40,446 nucleotides of DNA from contig JACOTS010000052.1 of NCBI GenBank assembly GCA_016178265.1, positions 1 to 40,446 on the forward strand, written 5' to 3'. The notes under the pieces are model-generated. The model was not told where the DNA came from. It saw only the letters and a program-made list of their open reading frames with translations, and did no database searches. Positions within the stretch are counted from its first letter, which is position 1. The number at the start of each line of letters is the position of its first letter. The DNA comes from Candidatus Melainabacteria bacterium (lineage in GTDB: Bacteria; Cyanobacteriota; Vampirovibrionia; 2-02-FULL-35-15). Of this stretch, positions 1 through 40,446 are shown in pieces. The position numbers were made by a program, and so were the translations under genes.

Positions 1-322
1 AGACTTTGAGAGGCGGTCTCTGGAAACCCAGCCCTTAAAAAGGGCTGGGGGATTATAAATAAAGTATCAAACTGCTCGAAAGGGGTGTACTGCTGAGTGT
101 ATGAAATGTTAGAAAAATATTCTATTTTGCTAAGTAATTTTTGAGATAGCTTCAAATGATGTAACCAACGGTTACATAAATTTCTCCCACGCATTGTAAT
201 ATTTACACATGTTTGAAAAGCACTATCCAAACAGCAACCAATTATTTGGTTTACATTGCTTATTAACATTTTTAAGCAAGAGCAAACTTTATTGGCACAA
301 AATTGAACTAAGAGGAGATACA

Positions 323-421
323 ATGGTTGTAAAAGCAGAGCCGCCTAAAGGTGATATTGATATAAGAATTTTATATGTATATAAAAACGGAAAGGTAGAC
401 ACAGATGAACTTAGAAATTGA
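323..421 (+). CDS. small hypothetical ORF (32 aa; track ORF 209..421 trimmed to the internal ATG)
   Basis: ATG at 323 lies 5 nt after GAGGAG (312-317). The longer 209 start has no RBS. Overlaps the next ORF by 17 nt in a different frame. No recognisable family. Confidence 0.2.
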   Translation: MVVKAEPPKGDIDIRILYVYKNGKVDTDELRN

Positions 422-587
422 TTACACCAAATTATCAGAAAAAGAACTGAGAAGATTAATAACTAAAGATGATGATAAAGCATTAGATGAATTCACTAAA
501 CGTGTAGAAAGCGGAATAATCCAAAGAAAAAGATATTCTATTAAGCAATTAGAGAAAATGATTGAAAAAGTTAAAAAAGCATCATAA
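405..587 (+). CDS. small hypothetical protein (60 aa, charged, helical-looking)
   Basis: Track ORF with an ATG start, lying upstream of the yraN-like gene on the same strand. No family recognised. Confidence 0.3.
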   Translation: MNLEIDYTKLSEKELRRLITKDDDKALDEFTKRVESGIIQRKRYSIKQLEKMIEKVKKAS

Positions 588-595
588 ACAAAATT

Positions 596-952
596 ATGAA
601 AAGCGTTCATCTAGGTAAAGAATCTGAAAAGATTGCATGTGAGTATTTAAAGAAAAACAAATTTAAAATCTTGAATCAAAACTGGAGATCCGGAAGATTT
701 GGAGAAATTGACTTAATAGTAGAAGACATAAATACCAAAGAAATTGTATTTGTAGAGGTTAAATCACGTAAATCAAGTATTTCTGATGCAAAAGAGTTAG
801 TTACACAAGAAAAACAAACTAAGCTCTATAAATTAGCTAAAAGCTACCTATATTTGAATAAAAAACATGATTTACCTTGCAGGTTTGACGTCATTGCAAT
901 TAAAATAAATGACAAGGAGATAGAATTAGAGCATATTAAAAACGCCTTTTAA
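596..952 (+). CDS. yraN: YraN family (UPF0102) endonuclease-like protein
   Basis: 118 aa with GxxxExxAxxYL...GEIDLIV...VFVEVKSRK, the typical YraN/UPF0102 pattern. Confidence 0.75.
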   Translation: MKSVHLGKESEKIACEYLKKNKFKILNQNWRSGRFGEIDLIVEDINTKEIVFVEVKSRKSSISDAKELVTQEKQTKLYKLAKSYLYLNKKHDLPCRFDVIAIKINDKEIELEHIKNAF

Positions 953-961
953 TTCGTAATC

Positions 962-1747
962 ATGCAAGATATAATCCAACAATTAATTAAACAAGTGGAA
1001 GAAAACCAAAGGCTTTCTAGCAACACAAAACAAGCCTATAAAGGTGATTTATTAGAACTATTAGAATATATTCAAGAAACCAATACTGTAATTTCTGACA
1101 TTAACCAGACATGGACTAAAAACTATTTAAAGCACCTGGAAAAAACAAACAAAGAACGTAATTCATACAATAGGCGCGCTTCAACTTTTAGAACTTTTCT
1201 TAAGTTTTTGTACAAAAATAAGCTTGCTCCTACCAATTATTCACTTATAGTAAATAATCTGACAACTTTTACAAGATCATCTACTGATAACCTAGAGCCT
1301 GAAGATATAAAGAAAATTATTGGAAATACAAAGCTCAACAATAAGGACAAACTTATCCTTCTTTTTATAGGAAAACTGGGATTTACAGCAACACAAATTG
1401 CAGAAATAAAGACTTTTCAGGTGGATTTTGAAAAAAAAACAATAAGTTTATCCGATAATGAAAAAATATATTTGCCAAATGAAATATTTAATGAGCTTAG
1501 AGATTATATGGTAAATCAAAGAGCAAATGAAGTGGATAATAATACATTAAGTTTATTTCTCAATGAATCTAACGAGCCTGTCACTGAATTAGACATATAC
1601 AAGCTCATAAGAAATTTAAGTGCAGACTTAAAATTAGACAAAAAATTAACGGCACGAAATTTAAAGAGATCCTTTGACAATAGAATTGATGTTTTATCTA
1701 TGCAAAGAGAAATCTTTCAGGTAACCACCCCAAAAGATAAGTTTTAA
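962..1747 (+). CDS. tyrosine-recombinase-like protein (XerC/XerD fold) with substituted catalytic residues
   Basis: N-terminal core-binding (SAM-like) pattern (LSSNTKQAYKGDLLELLEY...RRASTFRTFLKFLY). The C-terminal domain aligns to the Xer catalytic domain. The GLR Arg reads GFT, HxLRH reads RNLKR, and the terminal IY reads IF. Confidence 0.65.
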   Translation: MQDIIQQLIKQVEENQRLSSNTKQAYKGDLLELLEYIQETNTVISDINQTWTKNYLKHLEKTNKERNSYNRRASTFRTFLKFLYKNKLAPTNYSLIVNNLTTFTRSSTDNLEPEDIKKIIGNTKLNNKDKLILLFIGKLGFTATQIAEIKTFQVDFEKKTISLSDNEKIYLPNEIFNELRDYMVNQRANEVDNNTLSLFLNESNEPVTELDIYKLIRNLSADLKLDKKLTARNLKRSFDNRIDVLSMQREIFQVTTPKDKF

Positions 1748-1779
1748 GCTTCAAGAAAGAATTTTGCTATAATCTAGCT

Positions 1780-2592
1780 ATGCCAAAAGAAATCAAAGTA
1801 TTAGTTTGCGGTGCCGCAGGCAAAATGGGCAAAAGTGTTGTAAAAGCTGTTACCGCAGAAACTGGGTTTAAGCTTGTTTCTGCTGTAGATAGAAGAGAAA
1901 ATCCTGATATCGGAAAAGATATTGGTATCATAAGTGGCATAGATAAAGTTAATGTTAAACTTTCAGGTGATTTAAAAGAAGCTATTTCAAAAACCTCTCC
2001 TGATGTAATGGTTGATTTTACAATGCCTGAAATAGTATTCACGAATACCGAGATTTCATTAAAATCAGGAGTAAGAGCTGTTGTTGGTACTACAGGAATG
2101 TCAAAAGAAGATATAAATGAACTTGCAAAAATTGCAAAACAAAACGGCATTGGTGCAGTCGTTGCCCCTAATTTTGCAATTGGCGCAGTACTAATGATGA
2201 GGTTTGCAAAAGATGCAAGTAAGTATTTTGATAATGCTGAAATTATTGAGTTTCATGGTCATAAAAAATTAGATGCTCCAAGTGGTACTGCTATAAAAAC
2301 CGCAGAGCTTATGACAGAAGCAAGAAAAGAATTTGGAAAAGATACAATAAAAGGAAAAGAAACTTTTCCGGGTGCAAGGGGAAGTAAAGGACCTGGCAAT
2401 CTACATATTCACAGTGTCAGGCTTCCATCACTTGTTGCACATCAAGAAGTTATCTTAGCCGGTTTAGGCCAAACTTTAACTATAAGACATGATAGCTTTG
2501 ACAGAACTTCTTTTATGCCAGGTGTTCTTATGGCAATAAAAAAAGTTATGCAAATTGACCATCTTATTTACGGACTAGAAAATATTATTTAG
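1780..2592 (+). CDS. dapB: 4-hydroxy-tetrahydrodipicolinate reductase
   Basis: N-terminal GAAGKMG Rossmann motif and the EFHGHKKLDAPSGTA signature. Confidence 0.9.
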   Translation: MPKEIKVLVCGAAGKMGKSVVKAVTAETGFKLVSAVDRRENPDIGKDIGIISGIDKVNVKLSGDLKEAISKTSPDVMVDFTMPEIVFTNTEISLKSGVRAVVGTTGMSKEDINELAKIAKQNGIGAVVAPNFAIGAVLMMRFAKDASKYFDNAEIIEFHGHKKLDAPSGTAIKTAELMTEARKEFGKDTIKGKETFPGARGSKGPGNLHIHSVRLPSLVAHQEVILAGLGQTLTIRHDSFDRTSFMPGVLMAIKKVMQIDHLIYGLENII

Positions 2593-3778
2593 AATTATCT
2601 TTTAGAATAAACATTCCATCTTTTACTTCATAAATTGCAAATCCAGGGCCTTCTAAATCCCCTTTTGAATTAAAAGATAACTTTCCTAAAGCACCATTAA
2701 ATTCATTTATGTTTTGAATTTCCTTAGCTATCTTATCCGAACTTTTCTCTTTTACTTTTTCTATAGCAGAGATAAGTATATTAGTAGCATCATATGCTGC
2801 TGCTGAATAACTTCCAAGTTCTTTTTTGTATTTCTGCTTATATTTTTCTACAAATGACCCATCTTTTACCGGAAGTGATGAGATAACTAAGGCTCCCTGT
2901 GCTGCTTCACTGGCACAATCTATGAACTCTTGATCAAACACTCCTTCGCTTCCAACAAAAGCCGTTGTAAGTCCTGACTCTCTAAGTTCTTTTAGAAACT
3001 TTCCAGCATCACCATATTCTCCAACAAAAAATATTACTTCCGGAGATTTTTCAGTAACTAGTTTTACCTCTGAAGAATAGTCACTTTTTCCAACTCTATA
3101 TTTTTCATACAAAATAACATCAGGTGCGGTTTCTGAATCTTTACTCAATCTTCCTAAAAATTCAGATGCAAGGCTTGAACCATAAGGTCTGTTATTGTAT
3201 AAAACTCCTATCTTTTTAAATCCTTTTTCTTGAATAAGATCAGCTAATATTTCTCCTTGTTTATCATCCCTTCCTATGGTCCTAAAAACATAGCCTTTTA
3301 CTGCATCCCTTTCAGTAAAAATTGGACTTGTTGAACCTGGTGAAATTTGAGGAATTTTTGCTTTTGCATATATTTCAGAAGCAGGAATTGAAATATCAGA
3401 GTTTAGATGTCCAATTACCCCAAGTACCATAGCATCAACCAAGTCTCTTGCTCTCCAAGTGGCATCTCCAGGAAGCCCCCCATCATCAACTTTTATAAGT
3501 TCAATCTGTTTGCCATTTATTCCACCCTTTTCATTTTTTATATCCACTGCAAGTTCTGCACCTCTAATTATTGAAAGTCCTAGGGCTTGATATGGTCCTA
3601 TTTGAGGAGCAACTACAGCAATTTTATAAATACTCTCATCTTTTTTTTCAACTTCAGCTTGAGTATTATTGGGTTTCTCTTTTACTTGAGATTTTTGATT
3701 TTTATGACATGCCGAAAGAATAGTTAAAGCAAAAACAAGTGAAAGTAAAATTAAACTTAATCTACCAGCTTTTATCAT
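2585..3778 (-). CDS. ABC-type branched-chain amino acid binding lipoprotein (LivK/PBP type 1 family)
   Basis: Lipoprotein signal (LSAC). YKIAVVAPQIGPY...GGINGKQIELIKVDDGG is typical of Leu/Ile/Val-binding proteins. Paralogue of the next gene. Confidence 0.8.
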   Translation of the reverse strand: MIKAGRLSLILLSLVFALTILSACHKNQKSQVKEKPNNTQAEVEKKDESIYKIAVVAPQIGPYQALGLSIIRGAELAVDIKNEKGGINGKQIELIKVDDGGLPGDATWRARDLVDAMVLGVIGHLNSDISIPASEIYAKAKIPQISPGSTSPIFTERDAVKGYVFRTIGRDDKQGEILADLIQEKGFKKIGVLYNNRPYGSSLASEFLGRLSKDSETAPDVILYEKYRVGKSDYSSEVKLVTEKSPEVIFFVGEYGDAGKFLKELRESGLTTAFVGSEGVFDQEFIDCASEAAQGALVISSLPVKDGSFVEKYKQKYKKELGSYSAAAYDATNILISAIEKVKEKSSDKIAKEIQNINEFNGALGKLSFNSKGDLEGPGFAIYEVKDGMFILKDNSK

Positions 3779-4935
3779 TATGTTTCACTTTTCTCCTTTT
3801 CTAATTTTAAAACTTGAAATTTCCCCTCTATAACTTTGCTTAAAACAAAACCCGGAGAAACAATATCTCCTTTTTCATCAAATGTTATAGAACCAGTAAC
3901 ACCAGGGAAGTCTTTAGTCTGAGCTACTTCTTGAGCAATTTTTTTCGAATCTTTTTCCCCAACTTTTCTAATTGCTTCTATTAATATATTGGTTGCATCG
4001 TATGAATTTGCTGAATAGCCTGTTGGAGGCTCACCAAATTCTTCTTTGTACTTTTTAATAAAGTCTTCATTAATTATTTGAGGGACTGAAATAGCAAGCG
4101 CTCCTTCAGTATTAATTCCACCAATCTTTATAAAATCCGGGTGATCAATGCCATCTCCACCAATAAATTGAGTTTTTTCTAAACCATACTTTGGAAAATC
4201 TTTAATTAAATGCCCTGCATCATCATGCTCTCCTGCAAGAAAAACAACATCTGGATTATTAGATGCTACCTGAGACAAAAGCGCACCGTAGTCAGTTTGA
4301 CCAACTTGAATCATGCTATAAAAGACTATTTGAGGACGTTCTCCGCTTGCAGGTAAAACCTTAATAGCTTTTGCAAATTCCCCCGCTAATGTTCTACCGT
4401 AGGCTCTGTCATTGTATAAAATCGCTACTCTCTTAAAATTATTGTTTATCACATAACTAGCAGCAATCTTGCCTTGTGTATCATCTCTTCCTATTGTTCT
4501 AAAAACATAACCTTTAGCTGCTTCTCTTTCGGTAAAATACGGGCTTGTTGTCCCCGGACTAATCTGAGGTATATTTGCTCTGGTATAAAACTCAGAAGCA
4601 GGAATTGAAATATCAGAGTTTAAGTGCCCAATTACACCAAGTACCATATCTGTTCTGGTTAACCTATATGCAAAGAAAGCTCCTTCTCCAACAAGACCAC
4701 CATCATCTTCTTTAATTAAAACAATCTCTTTACCATTAACACCATTTGTTTCATTAGCTTCTTTCACAGCAAGCTCGGCACCATTTACAATTGATTTTCC
4801 TAAAATAGAATAGGGCCCACTAAGAGGAGAAATAACAGCAATTTTATAAATATCTTTTGGATATTTTGGCTGCAGGCAACCTGAAGTAGAAAACATCAAC
4901 AAAATAATCAGTAAAAAATTTAAGGTCTTACTCAT
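3778..4935 (-). CDS. ABC-type branched-chain amino acid binding lipoprotein, tandem paralogue
   Basis: Same family and the same conserved blocks (VIGHLNSDISIPASE, GYVFRTIGRDD). The MSKTLNF start at 4935 is preferred over the track start at 4953. Its stop overlaps the downstream start by 1 nt (TAATG). Confidence 0.8.
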   Translation of the reverse strand: MSKTLNFLLIILLMFSTSGCLQPKYPKDIYKIAVISPLSGPYSILGKSIVNGAELAVKEANETNGVNGKEIVLIKEDDGGLVGEGAFFAYRLTRTDMVLGVIGHLNSDISIPASEFYTRANIPQISPGTTSPYFTEREAAKGYVFRTIGRDDTQGKIAASYVINNNFKRVAILYNDRAYGRTLAGEFAKAIKVLPASGERPQIVFYSMIQVGQTDYGALLSQVASNNPDVVFLAGEHDDAGHLIKDFPKYGLEKTQFIGGDGIDHPDFIKIGGINTEGALAISVPQIINEDFIKKYKEEFGEPPTGYSANSYDATNILIEAIRKVGEKDSKKIAQEVAQTKDFPGVTGSITFDEKGDIVSPGFVLSKVIEGKFQVLKLEKEKSET

Positions 4936-4942
4936 ATAAATG

Positions 4943-5863
4943 CTAATTATCAACCCCTTTTCTAATTCTATCTAATTCCTCAGAAGAAGTAATAAGCTTA
5001 ACAGGCAAAAATCCTTCTTGAACAACCACATCTTGTCCTTCGGGACTTAAAACATAATAAATGTAAGCAAGCCCAATGTCCGTTGAATCCTTTTTTATTG
5101 CATAATATAAGTCTCTAAACAAAGGATACTCTCCTTTATAAGCTGCTGCATAAGATGGGACTACTTTATTAACTGAAATTGCTTTAACCTTATTATCAAG
5201 ATAATTAAATGGCAAATAACCAAGTCCATATTTCAAGTTAGCAATATTTGCTTTCATTTCCGAACTAGAGTTGACTACCACTGATTGCAAAGTGATTGGT
5301 GTGCCGGGCTTATTTTCTTCTTTAGATTTACCCATAACTAATTCCATAATTGCAGCTCTTGTTCCTGCGCCAGCAGAATCATTAATAAGAAGTATTGGCT
5401 TATCAAACGGCAAGCCAAGTTCTTTCCAATTTATAATTTCTCCTGAAAGAACCTTTCTTAGATCTTCTATTGAAATATCTTTTATTGGATTTGAGGGATG
5501 AACTACAATAGCAATAGCATCACGTGCTATAACAAATGGTTTTAATTCTTGTTGTTCATCAAAAGACAGTTTTCTTGAACTTGCACCAACATGTGCAATA
5601 TTGTTAAGTACTGCGTTAATCCCTGCTGTTGAGCCACCGCCTTGTACTAACACTTCAACCCCAACCTCTTTTCTATAATTAGTAGCAAGATGTTCAGAAA
5701 GAGGAAGCAAGGTTGTTGATCCTACCAGTACTAGTCTAGGGGACTTAGCAAAGGACTGAGTACATAGGATTGAGAATTGAGTTAAAAGTGCAAATACTAA
5801 TAAAATAGTGGATATGATTATTAATTTTCTCTTGTTAAATCTTAATCGCTTAATTCTCATCAT
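4943..5863 (-). CDS. pstS: PstS-family phosphate-binding protein (PBP type 2)
   Basis: Signal/TM segment, then VGSTTLLPL ... VQGGGSTAGI motifs of PstS-like binding proteins. No pstCAB genes are adjacent. Confidence 0.7.
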   Translation of the reverse strand: MMRIKRLRFNKRKLIIISTILLVFALLTQFSILCTQSFAKSPRLVLVGSTTLLPLSEHLATNYRKEVGVEVLVQGGGSTAGINAVLNNIAHVGASSRKLSFDEQQELKPFVIARDAIAIVVHPSNPIKDISIEDLRKVLSGEIINWKELGLPFDKPILLINDSAGAGTRAAIMELVMGKSKEENKPGTPITLQSVVVNSSSEMKANIANLKYGLGYLPFNYLDNKVKAISVNKVVPSYAAAYKGEYPLFRDLYYAIKKDSTDIGLAYIYYVLSPEGQDVVVQEGFLPVKLITSSEELDRIRKGVDN

Positions 5864-5894
5864 CCAATCCTCAATCCCATTATAATAGAAATCA

Positions 5895-7649
5895 ATGCTA
5901 ACTCAACTTACCATTTCAAACTTTGCGATAATTGATGAACTAGAAATTAATTTTAATAGTGGTTTGATCGTACTAACAGGTGAAACAGGTGCAGGAAAAT
6001 CAATAATTATAGATGCATTGGATTTTTTATTGGGGGCAAGGGGAAGCTTAGATTTTATAAAAAATGGTACAAGCAAAGCAAAGGTAGAAGGGATTTTTGA
6101 AATTAGTGACAAACTTTCAAGAATCTTACATAATTGGTTTAAAGAAAATGGTTTTGATGAGCTCGATAGTCAAAATCAATTAATAATCTCAAGAGAATTA
6201 TCACAAAATGGCTCTAAAGCAAAAATTAATGGTTCAATTGCTAATCTTTCACATCTTACCTATGTCAGGGAATATATTTTTGATATTCACGAACAAAGCA
6301 GTCATATTGATTTGCTAAAGATTGAAAAGCAAATTGAAATATTTGATTCTTTCGGAGATATTAGCCATCAAAAGCTTTTAAGTAGTTACAGAAATTTATT
6401 TGAAGAATTTACAATCATAAAAAATAGGCTAAACAGTCTTACAGAAAGCTCAGAAGAAATTGCAAAAAAAATGGATTTCTTAAAATTTCAAATAAATGAA
6501 ATAGAAGAAGCAAATATAAGTGATTTAAAAGAAGAAGAAACCTTGCTTGAACAAAGGAAAAAGCTATTAAACAGCAAAGAACTGTATGACAATGCTTCAA
6601 AAATAAATGAGTTAATAAGTGGCGAAAATCCTTATAACCTAACAAAGCTACTTACAGAAATCAAAAAACTAATTGCAAGCTCAAGCTCTTTTGACATATT
6701 GTTTGAGCCTTATAAAGAAGTTATTGAATCTGCTAGTGATAGCATGAAAGATTTATCCTCATTTACATCAAGTTACACAGAAACCATTCAAGAGCCTGGT
6801 GAAAACTTAGATGAAATAGAAGATAGGCTTGATACTTTTTACAGACTAAAGAAAAAATACGGAAATACTCTTAAAGATATAAAAGGATCTTTAGAAAAAA
6901 TGGAAGATGAACTAACAACATATACAGATCCAAGAAAATCTAAAGAAAGTTTAGAAAAGGAATATAAACAAAGAGAAGAAGAGATTAATCTGCTTGCAGA
7001 CAAATTAACCAGATCAAGAGAAAAGCTAGCACAAGAATTTGTAAATAAAGTTAATGAGGAGCTTTTAACTTTAGGATTTAAAAGTAAAAACAGCTCAAGT
7101 AATTTTCCTTTATTTGTAGTTGAGTTCTTAGATTGTCCTTTAAGCAAATGTGGCAAGGAACAAATTCAATTTTTGTTTACAGCAAATCCTGATGAAGAGC
7201 CAAAACCCTTGTTAAAAGTAGCATCTGGTGGTGAGCTTTCCCGAATAATGCTTGCAATTAAGTCACTTGTAGGTTCTTTTGGATTTATAAATACAAAAAC
7301 CATGGTTTTAGATGAAATAGATATTGGGATAAGTGGAGAAATTGCATCTTCTGTAGCAAAAAAATTGTATAAGATTTCAAGAAGCAATCAAGTTATTTGC
7401 ATAACACATCAACCCATTGTTGCAGCAATGGCTGATGAACATTTTGAGGTAATAAAAGAGATAGAAGATGGTACTACTTTTGTCAATATAAGGCAACTAG
7501 CAAATGATGAAAGATGGAATGCCTTAGTTTCACTACTTGCACCAGAGTTAAAATCAAAAGAAATTTCTCATGATGCAAAACAATATGCAAAATCTCTGTT
7601 AGATAATGCAAATAAAATAAAAAACAAAAAAGAAGATGCATTAATATGA
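5895..7649 (+). CDS. recN: DNA repair protein RecN
   Basis: N-terminal Walker A (GETGAGKS), long coiled-coil middle, C-terminal SGGELSRIMLAIK signature and Walker B (LDEID). Confidence 0.9.
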   Translation: MLTQLTISNFAIIDELEINFNSGLIVLTGETGAGKSIIIDALDFLLGARGSLDFIKNGTSKAKVEGIFEISDKLSRILHNWFKENGFDELDSQNQLIISRELSQNGSKAKINGSIANLSHLTYVREYIFDIHEQSSHIDLLKIEKQIEIFDSFGDISHQKLLSSYRNLFEEFTIIKNRLNSLTESSEEIAKKMDFLKFQINEIEEANISDLKEEETLLEQRKKLLNSKELYDNASKINELISGENPYNLTKLLTEIKKLIASSSSFDILFEPYKEVIESASDSMKDLSSFTSSYTETIQEPGENLDEIEDRLDTFYRLKKKYGNTLKDIKGSLEKMEDELTTYTDPRKSKESLEKEYKQREEEINLLADKLTRSREKLAQEFVNKVNEELLTLGFKSKNSSSNFPLFVVEFLDCPLSKCGKEQIQFLFTANPDEEPKPLLKVASGGELSRIMLAIKSLVGSFGFINTKTMVLDEIDIGISGEIASSVAKKLYKISRSNQVICITHQPIVAAMADEHFEVIKEIEDGTTFVNIRQLANDERWNALVSLLAPELKSKEISHDAKQYAKSLLDNANKIKNKKEDALI

Positions 7650-7659
7650 GGGAGGGAAT

Positions 7660-8325
7660 ATGAAAGAGATAAACATTATTTTTTTTGGACCCCCAGGAGC
7701 TGGCAAAGGTACGCAAGCTCAAAAAGTATCTTCTGAAATTAACCTGCCTCATATAGATACTGGCTCTTTAATAAGAGATGCTATTAAAAAAGAATCGACC
7801 TTAGGCAAAAAAGCCAAAGAGTTTGTTGAGTCGGGGAATTTAGTACCTGATGAACTTGTAATTGATCTTATTGGAGAAAAATTATCAACAATTAAAAATG
7901 GCTCATTTAAAGGATTTATCCTCGATGGATTTCCAAGAACTATCCCTCAAGCAGACGCATTAAAAAATCTAATGAAGACAATGAAACTTCACAAGCCAAC
8001 AGTTATAAATGTTCAAGCACCCGATGAAATATTAGTTACAAGGCTAAGTGCAAGAAGACTTTGTTCAAACAAAGCTTGTGGTGCTATTTACAATTTAATT
8101 TCAAAAAAACCAATAGTAGAAGGAAAATGTGATGTTTGCAAATCTGATTTATATCAAAGAAAAGATGATACAAAAGAAGCTTGCACACAAAGACTTAAAG
8201 AGTACTATACAAAAACCGCTCCGCTTGAGGAATATTATAGAAAGCAAGAATTGCTTATAAATGTTGATGGTACAAAGGGTTCAGCCGAAGTATATAAACA
8301 AATAATTAATGAGCTAGAAATTTAA
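7660..8325 (+). CDS. adk: adenylate kinase (zinc-lid type)
   Basis: GPPGAGKGTQ P-loop and a Cys4 lid (CSNKACG...CDVCKS). RBS GGAGGG upstream. Confidence 0.95.
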   Translation: MKEINIIFFGPPGAGKGTQAQKVSSEINLPHIDTGSLIRDAIKKESTLGKKAKEFVESGNLVPDELVIDLIGEKLSTIKNGSFKGFILDGFPRTIPQADALKNLMKTMKLHKPTVINVQAPDEILVTRLSARRLCSNKACGAIYNLISKKPIVEGKCDVCKSDLYQRKDDTKEACTQRLKEYYTKTAPLEEYYRKQELLINVDGTKGSAEVYKQIINELEI

Positions 8326-8351
8326 AATGCAACATTTGCTATTATTAATGC

Positions 8352-9146
8352 ATGCCAATAACTATTTATGAAAAAGATCAATTTGAATTAATAAAAAAAG
8401 CAGGTAGACTTGCCGGGGAAGCAAGAGACCTTGCATGTAAACTAGCTAAACCAGGTACCAGTACATGGGCAATTGATCAAGAAGTAGAAAAATGGATTAG
8501 GGATCAAGGTGCAATACCTACCTTTAAAGGATATATGGGGTTCCCGGGTTCTGTATGCGTATCAATCAATCATGAGGTGGTTCATGGTATCCCAAATAAA
8601 AACAGAATATTAACAGAAGGGGATATAGTTAGTTTTGATGTAGGTGTTACTGTAAAAGAAAAGTTCAATGGGAGTGAGTGGAATTATATTGGGGATACAG
8701 CACGAACTGTGCCGGTAGGAGAAATAACCCCTCAAATACAAAAGTTGCTTGAGGCAACAAACACTGCTCTTTTTAAAGGTATTGAAGTATGTAAAAGCGG
8801 TAACACAATAAAAAATATTTCTGAAGCTGTTTGCAATATTGCAAAAAAAGACAACTTTGGAATAGTAAGAATGTTTGGTGGGCATGGGGTAGGCACAAAT
8901 TATCATGAAGAACCTTTTATACCTAACTGGCCTGAATATTTCATGCAAACACCAGATACTGATATTAAAACAGGGATGCTTCTTTGCATTGAACCAATGT
9001 TCAACCTAGGATCAGATGATGTGAGAAAGCTTAAAGATAACTGGACAATTGTCACTGCAGACCATAAGCTGTCAGCACACTTTGAACATACTATATTGAT
9101 AACAGAAGAAGGGCCATGTATCACAACTAAAACTAAGGAAAATTAG
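8352..9146 (+). CDS. map: methionine aminopeptidase type I
   Basis: Pita-bread fold motifs (VCVSINHEVVHGIP, FDVG, GHGVG, EPM, EHT). Confidence 0.95.
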   Translation: MPITIYEKDQFELIKKAGRLAGEARDLACKLAKPGTSTWAIDQEVEKWIRDQGAIPTFKGYMGFPGSVCVSINHEVVHGIPNKNRILTEGDIVSFDVGVTVKEKFNGSEWNYIGDTARTVPVGEITPQIQKLLEATNTALFKGIEVCKSGNTIKNISEAVCNIAKKDNFGIVRMFGGHGVGTNYHEEPFIPNWPEYFMQTPDTDIKTGMLLCIEPMFNLGSDDVRKLKDNWTIVTADHKLSAHFEHTILITEEGPCITTKTKEN

Positions 9147-9151
9147 ACTAT

Positions 9152-9160
9152 TGGTATAAT
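9152..9160 (+). promoter_or_regulatory. extended -10 promoter candidate (TGGTATAAT) for infA
   Basis: Perfect TGnTATAAT at 9152-9160, just after the map stop. The preferred infA ATG (9168) is only 8 nt downstream, so the transcript would be leaderless or nearly so. Confidence 0.35.
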
Positions 9161-9167
9161 GTTATCC

Positions 9168-9425
9168 ATGCCAAAAGATACTATTGAATTTGAAGGAGTG
9201 ATAAAAGAATCATTACCCAATGCAATGTTTAGAGTAGCACTTGACAATGGGCATTTAGTATTAGCACATGTATCTGGAAAAATAAGGAAACACTTTATTA
9301 AAATACTACCTGGAGATAGGGTAAAAGTAGAGCTTACTCCTTACGATTTAAATAGAGGTAGAATAATTTACCGTGTTCAAGAAAAAAGAAGGGGAGCCGG
9401 GTTATCAGAAGAAAATGAGAATTAG
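9168..9425 (+). CDS. infA: translation initiation factor IF-1 with a ~13-aa C-terminal extension
   Basis: [11 protein letters not shown]...MFRV...[14 protein letters not shown]...[14 protein letters not shown] is classic IF-1. The track start at 9159 is in frame 9 nt upstream. The tail [14 protein letters not shown] runs into repeat-like DNA. Confidence 0.9.
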
Positions 9426-9430
9426 AGGTC

Positions 9431-9651
9431 GCAAAACAATTTGTAGGATTTGTCCAATTTACTTGGCAAATCCGGTAAGGCGAAAATAAGGAAGGAACGA
9501 GCCGAGTGTTCGCACGAGACGAGCAAAATAAAGTGAGGAAAGACAAGGATAAAATCGGAGAAGAAAAAATAAGCTTTTTGTGTGATTCATTCACCAAAAA
9601 GCGTCGAGAAAGGGGAGCGAGCTGAGCATTCGTGCGAAGCGAGCGGTAAAA
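9431..9651 (+). repeat. structured repeat cassette, two tandem type-1 units
   Basis: Unit 1: hairpin H 9446-9473, GA hairpin S 9495-9526. Unit 2: H 9573-9602, S 9615-9646, then TAAAA and the rpmJ ATG. The reverse complement closely matches 14250-14398 and 12468-12550. Confidence 0.9.
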
Positions 9652-9765
9652 ATGAAACACAGAGCATCAGTAAAAAAATTATGTGCAAAGTGCAAAATTA
9701 TAAGACGCAAAGGCCGGGTAGTGGTTATTTGCGAAAATCCTAAGCACAAGCAAAAACAGCATTAA
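9652..9765 (+). CDS. rpmJ: 50S ribosomal protein L36 (not in the ORF track; 37 aa)
   Basis: Manual translation gives [37 protein letters not shown], the L36 zinc-ribbon pattern, in the canonical position after infA. Confidence 0.9.
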
Positions 9766-9779
9766 CGATTTTAGATTTT

Positions 9780-10553
9780 ATGTCTAAATTAAAATTGCTT
9801 TCTTGGAATGTAAACGGCATAAGAGCTTCTCATAAAAAAGGCTTTTTGAATTGGTTAGAAAAAGAAAAGCCTGATATTCTTTGTGTTCAGGAAACAAAAG
9901 CGCAAGAGGAACAATTAACCAGTGAACTTCTTAGCCCTAATTGCTATAAAACATATTGGTCAAGTGCAGAAAAAAAAGGATATAGCGGAGTTGCAACTTA
10001 TACAAAAATTGAACCAAAAGAAGTAAAAAAAGGTCTTGGCATTAAAAGATTAGATAATGAAGGTAGAACTTTAATTTCAGACTTTGGTGATTTTATTTTA
10101 TACAACATTTATTTCCCAAATGGGCAAAGAAGTCAGGAGAGACTTGATTTTAAGCTGGATTTTTACAATGAGTTTTTAAAACAAGTAAACAAGCTCAAAG
10201 ATAAAGGTAAAAAAATTATAGTTTGCGGTGATGTAAACACAGCACATACAGAGATTGACTTAGCAAGGCCCAGAGAAAATAAAGATACTAGTGGGTTTCT
10301 GCCTGTTGAAAGAAGCTGGATGGATAAGTTTTTTTCATATGGTTATATAGATACTTTCAGGCATTTTTGTAAAGAGGGCGGGCATTATACATACTGGGAT
10401 CCAGTTACAAGAGCCCGTGAAAGAAATGTTGGGTGGAGAATAGACTACTTTTTTATTACTCCAAATCTTTTAAAGAGCCTAAAAAAAGCATTTATTCTCT
10501 CTGATGTAATGGGATCAGATCACTGTCCTCTTGGAATTGAATTAGAACTTTAA
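9780..10553 (+). CDS. xth: exodeoxyribonuclease III (AP endonuclease)
   Basis: WNVNGIRA...CVQETK...GDVNTAH...SDHCP motifs of the ExoIII/EEP family. Confidence 0.9.
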   Translation: MSKLKLLSWNVNGIRASHKKGFLNWLEKEKPDILCVQETKAQEEQLTSELLSPNCYKTYWSSAEKKGYSGVATYTKIEPKEVKKGLGIKRLDNEGRTLISDFGDFILYNIYFPNGQRSQERLDFKLDFYNEFLKQVNKLKDKGKKIIVCGDVNTAHTEIDLARPRENKDTSGFLPVERSWMDKFFSYGYIDTFRHFCKEGGHYTYWDPVTRARERNVGWRIDYFFITPNLLKSLKKAFILSDVMGSDHCPLGIELEL

Positions 10554-10963
10554 TTTAAAGATACTGGCGCAGTAAACAGTGAGTGATTTCTCTCACGCTC
10601 TTCTTGTATACGACTTCTAACAAAAAATGGATTTCCATATGCCAGTGCTGCTTGTGTAGCAATTACACCTTCTCTTACAGGGGTTGGCATTCTGGATGCA
10701 GGGTCTATTATTTCGTTAGCTTGAGTAACTGTACCAAAGTTTGTTCCATGAATATCATCATGTGTAGGAGTATTAGCTATTCTGCTAAATCCAATATGTA
10801 CTGGAATTGAATTTCTTTGAGCAATATTTACATGTGAAGAGGTTATGGCTTGAGGCCTAGTATTGTTAAAAGGATATCTTTGAACTGGTTGAACTCTTTC
10901 TTGTTGAGCAAGAGCTCTTAAGTCATTTATTCTTGTATTTGGAAATCCAACCGGTGCTATCAA
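10550..10963 (-). CDS. hypothetical protein (137 aa)
   Basis: TTG start at 10963 with GAGGAG 8 nt upstream. No family recognised. Converges on xth with a 4-nt overlap. Confidence 0.45.
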   Translation of the reverse strand: MIAPVGFPNTRINDLRALAQQERVQPVQRYPFNNTRPQAITSSHVNIAQRNSIPVHIGFSRIANTPTHDDIHGTNFGTVTQANEIIDPASRMPTPVREGVIATQAALAYGNPFFVRSRIQEERERNHSLFTAPVSLN

Positions 10964-11090
10964 TGTACTATCTCCTCAATAGGAAAATTGTCTTATACAT
11001 AGGACATTTAGTCAAGTGATTGACCCTCAAACTGTGTAAAAAAGTTTATTTAACCTATGTTTAAACTTAATTTAACCAAGTTTTAACCAA

Positions 11091-12467
11091 TTACTTCAGC
11101 ACATTCACCATATCCACGACGGTTTTTTTGGCATCTCCAAATATCATCATGGTTTTTGGCAGATAAAACAATTCATTTTCAATTCCTGCAAATCCTGCTG
11201 CCATTGATCTTTTTAGAAAAATAATTGTTTTTGCTTTATCTACATCTAATATAGGCATTCCATAGATTGGGCTTCCTGGATTATTTTTTGCTGCAGGATT
11301 TGTAACATCATTTGCACCAACAACAAGTGCCACATCAGCTCTTTCAAATTCTGTGTTAATTTGATCCATTTCATAAAGTTTTTCATAAGGCACATTTGCT
11401 TCAGCAAGAAGAACATTCATATGGCCTGGCATACGTCCTGCAACTGGATGGATTGCATATTTTACTTCAACTCCTTTGGCTTCAAGCATATCAGCAAGTT
11501 CTCTTAAATTATGCTGTGCTTGAGCAACTGCAAGTCCATACCCAGGAACAATTATTACTTCATTTGCATTTTCAAGCACGATCTGTGCATCATCTACAGA
11601 ATATCCTTGAACTGATTTTGCTTTTCCATTGGTTGCAGCTGTTGCAGAAGCTTCAACTTTTCCAAATGCACCAAACATAACATTAGTCAGGGACCTATTC
11701 ATTGCTTTGCACATAATTCTAGTTAGTATCATTCCTGATGCACCAACAAGTGCCCCTGTTACAATTAGCGCATAATTTGAGAGTGCAAAACCAGCAGCAC
11801 ATGCAGCCATTCCTGAATATGAGTTTAAAAGTGCTACAACAACAGGCATATCTGCTCCGCCTATCGGAAGCACAAGAAAAATTCCAAGTGAAAATGAAAT
11901 AGCACATATTACCCCTGCCCATAAAATGTGTTCAGGATGCATAAAAAGAAAAATTGCACCTGTTACAATCACAAAAAACTGAAGCAGATTTAATGTTTTT
12001 TGAAATGGATATGTAACTGGTTGTCCTGTAACAATTCCCTGAAGCTTTCCATACGCTACAAGACTTCCGGAAAAAGTAATAAGTCCTATGACTAAAGTAA
12101 TTAAAATTGTAGATATTTCATAAAGAGTTGGAGTTGGATAAAGCCTTACATACTCAGATACAACTACAAGTGCTGAAGCAAGACCTCCATAGCCATTAAG
12201 AAGCCCAACCATTTGAGGCATCTCTGTCATTTTGACTGTTACTGCAAGAAACGCTCCGATAGCTGAACCAAGTATAATTCCAATTATTATAAGCTGATAA
12301 TTTATTACATTTCTCTCAAATAAAGTTGCACAGATTGCAATTAACATTCCAAATGCTGAAAGAAAATTTCCATTTCTTGCAGTCTTTGGATGACTAAGCA
12401 TTTTTAAACCAAGAATAAATAAAACTGCTGAAATTAAGTATGATATGTAAATTATGTTCTCTCGCAT
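11091..12467 (-). CDS. pntB: NAD(P) transhydrogenase subunit beta
   Basis: Multi-TM N-terminus and a C-terminal dIII NADP(H) domain (VPGYGLAVAQAQH...HPVAGRMPGHMNVLLAEA...GANDVTNPAA). Confidence 0.95.
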   Translation of the reverse strand: MRENIIYISYLISAVLFILGLKMLSHPKTARNGNFLSAFGMLIAICATLFERNVINYQLIIIGIILGSAIGAFLAVTVKMTEMPQMVGLLNGYGGLASALVVVSEYVRLYPTPTLYEISTILITLVIGLITFSGSLVAYGKLQGIVTGQPVTYPFQKTLNLLQFFVIVTGAIFLFMHPEHILWAGVICAISFSLGIFLVLPIGGADMPVVVALLNSYSGMAACAAGFALSNYALIVTGALVGASGMILTRIMCKAMNRSLTNVMFGAFGKVEASATAATNGKAKSVQGYSVDDAQIVLENANEVIIVPGYGLAVAQAQHNLRELADMLEAKGVEVKYAIHPVAGRMPGHMNVLLAEANVPYEKLYEMDQINTEFERADVALVVGANDVTNPAAKNNPGSPIYGMPILDVDKAKTIIFLKRSMAAGFAGIENELFYLPKTMMIFGDAKKTVVDMVNVLK

Positions 12468-12595
12468 TTTTTAATACCGCTCGTTTCGCGCTAACGCTCA
12501 ACTCGCTTTTTTCCTCCAGCGCTTTTTGGTGAATGAATCACACAAAAAGCTTATCTCTCCTTTTTCCCTAGTTTCTATCTCTTACCTCTTATCTC
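12468..12595 (-). repeat. structured repeat cassette, type 1, fills the pntAB-pntB spacer
   Basis: In RNA (minus) orientation: heptads 12573-12600, H 12521-12550, GGAGG (revcomp of 12513-12517), S 12477-12506, UAUUAAAAA, then the pntB AUG (12467). Confidence 0.9.
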
Positions 12596-12880
12596 TTATT
12601 TCTTCTTAAACATCTTAAGCATACGATCAGTTACTGTATATCCACCAACTACATTTATTGTTGCAAAAACTATTGCTACACACCCAAGAACAGTAGCTAA
12701 GTTTGTTTCCCCATATCCTGCAGATAGAAGTGCACCAACAACCGAGATGCCAGAAATTGCATTGGAACCTGACATAAGAGGAGTATGCAATGTAGGTGGA
12801 ACCTTGGTAATAACTTCAAACCCAACAAAAATTGCAAGTACAAGAATATAAAGTGTAATTAAAAATTCTCCAAATATCAT
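12596..12880 (-). CDS. pntAB: NAD(P) transhydrogenase subunit alpha part 2 (membrane part)
   Basis: 94-aa hydrophobic protein with HTPLMSGSNAISGI, the typical split alpha2 subunit, between pntAA and pntB. Confidence 0.9.
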   Translation of the reverse strand: MIFGEFLITLYILVLAIFVGFEVITKVPPTLHTPLMSGSNAISGISVVGALLSAGYGETNLATVLGCVAIVFATINVVGGYTVTDRMLKMFKKK

Positions 12881-13091
12881 TTTAATATCGCTCGTTTCGC
12901 ACGAATGCTCAACTCGCTTTTCCTTCCCGGCGACTTTTGCCGAGTAAATCGGACAAAAGTCTTAGGTTTTTTCTGATTCCTATTTCCTAATTCCTATCTC
13001 CTTATTTTATACCGCTCGCCTCTTCGCTTTTACCTTTTTCTTTTCCCATTTTCCCTGATTCCTATCTCCTAGCTCCTATTTCCTATCTTTT
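12881..13091 (-). repeat. structured repeat cassette, type 1 plus a partial second unit, fills the pntAA-pntAB spacer
   Basis: S 12888-12917, H 12932-12961, heptads (TCCTAnn)x4 at 12978-13005, a partial ACCGCTCGCC unit at 13011-13030, and heptads x4 at 13060-13087. The pntAB AUG (12880) follows GAGCGAUAUUAAA. Confidence 0.9.
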
Positions 13092-14249
13092 TTAATGCAC
13101 CTTTGCAAGTAAATGTTTAATGTCTTCTTTTAATACTACCCCCTGATGAGTAATAAGCGCACCTTTTATAATCTCATCATTTAAATCTAAATTTAGCAAT
13201 TTATCTTTTACGAGAAGCGAAATCACACTTTCCATGTTTTTTGAAAACATTTGGCTTGCATGCATTGGCATAGAAGATGGCAAATTAATTGGACCACAAA
13301 TCTTTACACCGTTTTTTATTACATCTTTTCCAAGTTCAGTAAGTTCACAATTCCCTCCCATATCAGCTGCCAAATCAACAATTACAGAGCCTGGTTGCAT
13401 GCCCAACACGGCTTTTTCACTAATTAAAACCGGTGCTCTTTTCCCTGGAATTTGTGCTGTAGTTATAACCACATCAAATCTTTTTATCTGCTCTGCCATA
13501 AACTCTAGTTCTCTTTTGTGGCTATCGCTGGAAAGCTGTTTTGCATATCCGCCTTCCCCTTCTGTTTTTTCTCCCTTTAAATCAAAAGAAACAAACCTTG
13601 CTCCTAAGCTTTCTATTTGTTCTTTTACTACAGGTCTTGTATCAAAAGCTTCTACAACAGCACCTAGTCTTCTTGCTGTTGCTATTGCTTGAAGCCCGGC
13701 AACACCAGCTCCAATTACAAATACTTTTGCAGGTGCAATGGTACCTGCTGCAGTCATAAACATTGGAAAAAACTTAGGCAAATTAGCTGCTGCAATTAAA
13801 ACCGCTTTATAGCCTGCTATTGTACTCATAGCACTTAAGACATCCATACTCTGTGCTCTTGTAATCCTTGGAATACTGTCAAGAGAGAAAGCTGATATTT
13901 TTCTAGAAACAAGTCTTTGTATCCCGTCCACATTAGTTGCTGGTTGAAGCAAAGAAACTAAGCAACTCCCTTCTTTCATCATATTAATTTCATACTCGTC
14001 AGCTTTTTCGTTAAACTCTGGTTTATTGATTTTCATTACCAGATCTGCCGATGCAAATAGTTCCATTGGACTTTTAACAATTTCTGCACCTGCTTCTTTA
14101 TAATTTTCATCAAAAAAGTATGCGGCTTGCCCGGCATTTTGTTCAATTAATACCTGAATACCCTTGCTAGTGATTTTCTTTACGCTTTGAGGAATTAGCG
14201 CAACCCTTGTTTCATTTTGAATGATTTCTTTTGGGATACCGAGTTTCAT
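13092..14249 (-). CDS. pntAA: NAD(P) transhydrogenase subunit alpha part 1 (dI, NAD(H)-binding)
   Basis: MKLGIPKE..NETRVA start, alanine-dehydrogenase/PNT fold and the Rossmann motif VIGAGVAGLQA. Confidence 0.95.
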   Translation of the reverse strand: MKLGIPKEIIQNETRVALIPQSVKKITSKGIQVLIEQNAGQAAYFFDENYKEAGAEIVKSPMELFASADLVMKINKPEFNEKADEYEINMMKEGSCLVSLLQPATNVDGIQRLVSRKISAFSLDSIPRITRAQSMDVLSAMSTIAGYKAVLIAAANLPKFFPMFMTAAGTIAPAKVFVIGAGVAGLQAIATARRLGAVVEAFDTRPVVKEQIESLGARFVSFDLKGEKTEGEGGYAKQLSSDSHKRELEFMAEQIKRFDVVITTAQIPGKRAPVLISEKAVLGMQPGSVIVDLAADMGGNCELTELGKDVIKNGVKICGPINLPSSMPMHASQMFSKNMESVISLLVKDKLLNLDLNDEIIKGALITHQGVVLKEDIKHLLAKVH

Positions 14250-14420
14250 CTTTTACCGCTCGCTTCGCACGAATGCTCAGCTCGCTCCTTATTTTCGACG
14301 CTTTTTGGTGAGTGAATCACACAAAAAGCTTATTTCCTACTTTTCTACTTTATCGGATTTGCTGGATAAACCAGACAAATCCTACAAATTGTTTTATGCT
14401 CTGATCTTCTTCTGATTCCT
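14250..14420 (-). repeat. structured repeat cassette (type 1) forming the pntAA 5' leader
   Basis: S 14256-14285 (same core as 9617-9646), H 14300-14329, a second H 14355-14382, the shared TACAAATTGTTTT edge, and a pyrimidine tail up to 14420. GAGCGGUAAAAG precedes the pntAA AUG. Confidence 0.9.
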
Positions 14421-14424
14421 CTTC

Positions 14425-14452
14425 ATTATAAATTTAATCATAAACATTGTAA
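14425..14452 (-). promoter_or_regulatory. sigma70-like promoter candidate for the pnt operon
   Basis: On the minus strand: TTACAA (14452-14447), 16-nt spacer, TATAAT (14430-14425). The cassette at 14250-14420 would then be transcribed as leader. Confidence 0.4.
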
Positions 14453-14483
14453 AAGTATTGTTATTTTGAAAATTAACTTATAG

Positions 14484-14622
14484 GATAACTGCTCACCTAA
14501 TAGAAGCAATCTTGTGGGTGACACCGGAAGGGAGGGGGTCCATGAGCAAGGTACGTAGCTCATGGAGGGTGACCTGTAGGTGGCAGGACCCACTAAGTTA
14601 TAGCTAGCAAGGTGAGCAGTTA
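14484..14622. other. 139-nt long imperfect hairpin (candidate structured RNA or MITE-like element), class unknown
   Basis: A perfect 13-bp closing stem ATAACTGCTCACC/GGTGAGCAGTTAT. Inner stems CTTGTGGG/CCCAC(T)AAG and CCATGAGC/GCTCATGG. GC-rich core. A partial third copy of the arm (GGTAACTACTCACC) sits at 14756-14769. Confidence 0.35.
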
Positions 14623-14635
14623 TAAAAGGAACTTT

Positions 14636-14659
14636 TGTACATTCGTACAAGTCTATAAA
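14636..14659 (+). promoter_or_regulatory. palindrome TGTAC-ATTC-GTACA (LexA-box-like) next to a TATAAA -10 candidate
   Basis: Perfect inverted half-sites at 14636-14649, 4 nt upstream of TATAAA (14654-14659) and about 270 nt upstream of lexA. It resembles the GTAC-N4-GTWC LexA box type reported for cyanobacteria (from memory). Confidence 0.3.
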
Positions 14660-14806
14660 ACTGGTCAAGCAAGTGGTAGCTAGCAGCTTACCCAATAATC
14701 TTGCATTTTTACTCCTCAAATACTTAAAACGCTAGCTACCGACCATTAAATTATGGGTAACTACTCACCATCTATAAAATGACCACTATAGCAATTTATC
14801 AGGAAA

Positions 14807-14921
14807 GGTTTTGTCCGACTTGTTCGGCAAAACCTGGACATCGTGGTAAGAAGCAAATATCTAGTGCACTCTGGAAAGGTGGCGAGCAAGTTATGAGCGA
14901 GCCACCTGAGTAAAAACAATT
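14807..14921 (+). repeat. structured repeat cassette, type 2 (long variant), lexA leader
   Basis: H 14807-14834 (GGUUUUG-U-CCGA-CUUGU-UCGG-CAAAACC), a middle block shared with 20338-20379, and S-like 14878-14906 (GGTGGCGAGCAAGTTATGAGCGAGCCACC). TGAGTAAAAACAATT then leads to the lexA ATG. Confidence 0.8.
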
Positions 14922-15503
14922 ATGGCAACAGAACTTACAGAAAACCAAACCGGATTTTTAAACGGGCTTAAAAAGCAATACAGAAAAACCCCGCTTCCAT
15001 CCATAAGACAAATAGCAGAAGATCTTGGTTTTAAATATCACAATTCTGTTCAACACTATCTTGAAATATTAATGTTTCAAGGCATTATTAAAAAAATCGA
15101 TGATTTTTTATATCTAGATAAAAATTTGTTTGGTTTAAAGATCTTTGATTCCAGGGTACCTGCAGGGCTTCCTGCTCAAAGCGATGATAGCTATGAAGTT
15201 TTTGATTTTGATGAATTCATGAACATTGATAATGAGAGAGGATTTATGCTTAGGGTCTCCGGAGATTCTATGATAGACGCTGGAATACATGATGGTGATT
15301 TAATTACAGTAGATACAAAAATCAGGCCCACACATGGGCTTATAGTTGTTGCAATAGTAGATGGTGGTTATACAGTTAAGTACTTACGCAAAAAAGGAAA
15401 TAAATATTATTTAAAAGCAGCTAACCCAAAATATAATGATATTCACCCAGAGCATGAGTTTAAGGTGGTTGGTGTGGTAACCGGTTCTATCCGTAAATTT
15501 TAG
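14922..15503 (+). CDS. lexA: LexA repressor
   Basis: N-terminal winged HTH, an Ala-Gly cleavage site (VPAGLPA), and the S24 peptidase Ser (SGDSM) and Lys (TVKYL). Confidence 0.9.
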   Translation: MATELTENQTGFLNGLKKQYRKTPLPSIRQIAEDLGFKYHNSVQHYLEILMFQGIIKKIDDFLYLDKNLFGLKIFDSRVPAGLPAQSDDSYEVFDFDEFMNIDNERGFMLRVSGDSMIDAGIHDGDLITVDTKIRPTHGLIVVAIVDGGYTVKYLRKKGNKYYLKAANPKYNDIHPEHEFKVVGVVTGSIRKF

Positions 15504-15601
15504 GAATAAATTAGGGCTATCCTCGTTTATCTAATAAAAGCAGGTATTAACCCTTAACCTTCCATAATGTACACTTAACTGCAATATGCGAAAGTTCTCC
15601 T

Positions 15602-16372
15602 ATGAATATTGAGAACACAATTAAAATTTTAGCTATAAGTTTGATACTAACTGTATCTTTCCCAAATTCATCTTACGCATTATCAGATAATCCTATTTTT
15701 GTTGAAATTTCAACTCAGTGGTGTGGTGCATGCAAAATGCTTGAACCAACTGTTGAACAGCTTAAAGGAGAATATGGAGGAAAAGTTACTTTTCTTAAGT
15801 TAGATGCAACAAATGAAGAAACAGTACTTGCATCTGTTGCAATAGCTGAACAATACGGTGTTTCTGAGTTCTTTTTAAATAATAGAGATGCATTCCCACG
15901 AATTGGAATATTTTGCAGTACAAGTGCAACTCCTGATCACAACTTACTTGGTGCACTTAGCATAGATTCATTTAGAGCAATCTTAAATGGTCTTGCTCTT
16001 GAAGGGGGGGTATGCAGTTTATCTGACTCTGGATCCCCAAAACAAGCCGATCTTGGTCCAGGAAGACCAGGTGAAGCAGAATATGAAGAAGTGCTTGGCG
16101 GAAGACCAGATATACCTTTACTATCTGACAGACCAAAGCTTCCTGTAATTTCAGGAAGACCACCAGAATTATCCTTCTGGCAAGCAGGAGGTCCCATCCC
16201 TTTCTATGCATATTTTCAATTTTGGGTTTTACCAGAATGCACAGGTGATATTAATGTTATTTGCAGCAACTTCGGATTAGAAGAAAACAAAGATGAGGTT
16301 CCTACTTTTAAACCATGGAATCCAAATACAACTAGAAATGAAAAAGAATTTAACGGATTAAAGAAAGGATAA
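15602..16372 (+). CDS. secreted thioredoxin-like protein with a C-terminal GRP-repeat extension
   Basis: Signal peptide, a WCGAC redox motif in a thioredoxin-like context, then four (G/D)RP-containing repeats 9-13 aa apart and a Trp/Phe-rich tail. Confidence 0.65.
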   Translation: MNIENTIKILAISLILTVSFPNSSYALSDNPIFVEISTQWCGACKMLEPTVEQLKGEYGGKVTFLKLDATNEETVLASVAIAEQYGVSEFFLNNRDAFPRIGIFCSTSATPDHNLLGALSIDSFRAILNGLALEGGVCSLSDSGSPKQADLGPGRPGEAEYEEVLGGRPDIPLLSDRPKLPVISGRPPELSFWQAGGPIPFYAYFQFWVLPECTGDINVICSNFGLEENKDEVPTFKPWNPNTTRNEKEFNGLKKG

Positions 16373-16376
16373 TTAC

Positions 16377-16673
16377 ATGCTTAGATTATTTACAACATTA
16401 TCAATTGCTATCTTACTAAGCATAGGACATGTGCAAGCAGAAGAAATTGTTGAAAACAATTTACCATTATTTGTTACCATCACTGCTAAATGGTGTACAA
16501 GTTGTCAAAGTTTAAAACCAATAGTTGAAGAACTAGTGCCGATTGTTGGTGTATTTTGTGGTGCTAAAGACACGGCTATCAAAGAGTTTCAAGCACAAAC
16601 AGAAAAAGGGATTTATCAAGCATACCTAGACAATTTAGTAATTAACGGCACTCAGATTTGTAGTTTAAAATAA
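16377..16673 (+). CDS. secreted thioredoxin-like paralogue with an internal deletion
   Basis: Signal peptide and a WCTSC motif. It aligns to the upstream paralogue but lacks about 45 residues of the fold after VEEL. Starts 4 nt after the previous stop. Confidence 0.45.
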   Translation: MLRLFTTLSIAILLSIGHVQAEEIVENNLPLFVTITAKWCTSCQSLKPIVEELVPIVGVFCGAKDTAIKEFQAQTEKGIYQAYLDNLVINGTQICSLK

Positions 16674-16681
16674 AGAGAATA

Positions 16682-16714
16682 AAAAAAACGACCTCTAGTG
16701 CAGGTCGTTTTTTA
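16682..16714. terminator. bidirectional rho-independent terminator
   Basis: A-run, CGACCT (16689-16694), 7-nt loop, AGGTCG (16702-16707), T-run. It sits between convergent genes. Confidence 0.75.
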
Positions 16715-16744
16715 AAGTTCTATTCAATTAGTGCAGGCAAAATA

Positions 16745-17047
16745 TTACTTGCAGTGTTTTGCAACAAGCTTGGTCATTTCAAACATATTGACTTTGCTTC
16801 TTCCATTGAACACCAGCTTCAATGCTGCATCAGCATTAATATTTCTCCTGTTTTTTGCATCTTGCAAACCTTTTTTCTTTATGTAAGCCCAGATCCTCTT
16901 TGTGATTTCTGTTCTTGGAATTGGTTTGCTACCTACTACTTCAGCTAGTGCCTTATCTGGCTGTAGCGGTTTCATAAATGCTTTATTTGGTGTCCTTGCA
17001 CCTTTTTTCTTTGCTGTACTCTTTGATTTAGATTTCTTTGTAGCCAT
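16745..17047 (-). CDS. SWIB/MDM2 domain protein with a basic N-terminal tail
   Basis: Lys-rich tail, then LQPDKALAEVVGSKPIPRTEITKRIWAYIKKKGLQD...MFEMTKLV, the typical SWIB domain. RBS GGAG. Confidence 0.8.
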   Translation of the reverse strand: MATKKSKSKSTAKKKGARTPNKAFMKPLQPDKALAEVVGSKPIPRTEITKRIWAYIKKKGLQDAKNRRNINADAALKLVFNGRSKVNMFEMTKLVAKHCK

Positions 17048-17197
17048 AATATTTTTTTCTCCTCTCTTATATTCTGGTTACTGCCAACCACATTATACAC
17101 GGAGTCATCCTATAGCTGGCAATCTAGTACATAGAAGATAGCACATATTTACTTCTTGTTCTAGTCTACATGAATACACTGTGACCAGTATTTTCAT

Positions 17198-17231
17198 AGA
17201 GAAACAAGGGGCTTTCTTATAGAAAACCCCT
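17198..17231 (-). terminator. candidate rho-independent terminator after the Cys-rich protein gene
   Basis: Minus strand: AGGGG-U-UUUC, loop UAUAA, GAAA-G-CCCCU, followed by UGUUUCUCU. Confidence 0.4.
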
Positions 17232-17306
17232 CTGAAAATCACTATTTTGTCACTGAAACTCTATTTCTATCTATTGCTCTTACGCAGTAATCAAACTCTG
17301 TCTTAC

Positions 17307-17663
17307 CTAATTAACTGCCATGTCCCAAATACAAGAGCACTCATGCTCTTTTACATTTTCATACCTTGTGCTTCTACCTGGACATTTTTCATCTTTTTCT
17401 ACGTCTAAATTAGCATCTGGACAACTATCAGCACACCACTTTGCTTCCATTTCTGGGCACTCATCTTCATATGCTCTTTCTTGACCTGTTGCACTAAGCT
17501 CCCGACCATTTCCTGCTGAATCCTCTGTTGTCCAGTGTGCATTACACTTACAAAACCCTAAGGGGTCATTTAAAGCATGATGTGCCTTAGCCTCACTAGT
17601 AGAAAACCACACAAAAGTAATAAAAACTATGGTAAATATAACAAAAAGTATCCTTGGCATCAT
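17307..17663 (-). CDS. small secreted Cys-rich hypothetical protein
   Basis: Signal peptide (…STSEA/KA), multiple Cys in CxC and CxxxC spacings, acidic. No family recognised. Confidence 0.5.
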   Translation of the reverse strand: MMPRILFVIFTIVFITFVWFSTSEAKAHHALNDPLGFCKCNAHWTTEDSAGNGRELSATGQERAYEDECPEMEAKWCADSCPDANLDVEKDEKCPGRSTRYENVKEHECSCIWDMAVN

Positions 17664-17934
17664 ATTTTCACATATACCCCATAGTGAAAAATATTACACT
17701 AGAAAGTTCATAAATTTCCTTTCATCTATATGATCTATCCATGAGTTTACTAACTAATAAGAGCTATATTGACGATTAAAAAATTTAAAGAAAACCACTC
17801 AAAATTCACACTAATTCAGCTTTTTCCTATAAGTTTAGAAACTTTTAAGGTTATCCCTATCTGAATTTAACCAAGATTTAAACATACCTCTGTAAATTTT
17901 CCTCAATAAAGAGAAAAAGTCATTTGGAGATTAT

Positions 17935-18387
17935 ATGCCCCGTAATCCTTTCCTAACTGTAGCGCTAAATGGCAGAAGATTTGATCTGCAAGAGAAGCGA
18001 AGTTATAGAACTCTTCTTATGAGTGAGCTTTCAGAAGTAGCATTTCTTAGAAATTTCATAAATACATGGGCAAATAGCAGCTACCAGGCAGCAGTAGACT
18101 CGCTTCCAGATGATGATCCAGCAACCACAGACGTAAATGAAAGTGTATCAGTAGATGATATTAAAGAGCTTGCAGGTAAACTTTTTGGATCAGGTTTTGA
18201 TTTTCCTGATAGTGATGGAGAAGCTGATGCTATTCAAGAATGGTTAGAAGAAAACAAGCAAATGGTTAAAGAAAGAATTTTTACCATTTATGGAAAAGTA
18301 AGAGCAATGGATATGGATATAGGTGGTATTGAAACTGATATTAAAAATTTAGAAGCTATACAGAAAAATGACGGTAAGGAAATATAA
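17935..18387 (+). CDS. hypothetical acidic protein (150 aa)
   Basis: Track ORF with coding-like composition. No family recognised. Confidence 0.45.
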   Translation: MPRNPFLTVALNGRRFDLQEKRSYRTLLMSELSEVAFLRNFINTWANSSYQAAVDSLPDDDPATTDVNESVSVDDIKELAGKLFGSGFDFPDSDGEADAIQEWLEENKQMVKERIFTIYGKVRAMDMDIGGIETDIKNLEAIQKNDGKEI

Positions 18388-18489
18388 AGTACTAATAAAT
18401 CTCTCTATATTTACCATTTAATTAGAATTTCGACTTATAAACATTGTAAAATATAACTTTGTTTGGTCATTTATAAGCTAGGTATTTCA

Positions 18490-19818
18490 TTGATTAAAAG
18501 ATATACACGCCCCATATTTGAAAAGCTTTGGTCAGAGGAGAATAAGTATGCGATCTGGCTTGAAGTAGAGCTTGCTGCATGTGAAGCAAGTGCAGAATTT
18601 GATCAAATCCCTCAAGAAGCTATTAAAAAAATTAAGGAAAAAGCCAAAATCAATATAAAACGAATTGAGGAATTAGACACAGAAGTTCATCATGATGTAA
18701 TAGCATTTTTAAGCAGTCTTACTGAACAAATTGGAAATGAGGGAAGATTCCTGCATCTTGGAATGACAAGCTCAGATTTGATTGATACCGCTTTTGCAAT
18801 TTTACTTAGAGATGCCGGAAAAGAAATATTAAAAGGGCTTGATCTTCTACTTGAAGCATTTAAGACAAAAGCAATTGAACATAAAAATATAATTTGTATA
18901 GGAAGAACACATGGGGTTCATGCTGAACCAACTACTTTTGGACTAAAACTGCTTAATTTTTATGAGGATTTAAAGAGAGTAAAAGAAAGATTTGAAAAAT
19001 CAACAGATGATATTAGTGTAGGTATGTTTTCTGGTGCTGTAGGCACTTATGCAAACTTTGACCCTAAGATTGAAGAGATAGCGCTTAAAAAACTAGGACT
19101 AAAGCCTGTGCCAATATCTACACAAGTAATAAGCAGAGAAAGGCATGCAGCTTACATAACAAATCTGGCACTAATTGCATCAGTTATTGAAAAAATAGCT
19201 ACTGAGTTAAGACACTTGCAAAGAACCGAAGTATTGGAAGTAGAAGAACCTTTCTATAAAGGCCAAAAAGGCTCTTCTGCAATGCCACATAAAAGAAATC
19301 CTTGGAAGCTAGAAAACTTATGTGGGCTAGCAAGATTAGTAAGATCTTATGCAATATCTTCTATGGAAAATGTAACTCTTTGGCATGAAAGAGATATAAG
19401 CCACAGCTCAGTTGAAAGGATTATTTTCCCTGATTCAACTACACTTGTTGATTTTATGGTTCACAGACTATATGAAATAATTTCAAAACTAAATATTTAT
19501 CCTGAAAATATGAAAGAAAATATGTTTAGATTTGGCGGGGTGGTTTTTTCCCAAACGGTTTTACTAAAACTGGTTGAAAAAGGATTAGAGCGAGAAAATG
19601 CATATAAGCTTATCCAGGACAATGCGCTAGCTGCATGGAATAAGAAAGATGGTAATTTTAAGCAAAATATACTTACTGACAGTAAGATCACCAATATATT
19701 GTCTAAAGAAGAAATAAACGACTGTTTTAACCCTGAAAAGCACCTTAAAAACATAGATTCAATATTTAATAGGGTCCTTAACGTTGAATCTAAAAAAGAA
19801 AAATCCCTTGCACTTTAA
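18490..19818 (+). CDS. purB: adenylosuccinate lyase
   Basis: (M)IKRYTRPIFEKLWSEENKY matches the canonical PurB N-terminus. SSAMPHKRNP signature. The in-frame TTG at 18490 is preferred over the track TTG at 18463. Confidence 0.9.
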   Translation: MIKRYTRPIFEKLWSEENKYAIWLEVELAACEASAEFDQIPQEAIKKIKEKAKINIKRIEELDTEVHHDVIAFLSSLTEQIGNEGRFLHLGMTSSDLIDTAFAILLRDAGKEILKGLDLLLEAFKTKAIEHKNIICIGRTHGVHAEPTTFGLKLLNFYEDLKRVKERFEKSTDDISVGMFSGAVGTYANFDPKIEEIALKKLGLKPVPISTQVISRERHAAYITNLALIASVIEKIATELRHLQRTEVLEVEEPFYKGQKGSSAMPHKRNPWKLENLCGLARLVRSYAISSMENVTLWHERDISHSSVERIIFPDSTTLVDFMVHRLYEIISKLNIYPENMKENMFRFGGVVFSQTVLLKLVEKGLERENAYKLIQDNALAAWNKKDGNFKQNILTDSKITNILSKEEINDCFNPEKHLKNIDSIFNRVLNVESKKEKSLAL

Positions 19819-19966
19819 TGCAAAGGTTAAATACTTAACCTATAGCTATTTTAGGTAGAAAGTACTATCTTATATATCGTTAAGAGATATAATGAAAAAA
19901 AATTTATCAACCTTTTAGTTTAAATTTGAATTAAGGATTGACAAAGAAGTGGTTAAAAGAATACTA

Positions 19967-20242
19967 ATGGCAAGATTTTTTGATTCAGCAAATGAATCAG
20001 TAAAAAGATCAAACTATAGCTCAGACATTCTAGAAGCCTTTGATCTTATCCAAGCAATTTCTTGTTACAGATACTTCCCAACTGTTGACGAATGCATTAA
20101 AGCATTTCCAAACCTTGAACAAGAAAAACATAAGGTTGAGTATATATGGGAGCAGTTTAAAGGTTTATCAAACGAACAACTAAGTGACATTTTCATCTCA
20201 TCACTAAGCAAGATTGATGTATCAAATGCAATAACTAATTAA
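19967..20242 (+). CDS. hypothetical protein (about 91 aa)
   Basis: Track ORF 19949..20242, with the first ATG at 19967. No family recognised. Confidence 0.35.
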   Translation: MARFFDSANESVKRSNYSSDILEAFDLIQAISCYRYFPTVDECIKAFPNLEQEKHKVEYIWEQFKGLSNEQLSDIFISSLSKIDVSNAITN

Positions 20243-20305
20243 TATCCCTTTGTTTTTGTTACTGCCTACCTAACACTAGAAGTTCCAACTAAACTACTAC
20301 AAGGT

Positions 20306-20420
20306 AAGATTTTATCCGATTTATTCGGTAAAATCTTGATAGCAATGCTAAGAAGTACATAATATGTGCACTTTGCAAAACCGGCGCAGCTCATTCGTGA
20401 GCAAGCCGGTGGTAGGCAAA
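20306..20420 (+). repeat. structured repeat cassette, type 2 (long variant)
   Basis: H 20306-20337 (AAGAUUUUA-U-CCGA-UUUAU-UCGG-UAAAAUCUU), a middle block homologous to 14835-14877, and S 20380-20410 (ACCGG..GCTCA-TTCG-TGAGC..CCGGT). Followed by GGTAGGCAAAAA. Confidence 0.8.
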
Positions 20421-20511
20421 AATATCCCTTTATTACGCCTAATTCTACATATTTAGTGATTATCTAATAAAAAGAAACTCAAGTAAATTTTTTACCGTCT
20501 TACTTTAAGTT

Positions 20512-21114
20512 ATGGCAGGATCTGAAAAAAATGTTCTTACAAACGATCAAAAAAGTAAAATCAAAGAGCTTTTGCTAATAATTTTTAGAGATATTTGTTT
20601 TAATAGCTCTAATGTTTTAAGAGCAAAAGAAGAATCAGATCAGGTATCCGATAAAATAAGAAAATTTATCTTAAGCTATGTCGAAACCAATAAACCTGTA
20701 GATGAAGTCAATTTGTTTTTAAAAGCAAAAGATATGGGTTTGCAATTAGTAGAAAGTCACGAGTTAATCTTTTTTGATGAAGATATAGATCCTATACTTA
20801 AAATGCGTGCATTTCTGATTCCAGGAATGAAAATTGATCTTACAGAAGAAAATGCCAGCGATAAAGTAACAGAAGATGATTTACAGACTATTGATCACGA
20901 GCTTTGTATTAGTTTTAAGAAAGATGATATAAATGACTTCACGAAGCTTGGAAATCTTTTGGACATAAGAGCTAATCTTGCAAAACCTTTAGGTCAAACT
21001 TCGCAGGACAAGAAAGAAGTAGAAGGCATAATAAGCGAAAGCAAGCTATTTGCACAATGCCTGGAAATGGTATTAGATTCAGCAAGAAGTGTAATTAGTG
21101 AAAAAGATACTTAA
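20512..21114 (+). CDS. hypothetical protein (200 aa)
   Basis: Track ORF with an ATG start. No family recognised. Its stop overlaps the convergent ferritin-like gene. Confidence 0.45.
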   Translation: MAGSEKNVLTNDQKSKIKELLLIIFRDICFNSSNVLRAKEESDQVSDKIRKFILSYVETNKPVDEVNLFLKAKDMGLQLVESHELIFFDEDIDPILKMRAFLIPGMKIDLTEENASDKVTEDDLQTIDHELCISFKKDDINDFTKLGNLLDIRANLAKPLGQTSQDKKEVEGIISESKLFAQCLEMVLDSARSVISEKDT

Positions 21115-21587
21115 CGAGCTCGATGACCATCTAATACCATCAGATCCTCATTAGAGGTTCTAAGATATTTTTCCATTTCGTCAACATGCTGTTGCTCATC
21201 AACAACAATTTGTTCAAGCATTAGTTTCATAGGAAGATTATCATCACCGAATACTTTTAATTGATCTATATATAACTGAAGTTGTTTCTTCTCTGCTTGT
21301 AAATCTTCTGCAATCATATCCTCAAGTGATTGATAACCAGGTTCAAAAACTTGTTCAACTTTTACTGTAGGATGACCACCAAGCGCTGTAATTTTTTCAC
21401 CAAGTTGAATTGCATGGGTCATTGATTCCGTTGCTTGTGTTCTAAACATTTGTACAAGAGGCCCTCTATTAGGTCCAAAAACAATAAAAGAATGATGCAA
21501 ATATCTGACTATACCTGCCATTTCTTTTTCCAAATCTTTATTTAAAGCTTTTATCAACTCTTCATTTGTTCCGTGTTTTGCAGCCAT
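21111..21587 (-). CDS. ferritin-like (bacterioferritin/Dps-superfamily) protein
   Basis: Four-helix-bundle di-iron ligand pattern (E..Y..H ... ESMTHA ... DEQQHVDEMEKYL). The ATG at 21587 has AGGAG upstream; the track start at 21647 is less likely. Confidence 0.7.
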   Translation of the reverse strand: MAAKHGTNEELIKALNKDLEKEMAGIVRYLHHSFIVFGPNRGPLVQMFRTQATESMTHAIQLGEKITALGGHPTVKVEQVFEPGYQSLEDMIAEDLQAEKKQLQLYIDQLKVFGDDNLPMKLMLEQIVVDEQQHVDEMEKYLRTSNEDLMVLDGHRAR

Positions 21588-21674
21588 AGTTTCTCTCCTT
21601 AATTCATTTAATACTAGTAATCTTATTCTCTCAGAAGAAAAAACCAATATCTATTCAATGATAATCTTTATCAT

Positions 21675-23063
21675 TTAGCCTTCTACTGTAGTAGAAAGTT
21701 TTATTTTATCTTTTAAAGCAGTTTCATATAAATCTATATACTTTTTAGCACAAGATGTAATGCTAGAATCAAGCCCCATAACATTTTTAACAATAGAAGG
21801 CCATTTTTCTCTATCCTTATACAACTTAATTGCTCTTTGAATTGCAGTTAGAACCAAGTCTTTATTTAGTTTTTCTATTAAGAACCCATTTGAATTATTA
21901 TCAGTAGAATTATCAATTATAATCTCCCCTGCTGCTGAACTTTGAAGTGCTATAGGAACTGCTCCATATTTCATTGCTATTTGCAATGGAATGATTGAGG
22001 GATCACTTCTATCAAGACAAACTAAGAAATCCGAGCCAGAAAAAATTCTTTTCTTCATTGAGAAATCATTAACTATTTTTAAATTTCCAAATTGTTTAGA
22101 TATTTCTGTTAATTTGCTATTTAGATAATATTCCTTTTCACATAAAGTTACTATCTGTAAATTAAAATTTAAGCATTTTGTTAATATTTCAATTAAAATA
22201 TCTCCTTCTAATTTGGAATTAACATTTGGTAGTAGTGCAAATAAGGGCAAACTAACATCGTCAAATAAATCTAGTCCCCTTAACAAACTTTCTTTGCACT
22301 TCCTCTTACCAATAGAAAAATATGCTTTTGAGAAGTTTTGAGTTATTTCAGAATCTGTTTCGGAATTATAAGTAAAATTATCAATCCCACATAGAATTCC
22401 TTGAAAATTATCCTTCTTTCCTAAAAGCAATTCTTTTATCAGAGCATATTTTGAATCAGACAATATTTCTTCTGCATGAGATTGTGATAATGTAGTTACA
22501 AAACTTGCACTTACAATTAAGTCTCTTAGAGATTCAGTAAGGTTATTTAAAAGATGCTCTCCGCTTAAAAACGAAAAAACAAACTTAGTATCTTGATATT
22601 TTCTATATTCAAATGACTCGTTAATGAGCTGGACACAAGAAGCAGTATAAGGATGAATAAAATGAATAATGTCTGGTTTAACTTTTAGTGAATTTAATAC
22701 ACTCAGAGATCCATTACAAAAGTAATTAAATCTTTTACAGTCCTCGTTGCTATTTAGATATACTGTTTTTGAGTTGCTAAAATAATTTTGATTGTCTATT
22801 AAGAAAACACTTACTAAAGAATCAGGTAAAATTCCTTTGTAAGTAACTGCTGTTGTTTGTTTTCCCTCATAGTTAAATTTGCACTCTGTGGGAAGCCTCT
22901 CAATTAAATAATGTGCAGGATCTATTGAGCCATATCTTGGAATAATGACCTTGACATTATTGCCTTCCTTCTCAACTCCTTTAGAAAGGCCATATACAAA
23001 ATAAGATAAAGCTGAAGCTAATGTATATGGATAACATTCAGGAGCAATAAATACAATATTCAT
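21675..23063 (-). CDS. glycogen/starch-synthase-like glycosyltransferase (GT5-like), signature motifs degenerate
   Basis: MNIVFIAPECYPY...VKVIIPRYG aligns to the GlgA N-terminus. The KTGGL, R/K and E-x7-E-type motifs are substituted (see finding). The track start at 23084 is 7 codons upstream. Confidence 0.65.
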   Translation of the reverse strand: MNIVFIAPECYPYTLASALSYFVYGLSKGVEKEGNNVKVIIPRYGSIDPAHYLIERLPTECKFNYEGKQTTAVTYKGILPDSLVSVFLIDNQNYFSNSKTVYLNSNEDCKRFNYFCNGSLSVLNSLKVKPDIIHFIHPYTASCVQLINESFEYRKYQDTKFVFSFLSGEHLLNNLTESLRDLIVSASFVTTLSQSHAEEILSDSKYALIKELLLGKKDNFQGILCGIDNFTYNSETDSEITQNFSKAYFSIGKRKCKESLLRGLDLFDDVSLPLFALLPNVNSKLEGDILIEILTKCLNFNLQIVTLCEKEYYLNSKLTEISKQFGNLKIVNDFSMKKRIFSGSDFLVCLDRSDPSIIPLQIAMKYGAVPIALQSSAAGEIIIDNSTDNNSNGFLIEKLNKDLVLTAIQRAIKLYKDREKWPSIVKNVMGLDSSITSCAKKYIDLYETALKDKIKLSTTVEG

Positions 23064-23134
23064 GCATACTATTTTAACTAACAATGAAGCAAGATGCAGG
23101 AGGCTTTGAAACCTAATGAATTTAGCTAATTAAT

Positions 23135-24148
23135 CTACTGCCTTAGTGATATACCCCAATCCTTTAAGACTTGTTGTATATAATCCACCCTAATTGAGCC
23201 GCCAATATCATCTGCTCCTCTATAACCCCATGTATTAGTTCCAACAAACTCAACTACAGGTTTACCGTTTTCAATTCTGATGCTAAAAAGTCCTCCGCCA
23301 GAGTTTCCTGGATTAATAGCTGCATCAGTTTGTATATGGTGATTAATATTTAACCCTTCTGCAGCCCTATCAACATGACTTATACTGCCTATAGTTACTG
23401 TGTCCTTTTCACCAAACGGATTACCAACTGCAAAAACCGGTTCTCCGACTCTTAGGGGATGTGCTTGTATATCTCTCATCTTTATGCCTGTTACATTGTC
23501 AGGTAACTTGACATCTGGTGGAATAAAAAGCAAAGCTAAGTCATGTTCATTAGGATCAGAGTAAGCTCTATTACCACTGCTTAACATAACTGGTGCTGCA
23601 TCAAATTCAATAGGGGCTGCAAAATCAGTCCCATTATAAACTTTTATATGATACACAGCATCGCGAAACTCCCCTTTATTAAATTCATTATTTTGAGTAA
23701 CATGTCCATTAGTTAAAATAAACCTTTCTCCTCTTTCTCCCATAATAACAACACCTGAGCCAAGTCCCATCGGACCTTCTACTCTTACTGTTGATGGTGT
23801 AACTTGTGCTATCGCACCAACAATTTGATCAAGGGTTATTCTGCTTCCAAGCTCAGTATTTAATGCTTGAATTCTTTCATTCAATGAGGTTACCATTGAA
23901 GATTGTTCACCATTCAGTGCTCTTTCTTTACCTAGCATGCTATCGAGTGTTTCTATTCTTCTTGCTTGAGCACCTACATTTGCATCATTTGCTTGATTCC
24001 AAGCAATATTACCTGCAACACCAGTACCTAGGAGTCCTAGTAAAACAGCATTAACTAAAGAGGAGGCTTTACTACGCTGTGGTACTGGAGTTATTACTTT
24101 TTTAGCTGGAGCATTACTTACAGGAACTACTTTACTTACTTTTGGCAT
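23135..24148 (-). CDS. membrane-anchored trypsin-like serine protease (S1/HtrA-like, no PDZ)
   Basis: N-terminal TM segment and coiled coil, then TNGHV (His), HDLALL (Asp) and NPGNSGGGLF (Ser). Confidence 0.8.
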   Translation of the reverse strand: MPKVSKVVPVSNAPAKKVITPVPQRSKASSLVNAVLLGLLGTGVAGNIAWNQANDANVGAQARRIETLDSMLGKERALNGEQSSMVTSLNERIQALNTELGSRITLDQIVGAIAQVTPSTVRVEGPMGLGSGVVIMGERGERFILTNGHVTQNNEFNKGEFRDAVYHIKVYNGTDFAAPIEFDAAPVMLSSGNRAYSDPNEHDLALLFIPPDVKLPDNVTGIKMRDIQAHPLRVGEPVFAVGNPFGEKDTVTIGSISHVDRAAEGLNINHHIQTDAAINPGNSGGGLFSIRIENGKPVVEFVGTNTWGYRGADDIGGSIRVDYIQQVLKDWGISLRQ

Positions 24149-24534
24149 AAAAAATCCCCCTTACTCAAGCAAAGCTGCTCGAGTACATATGTTTGCACTA
24201 GAAACTAATTTTCATTCTACAGTTAAGTGAAATTTTCTTTTGCAATTTAATTGATACAAACGTAATAGATAAAAGGCAAAACTTACATTGAAAGCAAATT
24301 GAAAAATTTTTATTTCATAATTTGAATTTAGTAGATTTACTTATCAAGCTCAAAAATAAAGAAATCATAAATTTAGAGATTAATCTTAGTAAGAGGGGGG
24401 TATGTCAGTTGTCTTGATATATAGAACATTTTTTTGCTTCGTAAATTTCAAATAGTATGAAAAATCCGTTATAAAAACTTTTTGTAATAATGATAATTGA
24501 ATGTTCTTACTTTATATCTATGCTTTGCAAATCA

Positions 24535-24682
24535 TAAAAAAGGGAAGCATTGCTGCTTCCCCGCCTCTTCGACTAACGTCCATAAATAGGCCACAAGGGT
24601 CTATATGAACATACAGCAGAAATTGGACTCATAGTGTCCATCCTTCAAGACACCATCGTCTTCCTACTGACATCGTCGTCTA
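24535..24682 (-). ncRNA. candidate small RNA (about 150 nt) ending in a strong terminator
   Basis: Minus strand: extended -10 TGGTATATT (24697-24689). No ORF of useful size. Terminator GGGAAGCA-GCAA-UGCUUCCC plus U6 (24562-24536). The region is GC-richer than its surroundings. Confidence 0.4.
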
Positions 24683-24881
24683 ACAATTAATATACCAGAA
24701 CTTTGTTTATTTGTTATCACAAGGGTAAAAATCTAGGACTTTTACTAGTCCATGGTTTTAACCTTATCCAGATTTTACCGAACAACCTTTATCTAAGTTT
24801 CTAAAAAAATAGAGGATGCTTCCAAAGAATTATTTCACTGGAATGTATATTCTAAATCTGGCTGTTAAAAGAGGAGAAAAA

Positions 24882-25907
24882 ATGAAAAAGAAAGCTTGTT
24901 ATCCCTTAATACTTACTTTGCTACTGATATATTTAAGTTGCCTTACCGCTAGTGCAGAAATATTAGGCGGGTTAAATCAAAATGAGTTTACTATAAAGCT
25001 TTTTGGATGGCCTTTAAATTTAACGCCTGCATTAAATATAAAACTGTCATTTAGCGATCCAGGCGTGGCAACACTAAGTTCAGCTAGTCCTTCATTTGAA
25101 GCCAAAGGTACTAGTTTGCTTCTTTCTTCCTCTGACGTAAATAACAACACAATAAGCATTTTACGAACCGAAGAAATAATTCCAAATAATGAAATGAAAA
25201 TTAAAGTAAAAGTAGATCCAGGTTTAATTATGGGAGCAACTGAGATAACCATAGATAAAATTGAAGCGGCAGGTGGTTTTGATATAACTGATAGTATCAT
25301 TACTCAGATAGATCCCCCTCTAATTACAAATACAAAAGGAATTGTAATATCCGAACTAGGAAGTTTTACTCTTTTAGATCCAGGCAAACTAATTGCTCCA
25401 GGAGATGCTGCAATAGCATTTAAAATAGTAGATACACCAAATATAATTTCAGCAGAAGTAAATGGAAATCCAGTTGATTTTATAGGCAAAAACACTGGTA
25501 TAGCAATTGTTGATTTGCCAAAAGACAAAAGTAAAAGCATTTTATCCTTAACCGTTTATGCAAAAGGTAAATCAGATACAATGCACCTGGGAGATTTAAA
25601 AATTGACAAAGGAATTAGCATAGGCCTTCCTCCAAGAATAAGAAAAGCAATTGCAGTTAATGAGTCAGGAAATACTAAATTTAAGCTACTAGGTAGAAAA
25701 TTTGGAACCAAAAGATTTGGAAGAGATAATGTAGATATTGAGGTAATTCCTATAAATAAATCAACCACAAATGATCTTTTAAAAAAGCGCAGCTTTAAAG
25801 ACAGACTAACAAACAACAGTTGTATTCCTTATGGTAGCTATGTGAATATCTCCCATCCAGGAGGAACAAGTGCTAAAAAAATTGATGTTATTGGAAATTG
25901 CAATTAG
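24882..25907 (+). CDS. secreted hypothetical protein (beta-rich)
   Basis: The ATG at 24882 is preceded by GAGGAG (24871-24876). Signal peptide MKKKACYPLILTLLLIYLSCLTASA. The track start at 24816 is less likely. Confidence 0.55.
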   Translation: MKKKACYPLILTLLLIYLSCLTASAEILGGLNQNEFTIKLFGWPLNLTPALNIKLSFSDPGVATLSSASPSFEAKGTSLLLSSSDVNNNTISILRTEEIIPNNEMKIKVKVDPGLIMGATEITIDKIEAAGGFDITDSIITQIDPPLITNTKGIVISELGSFTLLDPGKLIAPGDAAIAFKIVDTPNIISAEVNGNPVDFIGKNTGIAIVDLPKDKSKSILSLTVYAKGKSDTMHLGDLKIDKGISIGLPPRIRKAIAVNESGNTKFKLLGRKFGTKRFGRDNVDIEVIPINKSTTNDLLKKRSFKDRLTNNSCIPYGSYVNISHPGGTSAKKIDVIGNCN

Positions 25908-27277
25908 CTGTTTACCCCTATCCCATTTCTTAATCTCCAGCTAGAAAAAAGTGCATTAAATGCTGTAAGTCCAATCCCCATAATCAAGGCATTTTTAAGT
26001 AAGCTGCTTAAATCCATCTTTTTTCTAGCTTTAATAGATCTAGTAAGCAGTTCGACAGAACCTTGATTGCCTGAAACTGTTGCACCTTCTAATTCTTTAT
26101 ATAACTTTTCTAAAGATTTTACTGTTTTCACTTGAGTTTTTTTATCATATTCAAGCAGTGATGTTCCAAGACTTTTATCCATCTTACTAGCTGACATATT
26201 CTTTATATAAGTATCACCCCACATTGCCATAGGAAACCAAATAGTAAGCCTAATAACATTTTCAATAAACTCGGTAACTGATCTGGATGCAAAGAAATAA
26301 CTAAATATCCCACCTGTCATATACATGCCAAATAAGTTACCTCTATTAGGAAACTTGCCATCTTGAATATCAAAAGTATCAATATTTTTTCTTATATAAT
26401 CGAGTATGGGATTGGTTTTTACATCAGATTTTTTTGCACTGGCTGATTTTTCTATTGCATTTGAAAACAAATGACTTCCGAACAAATACGATAAAATTGC
26501 TCCGCTAAACAAAAAGAATTTATTCTTTTCATAACTGCCCGAATTTCTTTCAACCTGACTTTCATCTAATACATTTAATTCTCCGGTAAATCCTGTTACA
26601 CCTAAAACACTTTTTGCAAACCAGTTTTTAAACCAATAAACAAGATTTGCAAAAAGTCCTGTTGTAAAAATATTTTTTCTAATTGCACTTGACTTAGCTT
26701 TTATCAATTTTTCCCTCAAGATACATAGTTTTGCATTGCCATCATCTAAACCAGCCAAATATTTCTCTATCTTCTCTTTACCTTCAAGCTTTTGAAGCTT
26801 GTCTCGAAAAGCATTAATATCCTTATCTATAAGCAAATCTTCAAATCCTATTTCATGAAGTCTTGAAAATTCACTTGGGAGATTATATTCCTTTGTAGCC
26901 ATATTATTCCAAAGAGGCATAAAGGCCGTGGGTACAACAAAAGTTGTAGCAATGTAGGGTATCATAACAGCACACATTTCTACCCCTCTTTGCCAGCCCC
27001 TAAGCAGAAACTCTATTCCAATAGTTGGTAAAGCAACTCCCAATAAATCGTTTCCCAGCCTATTTAAAACTGGATTTTCAATCATCTTGTCTAAAAGGGT
27101 AATTTTAGGAGGACTATTTGATTTTTTGATTAACGCACCTTGCTTAAGTACATTAGGTAAACTGAGTCCTGAGATTACAGAGGGTGATTCTTGAAGAACA
27201 GTGTTCATAGCATAAGCCTGCGCCATGTTAAGAGGACAAGAAAGAAATGGATTGACTTCAAATGTAATAAGCGACAT
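25904..27277 (-). CDS. hypothetical membrane protein (457 aa)
   Basis: Long ORF with several hydrophobic segments. No family recognised. Confidence 0.5.
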   Translation of the reverse strand: MSLITFEVNPFLSCPLNMAQAYAMNTVLQESPSVISGLSLPNVLKQGALIKKSNSPPKITLLDKMIENPVLNRLGNDLLGVALPTIGIEFLLRGWQRGVEMCAVMIPYIATTFVVPTAFMPLWNNMATKEYNLPSEFSRLHEIGFEDLLIDKDINAFRDKLQKLEGKEKIEKYLAGLDDGNAKLCILREKLIKAKSSAIRKNIFTTGLFANLVYWFKNWFAKSVLGVTGFTGELNVLDESQVERNSGSYEKNKFFLFSGAILSYLFGSHLFSNAIEKSASAKKSDVKTNPILDYIRKNIDTFDIQDGKFPNRGNLFGMYMTGGIFSYFFASRSVTEFIENVIRLTIWFPMAMWGDTYIKNMSASKMDKSLGTSLLEYDKKTQVKTVKSLEKLYKELEGATVSGNQGSVELLTRSIKARKKMDLSSLLKNALIMGIGLTAFNALFSSWRLRNGIGVNS

Positions 27278-27360
27278 AAACTGGAAGTTTTTATTTCATA
27301 TCATTATAAGCAAATTTTGAGATATAATAAATCTAATTATTAAAATCAAGCTTTTAAGCT

Positions 27361-28119
27361 ATGAGAATATCTTCTTTGCCAACTTATCTTTATAAGGCAA
27401 GCATGCCAAATCTTTGTCAAACAGACAAAAGAGCAAGGGTCTTGCGCGAAGATGGACTTAGTCTTTGTGGCCCTGTTACTGTATCAAATATTTTAATTTA
27501 CCTTGCAAAAACACATTTCCCACCTATTGTCCCAGAGTTTGGGAACTTAAGCGAGTTTGATGTCCAGCTTAACTTGATAGAAAAACTTGCAAAATATATG
27601 AAAACAGATACTGATGGGACAAATGATGCTGATCTCATCGAAGGACTTACCAAATATATCAGAGAACATGGTTACAAAACAGAAGTATTTCAAGAAGGTT
27701 TTGAAGGGCAAGAAAATTTTACCCCTGATGTAATTGGAGACCCAGCTAAAATTATGCCTTTTGCAATTGGAACATCTAATGCAATACTTAGTGTCAATTT
27801 TTGCAAGGTTGATCCTGAAACAAAGAGGTATGAACCTATAGATGAATGGCAGTATGTTAATCTTGCCGGATTTTCAAATTGTAGAGTCCCAAAATTAATA
27901 GTACACGATCCTTCCCCTGCAACAGAAAGAGAACCTAAAGAATGTGAATTATTTAAAATTGAAGATGGGACACTTCATAACTGGTATCCACCAAATGAGT
28001 TTGATGCAAAAGGGTTCTTAGAACTTGAAGGTATTGGCATTCATGAAGAGGACAAGAAAAAAGGTGCAAGTAAAATTGTTTTAGATAGTATTCTGGCATT
28101 TAAAGTTGAGCAAAAGTAA
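27361..28119 (+). CDS. papain-fold / C39-like cysteine peptidase homologue, paralogue 1 (putative His replaced by Gln)
   Basis: Q(20)...LCGPVTVSN (Cys) ... EWQYVNLAGFS ... IVHDP. Clearly similar to the next ORF along most of its length. Confidence 0.45.
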   Translation: MRISSLPTYLYKASMPNLCQTDKRARVLREDGLSLCGPVTVSNILIYLAKTHFPPIVPEFGNLSEFDVQLNLIEKLAKYMKTDTDGTNDADLIEGLTKYIREHGYKTEVFQEGFEGQENFTPDVIGDPAKIMPFAIGTSNAILSVNFCKVDPETKRYEPIDEWQYVNLAGFSNCRVPKLIVHDPSPATEREPKECELFKIEDGTLHNWYPPNEFDAKGFLELEGIGIHEEDKKKGASKIVLDSILAFKVEQK

Positions 28120-28130
28120 GGATTTAGGAT

Positions 28131-28865
28131 ATGAGAGCTGTTTCTTTACCACCCTATCTCTACAAATCTACTATGCCAAACATCTATCAAAGGGATAAGC
28201 AAAGTAAGATCTTAAGAGAAAATGGGAGTAGATGGTGTGGTCCAGCAGCAATCTCAAACACTTTAGTTTATCTAGCAAAAAGATATTTCCAGATGCTAGT
28301 ACCTCCAATAGGAAATATGAGTGAATTAGAGGCACAAGCAAAGCTTATAGAGACATTAGCTACGCATATGAAAACAAATGATGAAGTAGGTACAGATCCA
28401 ATTAATCTAGTAGAAGGATTAGAAAAATATGTAAGAGAGCGTGGTTACAAAATAAAAGCAAAGTGGAGAGGAAACCCTAAAGCAAGAGAGGAAAATCTCC
28501 CAACTCCTATGTGGATAATGAATGGCATTATAGGGACTTCCAATGCAGTGTTAAATATTGGAGGGTATGAATTCAATCAAAAAAGAGGGGAATACAGAAG
28601 GCTAGATGGCCACTATTTAACGGTAGCTGGTTTTAGTTTAGCCAATAGCAAGTTAATTACTCACGATACAGCACGAGGTGGCAAAAGAGGTATAAAGGAT
28701 TGTACCCTGGAAAAAATTGACGGTGATAATTTCGCAAAAGACCATGAAATTTCAGCTCAGCCTGCCGAAGGATTCTATAAATTACATAGCATATATCTAC
28801 CAAATACAAAAATGGACTTTGCAATAATTGATGGTGCGGTTGTATTTGAAGTTGCAAAAAAGTAA
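28131..28865 (+). CDS. papain-fold / C39-like cysteine peptidase homologue, paralogue 2 (Gln-Cys-His-Asp order intact)
   Basis: YQRDKQ...WCGPAAISN ... DGHYLTVAGFS ... ITHD. The order matches the papain-like Q/C/H/D(N) arrangement. No signal peptide. Confidence 0.45.
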   Translation: MRAVSLPPYLYKSTMPNIYQRDKQSKILRENGSRWCGPAAISNTLVYLAKRYFQMLVPPIGNMSELEAQAKLIETLATHMKTNDEVGTDPINLVEGLEKYVRERGYKIKAKWRGNPKAREENLPTPMWIMNGIIGTSNAVLNIGGYEFNQKRGEYRRLDGHYLTVAGFSLANSKLITHDTARGGKRGIKDCTLEKIDGDNFAKDHEISAQPAEGFYKLHSIYLPNTKMDFAIIDGAVVFEVAKK

Positions 28866-28922
28866 CTACCTAAAAGGGGCTTATTAATAGACCACGCTAT
28901 AATAAATCTTGCTAGTCTTATC

Positions 28923-28953
28923 CTCTGATCTCTGATTCTCTGATTCTCTGAAA
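28923..28953 (+). repeat. tandem 7-8-nt repeats (CTCTGAT(T))x4 abutting the tRNA 5' end
   Basis: CTCTGAT CTCTGATT CTCTGATT CTCTGAAA, ending 1 nt before the tRNA-Arg. The same CTGATTC word occurs in the cassette tails at 12973-12979, 13055-13061 and 14413-14419. Confidence 0.8.
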
Positions 28954-28954
28954 C

Positions 28955-29029
28955 GGGCCCTTACCTCAGCCTGGATAGAGGACATGGCTACGAACCATGG
29001 CGTCAGGAGTTCAAATCTCCTAGGGCCCT
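28955..29029 (+). tRNA. tRNA-Arg (anticodon ACG)
   Basis: Manual cloverleaf: acceptor GGGCCCT/AGGGCCC, D stem CCTC/GAGG, anticodon stem CATGG/CCATG with loop CTACGAA, T arm AGGAG-TTCAAAT-CTCCT. No encoded CCA. Confidence 0.9.
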
Positions 29030-29030
29030 A

Positions 29031-29159
29031 ACTTAAATAGCCCAGCAAGCAAAGGATTTTCTGTTAAGTGAAAATCCGGAGCGTCGAAAATTAATATAGA
29101 CCATACCAGATAATGCAAAGTTGGTTTTAGTCTCTGCTAAAACCAGCGGTTATAAAAGC
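29031..29159 (+). repeat. 129-bp insert built of cassette-like modules between the tRNA and its duplicated 3' half
   Basis: Hairpin 29054-29077 followed by GGAGCGTCGAAAA (compare the cassette linker GCGTCGAGAAA). Hairpin 29122-29145 followed by GCGGTTATAAAAG (compare the cassette 3' end GAGCGGTAAAAG). Confidence 0.6.
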
Positions 29160-29208
29160 ACATGGCTACGAACCATGGCGTCAGGAGTTCAAATCTCCTA
29201 GGGCCCTA
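29160..29208 (+). repeat. exact 49-nt duplicate of the tRNA-Arg(ACG) 3' half (matches 28982-29030)
   Basis: Base-by-base identity from the anticodon stem through the acceptor end plus 2 nt. It ends 1 nt before the stop codon of the convergent gene. Confidence 0.9.
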
Positions 29209-29209
29209 T

Positions 29210-30619
29210 TTAATCTGCGGTACCGTTAATGAAGACCTGTGCTTTCTCAAAAACAAGCTTGCCAACTTTTCTTCCAAGTTTTTGACCTTGTATATCAGCA
29301 TCTCTAAAGTGAATGCCCCCAAGCCTACGTGAAAAGCCTGCTTCTTTAGCAGCCTCAGAGAAAGTTTTCCAATATATAACTACATCTTTTTTAGGGGTAC
29401 CTTCTTCAATTGTTGATGAACCTGCTTCAACAATCACTGATTCACCAAACTTATTGCTTCCGGTAAAAAGTTTTAATACCTCTGCACTGGCAGCACTGAT
29501 AGTACTGTGGGCTGATACATATTCAGGAAAGGGAGGGGTAAAAATATAAGGTTCAAAGTCACCAGCATTAATTTTTCTTGTGCCTTTGCCAGGACCACCC
29601 CATGCTTTAATTTTTTTCCCGCTAAATAGAAATTGAATTGCAGTTATAGGGCGCACATAATCATAAAATCTTTTTGCATCCCAAGAAGCTATGCTTGCAT
29701 CATGCATTGCATTGGTTAGAATAAAAAACATCTTTACATCTTCATCCAGCCCATTATTATCCCTTCTTGAAACCTCTTGAGCTAAAAAACTCCAATTGCT
29801 ATTAAGATCACCACTATCAAAAACACTAGCCCAATACTCAGCAATTGCTTTTTGTTTATCGGTTAATCTTGCACTAAGTTTAATTATTTGAATCGCTTGT
29901 TTTTTATATGCTTTACTTGGAAACTCTGCGGGGACTTTTGGTCTAAACTGAGAGGCGGTCTCAAGTGCAAATGGTGTTACCATATCCCAATGTGGAACTA
30001 AAAACTTCTGAACAGTATCACCCGCTAGTGTAAGAGGTTGCCAGCGGTTTGGATCAGTCAGCTCTTCAGGACTATTCACAGGCTCATAACCAGTATAGTC
30101 AGTATAAGGACCTTCATTTAAGTCCCCTAATTGATTTGATCCATCTATGTGTCTAAGCTCTAATAATTCTTCAGCAACGCCGTTGCCTATCCCAGAGGGG
30201 GTTGTGACATCAAGAGAGGTATGAGCCACATCAAAACCAAGCTCATTCATTAAGTCATCAAATATATCTTTCTGTGATGGCAACAAGTCTAAAAGCGTTC
30301 TATATGCAGCAAAACTAATTGCTTCTTCCTTATTTTGAATTGTATGCTCGGAAGCAGGTCTTCTTAAACTACTTCCAAAAGTAGTAGATACAGCTATAGG
30401 ATCATATGCTGACCAGGCATCATAAATCCCTGTGTGTACTATTGCCAAGACACGATTTAAGACAGGAGCAGAAATACTTACGTTGCTAATTGCAAGAAGT
30501 GTAGCTTGATTCCACCTCAAAACCACATTACCAACTTCCTGTGTTCTGGCAACTGGAAAACTAAGTAAAAAAATTGCTGTTAAAAATGGCACTAAGCACA
30601 AAATCTTTTTAAATCTCAT
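29210..30619 (-). CDS. secreted vanadium-dependent haloperoxidase / PAP2-superfamily protein
   Basis: Signal peptide. C-terminal PAP2/haloperoxidase motifs (PEYVSAHS ... SRRLGGIHFRDAD). Confidence 0.7.
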   Translation of the reverse strand: MRFKKILCLVPFLTAIFLLSFPVARTQEVGNVVLRWNQATLLAISNVSISAPVLNRVLAIVHTGIYDAWSAYDPIAVSTTFGSSLRRPASEHTIQNKEEAISFAAYRTLLDLLPSQKDIFDDLMNELGFDVAHTSLDVTTPSGIGNGVAEELLELRHIDGSNQLGDLNEGPYTDYTGYEPVNSPEELTDPNRWQPLTLAGDTVQKFLVPHWDMVTPFALETASQFRPKVPAEFPSKAYKKQAIQIIKLSARLTDKQKAIAEYWASVFDSGDLNSNWSFLAQEVSRRDNNGLDEDVKMFFILTNAMHDASIASWDAKRFYDYVRPITAIQFLFSGKKIKAWGGPGKGTRKINAGDFEPYIFTPPFPEYVSAHSTISAASAEVLKLFTGSNKFGESVIVEAGSSTIEEGTPKKDVVIYWKTFSEAAKEAGFSRRLGGIHFRDADIQGQKLGRKVGKLVFEKAQVFINGTAD

Positions 30620-30788
30620 TGAAAGCCTCCAATACTAATTTTGTCAGCAAATTATAATATTTGGCTACTAGGAGCTTCAAAGCTTAAGAATTTTTAATCT
30701 CAAGCTTAGGTAAGAGCAGTTTATGTGCAAGTGAACTGGTGATAGGTAGAAACGAAAAATCAGATTGTTAAACGATTGTTATTTTTTA

Positions 30789-30817
30789 TTGGTATCTGGA
30801 CTCATGCTCTGTATAAT
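30789..30817 (+). promoter_or_regulatory. sigma70-like promoter candidate (TTGGTA-N17-TATAAT)
   Basis: Hexamers at 30789-30794 and 30812-30817 with a 17-nt spacer, about 105 nt upstream of the 30922 ORF. Confidence 0.4.
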
Positions 30818-30921
30818 TTCATGAAAGAAAGAAAGCCTACAAACATGCAACCTTTCTCATAGATGAGGAACCCATAAGAATTAATAGTATTGCTTCAGTA
30901 GAAGAATATTATCCACTAAGG

Positions 30922-31995
30922 ATGACCCTTGGTGGAAATCTTGTATACCAACAAAACAGCAACAAAGAATTTATTGAAAAAGTTCACGAATCAATTGGCA
31001 ATAAAAACCACGAGTACTACAAAAAAGAAATAAACAGTCTTCACGGCCCTGCAGGAGTTGCAGGACTCTATGATGTTTTTTCTACTGGACTTATGTGGTA
31101 CTTTGCACCAAGTGCTGCACCAACAACAAATTTTCTTGTAGCACTTGCAGATTATTTACAAGTGCATATTGCAAGAACAAAACTATTTGGGGATCCTAAC
31201 GTTGATTCAGAAAGTGGCCAAATTGCAAAACAAAGAAGAGTTGGTGCAATGGCTTGGACACAGGTACTTGCAGGAGCAGGCGGAATAGGAAGTTTTGTAA
31301 CAGAAGCAATTTTTGGTGAGAATGACGATAATGGTTTATCAACAAGTAAAAAATCATTTCTTAGCTTATCATCACTTGTTGCTGCATTTACCATGCTTAC
31401 AACTTACTCTGAAAAAATGCTTGTTGCAACAACAAGCAAAGGAAAAAAAGTAGGAAATGAAATCAAAGGCATAGTACTTGACGCAAATAATGATATAAGA
31501 GCATCTCTTGAATATGTTGCAATGGCTATTTATCCATGGGTAACAAGCATTAAGTCCATTAAAAAAGCAATAGATTTAGCAGTACCAATACTTGCTATAA
31601 GAGATGGACTAGGAAATTTTATAAGTGATGGAATAAGCACTGTTTTTACAAATAAACCAAACATACAATTCCCAGAAAAATTAGGCAACTTCTTAAAATA
31701 TGCTTTGTTTATATTTACTAACGGAAAAAATGGCAAGAGACCTTTTTCTCATGTTTCTTTACCGAAGCCTTTAGCACAATCTTGGTTTTTAGGGGAAGGA
31801 AATTTTAGAGACAGATATTTAGTGCCTATTTTTAGAACTCTTGGCTGTAAAACCATTCCTAAAGTAAACATGGAAGGTGAAAATGGAAGCAGGGCACTTG
31901 TTGTAAAGTACCCAATAGGTGAGTTACCAAGTGAATATGAAATAGACAATCCTAAGATCCTAAAATTTGAGGATCGTTTGGTTGCAGCATTGTAG
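30922..31995 (+). CDS. hypothetical membrane-associated protein (357 aa)
   Basis: Track ORF with hydrophobic segments. No family recognised. Confidence 0.45.
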   Translation: MTLGGNLVYQQNSNKEFIEKVHESIGNKNHEYYKKEINSLHGPAGVAGLYDVFSTGLMWYFAPSAAPTTNFLVALADYLQVHIARTKLFGDPNVDSESGQIAKQRRVGAMAWTQVLAGAGGIGSFVTEAIFGENDDNGLSTSKKSFLSLSSLVAAFTMLTTYSEKMLVATTSKGKKVGNEIKGIVLDANNDIRASLEYVAMAIYPWVTSIKSIKKAIDLAVPILAIRDGLGNFISDGISTVFTNKPNIQFPEKLGNFLKYALFIFTNGKNGKRPFSHVSLPKPLAQSWFLGEGNFRDRYLVPIFRTLGCKTIPKVNMEGENGSRALVVKYPIGELPSEYEIDNPKILKFEDRLVAAL

Positions 31996-32050
31996 ACTAT
32001 AATTATTTAAGTCTTCAAAATACATACACGTTATAATTTAACCTGTGCAA

Positions 32051-32124
32051 GGGCCTTTAGCTCAATTGGATAGAGCGTCTCGCTTCGAACGAGTAGGTTG
32101 CGGGTTCGAGTCCTGCAAGGCCCG
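32051..32124 (+). tRNA. tRNA-Arg (anticodon TCG)
   Basis: Manual cloverleaf: acceptor GGGCCTT/AAGGCCC, D stem GCTC/GAGC, anticodon loop CTTCGAA, T arm GCGGG-TTCGAGT-CCTGC. There is one U-U at 27:43. Confidence 0.85.
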
Positions 32125-32128
32125 TGGT

Positions 32129-32740
32129 TTATTGTATTGGGCTATCATTAGGAGTAGCAATAAAAGGAAAGCCATAAGACTGAACTATTCCTGCAGAATC
32201 TTTGTAAATAGTTGAACAGCCCCCTTGAAATATAGAATTTGTATCAATTCCGCCAATACAGTTAAAGGAGTATAGCTGCTTGTCAATTTCATAAGGCAGG
32301 TTAAAGTTCACCACATCATAAATTAAAAAACCAACATTGTTTTTTGCCACAATTTGAAAGTTCTTGTATCTTACCTCATAAGAAAATGCCCCTGTATAAT
32401 CATCATTTTTTGAGATATTAAGTTTGAATATTACATCCTGACTGCCCTCAACCGTTCCTACAAAGGTATATCTTTGTTTCAACAAAGGATTAAATGAGTC
32501 AGTTCTAATACATGCAAGTGATGCAGTGGGACAATTAACCTCAGGACAGCTTGGGCAAACAGAATCAATCTCTAGCTTTTCCAATGCCCTTTCTTCACAT
32601 GTAGTACATAGATTCTTAAGAGTTCTTATTGAGCAAGCTGCAAGTGCATTATCAGAAGTAGTAAATATTTCTGCTGATATCAAGAATAAAACTAAAAGAA
32701 GTATAAATCTAAGTTTGTTATTTATGAAACTGGCAAACAT
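32129..32740 (-). CDS. secreted Cys-rich hypothetical protein (203 aa)
   Basis: Signal peptide, an N-terminal Cys cluster (CSIRTLKNLCTTCEE...CPSCPEVNCP...C), then a beta-rich domain. No family recognised. Confidence 0.5.
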   Translation of the reverse strand: MFASFINNKLRFILLLVLFLISAEIFTTSDNALAACSIRTLKNLCTTCEERALEKLEIDSVCPSCPEVNCPTASLACIRTDSFNPLLKQRYTFVGTVEGSQDVIFKLNISKNDDYTGAFSYEVRYKNFQIVAKNNVGFLIYDVVNFNLPYEIDKQLYSFNCIGGIDTNSIFQGGCSTIYKDSAGIVQSYGFPFIATPNDSPIQ

Positions 32741-32889
32741 AAGAAAAAATTATAAAACTTGGTATTCAAAGAAGAGAATCAATTAATAAATTCTTTAAAT
32801 TTGAATTGATATGATACTTACTCAATTAAGAACTCATAAACTAGTAAGCCATAATTAAATTTAGCTGGATTTATCCTTAAAACTAGCAC

Positions 32890-33339
32890 TTAAGCGGCTT
32901 GAAGCTTATTTAACTCTTCTAAAACTGGAATTGAGTTATTCTCTGGCATATCTTCATCCTCTTCAAGAAACTCATTATCATCCCCAGCAGGATCTTCCTC
33001 ATAATCCACAGCATTTACAATTTCTTCTATTTTACGCCCTTCTTCTTCCTCTTCTTCAGTTTCTATATCATCAGTTTCTGCAAAATCATCACAGGTTTCC
33101 ACATCATCAAAGTCTACCTCTCCTGTTTCTTGTAAAAAAGCTCCTTCTTCTAAAATCTCAGGATTTGTTTCAGCATATTCCACCAAAACAGTAGGGGCTT
33201 CTAGATAGTTAGTTATAGCTTCTGGAGTTATGGATTCTGGAGGTGGAAGATTTTCTACAAACCGCTCCGGTTTTACATTATTTTCCCTATTAACAGTAAT
33301 TGAGCTTACTTTAAAGCCCGAAAGGGAATCAATCCTCAA
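32890..33339 (-). CDS. highly acidic hypothetical protein (149 aa)
   Basis: Track ORF with Glu/Asp-rich low complexity (ETDDIETEEEEEEG). Coding status is plausible but unsupported by homology. Confidence 0.4.
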   Translation of the reverse strand: MRIDSLSGFKVSSITVNRENNVKPERFVENLPPPESITPEAITNYLEAPTVLVEYAETNPEILEEGAFLQETGEVDFDDVETCDDFAETDDIETEEEEEEGRKIEEIVNAVDYEEDPAGDDNEFLEEDEDMPENNSIPVLEELNKLQAA

Positions 33340-33467
33340 GTTATGTTTTATCCTTCTTCATTTTTACTTCCAACCAATTACAGATATATTTTATCTCAAG
33401 TAAGTTTAGCTTTCAATAAATGAAAGTTGAAATAATAATTTTTTGTTATATGACAAAGTTGCTATTT

Positions 33468-35066
33468 TTATTTTCCAGCTAAAGCAACTTTGTCAAGTTG
33501 CTCACCGCCGTACTCTTTAATATTCTTGTCAAACATAGAGGCAAGTTCTTTGGCTTTCTTGTCATAAGCATCCTTATCTTTCCAGGTATTTTTAGGTTCT
33601 AATATTTCACTAGGTACCCCTGGACAAGAAAGTGGCACTTCAACTCCAAAGACTGGGTCCTTTTTAAACTTCTCTTTTTTAAGCTCCCCGCTAAGTGCTG
33701 CTTTCACCATAGCCCTGGTGTGGGGTATTTTTATCCTCTGCCCCACTCCATATGGTCCGCCACTCCAGCCTGTATTAATAAGCCAAACATCTACCTTTTG
33801 GTTTTTAATCTTTTCTCCTAAGAGCTTTGCATAAAGTGTAGGATGAAGTGCCATAAACGGGGCACCAAAACATGGGCTAAATGTTGCTTGTGGTTCAGTA
33901 ATTCCACGTTCTGTACCTGCAACCTTGGCAGTATATCCACAAATAAAGTGATACATTGCTTGATCATATGAAAGTTTAGATATTGGCGGCAAAACCCCAA
34001 ATGCATCACAAGTAAGCATAACTATATTTTTAGGGTGCCCGCCTGTCCCCTTTCTTGTCATATTTGGAATATGAGAAACAGGGTAAGATGCCCTTGTATT
34101 TTCTGTAATCGAATCATCATCCAGGTTAATTCTTCTTGTAACAGGATCAATTACTACATTTTCAAGCATTGTTCCAAACCGCCTGGTTGTTTCATAGATT
34201 TCTGGTTCGCTTTCTTTTGATAGCTTTATTACTTTTGCATAGCATCCACCTTCAATATTAAAGACCCCATGATCACTCCAACCATGTTCATCATCACCAA
34301 TCAAAGTCCTTTCAGGATCAGCTGAAAGGGTGGTTTTTCCAGTACCAGACAAACCAAAGAAAATCGCTGCGTCATCCTCGTTGTCTCCATAATTAGCTGA
34401 TGCATGCATAGACATAACACCTTTTTGCGGAAGTAAGTAATTCATTACAGTAAACATTGATTTTTTCATCTCACCAGAATAAGATGTCCCACCAATTAAA
34501 ATGGTTTTTTCTCCAAAGTTTAAGATTATAAATGCATTTGAGTTTATACCATCAATTTCAGGATCCCCATTAAAATTTGGGACATGAAATACTGTAAATT
34601 CCGGGGAAAAGTTTAAAAGTTTATTTTTATCATGCTCCTGAATAAACATGGTTCTTGCAAAAAGTGCCCCTGTTGCACGTTCTGAAATAACTCTTAAAGG
34701 AACCCTAAATTTCTCATCTGCCCCTACATAGCAATCCTGAATAAATAAGTCTTTTTCTTGCAAGTAAGCACAAATCCTGTTTTTTAATAATTTAAACTTT
34801 TCAGGATCTATAGGTTGATTGACTGTTCCCCACCAAATTTTATTATCACTTGATGGTTCTTTAACAATAAATCTATCTTTTGGAGATCTGCCTGTATAAG
34901 GAGCGGTTTGTACAACAATTGGACCTAAGTGACTTAATAAACCCTCATGCCTTTTAATAATAGATTCATAAATTACCGGCGTAGATTGGTTCCAATAAAC
35001 ATTCCCAAAGTTTTTTAAGCCAAATTCTTTTAAACTTTCATTTTTCTTTTGAAATTCTGAGTACAT
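33468..35066 (-). CDS. pckA: phosphoenolpyruvate carboxykinase (ATP)
   Basis: Full-length match to the PckA pattern, including the kinase-1a motif GLSGTGKTTLS and the conserved N-terminal YxGRSPKDRFIV. Confidence 0.95.
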   Translation of the reverse strand: MYSEFQKKNESLKEFGLKNFGNVYWNQSTPVIYESIIKRHEGLLSHLGPIVVQTAPYTGRSPKDRFIVKEPSSDNKIWWGTVNQPIDPEKFKLLKNRICAYLQEKDLFIQDCYVGADEKFRVPLRVISERATGALFARTMFIQEHDKNKLLNFSPEFTVFHVPNFNGDPEIDGINSNAFIILNFGEKTILIGGTSYSGEMKKSMFTVMNYLLPQKGVMSMHASANYGDNEDDAAIFFGLSGTGKTTLSADPERTLIGDDEHGWSDHGVFNIEGGCYAKVIKLSKESEPEIYETTRRFGTMLENVVIDPVTRRINLDDDSITENTRASYPVSHIPNMTRKGTGGHPKNIVMLTCDAFGVLPPISKLSYDQAMYHFICGYTAKVAGTERGITEPQATFSPCFGAPFMALHPTLYAKLLGEKIKNQKVDVWLINTGWSGGPYGVGQRIKIPHTRAMVKAALSGELKKEKFKKDPVFGVEVPLSCPGVPSEILEPKNTWKDKDAYDKKAKELASMFDKNIKEYGGEQLDKVALAGK

Positions 35067-35098
35067 AATAATCCTCCTTGATTATTTAAGTACATTTA

Positions 35099-35761
35099 TT
35101 ATAGATTACAGGAATATAATGAGCTCTTCCATTTTTCTTCTACAAGATTAGAATTATTGTTAAAAACGTATTTATGCCAAAAGAGGACCTTTGTAACAAC
35201 TGCTTCAATTAAACGTTCTTTAGAAAAGTTAGAAAAAGAATCGTTTGGCATTATTTCTTCAAGTGAAATAGGTTTTACAGTCAAATCATTGATTTCTCGT
35301 TTAGCTTTATGAGTATTTATTCCTATACCGGTAATAAGTGCTGAAAGTTTATTTTCTTTAAGTCTTGTTTCAACCAATATCCCGCCTAATTTTTTACCTT
35401 CTATATAAATATCATTCAACGGTTTTAGTTGTGTATTTATATTACATATTTCTTTAATTGCTTCAACGCATGCAATTCCTGCTGATTTGGTAAATTCATT
35501 GCGAGCCGAAGGCGAAGCAACCCCGAGCGAGGTTGCTTCATCACTAATGCTCCTTGCAATGATCTGAACAACCGATAAATAAATTCCTGCACCCTTTGGA
35601 GAAATCCATATTCTTCCTCTAGTACCTTTTCCACTGGTTTGTTCATTAGCTACTATATAAGAAGTGTTTGTAATTTTGCCAGAATCAATTAACCGTTTTG
35701 CTTCTTCATTTGTAGAGTCAACTGTATCTAAATAAAATTTGTTTTGTACTTCTAAGCTCAT
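35099..35761 (-). CDS. birA: biotin--[acetyl-CoA-carboxylase] ligase (group I, no HTH)
   Basis: GKGTRGRIWISPKG (GRGRxGRxW-type biotin loop) and KPLNDIYIEGKKLGGILVE. Contains a GC-rich insert (see repeat 35501-35539). Confidence 0.8.
   Translation of the reverse strand: MSLEVQNKFYLDTVDSTNEEAKRLIDSGKITNTSYIVANEQTSGKGTRGRIWISPKGAGIYLSVVQIIARSISDEATSLGVASPSARNEFTKSAGIACVEAIKEICNINTQLKPLNDIYIEGKKLGGILVETRLKENKLSALITGIGINTHKAKREINDLTVKPISLEEIMPNDSFSNFSKERLIEAVVTKVLFWHKYVFNNNSNLVEEKWKSSLYSCNL
35501..35539. repeat. GC-rich hairpin-containing insert, in frame within birA
   Basis: GCGAGCCGAAGGCGAAGCAACCCCGAGCGAGGTTGCTTC, 26/39 G+C by my count. Perfect 9-bp stem GAAGCAACC/GGTTGCTTC. It carries the GCGAGC/GAGCGAG words of the cassette S module. 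Confidence 0.6.
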
Positions 35762-35771
35762 CTGCTATAAA

Positions 35772-36707
35772 TTAATTGCTTATCTTTTGTCTTGTACTTA
35801 AGATTCTTGCAAGTTGCTTGCTAGGAAGCGGGTGTCCTAAAACACCTTGCATAAAAAGCGATGCTTCAGCAAGCTTTTCCAGATCAACTCCTGTTTTAAT
35901 CCCCATCTTTTCTAAAAAATATACCAAATCTTCAGTAGCTAGGTTTCCTGAAGCTCCCGGTGCATAAGGACATCCACCAAGTCCGCCACTTGAAGAATCA
36001 TAAGTTGAAATCCCAAGCTCAAGTCCTGTAAGCACATTAGTAAGTGCTGTTCCGTAAGTATCATGAAAATGAAGTGCAATTTTTTCTTTTGGAATAGAGT
36101 TTAGTAAATTTCCTACCGTACTATAAACATCTTTTGGTACAGCTGCTCCTATAGTATCTCCTATTGAAATTTCTTCCACTCCAATGTCTAAAAGCGCATT
36201 TGCTACATCCAATACCTTTTCCTTTTTAATATTTCCTTCATAAGGACAAACAAAACAAGTCGAAATATAGCCCCTAATGGTAATTCCCTTTGTAAGTACA
36301 ACTTTTATAACATCATTAAAAACAGACAGTGATTCGCTTATTGTCATGTTTATATTTTTCTTATTAAACGTTTCAGATGCTGCTGTAAAAATCGCAACAT
36401 GCTTAATCCCTGCTTCCAGTGCTCTATCGAGTCCTTTCATGTTTGGTATAAGTGCGGAATAAACAATATCTTTATCCAAATTCAAAGCTTTTACTACATC
36501 AGAAGCATCATAAAGTTGTGGAACATTCTTAGGATTCACAAATGATGTTACTTCAATAAACTTAAGTCCTGACTTTGAAAGTTTATTAATGTATTCAATT
36601 TTTCCATTTGTAGGAACTACGCCCTTTTCATTTTGAAGTCCATCACGAGGTCCAACCTCTACTATTTTTACTTGCATTGGGTATGTTTTCATCTCTATAA
36701 ACACCAA
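35772..36707 (-). CDS. liuE: hydroxymethylglutaryl-CoA lyase
   Basis: VGPRDGLQNE, HFHDTYG and GGLGGCPYAPGASGN motifs. The true start may be an internal Met (MQVKIVEV). Confidence 0.9.
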   Translation of the reverse strand: MVFIEMKTYPMQVKIVEVGPRDGLQNEKGVVPTNGKIEYINKLSKSGLKFIEVTSFVNPKNVPQLYDASDVVKALNLDKDIVYSALIPNMKGLDRALEAGIKHVAIFTAASETFNKKNINMTISESLSVFNDVIKVVLTKGITIRGYISTCFVCPYEGNIKKEKVLDVANALLDIGVEEISIGDTIGAAVPKDVYSTVGNLLNSIPKEKIALHFHDTYGTALTNVLTGLELGISTYDSSSGGLGGCPYAPGASGNLATEDLVYFLEKMGIKTGVDLEKLAEASLFMQGVLGHPLPSKQLARILSTRQKISN

Positions 36708-37498
36708 TTAGGTTTTCTTTTTTCCAGAAAAGCTTTCATCCCTTCTTGTCCTTCTTTGCTTACTCTTCTATCAGCAATATTTTCTGCCATGAGTTTAAGA
36801 GTGTTGTCTAAATTAACATTTGCTACATCCCGAACCATTTTTTTACACATGGAAACTGCCTCTGGTCCGCCAGATTTTATTGCATTTATCCATTCGTCTA
36901 TTTTTTTATCAAGCATTTCTTCTTTGCTTACAACTTCTGATATCAAGCCTATTCTCTTTGCTTCTTGTGCACTAAATCTCTCTGATGTTAAAAAGTATCT
37001 TCTTGCTTCACCAGGAATAAGTTTACTCATAACAAAAGGAGATATAACCGCTGGCACAAGTCCTATTTTTACTTCACTTAGGGCAAATAGCGCTCCCTCA
37101 AGAGCTACTGTCATATCACAAACGCTCACAAGTCCTACACCACCACCAATTGCTGTCCCTTGAATTCTTCCGATTACTGGTTTAGAACATTTATTTATAA
37201 CTTTAAACATGTTTGCAAGTTTCATAGCATCTTCAATATTTTCGTTATACGAATAATTTAGTGTAGATTTCATCCAGTTTAAATCTCCGCCAGCACAAAA
37301 TGATTTGCCTTTCGCTTTTAAAATAACAGCTCGAATATCAGCTACTTCATCCAGCTTGGAAAAAATATTTGTTAATTCTTCTACCATTTGGTCATTAAAT
37401 GCATTGTGAATTTCAGATCTATTTAAAGTTACATGTGCAACATTTTCTTTAATTTCTTGTTCTACAAATTTAGTCATTGTCCCCATTTTGTACTCCAA
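36695..37498 (-). CDS. liuC: methylglutaconyl-CoA hydratase (crotonase family)
   Basis: Crotonase motifs (FCAGGDL, GGG...). Positioned between the MCCase beta and HMG-CoA lyase genes. Confidence 0.8.
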   Translation of the reverse strand: MEYKMGTMTKFVEQEIKENVAHVTLNRSEIHNAFNDQMVEELTNIFSKLDEVADIRAVILKAKGKSFCAGGDLNWMKSTLNYSYNENIEDAMKLANMFKVINKCSKPVIGRIQGTAIGGGVGLVSVCDMTVALEGALFALSEVKIGLVPAVISPFVMSKLIPGEARRYFLTSERFSAQEAKRIGLISEVVSKEEMLDKKIDEWINAIKSGGPEAVSMCKKMVRDVANVNLDNTLKLMAENIADRRVSKEGQEGMKAFLEKRKPNWCL

Positions 37499-37501
37499 AA
37501 A

Positions 37502-39112
37502 TTACATTCTAAATACACCGTGCTCTTTAGCTTTTATAGATGAATTGAAAGCAGCAGAAATACAATTTGCAAGAATTTTTCTTGTATCAATTGGATCTAT
37601 TATCCCATCATCCCAAATCCTTGCAGTACTATAGTAGCAACTGCTTTCTTCTGTATACTTCTCAAGAATAGGTTTTTTAAATTCTTCTTCTTCCTCCTGT
37701 GACATAGACGGTTCACCCTTTGCTACAAGTCCATCTTTCTTAACCGTCAAAAGCACACTTGCTGCCTGTTCACCACCCATAACTGAGATTCTTGCATTTG
37801 GCCACATGAATAAAAACCTAGGAGAGTATGCTCTGCCACACATCCCATAATTTCCCGCACCATAAGAACCACCTATAATAACTGTAAACTTCGGCACATT
37901 TGCATTTGCAACAGCCTGCACCATCTTTGCTCCATTTTTGGTTATTCCTCCGGCTTCAAAATGGCTACCAACCATAAATCCAGCTATGTTTTGCAAAAAT
38001 AAAAGCGGGATATTTCTTTGGCTGCAAAGCTCTACAAAATGTGTTGCTTTAAGCGCGCTTTCAGCAAATAAAATTCCATTGTTAGCTAATATTCCAACCG
38101 GATAACCATAAATTCTTCCAAAGCCACAAACAATAGACTTTCCATAAAGAGCTTTAAATTCATGAAACTCACTACCGTCAACAATTCTAGCTATAACCTC
38201 TTTGACATTATAAAGTCTTCTTGGATCTTTATTAATTATTCCATACATTTCAAGCGGATTATATAGAGGTTCTTTAGATTCTCTAATATCTGGTTCTGTT
38301 TTTTTCTTTAAATTTAAATTCTCAATTATGTTTCTGGTTATTCTTATCGCATGATCATCACTATCTGCGCAGTGATCTGTTACCCCTGATTTTCTACAGT
38401 GAACATCTGCACCACCTAAATCCTCTGCACTAACTTCTTCCCCTGTTGCTGCTTTAACAAGAGGAGGACCTCCTAAAAAAATAGTACCTTGTTTTTTTAC
38501 AATGACTGACTCATCGCTCATTGCAGGCACATATGCACCACCTGCAGTACATGAACCCATAACAACTGCTATTTGAGGAATATTTGCTGCTGACATTCTT
38601 GCTTGGTAATAAAAAATTCTTCCGAAGTGTTCTTTATCAGGAAAAACATCTGCCTGTAGAGGCAAAAATGCACCACCAGAATCTACCAGGTAAACACAAG
38701 GCAAATTATTTTCCATTGCTATTTCTTGAGCACGAAGATGCTTTTTTACAGTTATAGGATAATAAGTTCCGCCTTTAACAGTTGCATCATTTGCTACTAT
38801 AACCACTTCTCTGCCATGTACCTTTCCAATGCCTGTCACTATACCTGCACAAGGTGCATCATTGTTGTATAAATTAAAAGCAGCTAGGGATGAAAGTTCT
38901 AAAAAACCAGATCCCTTATCAACAAGAGTCTCAATCCTTTCTCTTGCAAGCATTTTTCCTCTTTGCTTGTGCTTTTCAATGGCTTTTTGTCCACCACCTT
39001 GTTTAATCATTCCAACTTTAGATTTAAGTTCAAATACAAGTTCCTCCATATAAGCCCTGTTTTCCTGAAAAGCAGGGTCCTTTGAATTAACATTTGTTTT
39101 TAAAACATCCAT
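37502..39112 (-). CDS. liuB: methylcrotonyl-CoA carboxylase, carboxyltransferase (beta) subunit
   Basis: 536-aa carboxyltransferase with two crotonase-like halves. The sequence is of MCCC2 type ([22 protein letters not shown]..., [13 protein letters not shown]...). Confidence 0.9.
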
Positions 39113-39162
39113 TCTTTCTACCTACCGCCTGCTCGCTCATAATTCACTGTTACGATCACGCT
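39113..39162 (-). repeat. cassette S-module variant (type 2) forming the MCCase beta leader
   Basis: Minus-strand RNA: ...GAAUUAUGAGCGAGCAGGCGGUAGGUAGAAAGA-AUG. The 12-mer TTATGAGCGAGC is identical to 14891-14902 in the lexA leader copy. Confidence 0.65.
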
Positions 39163-39225
39163 TTACATCTTTTGAAATTATAGCAGGCATAATCTCTTAA
39201 ACCTCAATTGCTAAAATATAGGTAT

Positions 39226-39639
39226 ATGACAAAGCTTCAGCTACAAGATAATAAAACAATTTTAGAAGAGAAAATTAATACTATTACTCGTATAAATGTT
39301 GAAAATATCCCTTGTTATTGTGGCATAGGAATTGATGAGGAAGAAAGAAAACTGGGTCAGAAGCTTTTAATTGATGTATATGTAGATGTAGATTCTTCAA
39401 GCCTTTCAAAAACTGACAATATAAAAGATACTCTTAGTTATGTTGACATACACAAATTAGTGCAAGATGTTGCTAAAAGTAAGCCTCACTTTTTAATAGA
39501 ATATCTGGCTCATGATTTAGCAAATAATATTCTTAGGAATCCACTTGTGCATTCAGTAAAAATAAAAGTTAGAAAACCGCATATTCCATATCCTGAATTT
39601 CAAGGTGATGTTTCAGTTGAAATTGAAAGAAGAAAATGA
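39226..39639 (+). CDS. folB: dihydroneopterin aldolase
   Basis: GIGIDEEERKLGQKLLIDV...LSYVDI...VKIKVRKPH pattern. The ATG at 39226 is preferred over the track TTG at 39208. Confidence 0.75.
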   Translation: MTKLQLQDNKTILEEKINTITRINVENIPCYCGIGIDEEERKLGQKLLIDVYVDVDSSSLSKTDNIKDTLSYVDIHKLVQDVAKSKPHFLIEYLAHDLANNILRNPLVHSVKIKVRKPHIPYPEFQGDVSVEIERRK

Positions 39640-39643
39640 CATA

Positions 39644-40446
39644 GTGTTTTTGGATCATTTAAGAAGCTCTCTGATATCTTTTTGGATCGATAGCTCCGGT
39701 GGTCCAGAAAAATTATGCAAACAATCTTTTTTTAGTATAAATCCAAAGTACTACTTATATGGCTCCTTAAATGAAATCACGTTGGAAGATTGTGAAACTG
39801 GAGCAATTTCATACATTCCCGGAAACTGTTTTGATACTCTCGAAGAAAAATTGAAAGAGGAGAAGAAAAACAAAAATGGCATCTTTGTGGGTTACGTATC
39901 ATATGATTTGTTCAAAGCAAATTTAAAGGCGATTAGGTATCCCAATTTTTTCTTTGCTTTTTTCGACAATTATTCCACATTCGATCCTAATCTCTTAGCT
40001 CCCAATCCTCTTGCTTCTTATCCCTTACCTCTTACCTCGATTTCTTCTAACATGAGTGATGAAGAATATTTAGAAAAAGTAAAACAAATAAAAGAAGAAA
40101 TCAAAGCTGGCAATGTTTATCAAGTTAATTTAACTAGAGAGTATTCAATTCTAAGCTCTAAGCTCCAAACTCCAAACTCAGAACTGGATCTTTATTTCAA
40201 CCTGAGAGAAGTTTCTCCAAATCCATATGGATGTTTCTTTAAAACTCCTTTTGTAAGTATACTTTCTAGCTCACCTGAGGAATTTCTCTATATAGGACCA
40301 GCCGCCCAACAGAGTTGGGCGAGCCTTGCCACTCCTCAATCCTATATTATTCGTACTCGCCCAATTAAAGGAACTCTTCCAAAAGGAATACATAACATTG
40401 ATCCAAAAAACAAAGCAGAAAATTTAATGATTGTTGATCTTGAAAG
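39644..40446 (+). CDS. pabB: aminodeoxychorismate synthase component I (partial, runs off the window)
   Basis: Manual translation in the frame of 39644 (GTG) gives ...GIFVGYVSYDL...AGNVYQVNLTREY...SSPEEFL...RTRPIKGTLPKG...NLMIVDLE. Absent from the ORF track because there is no stop in the window. The start codon is uncertain (GTG 39644 or TTG 39650). Confidence 0.8.
   Translation, partial: MFLDHLRSSLISFWIDSSGGPEKLCKQSFFSINPKYYLYGSLNEITLEDCETGAISYIPGNCFDTLEEKLKEEKKNKNGIFVGYVSYDLFKANLKAIRYPNFFFAFFDNYSTFDPNLLAPNPLASYPLPLTSISSNMSDEEYLEKVKQIKEEIKAGNVYQVNLTREYSILSSKLQTPNSELDLYFNLREVSPNPYGCFFKTPFVSILSSSPEEFLYIGPAAQQSWASLATPQSYIIRTRPIKGTLPKGIHNIDPKNKAENLMIVDLE
40016..40036 (+). repeat. heptad array (TCTTATC CCTTACC TCTTACC) in frame inside pabB
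   Basis: Same heptad type as the cassette tail at 12573-12600 (TTCTATC TCTTACC TCTTATC TCTTATT). 21 nt equals 7 codons. Confidence 0.6.
40151..40185 (+). repeat. five tandem heptads (CTAAGCT x2, CCAAACT x2, CAGAACT) inside pabB
   Basis: Read directly from the sequence. Encodes ...LSSKLQTPNSEL... in a variable segment after YQVNL. Confidence 0.7.
40296..40343 (+). repeat. GC-rich hairpin-containing segment in frame inside pabB
   Basis: GACCAGCCGCCCAACAGAGTTGGGCGAGCCTTGCCACTCCTCAATCC. Stem GCCCAA/TTGGGC (40304-40320), a GCGAGCC word, and a CTCCTCAATCC tail. It lengthens the segment before RTRPIKGT. Confidence 0.5.

Follow-up and report, generated by a model that had tools for sequence, protein, structure and literature searches.

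Why do 226 nt (9426–9651) separate infA from rpmJ in this Candidatus Melainabacteria genome, when the same two genes lie only 18 nt apart in one sister species (L091) and 14 nt apart in another (L093)? The window, i.e., the whole 40,446-nt stretch of DNA that was analysed, carries both genes on the plus strand. The infA ORF spans 9159–9425, but homologues favour ATG 9168 (MPKD...) as the probable true start of IF-1 (9168–9425), and rpmJ, which encodes L36, follows at 9652–9765. According to the original prediction, the gap holds two units of structured DNA with counterparts elsewhere in the window. Our analysis agrees: the spacer is cassette DNA throughout, and each unit comprises a bulged AU-rich hairpin (hp1), a purine linker and a UUCG-capped hairpin (hp2) with two tandem G.A/A.G loops.

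Cassettes of the window

The first unit contains hp1a (9446–9473, GGATTTG-T-CCAA-TTTAC-TTGG-CAAATCC) and hp2' (9497–9525), a degenerate hp2 copy whose outer pair is A.C and which has neither a GGTA tail nor an AUG after it. The second is a 116-nt block (9534–9649) made up of a purine arm, hp1b (9573–9602, GCTTTTTG-T-GTGA-TTCAT-TCAC-CAAAAAGC), the purine linker GTCGAGAAAGGGGA (9603–9616), hp2 (9617–9644) and the start of an A-rich tail. In this unit the SD-like stretch AAGGGGAG (9610–9617) adjoins the base of hp2, which reads GCGAGCUGAGCA-UUCG-UGCGAAGCGAGC and has 8 Watson-Crick pairs in addition to its two tandem G.A/A.G loops. The tail, GGUAAAA (9645–9651), occupies the positions between hp2 and the rpmJ AUG. 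Some details of the prediction have to be adjusted: the UAAAA-AUG proposed for both units follows the second only, the first ending AAAAUAAAGUG; the hp2 stem ends 7 nt ahead of the rpmJ AUG rather than 5 nt; and the cassette is only mildly GC-rich (0.38–0.41, versus about 0.33–0.35 in the flanks).

Comparing the window with itself reproduces the reverse-complement matches that had been claimed for the spacer: 9548–9651 to 14251–14354 (104 nt, 88%), 9535–9603 to 12520–12588 (69 nt, 80%) and 9433–9478 to 14350–14395 (46 nt, 83%). It also yields one that had not been reported, 9564–9648 to 12886–12970 (85 nt, 75%). The window has 5 matches to the pattern CGAGNNGAGNNTTNGNNCGANNCGAGC, versus 0.00 expected from shuffles, and 6 to the hp1 pattern, versus 0.47 expected. 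Spurious ORFs arise from the cassettes, e.g., one of 108 aa on the minus strand at 9334–9660.

All cassette copies in the window run in the sense of their own downstream gene, and on the minus strand they stand directly upstream of pntAA, pntAB and pntB. The pntAB–pntB spacer is filled by a cassette (12468–12595) that leads from a heptamer arm through hp1 (12521–12550), the linker GGAGGAAAAAAG, hp2 (12478–12506) and an 11-nt tail to the pntB ATG. The cassette filling the pntAA–pntAB spacer (12881–13091) has period-7 TAGGARW arms and a partial hp2 remnant, then hp1 (12932–12961), hp2 (12889–12917), a 9-nt tail and the ATG. In the pntAA 5' leader (14250–14420), an hp1a-type hairpin (14355–14382) and an hp1b-type hairpin (14300–14329) precede the linker AAUAAGGAG, hp2 (14257–14285), an 8-nt tail and the ATG. 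This cassette is predicted to lie within a transcribed leader, because a strong promoter-like site (TTTACA-17-TATAAT, 11/12, minus strand) is found upstream of it at 14425–14453. On the plus strand, a variant cassette (14749–14917) with a variant hp1 (14807–14834) and a GGTGGC...GCCACC hairpin precedes a lexA-like gene (ATG 14922).

Strain variation and MITE relatives

The presence/absence polymorphism that had been predicted for this spacer was found. In a 96%-identical strain (L087/L088) the spacer is 78 nt long and contains hp1 only: hp1a is present, hp2' is absent and the 116-nt block is missing, leaving the window with 34 + 116 nt extra. The short spacers of the two sister species contain an AAGGAG SD, with TAAGGAG overlapping the infA stop codon, and none of these relatives has an equally long, repeat-free spacer. 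The infA–rpmJ spacer is a recent, strain-variable insertion in which two units of a modular repeat family are stacked. Other copies vary as well, with both 13008–13087 of the pntAA–pntAB cassette and the variant cassette before the lexA-like gene missing in L088. Where both strains have a copy at the same junction, the two differ by compensatory changes, and an SD-like motif is kept at 3/3 pnt junctions although the linker sequences differ. Strain L088 also has a 123-nt insert between map and infA, and its pntAB start was called 10 codons too long, misled by the cassette.

More than 120 distinct copies of the family were collected. Its units are small (about 95–130 nt), non-coding and multicopy, and among the matches listed, those whose flanks also match all derive from Candidatus Melainabacteria MAGs or groundwater metagenomes. 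A unit may open with a purine arm of TAGGARW heptamers; it then has hp1 (12 bp, AU-rich, with one bulged nucleotide), a 14–17-nt purine linker, a 28-nt hp2 capped by UUCG or UUAG, and an A-rich tail, GRTAWAAA. The arms are period-7 tandem repeats (TAGGAGA/TAGGAAT) that are purine-rich and SD-like and place TAG stops in all three frames.

The cassette family is related to a true MITE, for the same hp1–hp2 core lies between TIRs in sister genomes. In the MAGs nzgw190 and nzgw193, the core sits inside a 122–125-nt element with 13-nt TIRs (GTTACTGCCTAGC / GGTAGGTAGAAAC) and 8-bp target duplications; the flanking 8-mers match at ≥7/8 positions in 33/48 copies of this length among the matches listed, versus 0.6% expected. 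These duplications and TIRs point to a DDE-type transposase, and a cognate autonomous IS would be expected to end in GTTACTGCCTA. One copy in the window (20252–20421, plus strand) is of this kind: it runs from GTTTTTGTTACTGCCTACC to GGTGGTAGGCAAAAA, has the direct repeat ATATCCCTTT on both flanks, and contains an hp1-like hairpin and a UUCG-capped one. TIRs are absent from the infA–rpmJ spacer and the pnt copies, which have a heptamer arm on the 5' side and GRTAWAAA on the 3' side, and neither the pnt copies nor the 116-nt block specific to the window is bordered by a clean target duplication. The TIR-less copies bear no recognisable transposition signature, and REP/REPIN-type inverted doublets were not seen in the copies read.

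Two other kinds of mobile element were considered and rejected. IS200/IS605-like single-stranded transposition, with orientation tied to replication, does not suit copies of the window that are 3–5 kb apart, lie on opposite strands and agree in each case with the strand of their own gene. Integron attC sites do not fit because the MITE form has its GTT...AAC ends in the wrong order and the genes concerned have housekeeping roles. One paper found to name Melainabacteria together with MITEs is, judged by title and abstract, a general survey of ISs.

A putative split ribosome-binding site

The family's most informative feature, overlooked in the original prediction, is its sense position a few nucleotides ahead of start codons. 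In window-like contigs, after de-duplication and with metagenome contigs grouped by sample and not by bin, hp2 lies in sense upstream of at least 27 distinct genes. The distance from the end of hp2 to the ATG is 7–11 nt in 20 of the 27 and ≤15 nt in 23. The remaining four (21–28 nt) have a purine-rich stretch of their own before the ATG, which is a clear AGGAG, GGAGG or GGGGG in three cases and only AAAGG in L120. The GRTAWAAA tail ends 0–4 nt before the start codon, so the ATG and first codons are outside the repeat. Genes behind cassettes include those for S10, L17, L20, L36, IF-3, EF-P, RF-1, RsmE, YidC and PntAB, as well as nadB, a glycosyltransferase gene and fliQ. The cassette fronts dozens of genes in a groundwater Melainabacteria lineage, ribosomal protein genes included, and is compatible with high expression of the gene downstream.

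The linker between hp1 and hp2 is SD-like in 20/23 start-proximal copies versus 2/15 tRNA-adjacent copies (Fisher p = 8.5e-6, with the caveat that copies are not independent), and its SD-like motif lies 0–6 nt from hp2. SD use is real in this clade's operon-internal genes. A by-eye reading of the linker and tail strings, which is not a formal test, gave no shorter SD–hp2 distance with longer tails. The SD-like linker could have been inherited by the subfamily rather than selected copy by copy. Since the same core also adjoins tRNA genes (11 convergent, 4 in sense) and, in 4 cases, convergent CDSs at their 3' ends, the family's hugging of gene boundaries is not purely translational.

Both stems, hp1 and hp2, covary strongly. 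Overall, 96.5% of cells are paired, versus 21–45% in slid controls, and 13 of the 20 pairs have changes on both sides (185 cells). The four free pairs of hp2 switch between U-A and C-G or between A-U and G-C, with about 3 breaks in 123 copies; outside the covarying pairs hp2 is nearly invariant across several species, its G.A positions being fixed by the search pattern. In MFE folds the linker is unpaired in 4/4 gene-proximal leaders of the window. The AUG is fully unpaired for pntAA only; those of pntAB, pntB and rpmJ lie in a weak local AU stem, in the case of rpmJ through a long-range helix. Folding z-scores are modest (-1 to -2.3), the local-window MFE for rpmJ prefers an alternative pairing of hp1b, and the strand test (G.U 18 versus A.C 14) does not mark the RNA strand as the structured one.

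The cassette probably supplies the ribosome-binding region of its downstream genes, judging from its position, orientation and linker. More specifically, we put the probability at roughly 0.55 that the infA–rpmJ spacer is a young, Melainabacteria-restricted, MITE-related repeat acting as a portable translation-initiation leader with a split RBS. The subfamily in the window's species would occupy whole intercistronic or leader spacers in sense and be co-transcribed with the gene, with hp1 and hp2 folding locally and leaving the SD-like linker and the AUG unpaired. As a compact bridge, hp2 would then bring the AGGAG/GGAGG of the linker to about 7–11 nt (plus the width of the helix) from the AUG. 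The result would be a split ribosome-binding site like those of phage T4 genes 38 and 25, and the cassette would keep rpmJ translated by substituting for the displaced native SD (the TAAGGAG of the sister species). In silico, the copies have this geometry: an SD-like linker in 20/23, hp2 closing directly after it, and a 7–11-nt tail.

A bolder version can be entertained only tentatively. Here the cassette would be a mobile, self-contained translation-initiation module that colonises start codons, among them those of essential genes for ribosomal proteins and translation factors, replaces the native SD with a bipartite signal and docks its rigid G.A-loop hairpin on the 30S platform. The hairpin would sit at the usual place of the SD duplex, where it might bridge an upstream SD or stand in for the SD helix. 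With one hairpin sequence fronting dozens of genes, any factor able to bind it would also find a regulon already in place.

The rival that survives best, though we think it doubtful, needs no role in translation for the hairpins. The cassettes would be selfish or neutral MITE-derived DNA which prefers A/T-rich 8-mers, such as those between SD and AUG or beside the end of a gene, and survives only where it is harmless; translation would use the unstructured A/U-rich tail, and the hairpins would be kept for propagation or by gene conversion. Target duplications of the true MITE copies are indeed A/T-rich, several of them ending in ATG (AAAAAATG, AGAAAATG, AAATTATG), and the nzgw190/193 copies among the matches listed have no orientation bias. 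The tRNA-adjacent and CDS-end copies also suit selfish DNA, as does the rapid turnover of cassettes between strains, in which adjacent junctions seem to exchange variants. However, in window-like contigs and among the matches listed, 27 sense copies stand at start codons versus 4 at convergent CDS ends, and selfish spread does not lead one to expect a mostly 7–11-nt distance to the ATG or a linker that is SD-like where a start codon follows but not beside tRNAs. Cassettes of 120–220 nt also persist at orthologous junctions of genomes so tightly packed that adk and map overlap and relatives have a 14-nt infA–rpmJ spacer.

It is unlikely that the cassette is instead an RNA processing or stability module. 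In that case a cut in the purine arm or linker would leave hp1 and hp2 protecting the downstream or upstream cistron, uncoupling the expression of neighbouring genes in the way of REP/BIME, Correia or chloroplast intercistronic elements. Intercistronic positions inside operons (pntAA–pntAB–pntB, infA–rpmJ, rpoA–rplQ) and two covariation-backed hairpins are what one would expect of such a module, and Correia elements are known RNase III substrates (PMC2649163). However, hp2 has few Watson-Crick pairs and hp1 is AU-rich, making both short for RNase III, and the AUG distance and SD-like linker are left unexplained. A consensus scan of both strands of 9050–15000 revealed no terminator-like site within the cassettes, where hp2 leads into GGUAUAAA, and no other processing signature in them. 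Processing and the split RBS may also act side by side.

The same scan found no promoter-like site within the cassettes, the pntAA one lying upstream. The TATAAA of the tail was tried as a -10 box and rejected for the genes concerned because it is too close to their ATG (0–4 nt) or tRNA 5' end (0–7 nt). With Rfam covariance models, only two tRNAs passed the gathering score in the whole window, and 9300–15000 had no match at E up to 1. A hammerhead ribozyme was likewise rejected: the inner part of hp2 resembles YUGAG...CGAAAC, but three core nucleotides are missing and there is no Rfam hit.

Quite improbable, in our estimation, is a trans-acting RNA-binding protein (an r-protein, a CsrA-like factor, S1 or a cold-shock protein) that uses hp2 or the GGA-rich arms as its operator, placing many translation genes under common control. 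The near-invariance of hp2 across species fits this, as do the arms, with several AGGA/GGA motifs at a 7-nt period, and the many translation factors and r-proteins among the downstream genes; TAACTGA heptamers just upstream of start codons have also been proposed as regulator sites (PMC4679880). However, the search pattern itself accounts for part of the constancy at the G.A positions, the genes downstream serve mixed functions (pntAB, nadB, a glycosyltransferase gene, fliQ), and mobile MITE copies in random intergenic positions contain the same hairpin.

A MIRU-like mini-ORF is very improbable, and we reject this form of coupling. The UUG of hp2 would open a 9-codon ORF (UUG AGC AUU CGU GCG AAA CGA GCG GUA UAA) with its stop adjoining the AUG, and ribosomes driven to it by the linker SD would terminate and reinitiate at the gene. 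This frame works for GGUAUAAAUG-type copies, the SD-like linker lies 4–5 nt from the UUG, and insertion of MIRUs at start codons, with coupling of an internal ORF to the gene, has been reported (PMC12548453). However, such an ORF is not conserved here: by hand count, UUG occurs in 14/27 start-proximal copies, the rest having CUG (8), CCG (3) or UGG (2), and it is no commoner there than in tRNA-adjacent or MITE copies. The rpmJ and pntAA copies of the window have CUG, the rpmJ tail has no in-frame stop, and the stop-to-AUG spacing is variable.

The original prediction also noted that IF-1 is unusually long and suggested that cassette DNA had captured the infA 3' end. IF-1 does extend about 10–13 residues beyond that of E. 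coli, a length which is normal for the clade: homologues have 82–88 aa and end in RVQ(E/D)(K/R)(R/K)G and then a short acidic tail, e.g., ...RVQEKRGRRIEENET. RVQEKRG followed by 6–10 acidic residues is common to clade IF-1, including species with an empty 14–18-nt spacer, which indicates that the extension is ancestral, and GAAGGGGAGCCGGG is, by comparison with these homologues, ordinary infA coding sequence. Capture or replacement of the infA 3' end as the origin of the extension is therefore refuted, despite a 10-nt purine match (ATCAGAAGAA) between that end and the far end of the pntAA leader, and the repeat similarity begins beyond the infA stop codon.

Known systems and wider meaning

REP/REPIN elements, which are mobilised by RAYTs, are short structured extragenic palindromes that occur in many copies, often in operons, and have effects on mRNA. 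REPs cluster at gene 3' ends and are GTAG-flanked palindromes in inverted doublets. The cassettes share the multicopy, structured and often intra-operon character but have no GTAG-palindrome doublets and sit at start codons, not 3' ends. Cyanobacterial STRR repeats are heptamer repeats upstream of start codons. The period-7 arms of the cassette resemble these and the TAACTGA repeats of Beggiatoaceae and Cyanobacteria, which are intergenic and just upstream of genes, r-protein genes included (PMC4679880). However, the cassette heptamer differs in being SD-like and purine-only, with TAG stops in three frames, and it is joined to two hairpins.

Bacterial MITEs such as Neisseria Correia and cyanobacterial Nezha are also small (about 120–170 nt), non-coding, multicopy, intergenic and strain-polymorphic, and share TIRs and target-site duplications with the sister-genome copies and one window copy. 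MITEs can be co-transcribed and can affect the genes beside them (PMC2649163, PMC10969869). In contrast to MITEs, the spacer and pnt cassettes have no TIRs or detectable target duplication and lie strictly in sense, 7–11 nt from start codons, and their conserved part is the two covarying internal hairpins rather than the ends. A recent MITE review contains neither "ribosome binding" nor "Shine-Dalgarno".

[quoted passage not shown] As repeated, ready-made 5' leaders, these are the closest functional counterpart of the cassette. However, REP2 is said to include a promoter and an ATG, and the cassette has neither; here a hairpin separates the SD-like patch from the AUG, and the repeats are unrelated in sequence and belong to different phyla. 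MIRUs are intercistronic and operon-oriented, and their insertion at start codons has been reported to do little harm to expression (PMC12548453, PMC3184786). The cassettes share this orientation and placement, and both have filled and empty sites between species. However, the internal ORF of a MIRU overlaps stop and start codons, unlike the unconserved ORF of the cassette, and MIRUs form tandem VNTR arrays whereas cassette units are modular hairpins.

In T4 genes 38 and 25, the SD and AUG are 22 and 27 nt apart, an intervening hairpin restores a working distance, and initiation falls when this hairpin is weakened by mutation (PMC3014915). The cassette has the same geometry: SD-like linker, 28-nt hp2, 7–11-nt tail, AUG. 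However, the T4 cases are single, non-repeated loci proven by experiment, whereas the predicted arrangement of the cassette is carried to dozens of genes by a dispersed repeat.

Whatever their mode of action, the cassettes are useful as strain-level markers in Melainabacteria populations. If the split-RBS mechanism is true, essential, highly expressed genes can tolerate a transposon-derived repeat that inserts between their SD and start codon, since the insertion carries an SD and a compact bridging hairpin with it. The split RBS would then turn from a phage curiosity into a genome-wide strategy, and the cassette would offer a natural route for rewiring operon junctions, with many genes sharing one leader.

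Insertion between infA and rpmJ

The cassette is a repeat unit with a 5' purine arm, an AU-rich bulged hairpin (hp1), a purine linker, a UUCG- or UUAG-capped hairpin (hp2) and an A-rich tail. Between infA (IF-1; ORF 9159–9425) and rpmJ (L36; 9652–9765), both plus-strand ORF calls, lie 226 nt that consist of two plus-strand units, as the original prediction held: unit A has hp1a (9446–9473) and a degenerate hp2' (9497–9525), while unit B has hp1b (9573–9602), a purine linker ending AAGGGGAG, hp2 (9617–9644) and the tail GGUAAAA, directly followed by the rpmJ AUG. The predicted reverse-complement matches to regions 14250–14398 and 12468–12550 were reproduced at 80–88% identity (9548–9651 with 14251–14354, 104 nt, 88%; 9535–9603 with 12520–12588, 80%; 9433–9478 with 14350–14395, 83%), and a further match, 9564–9648 with 12886–12970, adds to them. 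The 40-kb window contains the hp2 pattern CGAGNNGAGNNTTNGNNCGANNCGAGC five times (0.00 in shuffles) and the hp1 pattern six times (0.47). Read in the sense of the gene, all window copies finish shortly 5' of a start codon, with hp2-to-ATG distances of 7 nt (rpmJ), 8 nt (pntAA), 9 nt (pntAB) and 11 nt (pntB), the last three encoding Pnt subunits.

Syntenic loci were reached via IF-1 homologues. In two sister species the infA-rpmJ spacer is only 18 nt (L091, GCA_964602915.1) or 14 nt (L093), with TAAGGAG overlapping the infA stop, and in a close strain (L087/L088, ~96% identical to the window over 5.3 kb) it is 78 nt and holds hp1a plus GGTAAGGTGGAAAAGGCGGTATAAAGAA. Relative to L088, the window has two extra blocks, 9487–9520 (the hp2' core) and 9534–9649 (unit B). 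Spacers of 14, 18, 78 and 226 nt thus form a presence/absence polymorphism, and by this sequence comparison the spacer content is an insertion. No hp2 was found in the sister-species loci, where rpoA-rplQ has a parallel arrangement, i.e., a 19–24-nt spacer with an ordinary Shine-Dalgarno (SD) sequence. The window and L088 share cassettes at all three pnt junctions with differing hp1/hp2 variants; the stem differences are all compensatory, and the SD-like linker motif is retained.

Two other differences were seen at this locus. In the sister species, rpmJ is followed by a ~290-nt spacer and rpsM-rpsK-rpoA-rplQ (L091 8385–8673, L093 5222–5506); in the window and close strains, an exonuclease III-type gene (9780–10553) lies 14 nt 3' of rpmJ (9766–9780), and rpoA-rplQ is on other contigs (L122). 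Between map and infA (3708–3842), L088 also carries 123 inserted nt that include an hp1-like hairpin, AGCTTGGTCTGATTTACTCAGCCAAGCT; the window has only 12 nt there (9147–9158), making this a second strain-level indel of the hp1 type but in the opposite direction.

It had also been proposed that cassette DNA captured the 3' end of infA. IF-1 homologues across the clade are 82–88 aa long and end in RVQ(E/D)(K/R)(R/K)G followed by a short acidic tail, including where the adjoining spacer is empty, so the C-terminal extension is ancestral and the capture proposal fails. At the other end of the gene, 9168 is most likely the infA start, because ATG 9159 falls within a −10 box at 9155–9160 (TTGGTATAAT-gttatcc-ATG, 9150–9170). 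Similar TATAAT-like boxes lie 6–8 nt 5' of the start codon in many first genes, e.g., infA, adk, map and dapB (L087 1858, 7788, 8480; L093 4836, 7807, 8406; L091 8001), which points to leaderless mRNAs as a common feature of this Melainabacteria clade.

Hairpin structure and repeat family

The AU-rich hp1 has 12 bp, a one-base bulge and a 5-nt loop. In hp2 (GCGAGYUGAGNN-UUNG-NNCGAARCGAGC), eight Watson-Crick pairs are broken by two 5'-GA/3'-AG tandem mismatches below a loop of UUCG or UUAG; as the search pattern prescribed the G.A positions, their invariance does not count as independent evidence. In ViennaRNA predictions for the four gene-proximal leaders of the window, both hairpins form and the linker is single-stranded; the AUG is fully unpaired only for pntAA and lies in weak AU-rich helices for the other three. 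Unlike the modest folding z-scores of these leaders (−1 to −2.3), the comparative data are strong sequence-level evidence for the hairpins. Across 117 distinct copies from several genomes, 96.5% of cells are paired (21–45% in slid controls) and in 13 of the 20 pairs both sides change (185 cells). At the four hp2 pairs that the search pattern did not fix, U-A/C-G, C-G/U-A and A-U/G-C swaps occur, with ~3 breaks in 123 copies. From G.U and A.C counts (18 vs 14), neither RNA and DNA nor the two strands can be told apart.

Scanning one genome from each species for the exact pattern gave at least 84 loci. Among the matches listed, all those whose flanks also agree belong to Candidatus Melainabacteria MAGs (nzgw190, nzgw193, SSGW_16, RIFCSPLOWO2_02_FULL_35_15 and NC_groundwater_946), and 18 in other phyla have nothing in common beyond the pattern. 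In nzgw190/193 the hp1-hp2 core sits in a 122–125-nt element with imperfect 13-nt terminal inverted repeats (TIRs), GTTACTGCCTAGC ... GGTAGGTAGAAAC, inserted in either orientation; in 33 of 48 copies (0.6% expected) the 8-mers on its two sides agree at 7/8 or better, and by these sequence hallmarks it is a true MITE.

At 20252–20421 the window has its own MITE-form relative of the cassette, with TIRs and a direct repeat. This 170-nt element (region 20242–20431) has TIR-like ends GTTTTTGTTACTGCCTACC / GGTGGTAGGCAAAAA and a flanking direct repeat ATATCCCTTT, and directly follows the stop of ORF 19949–20242; inside it are a UUCG-capped hairpin and another that resembles hp1. The family is modular, because further hairpin variants, some CUUG-looped, are joined to hp1 and a GRTATAAA tail. 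One variant (14749–14917, 169 nt, absent from L088) fronts a lexA-like gene (ATG 14922) in sense, finishes 15 nt before the ATG and comprises an hp1 variant (14807–14834) and a GGTGGC...GCCACC hairpin. Another (29030–29156, 127 nt) directly follows tRNA-Arg(ACG) (28955–29029); in it, a GCGTCGAAAAT linker joins an hp1-like hairpin to a second hairpin, and the tail is GCGGTTATAAAAG. Beyond it, 29157–29208 is a 98% copy of the last 52 nt of the tRNA, and the locus (28955–29208) resembles a scar of tRNA-targeted integration by a miniature element. Directly 5' of this tRNA is a TCTCTGA-type heptamer run (28922–28952), which differs from the TAGGARW heptamers of the cassette arm.

Two other repeats were also noted. 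Between pntAA and the lexA-like gene, a 135-nt GC-rich block (14491–14625; absent from L088, no Rfam match) with perfect 12-nt inverted repeats, AACTGCTCACCT ... AGGTGAGCAGTT, looks like a second, unrelated MITE. A 177-nt direct repeat (3255–3431 and 4472–4648; 81% identity, 1217 nt apart) and a second pair at about the same offset (3590–3632/4810–4852) likely stem from tandem paralogous genes.

Placement at gene boundaries

A pattern-defined metagenome scan gave 55 loci, mostly from the sample that also yielded L088 (contigs grouped by sample, not by bin; genes called by simple ORF and ARAGORN). After removal of strain duplicates, 27 distinct genes in window-like contigs have hp2 upstream in sense, at 7–11 nt from the ATG in 20 and within 15 nt in 23. 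The other four (21–28 nt) have their own purine-rich stretch 3' of the cassette: three a clear AGGAG, GGAGG or GGGGG, L120 AAAGG only. The 5' arm, a period-7 repeat (TAGGAGA/TAGGAAT), starts at or just past the stop of the preceding gene, and the whole spacer is thus taken up by the cassette. Genes fronted in this way include those for S10, L17, L20, IF-3, EF-P, RF-1, RsmE, YidC and FliQ, and in the window L36 and the three Pnt subunits.

Linkers carry GGAG, GAGG, AGGA or GGGA in 20/23 start-proximal versus 2/15 tRNA-adjacent copies (Fisher p = 8.5e-6, a statistic that subfamily inheritance could inflate). Cores of hp1-hp2 type also lie at tRNA 3' ends (11 convergent cases, 9–17 nt), at tRNA 5' ends (4 cases, 8–15 nt) and at the 3' ends of convergent CDSs (4 cases). 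Because tRNA-adjacent copies exist, translation alone does not account for this hugging of gene boundaries.

Cassettes are an annotation hazard, producing spurious ORFs and false starts. Antisense ORFs at 9334–9660 (−), 14221–14415 (+) and 12440–12532 (+) encode similar 'protein' sequences (...ESHKKLI), and pntAB of L088 is called as 104 aa from a cassette-internal GTG (94 aa in the window).

A putative split ribosome-binding site

Upstream of the pntAA cassette is a strong promoter-like site (TTTACA-17-TATAAT, 14453–14425, minus strand), and this places that cassette in the leader; a sequence scan found no promoter- or terminator-like sites inside cassettes. The tail TATAAA, 0–4 nt from the ATG, was considered as a −10 box of the downstream gene and rejected, as the ATG is too close. 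Operon-internal genes of the clade carry AAGGAG-type SDs.

The most likely function, to which we give a probability of about one half from geometry and statistics, is a split ribosome-binding site, in which the compact hp2, directly 3' of the SD-like linker, would bridge towards the AUG. Four features agree with this: the SD-like patch abutting a hairpin, the constrained 7–11-nt tail, a linker predicted to be unpaired together with a free or weakly paired AUG, and the fact that essential genes tolerate the cassette. T4 genes 38 and 25 have their SD and AUG 22 and 27 nt apart; a hairpin reduces these spacings to 5 and 11 nt, and efficient initiation requires it (PMC3014915). Judged by eye, there is no compensation between the SD-to-hairpin and the hairpin-to-AUG distance.

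Tentatively, the copies might instead be neutral debris of a MITE that prefers A/T-rich targets, as several of the perfect nzgw190 target duplications have ATG at their end. We consider an RNA processing or stability module unlikely, and an operator for a global RNA-binding protein quite improbable. A MIRU-like coupled mini-ORF is very doubtful: many copies have UUG...UAA-AUG in frame, but only 14/27 contain the UUG.

Precedents for the cassette exist in Neisseria REP2 and Borrelia IR, repeats immediately upstream of genes with a ribosome-binding site and two stem-loops (PMC3184786), in MIRUs, which insert at start codons within operons (PMC12548453), and in heptamer repeats that lie a few nt 5' of the start codons of genes, r-protein genes among them (PMC4679880). 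Our literature search gave no paper describing such repeats in Melainabacteria, and a 2024 MITE review lacks the terms 'ribosome binding' and 'Shine-Dalgarno'. The cassette is a MITE-related, modular, structured leader cassette; what is new is an SD-hairpin-AUG geometry that recurs at dozens of start codons.

Follow-up and report, generated by a model that had tools for sequence, protein, structure and literature searches.

Hairpin S, the structure analysed in this study, is the 3' module of a multi-copy and partly mobile intergenic repeat which was found only in some groundwater Melainabacteria, and its stem is real, being kept folded by selection as a single-strand structure. S is not a stand-alone motif, since it always follows a second hairpin, B. 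We see about an even chance that S forms the end of a mobile repeat as a strand-specific hairpin, and that its compact folding between AUG and an SD-like AAGGAG sequence permits residence of the repeat in translation initiation regions. The window, i.e. the whole stretch of 40,446 nucleotides that was analysed, has about 34% GC, represents a compact bacterial genome, and is 99.7% identical to a contig of the MAG GCA_016196635.1.

A search of the window with a degenerate pattern returned exactly the five copies of S that had been proposed, with cores at 9501-9520 and 9621-9640 on the plus strand, and at 12483-12502, 12894-12913 and 14262-14281 on the minus strand. The chance expectation for this pattern is 0 (no match in 100 shuffles, versus five in the real sequence), and the copy sequences, together with their Watson-Crick covariation within the window, were correct on re-reading. 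Every one of these copies lies on the sense strand of its downstream gene, in a leader or an intercistronic spacer. All four intact 32-mers were folded by ViennaRNA in the same manner, ..((..(((..(((....)))..)))..)).., that is, as a 28-nt helix GC-GA-GCU-GA-GCA-UUNG-UGC-GA-AGC-GA-GC with two tandem G·A/A·G loops, which in the rpmJ copy spans 9617-9644 and is larger than the 8-bp stem first described. Thus, the GAGCGA...GAGCGG sequences on both sides of that stem are indeed present, but they are not merely direct repeats, as they form the outer G-C/C-G helix and the second tandem G·A/A·G. The copy at 9501-9520 exists as well, but it does not have the intact fold ascribed to it: there is a C·A mismatch at position 2 of the stem as originally numbered, the outer helix is broken, and the score is 56 bits versus about 100 for the other copies. 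The copies of S and B, and the related pieces of the window, are as follows:

9615-9646, plus strand: intact S, helix 9617-9644, 7 nt before the rpmJ ATG (9652), GGGGAG at its 5' foot
9495-9526, plus strand: degenerate S with the C·A mismatch and broken outer helix, part of the degenerate unit 9437-9528
14256-14287, minus strand: intact S, 8 nt before the pntAA ATG (14249), AAGGAG at its 5' foot
12888-12919, minus strand: intact S, 9 nt before the pntAB ATG (12880), AAGGAA at its 5' foot
12477-12508, minus strand: intact S with GCG/CGC apex and UUAG loop, 11 nt before the pntB ATG (12467), GGAGGAA upstream
9573-9602, plus strand: B (8-bp stem, bulged U, 4-bp stem) of the unit 9565-9648 (rpmJ)
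9446-9473, plus strand: B-type 'hairpin A' (GGAUUUG-U-CCAA...UUGG-CAAAUCC), partner of the degenerate S
14300-14329, minus strand: B of the unit 14254-14337 (pntAA)
14355-14382, minus strand: B-type hairpin A in the predicted pntAA leader
12932-12961, minus strand: B variant (GACUUUUG-U-CCGA...UCGG-CAAAAGUC) of the unit 12886-12969 (pntAB)
12521-12550, minus strand: B of the unit 12475-12558 (pntB)
13005-13029, minus strand: remnant of S without the inner hairpin (AAGCGAAGAGGCGAGCGGTATAAAA), within a heptamer array, recognized by direct reading
39113-39138, minus strand: remnant of S and of the MITE right inverted end (GAGCGAGCaggCGGTAGGTAGAAAGA), directly 5' of the ATG at 39112
14798-14848, plus strand: isolated B-type hairpin 5' of lexA, in sense orientation
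20252-20421, plus strand: complete MITE-like relative of 170 nt, with the 10-bp direct repeat ATATCCCTTT on both sides

Hairpin B, GCUUUUUG-U-GUGA-UUYAY-UCAC-CAAAAAGC, invariably precedes S at a distance of 12-14 nt, and the whole unit of about 84 nt is composed of B, a purine-rich linker, S, and a GGTA(TAAA) tail. The complete relative at 20252-20421 possesses terminal inverted repeats related to the MITE ends found in two other genomes, nzgw190 and nzgw193, as well as a B-type hairpin at about 20306-20337. Its S-position hairpin at 20381-20409 (CCGGC-GCA-GCUCA-UUCG-UGAGC-AA-GCCGG), which adjoins the right end, combines a UUCG loop with an internal loop rich in purines and is devoid of the tandem G·A. 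The module grammar of the B-S unit is seen again in a 127-nt insert which separates tRNA-Arg(ACG) at 28955-29029 from a 52-nt copy of the 3' half of this tRNA (29157-29208, 98% identical): in the insert a B-like hairpin (GGATTTTCTGTTAAGTGAAAATCC) is joined by a GCGTCGAAAAT linker to a second hairpin, after which comes CGGTTATAAAA. The region 28955-29208 looks like a scar of integration at the tRNA, and a (CTCTGAT)n tract is located upstream of the tRNA-Arg gene, at 28920-28950 on the plus strand. Tandem purine-rich heptamers (AGGAAAT, AGGAGCT, AGGAGAT and others) are also present between the pnt genes on their sense, minus strand, at 12560-12597 and 12965-13090, and all these arrays, the tRNA-Arg tract included, are reminiscent of the cyanobacterial short tandem heptamer repeats (STRR).

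The pairing of S is supported by covariation among its copies, a test which the original prediction had proposed. In 35 distinct sequences of S alone, 97.5% of cells pair, four of the eight Watson-Crick pairs show double compensatory changes (8-25, UA/CG; 9-24, UA/CG/GC; 13-20, CG/UA; 14-19, AU/GC), and none of 500 shuffles reached the covariation score. One-sided intermediates at these four pairs were absent from the 35 sequences. When 96 distinct B+S units were considered, 99.2% of cells paired, versus 31-46% when the 3' partners were slid, and 12 of 20 pairs showed double changes; for S, the share of paired cells is put at 97.5-99.5%. On the sense strand several G·U cells were found in B and no G·U pairs in S. 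The outer helix of S is invariant, so that covariation speaks neither for nor against it; in part, it had also been imposed by the search patterns. It was also argued that recent duplication alone would hardly explain the conservation of S. This view holds insofar as the pairing is kept in at least six species-level genomes and by all subfamilies of the repeat; on the other hand, much of the covariation lies between the subfamilies and does not represent compensation in place, as subtypes were found to be swapped at orthologous sites at a coding divergence of 5%.

The tandem G·A pairs were claimed to be invariant, and free variation at these positions in additional copies was named as an observation that would refute the motif. 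We found them to be nearly, although not absolutely, invariant. When the inner 18 nt were left unconstrained, G10 was kept in 36 of 39 copies, A11 and G22 in 37 each and A23 in all 39, and in 34 of the 39 copies all four inner bases were intact; the five exceptions are three copies with a single G-to-A change and two that are visibly decayed. The G·A bases and the flanking CGAG are thus more conserved than the positions engaged in Watson-Crick pairing. The predicted RNA folding energy of the G·A-containing strand is from -8.6 to -11 kcal/mol, compared with -5.7 to -6.8 for the complement, in which the mismatches are C·U; the respective values for DNA are -3.5 to -4.6 and -2.4 to -3.5 kcal/mol. 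Since the energy of the 32-mers is unremarkable relative to shuffles (z from -0.8 to -1.3, and likewise for DNA), it was not used as evidence for the structure, which is supported by covariation.

Occurrence of the repeat appears restricted. A scan of a genome collection with the stem positions left free returned 74 matches, which belong to 72 loci in five groundwater MAGs of Candidatus Melainabacteria and nowhere else (42 loci in nzgw190, 17 in nzgw193, 10 in SSGW_16, two in NC_groundwater_946 and one in RIFCSPLOWO2_02_FULL_35_15). A metagenome scan, in which B and the outer flanks served as anchors and the inner 18 nt of S were unconstrained, gave 42 matches, of which 39 were genuine. Altogether, about 120 copies of the B-S unit were found, exclusively in Candidatus Melainabacteria MAGs and groundwater metagenomes, and viral contigs scanned for S and B gave no matches. 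At the gathering score Rfam recognized in the window only the two tRNAs, and nothing overlapped S or B at E values up to 5; our search of the literature on Melainabacteria repeats yielded nothing relevant, the 2013 eLife paper being silent on such repeats. The repeat is small (84-124 nt), non-coding and intergenic, as at most two of 79 copies overlap a long ORF, in each case one of spurious appearance.

The repeat is a bona fide MITE in the genomes nzgw190 and nzgw193. The B-S unit resides there inside an element of 122-124 bp with 13-bp imperfect inverted ends (GTTaCTgCCTAgC versus the reverse complement GTTtCTaCCTAcC), and the 8-bp target duplications match at seven or more of the eight positions in 36 of 53 copies, versus 2% in a control with shuffled pairing. 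A full-length cognate IS would share the inverted ends GTTACTGCCTAGC. The same ends were found to bound other types of cargo (about 165 bp), among which no transposase was seen in approximately 0.8 Mb around the matches, nor was any mobilising enzyme found in these loci. Around the window's own copies of S neither inverted ends nor target duplications were detected; in one subfamily TATAA occurs on both sides of the unit, which is ambiguous as a target duplication. The MITE duplications (loci L002-L073) often contain the ATG of the downstream gene, as in AAAAAATG, AAATTATG, AGAAAATG and ATGAAAAC (e.g. L063, L047, L057 and L039), and TTAA, which may be the stop codon of the upstream gene, is common just outside them. 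Insertions thus concentrate in very short stop-to-start junctions.

Comparison of syntenic lexA-pntAA-pntAB-pntB loci showed that the repeat is an insertion relative to its relatives. In the loci L115 and L116-L118 (including GCA_001784555.1) the spacers are 46-54 nt long and contain no B or S, and an ordinary SD (AGGAG or GGAGA) is found 8-9 nt before ATG. The locus L114, whose coding DNA is 95% identical to that of the window, bears B and S before all three pnt genes, but the subtypes of B and S at the same sites are different. Such differences at 95% coding identity indicate that turnover of the repeat is much faster than point divergence. The heptamer arrays also differ between the window and L114, and the element-free L115 has a shorter heptamer stretch (GGTAAGG GATAAGG GGTAAGT).

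The 480-nt gene-free stretch between pntAA and lexA contains further palindromic sequences. One of them, TGTACGAATGTACA at 14636-14649 on the minus strand, lies between lexA (14922, plus strand) and pntAA, is kept as TGTACAAACGTACA in L115 and is likely to be a LexA operator. In addition, a perfect 14-nt inverted repeat (ATAACTGCTCACCT / AGGTGAGCAGTTAT) at 14485-14623 encloses a second palindrome at 14539-14566. It has no Rfam match, and in the region 14400-14960 no family was detected at either gathering or permissive thresholds. Elsewhere in the window, a 177-nt direct repeat of 81% identity (3255-3431 and 4472-4648) lies within two adjacent periplasmic-binding-protein genes, which are tandem paralogues.

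The S end of the unit points toward the nearest boundary of a gene or tRNA. Among non-MITE copies, this end lies within 20 nt of such a boundary in 32 of 52 cases, with a median distance of 11.5 nt, as compared with four of 48 and 159 nt for the B end. In 16 of 59 non-MITE copies the ATG of a long ORF follows 7-11 nt after the helix, rpmJ being the seventeenth case. Another 18 non-MITE copies adjoin tRNA genes: four are located upstream, the 5' end of the tRNA following 11-18 nt after S, and the other 14 are in the reverse (antisense) orientation, 8-17 nt from the 3' end of the tRNA. When the genome-scan and window copies, 79 in all and both MITE and TIR-less, were considered together, orientation relative to neighbouring genes was only weakly biased, 46 to 29. 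The genes downstream of S are unrelated to each other (they encode L36, L20, PntAA/AB/B, YidC, RsmE, GlpD, NadB and PilC), which rules out a gene-specific leader or riboswitch.

In the four window genes, rpmJ, pntAA, pntAB and pntB, S ends 7-11 nt before ATG, and no SD motif is present in any of the S-to-ATG spacers (GGTAAAA, GGTATAA, GATATTAAA and similar). An SD-like AAGGAG or GGAGGA was found at the 5' foot of S, or overlapping it, in 14 of 16 ORF-adjacent and two of 18 tRNA-adjacent copies (p = 1.4e-5), a contrast that is confounded by lineage, as the ORF-adjacent copies come mostly from the window's clade. The linear distance between AAGGAG and AUG is 34-38 nt, and folding of S is predicted to reduce it to 7-11 nt. 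The predicted pntAA leader is 201 nt long and lies downstream of a TATAAT at 14425-14430; each of its hairpins, A, B and S, folds by itself, and the centroid structure leaves the AAGGAG and AUG regions unpaired. In phage T4 genes 38 and 25, hairpins were shown previously to bring SD and AUG closer together, the spacing falling from 22 nt to 5 nt in one case and from 27 nt to 11 nt in the other (PMC3014915). The S copies of the window, with an SD-like sequence at the 5' foot, a predicted hairpin and the 7-11-nt spacing, have the features of a putative split ribosome-binding site. However, an SD motif was found in only about one third of the ordinary window genes, and since about two thirds are without it, genes linked to S may initiate without any SD. 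A separate observation is that in several window genes lacking an SD a TATAAT hexamer ends only 7-10 nt before ATG, namely in dapB at 1780 (region 1760-1782), in the gene at 5895 (region 5870-5897), and in the gene ending at 32740 (region 32740-32765, minus strand); such an arrangement suggests leaderless mRNAs.

The preferred reading, that of an end hairpin compatible with initiation regions, combines these results in the following way. A modular intergenic repeat would be mobile, now or recently, in one lineage of groundwater Melainabacteria, and S would serve as its cis-acting end module, read as a single strand by some factor. The near-invariant bases, i.e. both CGAG/GA motifs and the UUNG loop, may then be the surface recognized by the agent that spreads the element or acts on it. 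This part of the reading is based on the near-invariance of S in all contexts and orientations, its terminal position and polarity, the fast turnover, and the strand-specific irregularities of both hairpins. Compatibility with initiation regions is suggested by the sense orientation of the window copies, their 7-11-nt spacing and the SD-like foot. In mRNA, S would fold alone and loop out 28 nt, thus bringing the AAGGAG at its 5' foot to 7-11 nt from AUG, and such a split site, similar to those of T4 genes 38 and 25, might let the repeat occupy the initiation region without silencing the gene. We infer every mechanistic step, and several findings speak against the split site. S is equally conserved where the idea cannot apply, as in the 14 antisense copies near tRNA 3' ends, the MITE copies are only weakly biased in orientation, and a bridging hairpin needs no G·A pairs, so that their conservation requires some other factor. 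A more far-reaching version, which we find doubtful, would regard the B-S unit as a portable split ribosome-binding site, inserted S end first at a fixed distance of a few nucleotides from gene boundaries, such as start codons and tRNA ends, by a strand-specific targeting system that reads the G·A/CGAG bases. Such a unit would carry its own SD together with a looping-out double-G·A hairpin, and, within a single bacterial lineage, would change the way in which translation of many housekeeping genes is initiated.

One alternative explanation, possible though rather unlikely, would involve a strand-specific transposase of the HUH/Y1 type (as in REP/RAYT or at IS200/IS605 ends), for which S and B would be single-stranded DNA recognition hairpins, the G·A mismatches and bulged T marking the active strand and translation being uninvolved. 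Both hairpins do possess strand-specific irregularities, tandem G·A in S and bulged T in B, and RAYT cleavage was demonstrated to require the mismatches of REP (PMC3733652). The same explanation accommodates the location of S at the extreme end of the TIR-less unit, the TATAA flanks at both unit ends in one subfamily, the fast turnover, the lack of G·U pairs in S, and the polarity of the S end toward ORF starts and tRNA 5' and 3' ends whatever the direction of transcription. However, the sole demonstrated mobility, with inverted ends and 8-bp duplications, points to a DDE-type enzyme, and B and S, in contrast to typical IS608 ends, show no sequence relationship to each other. GTAG is found 3' and not 5' of the hairpin and is absent from the window copies, the predicted energy of the DNA hairpin is small (-3.5 to -4.6 kcal/mol), and no match to an IS200-type TnpA was obtained by tblastn of the 0.8 Mb of loci, a weak test in which an approximate IS608-like query was used. 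A dimeric site in double-stranded DNA was considered unlikely, as covariation is not expected of positions that are not contacted, and the half-sites lose their symmetry through the G·A asymmetry.

The explanations that place the role of S in RNA meet other difficulties. Recognition of the tandem sheared G·A by a cellular protein or RNA, with S as a regulatory or processing signal spread by the repeat, would agree with conservation of the G·A and flanking CGAG above that of paired positions, with the sense orientation of all window copies in leaders or operon spacers, and with the clearly higher stability of the RNA hairpin on the G·A strand. We nevertheless regard it as unlikely: the downstream genes share no theme, many copies are antisense to their neighbours or adjoin tRNAs, the related element at 20252-20421 has an S-position hairpin without tandem G·A, and there is neither a K-turn bulge nor an Rfam family. 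Moreover, such recognition is only one option for the G·A conservation, because conserved mismatches, as in REP elements, can act as recognition determinants at the DNA level (PMC3733652). A passive role of the kind known for REP, in which B and S would block 3'-exonucleases, terminate transcription weakly or be sites of processing, and thus cause differential mRNA stability in operons, could account for the presence of units between cistrons (infA-rpmJ, pntAA-pntAB-pntB) and of MITE copies just after stop codons; the stem-loops fold independently, and the reverse strand of some copies reads as a hairpin followed by UUUU. Yet this role seems quite improbable, as it leaves the 7-11-nt ATG distance and the S-end polarity unexplained, the stems are modest (about -9 to -11 kcal/mol), and on the sense strand neither S nor B is followed by a U-tract. 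The sequence after S on this strand is GGUAAAA or GGUAUAAA, and an intrinsic terminator was therefore ruled out. The tail after S is often TATAAA, and S could in principle lie within an outward-facing promoter or operator (TTGAGC as -35, a 19-nt spacer, TATAAA as -10); in the four forward tRNA contexts the tRNA 5' end, 11-18 nt after S, falls about 6-8 nt past the hexamer. This appears extremely unlikely, since the tRNA contexts are mostly in reverse orientation, the -35-like bases covary off consensus (CTGAGC, CCGAGT, TGGAGC), and in the ORF contexts ATG follows 0-4 nt after the hexamer, so that the start site would fall within the gene; the last two facts rule out a promoter as the general role of S.

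If the preferred reading is true, a structurally well-defined repeat family would be added to the non-photosynthetic sister group of Cyanobacteria, and a mobile repeat could live, by means of self-folding, in ribosome-binding regions of essential genes, such as those for L36, L20, YidC and the transhydrogenase subunits. The fold-out arrangement would also extend beyond the isolated phage T4 cases, so far the only ones known, and the strong polarity of the S end to gene and tRNA boundaries would point to a targeting mechanism. The two unusual traits of the repeat are the double tandem G·A helix and the boundary-directed placement, embedded in ribosome-binding sites, and hairpin S provides a compact natural test case for why a repeat hairpin preserves tandem G·A pairs.

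As regards known structural motifs, CGAG/CGAG and UGAG/CGAA are classic contexts in which tandem sheared G·A pairs are stable, whether in RNA or in DNA, as in r(GGCGAGCC)2 and d(ATGAGCGAAT)2. Both contexts occur in S, for which the sheared geometry is assumed from the sequence context. A K-turn was ruled out: in every copy the two G·A motifs form 2x2 internal loops that are symmetric and free of bulges, unlike K-turns, in which a 3-nt bulge separates a canonical stem from a tandem G·A stem. BOX elements of Streptococcus pneumoniae are modular repeats, and S resembles BOX and REP/BIME in forming a mosaic with other modules (heptamer arrays, B-type hairpins) and in its lineage-specific abundance. 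With these elements it also shares the character of a 20-40-nt imperfect palindrome with conserved mismatches, extragenic and present in high copy number. On the other hand, S never occurs in inverted doublets, and no RAYT gene was found in the 0.8 Mb searched with a weak, approximate query. REP elements have GTAG (or CGTC) at the 5' foot of the palindrome (PMC3733652), a tag that S lacks at this position; GTAG occurs on the 3' side of S and is confined to the MITE form (CGGTAGGTAG), the window copies ending with GGTAAAA or GATATTA, and a canonical REP was ruled out on this basis. IS200/IS605 ends (PATE) are characterized by similar subterminal hairpins at both ends, by a fixed target of 4-5 nt, and by the lack of inverted ends and duplications; the repeat has two irregular hairpins and TATAA flanks, but the sequences of B and S are unrelated.

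The arrangement predicted for S is like T4 split sites in that an SD-like sequence is located far from AUG (34-38 nt) and a hairpin between them would restore the 7-11-nt spacing. Unlike in T4 genes 38 and 25, it recurs at a dozen or more unrelated genes, to which it is delivered by the repeat, and the looped-out segment, known in the case of S from prediction, is longer, amounting to 28 nt. Among bacterial MITEs, Correia/NEMIS of Neisseria, ERIC and RUP have internal stem-loops and are co-transcribed with the genes next to them (PMC3184786), and like them the Melainabacteria repeat is a small non-coding element (about 123 bp), intergenic and present in multiple copies. It shares with bacterial MITEs the inverted ends and target duplications (in two genomes) and the frequent location adjoining gene starts or stops, where it is expected to join mRNAs. 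The differences are that its conserved structures are two internal local hairpins with fixed irregularities rather than paired inverted ends, that the B+S core also occurs without inverted ends, and that 8 bp are duplicated, whereas Correia elements duplicate TA. The repeat is a new family, or a variant, within the known class of MITE/REP-like structured intergenic repeats.

Follow-up and report, generated by a model that had tools for sequence, protein, structure and literature searches.

Evidence that both spacers of a melainabacterial transhydrogenase operon are filled by copies of a dispersed two-hairpin repeat

Intergenic repeats are known components of operons, where they are usually located after genes. 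Intercistronic REPs are among the classic repeats by which the expression of adjacent cistrons relative to one another is changed. The Correia (CREE) elements of Neisseria, ERIC/IRU of Enterobacteriaceae and Yersinia, RUP and BOX of Streptococcus pneumoniae and Nezha of cyanobacteria are, like the cassette described here, about 100–170 bp long, non-coding and present in multiple copies. Bacterial MITEs are often transcribed together with adjacent genes and can alter the fate of the mRNA (PMC3184786). Tandem TAACTGA repeats of Beggiatoaceae, Cyanobacteria and Bacteroidetes lie upstream of start codons, ribosomal-protein operons included, without a functional pattern; canonical ribosome-binding sites (RBSs) are rare in the spacers that hold them, and a role in translation, although suggested, is unproven (PMC4679880). 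At the T4 genes 38 and 25, a hairpin shortens the Shine–Dalgarno (SD) spacing from 22 to 5 nt and from 27 to 11 nt, respectively (PMC3014915). The plastid intercistronic expression element (IEE) is a short portable sequence between cistrons, with which downstream cistrons are expressed as stable translatable units (PMC2230500).

The window, that is, the whole stretch of 40,446 nt analysed here, derives from a Candidatus Melainabacteria bacterium (contig JACOTS010000052.1) and contains a pnt operon of three cistrons, the domain assignments of which come from gene calls on the identical NCBI contig. Melainabacteria are an uncultured sister group of Cyanobacteria.

13092–14249, minus strand: pntAA, first cistron, 385 aa (open reading frame; AlaDh_PNT_N and AlaDh_PNT_C)
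12596–12880, minus strand: pntAB, second cistron, 94 aa (open reading frame; PNTB_4TM)
11091–12467, minus strand: pntB, third cistron, 458 aa (open reading frame; PF02233 PNTB)
14425–14453, minus strand: promoter-like TTTACA-N17-TATAAT, 11 of 12 matches, the best site within 10900–15000

The open reading frames confirm the gaps given in a preliminary description of this DNA, namely 211 nt between pntAA and pntAB (12881–13091; spacer 1) and 128 nt between pntAB and pntB (12468–12595; spacer 2). Sequence and RNA folding also agree with its statement that both spacers have the same order of parts in mRNA orientation: purine heptads, hairpin H, a purine-rich, SD-like linker, hairpin S and an A/U-rich tail, followed by the ATG. 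The cassette unit is non-coding and about 125 nt long. Each spacer indeed holds a full unit, yet the proposed architecture of one unit per spacer has to be amended for spacer 1, which comprises about 1.5 units. Likewise, both spacers are filled as had been described, but the cassette also occurs in the pntAA 5′ untranslated region (UTR) and in the infA–rpmJ spacer.

13053–13087, minus strand: spacer 1, heptad array a, GAUAGGA AAUAGGA GCUAGGA GAUAGGA AUCAGGG (TRF period 7 at 13060–13088)
13004–13031, minus strand: spacer 1, remnant of an upstream unit, AAAAGCGA-AGAGG-CGAGCGGUAUAAAAU (alignment)
12973–13003, minus strand: spacer 1, heptad array b (TRF period 7 at 12977–13007)
12932–12961, minus strand: spacer 1, hairpin H, GACUUUUGUCCGAUUUACUCGGCAAAAGUC (fold; covaries with other H variants)
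12918–12931, minus strand: spacer 1, purine linker, GCCGGGAAGGAAAA, with SD-like AAGGA; patch GGGAAGGA (sequence)
12890–12917, minus strand: spacer 1, hairpin S, GC GA GUU GA GCA UUCG UGC GA AAC GA GC (fold, pair statistics)
12881–12889, minus strand: spacer 1, A/U-rich tail, GAUAUUAAA, abutting the pntAB AUG (sequence)
12566–12595, minus strand: spacer 2, heptad array, GAGAUAA GAGGUAA GAGAUAG AAACUAGGG (TRF period 7 at 12576–12604)
12521–12550, minus strand: spacer 2, hairpin H, GCUUUUUGUGUGAUUCAUUCACCAAAAAGC (fold)
12507–12520, minus strand: spacer 2, purine linker, GCUGGAGGAAAAAA, with SD-like GGAGG (sequence)
12479–12506, minus strand: spacer 2, hairpin S, GCGAGUUGAGCGUUAGCGCGAAACGAGC (fold; S pattern match)
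12468–12478, minus strand: spacer 2, A/U-rich tail, GGUAUUAAAAA, abutting the pntB AUG (sequence)
14250–14382, minus strand: cassette in the pntAA 5′ UTR, repeat family D2 (covariance model, 102.6 bits; fold), with H′ at 14355–14382, H at 14300–14329, a linker with AAGGAG at 14286–14299, S at 14258–14285 and the tail GGUAAAAG at 14250–14257
9446–9651, plus strand: two cassette units in the infA–rpmJ spacer (covariance model, 101.4 and 53.3 bits), with H′ at 9446–9473, S′ at 9497–9524, H at 9573–9602, S at 9617–9644 and the tail GGUAAAA; the rpmJ ATG is at 9652

The remnant in spacer 1 retains the flanks of S and the tail and has lost the hairpin. The heptad arrays of the pnt spacers have a purine fraction of 0.70–0.73 and about four copies of the 7-nt unit (TRF). 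Stop codons fall at spacer positions 7, 14, 21 and 28 in array a and at positions 5, 12, 19 and 26 in spacer 2; as UAG or UAA recurs every 7 nt, all three reading frames are shut within 26 nt. Small open reading frames in the spacers were rejected, with none of at least 40 aa and stops in every frame. Folding of spacer 1 predicts an H of 8 bp, a 1-nt bulge, 4 bp and a 5-nt loop, and an S of three short stems interrupted by two tandem G.A/A.G motifs. The linkers are predicted to form anti-SD duplexes of −6.3 kcal/mol, ending 39 nt upstream of the pntAB AUG, and of −9.3 kcal/mol, ending 44 nt upstream of the pntB AUG, and S itself lies just 9–11 nt from the ATG. A promoter scan of both pnt spacers gave no promoter-like site, and no terminator-like site was found in either. 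The one strong promoter-like site, upstream of the pntAA cassette, is probably the promoter of the operon. Since the cassette spans the complete interval from stop to start, translation of pntAB and pntB must be initiated on it.

Matches to the S pattern in the window number five, with 0.00 expected, and a covariance model of the H–S core recovers both pnt spacers at an E-value of about 5e-21. The full copies, five in all, lie at two loci of the window (the two pnt spacers and the pntAA 5′ UTR; two units in infA–rpmJ). Beyond the window, a scan of a genome collection found about 70 Melainabacteria loci with the repeat and a metagenome scan with a slightly relaxed S pattern added 30 matches; exact-pattern copies amount to 43 in the metagenome-assembled genome (MAG) nzgw190 and to 17 in nzgw193, and in other Melainabacteria MAGs the core adjoins tRNA genes. 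Judged by these matches, it is well supported that the pnt spacers, the pntAA 5′ UTR and the infA–rpmJ spacer hold copies of one dispersed repeat, and equally well supported that the H–S core is a dispersed, modular intergenic repeat of uncultured groundwater Melainabacteria. An assembly artefact was rejected, as the same cassette or a variant is present in independent NCBI, JGI, ENA and Logan assemblies. A phage vector was likewise rejected, with zero matches among viral contigs.

RNA folding forms both H and S in each pnt spacer. H is variable in stem sequence and fixed in architecture, and the 28-nt S is nearly invariant across genomes. In a covariation test of the H–S core, 95.4% of the cells were paired, compared with 30–45% when the partners were slid; two-sided changes were seen in 93 cells versus 22 in shuffles, and compensatory change in 12 pairs. 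At the two apical pairs of S, the free positions are always Watson–Crick (9 CG and 5 UA; 6 AU and 8 GC); of the 14 S variants, 12 and 13 have Watson–Crick bases at the two remaining free pairs, and the G.A/A.G motifs are invariant. H and S both covary strongly, and the alignments point to selection on the hairpin structure. The mismatches were uninformative for calling the strand or for distinguishing RNA from single-stranded DNA (five G.U versus four A.C). At the gathering score, Rfam 15 returned two tRNAs and no cassette family for the window, and sensitive Rfam scans of 12440–13120 and 14240–14930 yielded only noise (E ≥ 0.98). A hammerhead-like reading of S (GA, stem, GAA) was discarded: by eye the CUGANGA core is missing, and Rfam gave no match.

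In the sister MAGs nzgw190 and nzgw193, the H–S core is the cargo of a MITE of about 122 bp (48 copies of 113–125 bp, mostly 122–124 bp), the termini of which are inverted repeats, GTTACTGCCTAGC...GGTAGGTAGAAAC. The 8-bp flanks of these 48 copies agree on average at 6.4 of 8 positions, compared with 3.0 for permuted partners, and as target-site duplications (TSDs) they match at 6 or more of 8 positions in 39 copies versus 2.6 expected. By the sequence evidence of terminal inverted repeats (TIRs) and 8-bp TSDs, the repeat core is demonstrably mobile in the sister genomes; we know of no nameable element that matches this TIR sequence and TSD length. The orientation of the MITEs is mixed, with 14 copies co-oriented and start-proximal versus 14 convergent and stop-proximal, so that nothing in the core itself requires it to point at a start codon. 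An autonomous element was sought in 8-kb loci and not found; no TIR pair there surrounded an open reading frame, and the pairs found hold only 164–173 bp of other cargo. No transposase was seen beside cassette copies in the 8-kb loci, the neighbouring open reading frames being ordinary genes as judged by eye.

The cassettes of the window differ from this mobile form. Those of pnt and rpmJ have no terminal inverted repeats, start with heptads and end in GRTAT(A)n, and those of pnt have no flanking direct repeat, their flanks being the upstream stop codon and the ATG. It is well supported by the copies compared that in the lineage of the window a TIR-less form spreads, headed by TAGGARA heptads and piling up before start codons. 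Bacterial MITEs and the cassette are alike in being intergenic and hairpin-forming; MITEs are often co-transcribed, as is predicted for the cassette, and the copies of nzgw190 and nzgw193 share the TIRs and TSDs as well. Unlike MITEs, the copies in the window lack both, fill the stop-to-start interval and carry heptads, and nearly all copies of the lineage are co-oriented and end 7–14 nt from the ATG. The modularity of the cassette recalls the modular build of boxA-B-C elements. REP/BIME sequences (REPIN; malE–malF, hisJ–hisQ) are, as is the cassette, imperfect palindromes that are dispersed and lie between operon cistrons. However, REPs are single G+C-rich palindromes of 20–40 nt, usually found after stop codons in either orientation and mobilised by RAYT, whereas the cassette combines two non-homologous hairpins in fixed order and one orientation with heptads and lies before starts. 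It is not a single palindrome with a GT[AG]G head; a GTAG-like motif beside a hairpin, GGTAGGTAG, is present only in the terminus of the MITE form. With respect to the features of IS200/IS605-derived PATEs, the cassette has no TIR or TSD, has two hairpins and displays no conserved 5′ target motif; within 5 kb it is oriented with the gene on either strand (infA–rpmJ plus, pnt minus). Integron attC sites were rejected, because the cassette has no R″/L″...L′/R′ cores (RYYYAAC...GTTRRRY) and is flanked by conserved syntenic operon genes.

A comparison with the pnt operons of relatives, as the preliminary description had suggested, bears out its statement that these cistrons usually overlap or abut. 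In relatives with a PntB of 74–83% identity the cistrons abut and the cassette is absent; the gaps range from −4 to 26 nt, apart from one of 65 and one of 69 nt, none is of cassette size, and no full core was matched in these spacers by the covariance model. In a strain with a PntB of 99% identity, the same sites hold different cassette variants. Compared with strain L091, coding DNA is 96.4–98.5% identical and orthologous cassettes are only 65–86% identical, while the pntAA–pntAB cassette of the window is 88% identical to the pntAB–pntB cassette of L091. The infA–rpmJ spacers differ between the strains by one whole unit. Despite the change in variant, all three pnt sites are occupied in both strains. 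These comparisons lend good support to the view that the pnt cassettes were acquired after the split from the relatives with abutting cistrons, and also to their still undergoing replacement or conversion between strains.

In the lineage of the window, the cassette ends 7–14 nt upstream of about 20 unrelated ATGs and is co-oriented with the gene; the tail measures 7–14 nt in 18 unique start-proximal copies. The genes behind it include rpmJ, rplT (L20), efp (EF-P), prfA (RF1), yidC, rRNA methyltransferases, a glycosyltransferase and others, which are unrelated housekeeping genes with no shared functional theme. A replication-strand bias is unlikely to cause the orientation, as copies lying 3 kb from each other on opposite strands each follow their own gene. 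In the classical window, an SD as strong as −6 kcal/mol or stronger is found for none of the 18 cassette-preceded genes, compared with 9 of 28 controls, and in all 18 copies the best anti-SD match lies 30–46 nt upstream of the start, at the foot of S. With S looped out, the effective spacing from SD to AUG is 7–11 nt only where AGGAG abuts S, as at pntAA and rpmJ (7–8 nt); pntAB and pntB have about 12–17 nt, a long distance for a classical SD.

The cassette possibly acts as a hairpin-bridged SD. As at T4 genes 38 and 25, the SD-like sequence is linearly too distant and a stable hairpin lies between, and the 28-nt S would cut the distance from 34–46 to about 7–17 nt; measured against the effective T4 spacing of about 5–11 nt, that of pntAB and pntB is suboptimal. 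The T4 sites are single conserved loci with mutational proof, whereas the cassette is a repeat at dozens of loci, its role read from sequence. The SD-rich linker was dropped as context-specific evidence, the association (p about 1e-4 to 3e-7) being confounded by lineage. Among non-start-proximal copies of the window's lineage, five of seven also have an SD-rich linker. As this feature follows lineage and not context, it is not independent evidence of selection on translation. The heptads resemble TAACTGA and cyanobacterial STRR heptamers in being tandem 7-nt intergenic units that precede a start on the mRNA strand, but the unit TAGGARA is purine-rich and SD-like, unlike TAACTGA, and the array lies about 95 nt (two hairpins) from the start, whereas TAACTGA repeats lie within a few nucleotides of it. 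As read by eye only, the rplO–secY gap is probably also filled by a cassette.

We favour, with our confidence evenly poised, a model in which a mobile or recombining, co-transcribed repeat has replaced the coupling junctions of pnt and now supplies the start region of the downstream cistron. A single pnt mRNA, starting from the promoter-like site near 14453–14425, would contain the cassettes, and each insertion would have broken an ancestral stop/start coupling junction. With all three frames shut by the heptads, the downstream cistron would start de novo at the cassette's 3′ end. There, the SD-like patch at the 5′ foot of S, the folding of S into a compact rod and an unstructured A/U tail of 7–11 nt, which would keep patch and AUG within workable reach of each other, may together form a split ribosome-binding site. 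Alternatively or in addition, the A/U tail may support SD-independent initiation, which the many SD-less genes of the window suggest to be common. The cassette would be tolerated in operons because, so oriented, it lacks a terminator and comes with a start region of its own, and any effect on the PntAA:PntAB:PntB ratios would be a by-product. The preliminary description had placed the cassette where translational coupling or reinitiation of pnt is decided; its position stands, as it spans the entire interval from stop to start, but the link to pnt does not. As judged from its distribution, the cassette is not specific to balancing transhydrogenase subunits.

A repeat family whose mobile form is proven occurs here almost only in the last 100–200 nt before starts, and it occupies whole gaps of conserved, normally tightly coupled operons (pntAA–pntAB–pntB, infA–rpmJ, upstream of rplT). 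Should the start region come from the cassette, this would amount to a portable ribosome-binding site or insulator of natural origin and would show how a mobile element can enter essential operons and leave them intact. It would also offer a testable handle on initiation in Melainabacteria, many genes of which appear to be SD-less judging from the window. Irrespective of function, it is also useful as a strain-level marker.

Among the alternatives, the one that survives best is that the repeat is selfish or neutral, a reading we regard as credible though on balance improbable. It would persist where it is harmless, with SD-independent starts on an A/U-rich leader and with hairpins that serve its own propagation. 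The TSDs, which show that the family is mobile, the mixed orientation in the sister genomes and the rapid turnover, with copy numbers that differ between strains, are all consistent with this. However, placement in the window's lineage is very regular (co-oriented, tails of 7–14 nt), even within ribosomal-protein operons, and 85% of the start-proximal copies have the SD-like patch at the foot of S. That relatives manage without the cassette, that about half of the window genes have no SD anyway and that the downstream genes have no common function again fit a neutral repeat. The three pnt sites stay filled in both strains, which argues against it, although purifying selection on tolerated sites could explain much. 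As tolerated junk, the cassette would mark where operons can accommodate over 100 nt of structured RNA.

A more far-reaching reading, to which we assign a rather low likelihood, is that the repeat is a self-propagating portable module for initiation and insulation, by which a transposon family has rewired translation initiation genome-wide, with the invariant S and its double G.A motif as a functional RNA element. Its 3′ end (SD patch, S rod and A/U tail) would capture start regions and replace coupling and native RBSs at dozens of genes, some of them within ribosomal-protein operons, and S would either bridge the SD to the AUG or bind a common factor; these two points are as speculative as the whole.

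It is doubtful that the cassette serves RNA processing or stability, being cut in the linker or the heptads so that H caps the upstream 3′ end, shielding it from 3′–5′ exonucleases, and S the downstream 5′ end. The outcome, no less doubtful, would be separately stable and separately translatable units, comparable to the malE–malF REP, the Yersinia ERIC and the plastid IEE. Two stable covarying hairpins around an unstructured purine linker agree with such a role, and precedents exist (PMC3184786, PMC2230500); however, no cleavage-site motif was identified, and the plastid IEE acts via a protein-defined processing site and has no sequence similarity to the cassette. Cassettes lie between the cistrons of several operons and beside tRNA genes, where processing enzymes act, but a 5′ hairpin is protective only at the very 5′ end, and copies in 5′ UTRs such as that of pntAA have no upstream cistron in need of protection.

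Quite unlikely in our view is a platform for a global post-transcriptional regulator, with the heptads or S binding a protein (S1, a CsrA-like or Csp-like protein or a dedicated factor) that would co-regulate the cassette-preceded genes. S, including both tandem G.A motifs, is nearly invariant while H drifts, and the heptads repeat at fixed phase, as would suit a binding site; a similar proposal was made for heptamers upstream of starts in Beggiatoaceae and cyanobacteria (PMC4679880). The downstream genes, however, lack a functional theme, MITE copies carry the same S in both orientations and also after stop codons, and no candidate protein was identified. Although both internal junctions are filled in two strains, a pnt-specific device for coupling or reinitiation that keeps the subunits in balance, as originally suggested, is hardly tenable and already contradicted by the distribution, since the cassette also stands before pntAA itself and before numerous unrelated monomeric and ribosomal genes, is missing from relatives' pnt operons and turns over between strains, the variant at a given junction not being conserved.

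Two transcriptional roles were also considered and set aside. A leaderless start, or a promoter in S and the tail (TTGAGC-19-TATAAA), is disfavoured by a −35-like hexamer that varies (CTGAGC, CCGAGT), by a 19-nt spacer and by the negative promoter scan; moreover, the −10-like box lies 1–3 nt from the ATG, and therefore a transcript start at or before the AUG is impossible. For a terminator or attenuator, nothing terminator-like was detected and no U-run follows H on the mRNA strand. Elsewhere in the window, at 20251–20424, lies a related element that does carry a TSD, ATCCCTTT.

Both spacers of the pnt (transhydrogenase) operon are built from units of one cassette, and the order of parts given in the preliminary description is present in each when read as mRNA. 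Domains of the three cistrons were taken from identical genes on a contig of the NCBI MAG GCA_016196635.1.

Features of the pnt operon and its spacers
11091-12467, minus strand: pntB, ORF; PNTB domain on the identical gene of the MAG contig
12468-12595: spacer 2, between pntAB and pntB, 128 nt
12596-12880, minus strand: pntAB, ORF; PNTB_4TM domain on the identical gene of the MAG contig
12881-13091: spacer 1, between pntAA and pntAB, 211 nt
13004-13031: remnant of hairpin S in spacer 1, flanks and tail kept, hairpin lost
13092-14249, minus strand: pntAA, ORF; AlaDh_PNT_N/C domains on the identical gene of the MAG contig

From the upstream stop codon on, each spacer opens with purine heptads (period 7 by TRF; purine fraction 0.70-0.73), in which a UAG or UAA recurs each 7 nt and shuts all three frames within 26 nt. 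Hairpin H (stem segments of 8 and then 4 bp on either side of a 1-nt bulge, closed by a 5-nt loop) is followed by a 14-nt purine linker with GGAGG or GGGAAGGA, by hairpin S, and by a tail of GGUAUUAAAAA or GAUAUUAAA that leads to the AUG; ViennaRNA predicts both hairpins in each spacer. S forms a rod of 28 nt, GC-GA-GYY-GA-GYR-UUNG-YRC-GA-RRC-GA-GC, in which two symmetric internal loops, each GA/GA, lie between the three short Watson-Crick stems; we take these loops to be tandem sheared G.A pairs. Spacer 1 holds about 1.5 units, with an extra heptad array and the S remnant upstream of the full unit.

Repeat finding placed the ~92-nt core also immediately 5' of the pntAA ATG (14254-14345) and, inverted, 5' of rpmJ (9548-9651). 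A degenerate S pattern has five matches in the window versus 0.00 expected, and a covariance model built on the H-S core (hairpins H and S) gave 99-103 bits (E ~1e-21) for four copies and 53 bits for the fifth, the remaining matches being H-like hairpins only. All five copies point toward the downstream gene; S lies 7-11 nt from the ATG at pntAA, pntAB, pntB and rpmJ, and the fifth copy has another cassette unit downstream. The top sigma-70-like site of 10900-15000 (TTTACA-17-TATAAT, 11/12, 14453-14425) is upstream of the pntAA cassette, and the site scan found no promoter-like or terminator-like site in either pnt spacer; a single mRNA would bear three cassettes, one ahead of each pnt cistron. 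In the infA-rpmJ spacer, the MFE fold of 9497-9644 (plus strand) does not form two separate hairpins but pairs S of the upstream unit (S') with S across ~120 nt, with H inside, so that long-range alternative folds may be open to tandem cassettes. Between the promoter-like site of pnt and a divergent lexA-like gene lies a non-coding, G+C-richer stretch of ~480 nt (14440-14920) with an H-like hairpin at 14809-14832 and a GGTGGCGAGC...GAGCGAGCCACC hairpin adjoining the lexA start; Rfam has no match for it, and the near-identical strain L091 has ~97 nt in place of ~216 nt there.

The cassette extends far beyond this operon. With one genome taken per species, an exact-pattern scan matched 82 stretches; groundwater 'Candidatus Melainabacteria' MAGs (nzgw190, nzgw193, SSGW_16, NC_groundwater_946 and RIFCSPLOWO2_02_FULL_35_15) account for about 70, and the remainder are G+C-rich chance matches in other phyla. 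Copies of the window's lineage, recovered from metagenomes with a tail free of the terminal inverted repeat (TIR), have 32-36% G+C, and many come from JGI metagenome 3300025142; viral contigs gave no cassette match. The unit in this lineage is invariably heptads, H, purine linker, S and GRTAT(A)n, and the distance from the end of S to the ATG of a real ORF downstream is 7-14 nt in 18-20 unique cases. By Pfam, the genes that follow encode EF-P, YidC, RF1, ribosomal protein L20 and a FliQ-family export protein, as well as RsmE-type and FtsJ/TlyA-type RNA methyltransferases, a GlpD-like oxidoreductase and a glycosyltransferase; one further copy sits between apparent rplO and secY, judged by eye. 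About half of these copies are intercistronic and about half lie in 5' UTRs; three further copies have another unit downstream, and two adjoin tRNAs. The SD-rich (Shine-Dalgarno-rich) linker is a trait of the lineage and not of the context. We regard it as very probable that the cassette is a dispersed repeat of a mobile family rather than a pnt-specific device. The earlier interpretation is retained as to the position at the coupling junction, and a purpose specific to pnt is given up, since the same cassette precedes unrelated genes.

That pnt cistrons normally abut, as had been stated, holds in relatives, namely operons with PntB homologues of 74-83% identity.

Intercistronic pnt gaps in relatives
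nzgw193: pntAA-pntAB 1 nt; pntAB-pntB 65 nt
nzgw190: pntAA-pntAB -4 nt; pntAB-pntB 14 nt
NC_groundwater_946: pntAA-pntAB 26 nt; pntAB-pntB 9 nt
JACPSL: pntAA-pntAB 16 nt; pntAB-pntB 17 nt
relative with 83% PntB identity: pntAB-pntB 21 nt
relative with 79% PntB identity: pntAA-pntAB 69 nt; pntAB-pntB 22 nt

The covariance model found no full H-S core in the relatives' pnt spacers; its only weak H-like matches (30-35 bits) lie outside them, downstream of pntB in locus L086 and upstream of pntAA in locus L089. The 65-nt spacer of nzgw193 (locus L084, 3936-4000) carries a different small hairpin-forming insert, ATTGTGA...TCACAAT around GCGAGGAGCATAAGCGACGAAGC, whose faint likeness to S is below detection by the model. 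Strain L091 (PntB 99% identical) has cassettes at all three pnt sites of the window. Its coding DNA is 96.4-98.5% identical to that of the window, versus 86% (upstream of pntAA), 65% (AA-AB) and 76% (AB-B) for orthologous cassettes; the L091 AB-B cassette is 88% identical to the window's AA-AB cassette, and the window's rpmJ-proximal and pntAA cassettes share 90%. The infA-rpmJ spacer of L091 keeps only H' (the upstream unit's H) and a tail, at roughly a third of the length of that spacer in the window by eye; its map-infA gap (6257-6391) spans ~135 nt with a weak cassette-model match, compared with ~20 nt and no cassette in the window. By these comparisons the pnt copies are recent and unstable, and we infer that the pnt sites stay filled while the occupant changes, through gene conversion among copies or repeated insertion.

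A genuine MITE carries the core as its cargo in nzgw190 and nzgw193. These copies measure 113-125 bp (most 122-124) and end in GTTACTGCCTAGC...GGTAGGTAGAAAC; their 8-bp flanks match at a mean of 6.4/8 versus 3.0 with permuted partners, and 39 of 48 copies match at 6/8 or better versus 2.6 expected, with TTAA one base 5' of the duplicated site. They lie at gene boundaries in both orientations, 14 shortly before a co-oriented start and 14 shortly after a convergent stop, and in locus L070 the start codon of a 275-aa ORF falls within the target-site duplication (TSD) AAAAAATG. The MITE form would thus appear to target A/T-rich start and stop regions. The window itself holds a 174-bp element (20251-20424, plus strand) with the same terminal motif, GTTACTGCCTACC...GGTAGGCAAAAA, an 8-bp TSD, ATCCCTTT, and a different cargo of H-like hairpin, palindrome and S-like hairpin with a UUCG loop; similar elements without S, of 164-173 bp, occur in loci L065, L067 and L185. 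At 39113-39140 (minus strand), GAGCGAGCAGGCGGTAGGTAGAAAGA immediately precedes the ATG of a 536-aa gene (37502-39112) and looks like a MITE 3'-end remnant that is now its leader. A possible further small element at 30663-30753 (plus strand) has the end GATAGGTAGAAAC and an AAGCTT...AAGCTT hairpin.

TIR-less copies with a GGTATAAAAA end in SSGW_16, nzgw193 and NC_groundwater_946 lie 10-18 nt from tRNA genes, mostly toward the tRNA 3' end. In the window, tRNA-Arg(ACG) (28955-29029, in region 28923-29208, plus strand) has a CTCTGATT x3.8 array on its 5' side and, on its 3' side, an insert of 127 nt, which contains two hairpins and whose tail, AGCGGTTATAAAAGC, is like that of the cassette; beyond it, at 29157-29208, the final 52 nt of the tRNA recur at 98% identity, with no tRNA call. 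The region looks like a miniature element integrated at tRNA-Arg(ACG) with duplication of the tRNA 3' part, and the insert may bear on the movement of the TIR-less tRNA-adjacent form.

Across 53 diverse copies, standard pairs fill 95.4% of cells versus 30-45% with partners slid, changes on both sides number 93 cells versus 22 +/- 4 in shuffles, and 12 of 20 pairs show compensatory change. The search pattern left four positions of S free in two apical pairs; among the 14 S variants in 102 unique cores these pairs are invariably Watson-Crick (CG 9 and UA 5; AU 6 and GC 8), two further free pairs are so in 12/14 and 13/14 variants, and the G.A/A.G positions do not vary at all. H has at least ten stem sequences, each retaining a 10-14 bp hairpin. 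By these measures the structure is under selection. Wobble counts (G.U 5, A.C 4) discriminate neither the selected strand nor RNA from ssDNA; purine-purine mismatches become destabilising pyrimidine mismatches on the opposite strand, and for this reason the strand serving as mRNA here is weakly favoured. No Rfam family matches the cassette.

The cassette takes up the entire junction where coupling would occur. In the classical window, none of 18 cassette-preceded genes has an SD as strong as -6 kcal/mol, versus 9 of 28 other window genes; the best anti-SD match of the cassette-preceded genes invariably sits by the 5' foot of S, 30-46 nt upstream, and tail and AUG are unpaired in predicted folds. 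We consider it possible, though somewhat short of an even chance, that the cassette supplies the initiation region of the downstream cistron. Ribosomes would terminate in the heptads and the next cistron would be initiated independently. S might loop out and bring the purine patch within reach of the AUG, in the fashion of T4 genes 38 and 25, where spacings of 22 and 27 nt are cut to 5 and 11 nt (PMC3014915); the effective spacing would be 7-8 nt at pntAA and rpmJ, where AGGAG adjoins S, and ~12-17 nt at pntAB and pntB. Alternatively, the A/U tail might permit SD-independent initiation. An SD is missing from about half of the window's genes, and several genes show TATAAT 7-10 nt 5' of the ATG without one (1766-1779, gene from 1780; 5878-5894, gene from 5895; others), which suggests that this organism has mRNAs with very short leaders or none. 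Against a role in initiation stand a neutral selfish insertion filtered by sites of tolerance, an RNA processing and stability module in which H caps the 3' end and S the 5' end, and a platform for a global RNA-binding regulator.

The cassette is related to, and works like, bacterial MITE/REP-type repeats co-transcribed in operons (PMC3184786), but the window's copies show neither the TIR nor the TSD of a MITE. Beggiatoaceae and cyanobacteria have TAACTGA and STRR heptamer arrays 5' of start codons (PMC4679880); the cassette's heptads are similar to these but differ in sequence and distance from the start. No publication on the cassette was found, and the single one found to name both Melainabacteria and MITEs is a general insertion-sequence survey. 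What seems new is the way the modules are combined, the double-G.A hairpin that does not vary, the phase-fixed and almost exclusive position before start codons in one lineage, and the canonical MITE form sharing the core in sister lineages.

An ORF that resembles aminodeoxychorismate/anthranilate synthase component I and extends beyond the window end contains a period-7 array, CCTCTTA x4.6 (39985-40045, plus strand), which is the purine heptads in reverse complement and is translated in frame as ...DPNLLAPNPLASYPLPLTSISSN...; a heptad array may here have become part of a coding linker. The infA ORF (9168-9425, plus strand), called at 85 aa and ending at TAG, appears to continue ~13 codons beyond the usual IF-1 end into purine-rich sequence.

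Follow-up and report, generated by a model that had tools for sequence, protein, structure and literature searches.

A start-codon-adjoining GAGCG motif in a Melainabacteria contig as the probable 3′ end of a mosaic, structured intergenic repeat family

The window considered here, a stretch of 40,446 nucleotides from a Candidatus Melainabacteria bacterium, has a GC content of 33-35% and is 99.7% identical to a contig of GCA_016196635.1. The start codon AUG of pntB (12467-12465, minus strand), a gene identified by a family match, stands directly 3′ of the sequence AGCGAGUUGAGCGUUAGCGCGAAACGAGCGG-UAUUAAAAA, the motif being read at 12506-12465. In its general form, GAGCGR-UAWWAAA, the motif constitutes the 3′ terminus of a module of ~86 nt. 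In the 5′ to 3′ order, a hairpin with a bulged U (H) is followed by a purine spacer, by a second hairpin (S) that contains two tandem G·A pairs, and by the tail GGUAUAAA. At pntB, the H hairpin reads GCUUUUUG-U-GUGA-UUCAU-UCAC-CAAAAAGC, including the bulged U, and lies ~15 nt upstream of S, from which it is separated by the purine tract GGAGGAAAAAAG. The S hairpin folds into 14 tiers, GC-GA-GUU-GA-GCG-UUAG-CGC-GA-AAC-GA-GC, and contains two symmetric internal loops, each of them a tandem G·A/A·G step in a CGAG/CGAG context. The modules and related features of the window are as follows.

9432-9536, plus strand: distal module in the infA-rpmJ spacer (covariance model 57.7 bits, S pattern, fold)
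9560-9656, plus strand: rpmJ-proximal H+S module (103.8 bits, fold, S pattern), with H at 9573-9602, S at 9617-9644, the tail GGUAAAA, and the ATG at 9652
12467-12563, minus strand: pntB-proximal H+S module (102.7 bits, fold, S and H patterns), with H at 12521-12550, the purine spacer at 12507-12520, S at 12479-12506, the tail at 12468-12478, and the ATG at 12467-12465
12564-12595, minus strand: array of SD-like purine heptamers (GAGATAA GAGGTAA GAGATAG...), which from the pntAB stop codon onward makes up the rest of the pntAB-pntB spacer
12878-12974, minus strand: pntAB-proximal H+S module (103.5 bits, fold, S and H patterns), with H at 12932-12961 (GACUUUUG-U-CCGA...), S at 12890-12916, the tail GAUAUUAAA, and the ATG at 12880
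12975-13091, minus strand: distal part of the pntAA-pntAB spacer, with heptamer arrays and a truncated S with tail (AAAGCGAAGAGGCGAGCGGUAUAAAA, about 13005-13030)
14246-14342, minus strand: pntAA-proximal H+S module in the 5′ UTR (101.4 bits, fold, S and H patterns), with H at 14300-14329, S at 14258-14285, the tail GGUAAAAG, and the ATG at 14249
14343-14396, minus strand: extra H-type hairpin, with no S, upstream of the pntAA module (19 bits, fold, H pattern)
14425-14453, minus strand: promoter-like site TTTACA-17-TATAAT (11/12; consensus match only)
14757-14917 (14749-14925 with duplications), plus strand: 161-nt long-variant MITE at lexA (sequence, H-only covariance-model hit, empty site in the related locus L201)
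about 20252-20421 (20242-20431 with flanks), plus strand: second long-variant MITE (H-only covariance-model hit, 84% match to the locus L142)
39115-39190, minus strand: degenerate MITE remnant 5′ of the gene for the MCCase beta subunit, with neither an H nor an S hairpin (9.5 bits, E = 7.7)

The pattern CGAGYYGAG-N8-CGARRCGAGC, which describes S, is found five times in the window versus 0 expected, and the pattern UUUGU-N4-UUYAY-N4-CAAA, which describes H, six times versus 0.47 expected, with all five S and six H copies clustered at 9.4-14.4 kb. A covariance model of H+S, run with the filters off, recovers five full modules and, in addition, H-only hairpins at 14793-14856, 20294-20358, and 14343-14396. 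The last of these, next to pntAA, reads GGAUUUG-U-CUGG-UUUAU-CCAG-CAAAUCC at 14355-14382. The promoter-like site at 14453-14425 would place the pntAA hairpins within a leader of ~170 nt. The initial annotation had listed six gene-proximal copies of the motif. Those at rpmJ, pntB, pntAB, and pntAA are indeed sense-oriented modules that abut the ATG, 7-11 nt after ...CGAGC, while the other two do not belong with them, the lexA copy being an H-only hit of the covariance model and the MCCase copy reaching only 9.5 bits (E = 7.7). The fifth S copy, in the distal infA-rpmJ module (H at 9446-9473, S at 9498-9524), has one C·A mismatch, no GGUA tail, and no adjoining start codon. The SD-like purines that had been noted just 5′ of S are indeed present at the window modules (GGGGAG, GGAGG, AAGGAA, and AAGGAG), and the remark that many genes of the window have no obvious SD agrees with the occurrence of an SD-like motif at -20 to -1 in only 28% of them.

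A genome scan with the S pattern gave at least 113 matches, most of them chance occurrences in high-GC genomes, as the pattern is too permissive; among the matches listed, repeated occurrences are found in three Candidatus Melainabacteria MAGs, namely nzgw190, nzgw193, and SSGW_16. A stricter pattern yields 99 copies on 88 metagenome contigs, and after the removal of duplicates at least 115 unique copies are available from Melainabacteria MAGs and metagenomes. The structure statistics come from an alignment of 108 of these, in which S is 99.8% paired, and all four pairs that were left free in the search pattern (the Y/R positions) covary perfectly (UA/CG, CG/UA, and AU/GC). Double changes are seen at 11 of the 12 pairs of H. 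None of 500 shuffles reaches the observed values, and slid registers drop to 29-50% paired. Since H contains 8 G·U and 0 A·C pairs, S is more stable in the sense direction (-9.6 vs -5.4 kcal/mol antisense), and the G·A steps of S become U·C on the opposite strand, the structure is selected on the strand that the initial annotation had named. H can be replaced by other first-hairpin types with RGUGA loops. Outside the S search pattern, the positions A-2, G-1, G+1, and U+3 are nearly invariant. The conservation of the S sequence, flanks included, is unusually high for a selfish repeat and in this respect counts against the repeat reading given below. A search of Rfam release 15 returned only two tRNAs above the gathering thresholds and nothing relevant at E ≤ 10 in the region 9300-14600, and a literature search found no description specific to a Melainabacteria MITE or repeat.

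Some relatives of the module occur in mobile form. The lexA element contains an H-type hairpin at 14807-14836 and an S-like hairpin at 14878-14906 with one CGAG/CGAG tandem-GA step, and on either side of it stands AATTATGG, an 8-bp duplication without mismatches (14749-14756 and 14918-14925), the downstream copy of which includes the lexA ATG (14922). The locus L201, which is 95.5% identical over about 10 kb, has an empty site with a single AATTATGG at this position, i.e., the element is polymorphic for presence and absence. The long variant, with TIR and TSD, is also found in the loci L146 and L169. The second element of this type, at 20.25 kb, has the ends GTTACTGCCTACC ... GGTAGGCAAAAA, a flanking 10-nt direct repeat ATATCCCTTT, an H-type hairpin at 20306-20336, and an S-like hairpin CCGGC..GCUCA-UUCG-UGAGC..GCCGG. 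The relic upstream of the MCCase gene retains GGCGGTAGGTAGAAA, identical to the MITE 3′ end, and TGCCT-GCTATAAT, similar to the 5′ end. In nzgw190 and nzgw193, the H+S core itself lies within a type-1 MITE of ~122 nt, the ends of which, GTTACTRCYTAGC and GGTAGGTAGWAAC, form the TIR. The 8-bp target duplications of the type-1 elements match at 8/8 positions in 6 of 22 copies and at 7/8 in 5 more, with a control maximum of 6/8. In the loci of relatives, the TIR pattern marks small elements only. No TIR or target duplication of their own was found around the TIR-less modules, including the four copies that adjoin the start codons of rpmJ, pntB, pntAB, and pntAA. The proposal of a mobile element that inserts just upstream of start codons thus has direct support for the TIR-bearing members, namely the duplication and the empty site at lexA and the 8-bp duplications of the type-1 elements.

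The relatives, compared as 8-kb pieces, also bear on the age of the modules. In six syntenic relatives, with 67-79% PntAA identity, the pnt spacers are 1-65 nt long (e.g., TAAaATG, TAAcaATG, and TGAtaATG), and no module was found in them. The pnt modules of the window are thus lineage-specific insertions into junctions at which translation was formerly coupled. In L201, the modules before pntAB and pntB occupy the same positions as in the window but with the H and S subtypes exchanged, all differences being compensatory, and the coding sequence that flanks the swapped modules is about 98-100% identical. Relative to L201, the window is longer by two stretches of about 80 and about 163 nt. The former fall in the distal pntAA-pntAB spacer (12975-13091), ~80 nt of which are absent from L201, and the latter correspond to 9487-9649 on the rpmJ side, likewise absent; the sequence before rpmJ in L201 comprises H and GGCGGUAUAAAGAA-AUG, S being missing altogether. 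In the locus L153, one CDS-proximal copy is without the 5′ arm of S. Truncation of S is frequent, mainly in distal positions of the arrays. The module that faces the tRNA-Met 3′ end is orthologous in three lineages in which the flanking proteins are only 51-86% identical; it has been kept through compensatory changes next to a spacer that can no longer be aligned. Such retention suggests either a function or a very efficient concerted evolution rather than passive junk.

The placement of the motif was tabulated for the wider family. In the TIR-less copies (n = 90), the S end is close to the next feature, within about 17 nt, whatever the type of that feature:

S end to same-strand CDS start: 7-11 nt in 24 of 41 copies
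S end to same-strand tRNA 5′ end: 8-18 nt in 9 of 11 copies
S end to opposite-strand tRNA 3′ end: 8-17 nt in 17 of 18 copies
S end to opposite-strand stop codon: 1-11 nt in 9 of 11 copies

The copies collapse to 67 sites, at which the 3′ neighbour within 30 nt is a CDS start in 28 cases, an opposite-strand tRNA in 13, a same-strand tRNA in 5, an opposite-strand CDS stop in 7, and something else in 14. The statement that the 3′ boundary abuts start codons is thus true only in part; it describes four of the five modules of the window, the exception being the fifth S (9498-9524), and in the wider family 28 of the 67 sites. Orientation is informative in co-directional spacers only. There, at the site level, 22 CDS-CDS spacers carry the module in the sense and 5 in the antisense orientation (p = 0.0015), and the CDS-tRNA spacers 3 in the sense and 9 in the antisense orientation. 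The MITE-type copies, with a ratio of 5 to 4, have no bias. The orientation relative to the gene had been described as always the same, which fails in the wider family in view of the antisense copies and of those at opposite-strand tRNA ends and stop codons. A check of the kind proposed with that description, with a regular expression applied to the window and a tabulation of orientation and distance in the wider family, gives five matches to the literal GAGCGR-N2-15-ATG in the window versus 1.67 expected, one of which (19588) is an intragenic chance match, and it confirms a sense bias in operons (22 vs 5) that is not invariant.

On the basis of these results, we consider that the motif probably represents the 3′ terminus of a repeat belonging to a mosaic, structured, intergenic family, REP/BIME-like and related to MITEs, which is endemic to a low-GC clade of Melainabacteria and is filtered for orientation. 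The family would be a new one of a familiar kind of element, and it possibly has a role in starting translation. Its core unit consists of H, with the conserved bulged U and a UUYAY loop, followed by the purine spacer, by S, a hairpin of 14 tiers with a UUMG loop and two tandem G·A steps (CGAG/CGAG) that are predicted to be sheared, and then by the GGUAUAAA tail. The presence of the same core inside true MITEs, with TIR and 8-bp duplications, implies that the family is mobile or was so recently. The TIR-less modules would be exchanged between sites, most likely via gene conversion. We infer this mode of spread, as these modules are without a TIR or duplication of their own, and the point counts against the repeat reading. 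Since neighbouring genes in these genomes are separated by only about 1-30 nt, an element that lands in such a spacer would fill it and so would come to abut the next boundary, whether this is the start or stop codon of a CDS or the end of a tRNA. Operon copies appear to survive mainly in the sense orientation, which implies that a sense copy is probably co-transcribed and compatible with initiation, since its A-rich tail and the adjoining SD-like purines would have to serve as the initiation region of the downstream cistron. The start-codon rule of the initial annotation would then be mostly a by-product of the insertion into tiny spacers and of the orientation filter.

The alternative that assigns the motif a direct role in expression is a portable translation-initiation cassette with a split SD, in which the AAGGAG-like tract 5′ of S would pair with the anti-SD while the folded S is looped out, giving an effective SD-AUG spacing of 7-11 nt and permitting independent initiation at junctions that once depended on translational coupling. 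We regard this as unlikely, and as the strongest of the competing explanations. In 24 of the 34 close CDS-proximal copies, 7-11 nt separate the stem from the AUG, and GGAG, GAGG, or AGGA is located directly 5′ of S in 24 of 34 CDS-proximal versus 6 of 26 tRNA-proximal copies. If a canonical anti-SD is assumed, the tract 5′ of the hairpin is complementary to it and, with the hairpin folded, would stand at a normal distance from the AUG, and on the same assumption the anti-SD duplex energies 5′ of S are -6.8 kcal/mol for the CDS-proximal versus about -2.3 kcal/mol for the tRNA-proximal copies (p = 4e-5), or -6.8 versus -3.9 within the window-like lineage (p = 0.0065). The SD motif test within that lineage, however, is not significant (Fisher p = 0.13), and SD-like heptamers accompany the antisense CDS-adjacent copies as well (3.0 matches per 60 nt vs 3.6 for sense). 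Copies in which more than 11 nt separate S from the AUG often have an ordinary SD (AAGGAGGT, AAGGGGGT) in the intervening stretch. The pnt modules occupy sites with TAAaATG or TGAtaATG coupling in relatives, and modules that replace coupled junctions must permit the translation of the downstream cistron; the bias of 22 sense to 5 antisense also agrees with a split SD. On the other hand, equally short distances separate this S end from tRNA 5′ ends, opposite-strand tRNA 3′ ends, and stop codons, about 70% of the window genes do without an SD anyway, and S appears to be dispensable for the translation of rpmJ in L201, which has no S, and at the CDS-proximal copy of L153 that is without the S 5′ arm. 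SD-likeness was also considered as a clean proof of a translation role and was set aside, being weakened by lineage confounding and by the heptamers of antisense copies. The RNA could instead act in punctuation, the stable hairpin with its short AU-rich linker defining or protecting the processed 5′ ends of mRNAs and tRNA precursors; the reverse complement of antisense copies would then be a 3′ trailer hairpin, and tRNA genes would be its original place of action, from which the role would have spread to mRNAs. This explanation, which we hold to be doubtful and place next, would account for the tRNA-adjacent sites (18 of 67, always via the S end, 8-18 nt), the conserved orientation per tRNA, the tRNA-Met module kept as an ortholog in three lineages with compensatory changes, and the intercistronic positions and the one in the pntAA 5′ UTR, and it has a precedent in the orientation-dependent effects of ERIC on mRNA stability (PMC2229807). 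Against it, there is no terminator-like signature on either strand, S folds only weakly as its reverse complement (-5.4 kcal/mol), and in 9-12 tRNA contexts the sense strand is antisense to both neighbours, so that the sense RNA may never be made. A combination of the two, in which H+S is a domesticated clade-wide RNA device, its tandem-G·A hairpin probably protein-bound and marking RNA ends at tRNAs, that was carried by MITEs into operons as a split-SD cassette replacing coupling, seems to us quite improbable.

Still less probable, in our judgement, is a purely selfish element whose hairpins are ssDNA recognition sites for a transposase or recombinase of the REP/RAYT or IS200/IS605 kind, with the strand specificity and the covariation stemming from the needs of mobilisation and not from RNA. 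The imperfect hairpins, the conserved extrahelical T, and the non-Watson-Crick steps on one strand only are consistent with it, as are the bare modules without TIR or target duplication, the rapid turnover, truncation, and swapping of modules, and the mosaic arrays, which are like those of BIMEs. However, H and S are dissimilar, whereas IS200/IS605 ends resemble each other, the demonstrably mobile copies have a TIR and an 8-bp duplication, i.e., a DDE-type signature, and neither the orientation bias in operons nor the orthologous retention at tRNA-Met would be explained. Finally, GAGCGR near ATG could be a sampling accident, for which one may cite the intragenic location of one of the five literal matches (19588) and the two of six cited copies that are not modules. 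With five S copies versus 0 expected, covariance-model scores above 100 bits, and more than 100 homologous copies elsewhere, this can be dismissed for practical purposes, being refuted by the S counts, the shuffles, and the model scores.

A number of other identities were considered and rejected. An intrinsic terminator is called at none of the modules on either strand, and S is followed by GGUAUAAA rather than by a U tract. The TATAAA tail does not fit a -10 box for leaderless mRNAs or tRNAs, as the tail lies only 0-10 nt from the feature and is often overlapped by the ATG, and the TTGAGC inside S, a possible -35 box, is not conserved. The tails, GGTATAAA or GTTATAAA, do not fit the GTTRRRY of an integron attC site, and the modules have no cassette context, the flanking operons being housekeeping ones. 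A kink-turn is excluded, since the two G·A steps of S form symmetric 2x2 internal loops and neither of them has a bulge. Duplicated tRNA halves, as expected if integrase-type insertion were the general mechanism, are seen at 1 of 46 tRNAs only, and a known RNA family was discarded for want of a relevant Rfam match.

Among known systems, the enterobacterial REP/BIME elements are similar in being short, imperfect intergenic palindromes that form mosaic arrays, are co-transcribed within operons, are polymorphic in close strains, and undergo compensatory change, and the H/S family likewise consists of extragenic imperfect palindromes present in many copies and in mosaics. It differs from REP/BIME in that it has no GTAG-type head (GGTAGGTAG occurs only at the MITE 3′ end), in that H and S are unrelated and arranged directly rather than inverted, with tandem G·A steps in one of the hairpins, in that the H+S core is also found inside TIR/TSD MITEs, and in its strong adjacency to tRNAs and start codons. 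The closest precedents besides REP/BIME are the co-transcribed, orientation-dependent MITEs ERIC/IRU, Correia/NEMIS, and the pneumococcal BOX/RUP/SPRITE (PMC2229807, PMC3184786, PMC3049150), of which ERIC affects mRNA stability according to its orientation (PMC2229807). With ERIC, Correia, and BOX, the present elements share a length of about 120-170 nt, the absence of coding, the TIR and duplications (in the type-1, lexA, and 20.25-kb copies), the insertion near gene starts, and an RNA that would be folded if transcribed. The four copies at the start codons, by contrast, are without TIR or duplication, and the H+S cargo is far better conserved than the ends and has been kept at orthologous tRNA sites in deeply diverged lineages. 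The IS200/IS605, PATE, and REPIN/RAYT elements resemble the family in their strand-specific imperfect hairpins with an extrahelical T and in the bare modules without TIR or duplication; here, however, the left and right hairpins are dissimilar, and the mobile relatives have a TIR and an 8-bp duplication.

The split or discontinuous SD sequences of phage T4 gene 38 and gene 25 are single-gene arrangements. As in these, an SD-like tract is parted here from the AUG by a stable hairpin whose folding would restore a normal spacing, whereas here the arrangement belongs to a dispersed repeat, the same hairpin also abuts tRNAs and stop codons, and the function is a prediction.

Melainabacteria are the non-photosynthetic sister group of the cyanobacteria. 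If the repeat reading that we favour is true, the present family would be a previously undescribed repeat/MITE family in this group, for which no matching Rfam or literature description was found. It would document the colonisation and expansion, by structured elements, of translationally coupled junctions that were formerly 1-5 nt long, an exchange of modules between sites that is much faster than coding divergence, and gene-order breakpoints at modules. For annotation, ORFs that span modules should be taken as spurious, and the calling of adjoining start codons requires care. If S truly acts in initiation or RNA processing, the family would be a rare case in which operons receive an expression signal together with the mobile element that carries it, and if the domesticated-device explanation holds, a mobile ribosome-entry module in bacteria. 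Any such effect on translation or RNA stability is predicted from the fold and the placement of S, and the natural stem variants already provide a compensatory series.

It is worth mentioning here which genes lie next to the modules. The tRNA-Met conservation, together with the extreme conservation of S, possibly points toward a dedicated function in split-SD initiation or RNA punctuation. The genes downstream of modules include those for L36, L20, L17, S10, S20, IF-3, RF1, SecY, YidC, enolase, and PntAA/AB/B, and they are enriched for translation and housekeeping functions, which, like the retention at tRNA-Met, is an observation that runs against the repeat reading.

The first hairpin (H) of the module, an intergenic repeat of ~86 nt, can be substituted by unrelated hairpins with an RGUGA loop, S (the second hairpin) and the tail remaining unaltered. 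Examples of the replacing hairpins are GCAAAAAAUGUUCU-RGUGA-AGAAUAUUUUUUGC and AGAAUGUUYC-GGUGA-GGAAUAUUCU, and RGUGA-loop hairpins occupy the first-hairpin position at the following loci outside the window:

L010, L020, L115, L130, L143, L154, L158, L161 and L195

The long MITE variants have in common a central GTGCAC-containing segment, located between H and the S-like hairpin; one MITE bearing this segment lies immediately upstream of lexA in the window. The segment is found at:

14860-14870, window
20366-20372, window
L146

Tandem purine heptamers resembling the SD core (GGAGATA, GGAAATA, GGTAAGG, and similar) are observed 5' of the modules adjacent to coding sequences. The arrays are:

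12564-12595, window
12962-13091, window
3982-4035, L204 (a syntenic relative)

In L204, which is 79% identical, the pntAA-pntAB spacer is occupied by the purine heptamers alone, without H or S. At 28930-28954 of the window, immediately upstream of tRNA-Arg, CTCTGATT occurs three times; this sequence is reverse-complementary to the heptamers that accompany the modules.

At 28955-29208, the 3' half of tRNA-Arg(ACG) is duplicated (48-52 nt) 127 nt downstream of the tRNA. The interval separating the tRNA from the duplicate contains two hairpins as well as a tail resembling that of the modules, GCGGTTATAAAAG. Among the 46 tRNAs examined, tRNA-Arg(ACG) is the only one followed by a copy of its own 3' half. 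The region resembles either a scar of the att type or a module variant.

In the relative L187 (425-2231), pntAB and its module are followed by nadB, encoding L-aspartate oxidase, instead of pntB, suggesting a rearrangement breakpoint at the module. A further difference concerns 291 nt of the window (5790-6080), containing the start and the N-terminus of a RecN-like gene (ORF 5895-7649). The public contig JACPXG010000024 (L001), 99.7% identical elsewhere, lacks these 291 nt, owing either to a deletion or to a difference in assembly.

Mechanical ORFs on the opposite strand cross modules at two places:

9334-9660, minus strand, 108 aa
14221-14415, plus strand, 64 aa

ORFs of this kind are likely prone to miscalling as genes by automated annotation. 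Finally, two neighboring paralogous genes for periplasmic binding proteins (Peripla_BP_6, 2585-4953) share a 177-nt stretch with 81% identity.

Follow-up and report, generated by a model that had tools for sequence, protein, structure and literature searches.

The hairpin at positions 12932-12961, here called H, is best explained as the 5' stem-loop of a lineage-specific, modular and mobile intergenic repeat that may supply a split ribosome-binding leader to the gene behind it. As a whole, this explanation is given a probability of roughly 0.55. The repeat is a unit of about 90 nt that contains, in order, an A- or purine-rich arm, H, a purine linker of about 15 nt, a second hairpin with tandem G.A pairs (the GA hairpin) and a tail of the GGTATAAA type. 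The preliminary description of this DNA, which presented H as a conserved hairpin, had thus found something real, but what it had found is one module of the larger assembly of H, purine linker, GA hairpin and A-rich tail.

The window, meaning the whole stretch of 40,446 nt that was analysed, is a segment of a bacterial chromosome with the gene order adk-map-infA-rpmJ-xth / pntB-pntAB-pntAA / lexA. The order around pnt is common to the window and a Melainabacteria MAG. All eight copies of H in the window are intergenic and sense to the downstream gene (rpmJ, pntAA, pntAB, pntB, lexA and ORF 20512). Their positions, with those of the features around them, are collected in Table 1.

Table 1. Positions of the hairpins, MITEs and neighbouring features in the window
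Feature	Positions	Strand	Remarks
H, focal copy	12932..12961	minus	pntAA/pntAB spacer; GACUUUUG U CCGA UUUAC UCGG CAAAAGUC
GA hairpin partnering focal H	12890..12916	minus	CGAGUUGAGCAUUCGUGCGAAACGAGC, UUCG loop; tail GAUAUUAAA, then pntAB AUG at 12880
Purine linker, H to GA hairpin	12917..12931	minus	GCCGGGAAGGAAAAG, SD-like GGAAGGA
Purine-rich heptad-like tract	12962..13091	minus	GGAAAUA/GGAGAUA/GGAAUCA, with truncated GA-hairpin remnant GCGAAGAGGCGAGCGGUAUAAAA; fills remainder of pntAA/pntAB spacer
H copy	12521..12550	minus	pntAB/pntB spacer; GCUUUUUG U GUGA UUCAU UCAC CAAAAAGC
GA hairpin	12479..12505	minus	apical GCG UUAG CGC variant; tail GGUAUUAAAAA, then pntB AUG at 12467
H copy, class A	14300..14329	minus	pntAA 5' leader
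GA hairpin	14258..14284	minus	9 nt before pntAA AUG (14249)
H copy, class B	14355..14382	minus	GGAUUUG U CUGG UUUAU CCAG CAAAUCC; conserved AAAACAAUUUGUA 5' of H
Predicted sigma-70-type promoter	14425..14453	minus	TTTACA-17-TATAAT, 11/12; consensus match only
H copy, class B	9446..9473	plus	just after infA; same AAAACAAUUUGUA 5' flank as 14355..14382
GA hairpin variant	9498..9524	plus	GUG UUCG CAC apex, one C.A mismatch
H copy, class A	9573..9602	plus	before rpmJ, in the ~135-nt segment that contig L071 is without
GA hairpin	9618..9644	plus	7 nt before rpmJ AUG (9652)
161-nt MITE at lexA start codon	14757..14917	plus	H 14807-14834; GA-type second hairpin 14878-14906
8-bp duplication around lexA MITE	14749-14756 and 14918-14925		AATTATGG
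172-nt MITE	20252..20423	plus	H 20306-20337; second hairpin 20380-20410; ends GTTTTTGTTACTGCCTACC / GGTGGTAGGCAAAAAT
8-bp duplication around 172-nt MITE	20244-20251 and 20424-20431		ATCCCTTT

In each of these eight copies, the inner stems, outer stems, bulged U and loops are exactly as first written down. The inner stems are CCAA/UUGG, GUGA/UCAC, CCGA/UCGG and CUGG/CCAG. H begins with GCUUUUUG, GGAUUUG or AGAUUUUA, and a short conserved TAA stands immediately 5' of it. A scan that used the architecture only (an outer stem of at least 6 bp, a 1-nt 5' bulge, a 4-bp inner stem and a 5-nt loop) recovers all eight copies in the window, where its remaining matches are without the UUUG/CAAA signature. 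Over the 525 kb of the window and related loci, the same architecture is matched 97 times, against 0-3 times in shuffled sequence, a frequency far above chance. When folded by RNAfold, H is both the MFE and the centroid structure in six of the eight window copies; the copy at 14355-14382 is recovered in its RNA fold, and the copy at 9446-9473 is not recovered in its own.

Covariation holds in both H and the GA hairpin, including in sets that were collected without using complementarity. For H, a first set of 45 unique copies, chosen partly by complementarity, has 95.2% of its cells paired and 12 of 12 pairs changed on both sides; none of 500 shuffles was as high, and slid controls were 31-52% paired. 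A second set was anchored on the GA hairpin, with a sequence mask that ignored the variable positions and was therefore blind to pairing. Here, H was found 15-19 nt upstream of the GA hairpin in 122 of 143 distinct contexts, and 48 unique copies had 97.7% pairing; 9 of the 11 pairs had changed on both sides, and again none of 500 shuffles was as high. The compensatory changes originally proposed are, with these additional copies, statistically supported. In some 14 units, H is replaced by another hairpin, H', which also covaries. As for the GA hairpin, the search patterns tolerated mismatches at four pairs, and its 154 distinct contexts have U-A/C-G or A-U/G-C combinations only, bar one C.A.

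Since the stems of H covary, it is the folded single strand that is maintained. The stronger statement of the preliminary description, that selection acts on structure and not on sequence, survives in its first half only. The stems do covary in both sets, but at the bulged U, in the UUYAY loop, at the A-U pair that closes the loop and in the U3/A3 tracts, the sequence is 90-100% invariant. The departures from pairing (six G.U versus five A.C) were considered as an indicator of the folding strand and are uninformative; because the two kinds are equally frequent, H alone does not identify that strand. A rival fold, in which the loop and 3' arm of H pair with the spacer that follows and which is the MFE structure in one related locus (L023), was set aside, since across copies the spacer shows no covariation with the inner stem.

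The invariant bulged U and UUYAY loop suggest a protein partner. Taken as the whole explanation, this would make H, the tandem-G.A hairpin, or both, the operator of an RNA-binding protein (L7Ae/YbxF-like or phage-coat-like, for example) that, with the operator spread by the mobile element, holds dozens of genes under one post-transcriptional control. Variable stems joined to invariant unpaired nucleotides are the typical signature of a hairpin recognised by a protein, tandem sheared G.A pairs are common as protein-binding motifs, and the copies precede many unrelated genes. Such an operator is nevertheless considered distinctly unlikely. No candidate protein was identified, H' replaces H in about 14 units, units are missing at orthologous sites of close relatives, and many copies lie antisense beside tRNAs or stop codons.

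The functional strand is indicated by the GA hairpin. Its box of 27-28 nt (CGAGYUGAGCAUUCGUGCGAARCGAGCG) folds into a helix of 12 positions, in which two tandem G.A pairs part three Watson-Crick blocks, with UUCG or UUAG as the cap. These G.A pairs hardly vary. They exist on the sense strand only, the other strand having C.U mismatches in their place, and folding of the sense strand is favoured over that of the antisense strand by about 2 kcal/mol. This argues for one functional strand and against cruciform DNA, which the preliminary description had offered alongside RNA and which is now unlikely.

The rest of the unit has a polarity of its own. The polarity is fixed, an imperfect hairpin lies near each end, and arrays of units run head-to-tail. 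The DNA 5' of H is A- or purine-rich with heptad-like tracts. The linker of some 15 nt that follows H is made of purines (GUCGAAAAUAAGGAG, for example), and the GA-hairpin box is followed by a short A-rich tail of the GGUAUAAA type (GGUAAAA and GAUAUUAAA are instances) and then by the AUG. Before lexA and ORF 20512, the spacer is longer, and in place of the usual second hairpin stands another one with the same GAGC...GCGA core.

The repeat family is dispersed, and it is restricted to a groundwater lineage of Melainabacteria. An exact-pattern scan for the GA hairpin through one genome per species (185,579 species) gave 72 matches at 70 loci, all of them from five Candidatus Melainabacteria MAGs from groundwater. 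A looser pattern applied to metagenome contigs gave 89 further loci, many from the sample that also holds a sister contig, L071, which is 96.6-98.7% identical to positions 7660-15884 of the window. Together, about 1 Mb of loci holds 154 distinct GA-hairpin contexts, in units of 90-172 nt, under the 300 bp that bounds a bacterial MITE. At the gathering score, Rfam 15 recognises two tRNAs only in the window, and at E<=10 it gives nothing credible on positions 9400-15000 or on an array of four units in a related locus (L001). The comparison with Rfam that the preliminary description proposed thus gave no family at either threshold. The literature searched held no paper on Melainabacteria MITEs or on repeats of this kind.

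The family is mobile, and its members with inverted repeats transpose with 8-bp target duplications. In the MAGs nzgw190 and nzgw193, the core of H and GA hairpin sits inside elements of about 122 nt bounded by GTTACTGCCTAGC ... GGTAGGTAGAAAC. A second MITE class, of about 165 nt, has the same ends, an H of the AGAUUUUA type and a different second hairpin. The MITEs of related genomes are thus 122-165 nt long, with terminal inverted repeats and 8-bp target duplications. Overall, the inverted repeats GTTACTRCCTAGC ... GGTAGGTAGAAAC are present in 57 of the 154 contexts, and the 8-bp flanks are identical at seven or more of eight positions in 29 of 42 MITEs that have them. In the window, these MITEs are the two at 14757-14917 and 20252-20423; the other six copies, the focal one included, are without inverted repeats.

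A filled and an empty site are seen at lexA. Here, the ATG carries an insertion of 169 nt in the window (the 161-nt element plus one 8-bp duplicate), and the site is empty in L071. Because L071 has an uninterrupted lexA site, the element inserted at the start codon, duplicating the ATG. A GTGCAC motif in class C MITEs was considered as a LexA box and rejected; the candidate operator is a palindrome at 14635-14650, outside the MITE. A bias of MITE insertion towards start codons was also rejected, since an ORF start lies 8 nt or less from only 6 of 51 right ends. From this low number it follows that the tight coupling to genes belongs to the units that have no inverted repeats.

The preliminary description had itself raised the possibility that H might prove to be the terminal structure of a known MITE. 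Two of its copies (14807-14834 and 20306-20337) are indeed parts of MITEs that have inverted repeats and 8-bp duplications. However, H is internal there rather than terminal, the family is absent from Rfam and from the literature searched, and the other six window copies belong to units of the same family without inverted repeats.

Inverted repeats and 8-bp duplications point to cut-and-paste transposition of the DDE type. An autonomous IS with the same inverted repeats was not found in 71 sequences (the window and L001-L070, about 0.5 Mb), where unpaired matches to the inverted repeats are partial MITEs or chance. Neither a Y1/RAYT gene nor any other transposase gene was seen in the window ORFs examined or beside any copy. 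For the units without inverted repeats, no target duplication was found, and their left boundary is a variable purine tract rather than a defined end.

These units are nevertheless gained, lost and exchanged between strains that are 97% identical. Before rpmJ, a segment of about 135 nt with the class A unit is missing from L071, which has no more than a remnant of the GA hairpin at 9498-9524. The unit with GACUUUUG...CCGA occupies the pntAA/pntAB spacer in the window and the pntAB/pntB spacer in L071. The GA hairpin of pntAA differs between the two by three compensated pairs, in flanking DNA that is about 97% identical. In more distant relatives (L072 and L073/74), the pnt spacers are 46-54 nt and have neither H nor a GA hairpin. 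Because the units swap, differ or are missing among relatives, they are not ancient conserved leaders of these genes, and because they are unconserved at orthologous sites in the distant relatives, they are dispensable for those genes.

Instability of this kind might be taken to mean that H is nothing but a palindrome, inert, in a selfish repeat, and that its compensations have arisen by quasipalindrome template switching in DNA or by gene conversion among subfamily copies rather than by selection on a fold. It is true that whole unit variants, rather than single pairs, are exchanged between sites in near-identical strains, and that a limited set of stem variants recurs. Template-switch correction, however, would erase the bulged U and would not preserve an asymmetric loop, and both are near-invariant. 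The subfamilies have diverged while keeping 95-98% pairing, and within MITE copies H is less variable than the neighbouring positions of the flanking arm. An inert palindrome is accordingly the most improbable of the readings weighed here.

A different use of the same instability is to regard H and the GA hairpin as single-stranded DNA end structures for an HUH/Y1 enzyme, PATE-like or REP/RAYT-like, with structure, bulge and loop kept for the sake of mobility and any effect on RNA being incidental. Most units are without terminal inverted repeats or a clear target duplication, yet vary between near-identical strains; their polarity is fixed, with an imperfect hairpin near each end; a conserved TAA stands immediately 5' of H; and the lower variability of H relative to the arm in MITE copies would fit as well. 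The extrahelical base in the stem of H and its conserved loop also resemble those of IS608-type imperfect palindromes. This reading is unlikely all the same, since the members with defined ends show the inverted repeats and 8-bp duplications that point to the DDE type, neither the window ORFs examined nor the neighbourhood of any copy showed a transposase gene, of the Y1/RAYT kind or another, the units without inverted repeats have a variable purine tract on their left and no defined end there, and nothing in such a mechanism predicts a linker whose SD-like motif depends on context.

A broader proposal is that the unit is a self-contained mobile cassette for gene boundaries, a split ribosome-binding site in portable form, which homes to the few nucleotides beside ORF starts and tRNA ends, spreads independently of inverted repeats (A-tract-targeted, HUH-type or retro-type) and has also been packaged into MITEs. 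Leaders from a mobile element would then serve the translation of dozens of housekeeping genes in one lineage. This proposal is unlikely. As a separate observation, cited for the retro-type option, the variable A-run of the tail abuts T-runs.

The preferred explanation, that the unit supplies a split ribosome-binding leader, turns on where the units lie relative to genes. Among the 94 distinct contexts without inverted repeats, an ORF starts 7-15 nt after the GA hairpin in 28 and 17-30 nt after it in 8, a tRNA gene lies 8-18 nt from it in 27, and in about 8 the neighbour is the stop codon of a convergent ORF. The end that touches the gene boundary is always the GA-hairpin end. Nine of the 27 tRNA-adjacent copies are at the 5' end of the tRNA, on the same strand, and 18 are at its 3' end, on the opposite strand.

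The linker differs between these contexts. An SD-like motif, defined as GGAG, GAGG, AGGA or GGGA within 13 nt of the foot of the GA hairpin, is present in 25 of 28 copies at ORF starts and in 5 of 26 at tRNAs (Fisher p = 2.5e-7); for the population to which the window belongs, the figures are 20 of 22 and 3 of 9 (p = 0.003). The organism uses SD sequences at other genes. With the GA hairpin looped out, the SD-like motif would stand 7-11 nt from the AUG, and the geometry is that of a split site, with the SD-like motif 5' of the hairpin and the AUG 7-15 nt after it. The motif at the foot of the hairpin suggests a split leader of SD, hairpin and AUG, and the unit may therefore supply a ready-made ribosome-binding leader.

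Not everything favours such a leader. The enrichment of the SD-like motif could reflect the history of subfamilies rather than selection at each site. Orientation relative to co-directional genes has a mild bias overall, with 29 sense and 15 antisense. About a third of the units without inverted repeats have a tRNA gene or a stop codon as neighbour, often in antisense orientation; in such places a function in ribosome binding is meaningless, and this counts against the leader role.

In another reading, the antisense face of H (a 12-bp stem followed by UUAUUU) is a factor-independent terminator or insulator that ends tRNA or gene transcripts or blocks antisense read-through. At least five U follow within 8 nt of the stem in 94 of 157 distinct copies on the antisense strand, versus 3 of 157 on the sense strand, and the antisense face is downstream of the gene in 18 of the 27 tRNA-adjacent copies and in the roughly 8 stop-codon-adjacent copies. 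All eight window copies, however, have the opposite orientation, within a 5' leader or an operon. Further, the antisense tail has 4.75 U at gene 3' ends versus 4.92 at ORF starts; being no richer at the former, it belongs to the element as such, whatever the context. Its run of U is broken (UUAU), the conserved bulge and loop are not features of terminators, the hairpin is 60-75 nt past the gene end, and a terminator scan of positions 9100-21000 did not list these hairpins. An antisense terminator is thus very unlikely. An intrinsic terminator on the sense strand was rejected outright, given the 3 of 157 copies with five or more U and the position of all window copies 5' of genes.

Returning to the split leader, a series of steps can be proposed by which the unit would work, presumably at the level of RNA. 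Elements would land in A/T-rich nucleotides beside genes. An element facing an ORF would become its 5' leader or intercistronic spacer, co-transcribed with the gene. In the transcript, H and the GA hairpin would fold locally and independently, bracketing the purine linker and leaving it single-stranded. With the SD-like motif at its 5' foot and the AUG 7-11 nt beyond its 3' foot, the GA hairpin would then loop out and so give a workable distance from SD to AUG, as in the split ribosome-binding sites of T4 genes 38 and 25. The structure of H would be kept as an insulator, separating the exposed linker from upstream sequence. With a workable distance restored, it is proposed, an element that inserts between the start codon of a gene and the SD native to that gene would be tolerated, or even useful.

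The predicted promoter 5' of pntAA would place both hairpins of the pntAA leader in the 5' UTR. A sigma-70 promoter inside the unit was rejected; sequences resembling -35 (TTGACA/TTGGTA) and -10 (TATAAA) elements are present, but at unfit spacings of 19-31 nt, and their distance to the AUG or to the tRNA 5' end, at 0-4 nt, is equally unfit. A promoter scan found fewer sites than in shuffles, and a -10-like TAGCTATAAT in the left arm of the MITEs was dismissed as unconserved across copies. For the purine heptads, CsrA-type GGA sites and TRAP-type (U/G)AG repeats were considered and set aside, since the heptads are also present without hairpins in L072.

The family is an undescribed member of the bacterial class of MITEs and small repeats. 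With Correia/NEMIS, ERIC, RUP and REP it shares being short and non-coding, having filled and empty sites and, in part, inverted repeats and duplications (PMC2229807). Like small repeats generally, it lies where co-transcription with its neighbours would be expected (a predicted promoter is 5' of the pntAA copies) and has a predicted stable fold. No sequence likeness to Correia/NEMIS, ERIC, RUP or REP was found. What distinguishes the family is its two small polar internal hairpins, the absence of inverted repeats from most members in the window's lineage, and its tight apposition to gene boundaries.

The Correia/NEMIS elements, which are MITEs of Neisseria, are co-transcribed with their neighbours as stable stem-loops and have been proposed to act on mRNA (PMC2229807). 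They too are non-coding repeats of 100-170 nt with inverted repeats, duplications, size classes set by an internal segment, and filled/empty polymorphism (PMC2229807). However, a Correia element folds as one long inverted-repeat hairpin, is cut by RNase III and duplicates TA, whereas the present family has two small internal hairpins of fixed polarity and an 8-bp duplication. ERIC elements are intergenic and transcribed, with orientation-dependent effects on the expression of flanking genes (PMC2229807). ERIC/IRU and BOX/RUP resemble the family in being intergenic, and its modular build recalls that of BOX. The architecture of BOX is boxA-boxB-boxC. The host phyla, sequences and folds of ERIC/IRU and BOX/RUP are different, and none of them is reported to occur as a rule 7-15 nt ahead of start codons or at 8-18 nt from tRNA genes.

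The REP/BIME palindromes, of 20-40 nt, are mobilised by RAYT transposases. According to PMC3733652, they are short, extragenic, imperfect palindromes that occur singly or in arrays, as the units here do, and roles in mRNA stabilisation or termination are hypothesised. H is, however, without the GTAG/CGTC head of REP, the arrays are head-to-tail rather than inverted REPIN pairs, no RAYT gene was seen in the window ORFs examined, and some of the family's members have inverted repeats and 8-bp duplications.

For the proposed function, the closest comparison is with T4 genes 38 and 25, where a hairpin loops out to shorten the spacing from SD to AUG from 22 to 5 nt and from 27 to 11 nt, respectively (PMC3014915). 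The likeness is in the SD-like motif at the foot of the hairpin and the AUG beyond it. The difference is that the T4 split sites are single, fixed and experimentally proven, whereas those of the family are predicted, and are carried on a mobile repeated cassette before dozens of genes.

The IS200/IS605 elements and the PATEs have strand-specific hairpins with an extrahelical base and a conserved loop, and are without inverted repeats or target duplications; a PATE inserts 3' of a fixed target of 4-5 nt. The polarity of the six window units, and their lack of inverted repeats and duplications, recall an IS200/IS605-derived PATE, a likeness that serves as a lead only. Unlike in a PATE, neither a Y1 transposase nor a defined cleavage or target tetranucleotide was found, the only constant 5' flank being TAA, with a variable left arm; and relatives with inverted repeats and 8-bp duplications exist.

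If the split-leader explanation is correct, the family would be a natural case of a mobile element that carries a complete and structurally insulated translation-initiation region. This would show how insertions directly before start codons can be tolerated. It would also explain why unrelated genes (the pnt operon, rpmJ, lexA and others) have alike leaders in an uncultured sister lineage of the Cyanobacteria. Its compact design of hairpin, exposed SD, tandem-G.A hairpin and AUG would then be of interest for insulating synthetic ribosome-binding sites. Even if the proposed role should fail, the hairpins are modules of a repeat and not a new riboswitch or sRNA, and the repeats explain breaks in assemblies and spurious ORFs such as the one at 14438-14719.

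In ~14 units, the place of hairpin H, the 5' stem-loop of the mobile intergenic repeat unit, is taken by a different hairpin, H' (GCAAAAAAUGUUCU-RGUGAA-GAAUAUUUUUUGC, with covarying variants). The second hairpin of these units, the GA hairpin with its two tandem G.A pairs, is unchanged. Units of ~88 nt are also arrayed head-to-tail, up to four together, at L001:2650-3010 and L022:6300-6480. Here, each unit combines H, a middle hairpin, and a hairpin with a CUUG loop, with no inverted repeats between units. A tRNA-Ser gene lies directly downstream of the L001 array. Truncated tRNA fragments occur directly 3' of the GA-hairpin tail in L112 (around 7410, minus strand) and L157 (237-300), reminiscent of the partial tRNA duplications from elements that integrate at tRNA ends.

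The spacers of the pnt operon, where some of the H/GA units of the window sit, are filled with purine-rich, heptad-like repeats (GGAAATA/GGAGATA/GGAATCA; 12962-13091, minus strand). Their complement (CTCTGAT repeats) appears at 28920-28950 (plus strand), directly upstream of a tRNA-Arg at 28955. In L072, a more distant relative, such a tract is present at 3940-4000 with a normal SD and without hairpins. Thus, the purine tract can occur independently of the H/GA unit.

Features beside the H/GA units, in the window and in related loci (L numbers)
Feature	Location	Strand	Sequence or remark
Perfect palindrome	14635-14650		TTGTACGAATGTACAA; divergent lexA/pntAA region
MITE-like element without H, ~139 nt	14485-14623		Inverted repeats, GC-rich interior
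Degenerate remnant without H, family of the H-bearing MITEs	30665-30753	+	GGTGATAGGTAGAAAC, ending at 30753
Degenerate remnant without H, same family	39113-39195	-	GGCGGTAGGTAGAAAG
H'-bearing units	L092:2330-2390, L105, L116, L121, L124, L158, L080, L165 and others		

The palindrome looks like a LexA operator of the cyanobacterial type, and is regarded as a candidate. It is kept in the sister contig L071, and L072 has a similar sequence, TTGTACAAACGTACAA. The MITE at 14757-14917 now parts it from the lexA start codon. The nearby MITE-like element, whose 14-bp inverted repeats are perfect (ATAACTGCTCACCT / AGGTGAGCAGTTAT), is absent from L071. A mechanical ORF that overlies it (14438-14719, minus strand) is probably not a gene.

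In the minus-strand remnant, GGCGGTAGGTAGAAAG ends 1 nt before the ATG of the gene at 37502-39112, and an extended -10-like CTGCTATAAT lies ~60 nt upstream. Elsewhere, a consensus TATAAT stands 6-9 nt 5' of the ATG of three genes, at 1768-1782, 5881-5897, and 32738-32754 (the last on the minus strand), which suggests that the organism uses leaderless mRNAs beside its SD-led genes.

Follow-up and report, generated by a model that had tools for sequence, protein, structure and literature searches.

Tandem heptamer repeats have been known from the intergenic DNA of cyanobacteria, Xanthomonas, Beggiatoaceae and other bacteria for more than 30 years, with no accepted origin or function. Among them, the STRR sequences were reportedly described in heterocystous cyanobacteria by Mazel in 1990. 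Correia and NEMIS elements are bacterial MITEs that are co-transcribed with neighbouring genes, and the ORF-bearing 23S rRNA intervening sequences (IVS) of Leptospira and Coxiella carry an S23p/PF05635 gene between complementary arms. Regarding the source of heptamers, an excess of them in bacteria and slippage as its proposed origin are attributed to Mrazek 2007 in PMC4679880 and PMC4692102; STRR and the ‘long simple sequence repeats’ (LSSR) with 7-nt units found in many bacteria have no established function. Direct repeats of TAACTGA occur in marine Beggiatoaceae, some cyanobacteria and Bacteroidetes; in forward orientation their arrays present stops in all three frames and overlap the upstream stop codon or precede start codons, and ORFs tolerate them when they are reversed (MacGregor 2015, PMC4679880). 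Canonical Shine-Dalgarno (SD) sequences are rare near these arrays, and S1, Csp and CsrA have been suggested, as a proposal, to bind them (PMC4679880). The GGGAATC and GGGGAYT heptamers of Xanthomonas and Nostoc are G-rich and form quadruplexes, and vary in length and sequence between related strains (Rehm 2015, PMC4692102).

The window analyzed here is a stretch of 40,446 nt from a groundwater Melainabacteria genome (GCA_016178265.1, contig JACOTS010000052.1), which extends heptamer repeats to a non-photosynthetic sister lineage of the cyanobacteria. It contains a pnt operon (Table 1), whose genes carry the corresponding Pfam labels in a second assembly of this species, with spacers of 211 nt between pntAA and pntAB and 128 nt between pntAB and pntB. 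When scanned, neither spacer gave a promoter-like or terminator-like site, and these roles were rejected for them; the three genes are therefore probably on one mRNA, and a promoter-like site was found upstream of the whole unit.

Table 1. Positions in the window of the features discussed in the text (heptads are written in the mRNA sense).
Feature	Position	Strand	Remarks
pnt unit (pntAA, pntAB, pntB)	11091..14249	-	
pntB	11091-12467	-	
83-nt cassette copy	12474..12556	-	nhmmer; 6 nt before pntB AUG
Array C, TAAGAGR family	12572..12604	-	AAUAAGA GAUAAGA GGUAAGA GAUAGAA; direct reading and Tandem Repeats Finder
pntAB	12596-12880	-	stop codon 12596-12598
83-nt two-hairpin dispersed repeat (cassette)	12885..12967	-	nhmmer, 79.7 bits; 4 nt before pntAB AUG
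Array B	12976..13007	-	AGGAGAU AGGAAUU AGGAAAU AGGAAUC; direct reading and Tandem Repeats Finder
Degenerate purine tract	13008..13059	-	weak G-G phase of 7; by-eye comparison with cassette ends
Array A, TAGGAGW family	13060..13088	-	GAUAGGA AAUAGGA GCUAGGA GAUAGGA; direct reading and Tandem Repeats Finder
pntAA	13092-14249	-	stop codon 13092-13094
83-nt cassette copy	14254..14335	-	nhmmer; 4 nt before pntAA AUG; no preceding heptad array
Promoter-like site upstream of the pnt unit	14425..14453	-	TTTACA, 17-nt spacer, TATAAT; 11/12 matches
PabB/TrpE-like ORF	39605-40444		open at window end
Period-7 array, CCTCTTA type	40007..40038	+	pyrimidine strand, in frame; in the PabB/TrpE-like ORF
Two short period-7 arrays	40150..40179	+	TCTAAGC x2 and CTCCAAA x2, in frame; same ORF

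An initial annotation of this DNA had reported three heptad arrays in the pnt spacers, and direct reading and Tandem Repeats Finder bore this out, far beyond chance. All three have a period of 7, with 4.1 copies and 81% matches in array A, 4.3 copies and 79% in array B, and 4.1 copies and 86% in array C; the spans given by Tandem Repeats Finder are 13060-13088, 12977-13007 and 12576-12604, respectively. The annotation had also placed them immediately 3’ of the pntAA and pntAB stop codons. This is correct for array A, which starts 4 nt after the pntAA stop, and for array C, where the TAA of the first heptad is itself the pntAB stop, but not for array B, which is found 85 nt past the pntAA stop. 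Likewise, the A/U-AGGA motifs said to recur every 7 nt were found in arrays A and B, with four GGA each, and not in array C, which contains no GGA (there is one in its flanking run). The purine tract between A and B appears, in a by-eye comparison rather than a scored alignment, to end in a truncated cassette 3’ end (GCGAAGAGGCGAGCGGUAUAAAAU), so that array B would sit just 3’ of it. The arrays are all direct-oriented; we found no inverted partner array for any of them and no PF05635 gene between them. Structure prediction leaves all three unpaired in the mRNA, at 95–180 nt from the next AUG downstream.

The arrays had been described as the tail of a cassette. In the mRNA sense they sit on its 5’ side, the cassette being an 83-nt dispersed repeat whose two hairpins were predicted, by structure prediction, in the copy that precedes pntAB. 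One subfamily of this repeat carries array B as a constant 5’ module: the four heptads of the array, together with AUCAGAAAAA-CUAAGACUUUUGUCCGA, recur in seven cassette copies on other contigs, three of which differ from the array B heptads by one base, and three further copies bear 2–6 heptads. Related copies in relatives show terminal inverted repeats and 8-bp target duplications. As in Correia/NEMIS MITEs, array B propagates within a short non-coding repeat that inserts into narrow gaps ahead of genes. Arrays A and C fall outside the unit defined by nhmmer. Genome-wide, a cassette match lies at most 40 nt away in 13 out of 80 intergenic arrays, a comparison for which we dropped the strict lag-7 identity threshold (0.8 over 28 nt) because it undercounts alternating unit variants. 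Since the other 67 are not beside a cassette, the MITE accounts for a minority of the heptad arrays.

In six genomes from the same family the pnt genes overlap or lie 0–65 nt apart, and their spacers contained neither array nor cassette. According to these results, the pnt arrays are lineage-specific insertions. The spacers of this operon are recent insertions, and the operon probably tolerates their purine arrays without needing them. Arrays of the form AGGA-N3 gave 53 matches in this genome and 25 in one other genus; the remaining 39 Vampirovibrionia genomes had 0–1. Across the 41 genomes compared, any given unit class is common in one or two and close to zero in the rest, and the unit sequences differ even between two species of one genus.

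The arrays are specific neither to the pnt operon nor to GGA motifs. Counting over the whole genome, with a score of at least 40 and at least 3 copies, retrieved 62 period-7 arrays, versus 0 in the locally shuffled genome. In total there are about 97 arrays, 57 of them intergenic (non-ORF DNA makes up 11% of the genome) and 40 inside ORF calls; the gene calls come from a crude ORF caller, which makes the positional statistics approximate. The share inside ORFs (40/97) is above what is usually described for heptanucleotide repeats. In the comparison of periods, intergenic DNA gave 30 arrays with a period of 7, six with 8, one with 9 and two with 14, and no period other than 7 is enriched there. 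The units, found on both strands, include TAGGAGW, TAAGAGR, TAAGCGK, ATACGGT, GGACAAG, CAAGTTT and others; none of the 97 consensus units is TAACTGA. Single-linkage clustering of units with one mismatch was discarded, since it chained 90 of the 97 together, as expected by chance from the 14 rotations and strands available per pair, and exact canonical counts were used in its place. By these counts, TAGGAGA and TAGGAGT make up 26 of the 97 consensus units. Such dominance by few units speaks for copying, selection or some specific factor; slippage from random seeds does not predict it.

In-frame arrays were found inside ValRS, AlaRS, Acs, RecJ and PurL, and are lineage-specific inserts. ValRS has an insert of about 19 residues at the array, absent from 13 relatives, while AlaRS and Acs have 8 and 11 extra residues, respectively, in comparison with solved homologues, exactly at the array. 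The presence of in-frame arrays in ValRS, AlaRS, Acs and other conserved enzymes argues for a DNA-wide process followed by a selection filter.

With about 100 scattered arrays, some of them in frame in essential enzymes, the heptads look like a DNA-level repeat rather than a dedicated signal for CsrA or ribosomes. We consider it rather probable that the pnt arrays are heptanucleotide repeats of the STRR/LSSR type, a DNA-level phenomenon and no signal that evolved for this operon, inserted in this lineage and tolerated in pnt. They share with STRR/LSSR a 7-nt head-to-tail unit, an excess of period 7, a concentration in non-coding DNA, several families per genome and units with a sporadic, lineage-specific distribution. 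They differ from them in their host, a MAG of the non-photosynthetic Melainabacteria (Vampirovibrionia), and in having the purine-rich, SD-like TAGGAGW as dominant unit; in addition, many arrays are in frame in housekeeping genes and one type is fused to a MITE-like cassette. With the TAACTGA repeats they have in common the three-frame stops, present on the purine strand in 38 of the 57 intergenic arrays (16 of 57 on the other strand), and the arrays that abut or overlap an upstream stop or precede starts. However, one unit is common to several phyla there, while here many units differ within one genus and the main one contains an SD core. Like the Xanthomonas and Nostoc heptamers, they form intergenic arrays, sometimes as hairpin-capable inverted pairs; having at most GG per unit, they are unable to form G4.

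Under the STRR/LSSR reading, ancestral pnt spacers of anything from a few bases up to some tens of bases would have been filled by insertions in this lineage. Array B would have arrived as the built-in 5’ module of a MITE-like 83-nt hairpin cassette subfamily, and arrays A and C as separate TAGGAGW and TAAGAGR arrays on or beside the upstream stop codon. We infer that arrays are copied or inserted as blocks, with steps of 7 or 14 nt between copies, and that selection then filters their survival. In spacers, the purine strand would be favoured as the mRNA strand, and among co-directional spacers it is the mRNA strand in 22 cases versus 8 (p=0.016). The sense orientation may be tolerated because the array is unstructured, has stops in all three frames and presents SD cores instead of CUCCU runs that resemble an anti-SD. 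Inside genes, arrays would persist only where a tolerant loop takes them in a frame or orientation free of stops. The sense bias and the adjacency to stops are equally predicted by a functional role at the RNA level, which counts against a DNA-level reading.

A reading that we consider rather unlikely starts from a mobile IVS-like cassette built around the PF05635 four-helix-bundle gene: the dispersed arrays would be its solo arms, its binding sites or derivatives that have lost the gene. The genome has a single PF05635 (“23S rRNA intervening-sequence protein”) gene, at C137:12318-12668; inverted TAGGAGW-type arrays predicted to pair stand on either side of it, and the whole layout spans C137:12299-12814. 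In three relatives (G004, G010 and G011) the PF05635 gene is likewise bracketed by inverted arrays of other units, and the arm unit of each is its own dispersed unit, essentially absent from other genomes. Like a 23S rRNA IVS, the cassette of this genome encloses a PF05635 gene between two complementary arms predicted to pair. Unlike it, this cassette lies between protein-coding genes and not in rRNA, and its arms are tandem heptads; besides, the pnt arrays are single and direct-oriented, with neither a partner arm nor a PF05635 gene. The C137 arms belong, like arrays A and B, to the TAGGAGW/TAGGAAT type, while array C (TAAGAGR) is another unit. The shared TAGGAGW unit, which also belongs to the STRR/LSSR reading, ties the dispersed arrays to the IVS-like cassette; this link is correlational, and dispersed arrays were counted with search patterns taken from those very arms. 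If causal, the link would explain long-enigmatic bacterial heptamer repeats (STRR, TAACTGA and similar) and provide a mechanism by which short arrays end up in operon spacers and in the reading frames of essential genes, and sense arrays of the SD type could then be co-opted landing pads in spacers lengthened by insertion. The match between dominant unit and PF05635 arm unit, genome by genome, offers a new handle on these repeats, as do the in-frame insertions in enzymes and the MITE-borne array type.

The arrays could also act on translation, as pads for re-initiation or ribosome standby. Sense, SD-type arrays after a stop would hold the terminating or scanning ribosome by repeated AGGAG/anti-SD pairing, so that it stays with the long, inserted spacer as far as the SD patch and AUG at the cassette end, thereby preserving coupled synthesis of PntAA, PntAB and PntB. 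As the explanation for the arrays we judge this unlikely, while ribosome holding by sense, SD-type arrays in particular is possible. The initial annotation had raised the idea of multiple SD-like sites, and in each TAGGAGW heptad AGGAG is indeed the core complementary to the 16S rRNA 3’ end (GGATCACCTCCTTTCT, contig C164), but array C offers only weak GAGG cores. The predicted single-strandedness of the arrays, the probable single pnt mRNA, the sense bias and the arrays that fill the entire spacer between two co-directional genes, e.g. on C156, C157, C166 and C28, are all consistent with such pads, and a translational role has been proposed for the similarly placed TAACTGA arrays (MacGregor 2015, PMC4679880). 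The association with stop codons held genome-wide as a weak enrichment: 11 of the 22 sense arrays start at most 12 nt past the upstream stop, versus 7.4 expected (p=0.04), and there was no enrichment near start codons (8 observed versus 7.4 expected, p=0.47). Against the pads, relatives with their short spacers do without arrays, and the same units occur antisense and within ORFs. Since the same kinds of position are also taken by arrays lacking any SD core (CAAGTTT, AAAATCC, GCTAAAA, ATACGGT), ribosome holding is not the general cause. The pnt arrays lend themselves to a clean test of whether a stop codon followed by repeated SD cores favours re-initiation over a long spacer.

Quite improbable is that the arrays are multivalent RNA or DNA sites for a lineage-specific protein, for which the PF05635 protein and a CsrA-domain protein are the candidates. 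In favour of the former, the arm unit of the PF05635 gene equals the dispersed unit in four genomes, and even two species from a single genus have different units; the protein is nonetheless a candidate only, with several other heptad families in this genome against one PF05635 gene. For CsrA, the search of the genome gave a mixed answer: there is one CsrA-domain match (PF02599, 64.8 bits, C163:5808-5951), but it is embedded at residues 108–154 of an atypical 265-aa ORF lacking flagellar or FliW context, and no small canonical CsrA was found in the genome. Arrays of ANGGA motifs had been named in the initial annotation as the hallmark of CsrA/RsmA-binding RNAs, as one of two possible readings. 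While 31 of the 57 intergenic arrays have at least three GGA, 26 have fewer than three, and an Rfam scan of positions 10500-15500 up to E=5 gave no match, CsrB, RsmY and RsmZ included. The arrays share with these sponge RNAs and with CsrA-regulated leaders the many close GGA motifs per transcript. They differ from CsrB/RsmY/RsmZ in that GGA stands in a purine run predicted to be unpaired, with strict 7-nt spacing, and not in the hairpin loops typical of CsrA sites, that one of the three arrays is GGA-free, that they are not conserved in relatives and that no canonical small CsrA turned up in the genome. The pnt arrays, far from the next start codon, match neither a CsrA-type site over an SD or start codon nor a dedicated sRNA. 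Because the periodicity does not depend on GGA, because arrays occur on either strand and within the reading frames of housekeeping genes, and because none is present in the pnt operons of the six relatives, we rejected CsrA as general cause. HutP was rejected as well: the spacing of its UAG-N4-UAG site is matched simply through the make-up of the TAGGAGW unit, and the genome lacks PF09021 (the B. subtilis control was positive).

Identity to the second assembly of this species, GCA_016196635.1, is 99.85% over 5285 nt. Arrays A, B and C showed no length polymorphism against this one assembly, all three being identical, and hence no sign of active slippage. Phase variation, in which gain or loss of one 7-nt unit would switch the expression of the neighbouring genes, is hardly credible: tandem repeats between genes and in ORFs are its classic substrate, one 7-nt step shifts the reading frame and copy number varies from 2 to 6 units among paralogous cassette copies, but imperfect arrays (79–88% matches) suppress slippage, a frameshift within essential genes such as ValRS and AlaRS would be lethal, the lengths are the same in the two assemblies and a 7-nt change in an intercistronic spacer would have no obvious on/off effect.

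Finally, the PabB/TrpE-like ORF at the end of the window also contains in-frame arrays, and the shorter pair coincides with a 5-residue excess over solved homologues.

The three heptad runs described in the pnt operon by the initial annotation were confirmed by reading the minus strand directly and by Tandem Repeats Finder (TRF), which gave period 7 (4.1-4.3 copies, 79-86% matches) at 12576-12604, 12977-13007 and 13060-13088. Units of the UAGGAGW/UAGGAAW type make up arrays A and B; array C consists of UAAGAGR units and lacks GGA. The arrays had also been placed directly 3' of the pnt stop codons, which holds for A and for C, but not for B, located in mid-spacer. We found a promoter-like site upstream of pntAA (14453-14425) and no promoter-like or terminator-like site in either pnt spacer, so arrays A-C are probably transcribed within a single pnt mRNA. 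Structure prediction left the arrays unpaired, whereas both cassette hairpins fold. A hairpin, GGAUUUGUCUGGUUUAUCCAGCAAAUCC, is present in the pnt leader (14360-14400, minus strand), and a similar start, GUAGGAUUUGU, was found again downstream of a cassette on contig C69. In six genomes of the same family the pnt order is the same, pntAA and pntAB overlap or are at most 26 nt apart, and the pntAB-pntB spacer measures 4-65 nt; none of their pnt spacers holds an array or a cassette. The pnt arrays are insertions.

Coordinates of the genes, arrays and repeat elements (plain positions refer to the window; C, contigs of the source genome G000; L, extracted loci)
Feature	Position	Strand	Remarks
pntAA	13092-14249	minus	mRNA strand
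pntAB	12596-12880	minus	mRNA strand
pntB	11091-12467	minus	mRNA strand
Array A	13060-13088	minus	four heptads; starts 4 nt past the pntAA stop; TRF and direct reading
Array B	12976-13007	minus	four heptads; middle of a 211-nt spacer, away from any stop
Array C	12572-12604	minus	four heptads; the pntAB TAA opens the first heptad
ValRS	C138:23334-26123	minus	in-frame array
AlaRS	C138:35009-37756	plus	in-frame array
Acetyl-CoA synthetase	C113:5040-6974	minus	in-frame array
RecJ	C51:9857-12445	minus	in-frame array
PurL	C149:32588-34861	plus	in-frame array
MutL	C181:17948-19831	minus	in-frame array
UbiD-like gene	C110:5094-6725	minus	in-frame array
Complementary array pairs	C78:9409-9497, C96:6359-6452, C108:307-378, C113:17026-17113, C93:4392-4474		
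PF05635 locus	C137:12299-12814 (L108:1460-1973)		TAGGAAT/TAGGAGA array at 12299-12330, complement at 12784-12814
TIR-bearing cassette elements	L003, L011, L023, L024, L037, L039, L061		Melainabacteria MAGs nzgw190 and nzgw193

Heptad periodicity is a property of the genome and not of the pnt locus. Using TRF on the source genome (1.87 Mb, 184 contigs, 33.6% G+C) and on a locally shuffled copy, we detected 62 and 0 period-7 arrays, respectively (score of at least 40, at least 3 copies). Among intergenic arrays, 30 had period 7, compared with six of period 8, one of period 9 and two of period 14, and no period other than 7 was prominent. Lowering the score cut-off to 36 gave about 97 arrays, of which 57 fell outside ORF calls and 40 within them, although all positional numbers are approximate because the ORF caller is crude. 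TAGGAGW accounts for about a third of the arrays, further unit families including TAAGAGR, TAAGCGK, ATACGGT, GGACAAG/GGACTAG, CAAGTTT, GCTAAAA, AAATCYR and TGAGCRY. Some arrays are inverted pairs 6-28 nt apart, which would fold into long, imperfect hairpins that enclose no gene.

Arrays also occur in frame within genes. In ValRS, CAGGAGATAGGAGTCAGGAGTTAGGAGATAG is in frame within a ~19-residue insert missing from 13 relatives, while AlaRS and the acetyl-CoA synthetase are 8 and 11 residues longer than their solved homologues, precisely at the array. At the end of the window, a PabB/TrpE-like ORF (39605-40444, plus strand) has heptad arrays in its reading frame, two or three in number and of the pyrimidine strand (40007-40038 and 40150-40179), together with a small GC hairpin, GCCCAACAGAGTTGGGC, near 40300-40316. 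Stop-rich units inside ORFs are present in a stop-free orientation or frame. In G004, from a second genus of the family, CAGGAGA and GAGGATT arrays are mostly within ORFs. Because arrays land in frame in aminoacyl-tRNA synthetases, they are generated at the DNA level, and selection then sets where they stay. Around residues 235-260 of RecJ, the heptad-encoded segment is immediately followed by SVIARSVSDEAISIG, the translation of a palindromic repeat of the GTCATTGCGAGGAGC...GCGACGAAGCAATC type, which also occupies the pntAB-pntB spacer of G004 (L074). The ValRS match of another relative, G005 (C27:19374-20204), is split in two by ~84 additional nucleotides, whose position is unlike that of the G000 insert, which suggests an independent in-frame insertion.

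Each of pntAA, pntAB and pntB is preceded by a copy of the 83-nt two-hairpin cassette, for which nhmmer gave 88 matches across the genome (53 full-length). The downstream feature is co-oriented with the cassette in 38 cases and runs the opposite way in 11, and its start is often 2-8 nt away. Matches to the cassette-derived pattern were confined to groundwater Candidatus Melainabacteria assemblies. The arrays are 5' of the cassette in the mRNA sense, and since just 13 of 80 intergenic arrays lie at most 40 nt from a cassette match, they are not a general cassette component. Array B is the exception: together with its linker, AUCAGAAAAA, the same four heptads appear in seven other cassette copies (three with one base different), and 2-6 heptads in three more, so it is a module of one cassette subfamily, copied along with the cassette. 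In relatives, the cassette core is found within a ~130-nt element with TIRs (GTTACTRCC/GGYAGWAAC) and 8-bp target duplications. Several of these duplications contain an ATG start codon, as in AAAAAATG and ATGAAAAC. A ~190-nt repeat opening with GTTACTRCCTAGCTAGTGTAATATTTCAAAG, present at 38 sites of G000 (for example C53:-3498, C55:+15586 and C111:-6014), holds an H-like hairpin, AAGATTTTATCCGATTTATTCGGTAAAATCT, and a GC hairpin, CCGGCGAAGCTCATTCGTGAGCAAGCCGG, and seems to be a cassette relative that bears TIRs.

We lean towards arrays A, B and C being heptanucleotide repeats of the STRR/LSSR type (cyanobacterial tandem heptamers and 'long simple sequence repeats' with 7-nt units), inserted and tolerated. 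Short ancestral pnt spacers would have received the arrays as insertions, array B coming with the cassette, and the sense orientation would be tolerated because it is unstructured, has stops in all frames and offers SD cores instead of CUCCU runs. Stops in all three frames are found on the purine strand in 38 of 57 arrays, versus 16 of 57 on the other strand. As a pnt regulatory feature the arrays are ordinary; they are useful as a clean case bearing on how bacterial heptamer repeats arise.

Alternatively, SD-type sense arrays could serve re-initiation or standby, which we consider possible but improbable. The 16S rRNA 3' end is GGATCACCTCCTTTCT (contig C164), and hence every TAGGAGW heptad carries a 5-nt SD core, of the AGGAG type, matching it; an SD-like motif is found 5-9 nt before the start in about a quarter to a third of genes. 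The SD-like sites proposed initially are thus present and a role for them is plausible, but SD sites do not cause the periodicity, and arrays without any SD core occupy the same positions, which argues against a general SD role. Where neighbouring genes are co-directional, the mRNA carries the purine strand of the array in 22 cases versus 8 (binomial p=0.016). Array starts lie at most 12 nt from the upstream stop in 11 of 22, versus 7.4 expected from uniform placement (p=0.04), and array ends at most 12 nt from the next start in 8, matching expectation. The suggested enrichment by stop codons therefore exists genome-wide, but it is weak and partly a result of small original spacers. The spacer after the 16S 3' end contains a period-7 array of the AATGCAG/AATGCGG type (C164:218-352).

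G000 has one PF05635 gene ('23S rRNA intervening-sequence protein' / four-helix-bundle; C137:12318-12668). Its first array arm opens 3 nt past the neighbouring gene's stop, and pairing between the arms, which would close the domain, is predicted (z = -3.1). Three relatives share this arrangement with different units: GTATKGA in G011 (L107), AGAGRTC in G010 (L109) and AGAATTR in G004 (L115). We counted these units across 41 genomes, with search patterns derived from the arms themselves. GTATKGA arrays gave six further loci in G011 and one in G010, and G000 also fits this pattern via its own ATACGGT-type unit; AGAGRTC arrays gave 56 matches in G010 and none in G011 or G005, two other members of that genus; AGAATTR arrays gave 20 in G004 and few elsewhere; and TAGGAGW-type arrays gave 53 in G000. 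In these four genomes the arm unit coincides with the genome's own dispersed unit, a correlation that links arrays A and B and the PF05635 cassette to one repeat system. The cassette itself is mobile, since the G010 and G011 loci share the ORF alone (42% identity) and not the flanks. Unlike its inverted arms, which are predicted to pair, the pnt arrays are direct-oriented and lack a partner arm.

Multivalent binding by the PF05635 protein or, with a smaller share, by a CsrA-domain protein is less likely still than a re-initiation or standby role. Regarding CsrA, PF02599 has one match in the genome (C163:5808-5951), at residues 108-154 of a 265-aa protein (L072:1180-1977) with membrane-protein, NUDIX and NuoH-like genes as neighbours; a CsrA domain is thus encoded, but not a small CsrA beside flagellar genes. 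The C-terminal part of this ORF resembles a second, degenerate CsrA-like segment. The idea that the arrays are CsrA/RsmA-binding RNA is unsupported: GGA is not general to them, as 31 of 57 intergenic arrays carry at least three, the Rfam scan of the pnt region gave no family match, and a small CsrA is missing. A HutP site (UAG-N4, with the spacing of the arrays) was ruled out, HutP being absent from the genome.

Phase variation is very improbable: copy number varies among paralogous copies of the cassette subfamily, but around pnt another assembly of this species, GCA_016196635.1, shows 99.85% identity across 5285 nt, with eight differences, all coding, and identical pnt spacers, and the imperfect array repeats should damp slippage.

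The STRR/LSSR-type reading has close parallels. Mrazek 2007 and Mazel 1990, as related in PMC4692102 and PMC4679880, describe an excess of heptamers in prokaryotes and examples from cyanobacteria. TAACTGA arrays have three-frame stops, overlap stop codons, directly precede starts and are tolerated in ORFs when reversed, with S1, Csp and CsrA suggested as binders (MacGregor 2015, PMC4679880), and G-rich heptamers include inverted pairs (Rehm 2015, PMC4692102). Compared with these known repeats, the dominant unit here is SD-like, one array type is fused to a MITE-like cassette, in-frame arrays are frequent in conserved enzymes, and the PF05635 arm unit matches the dispersed unit.
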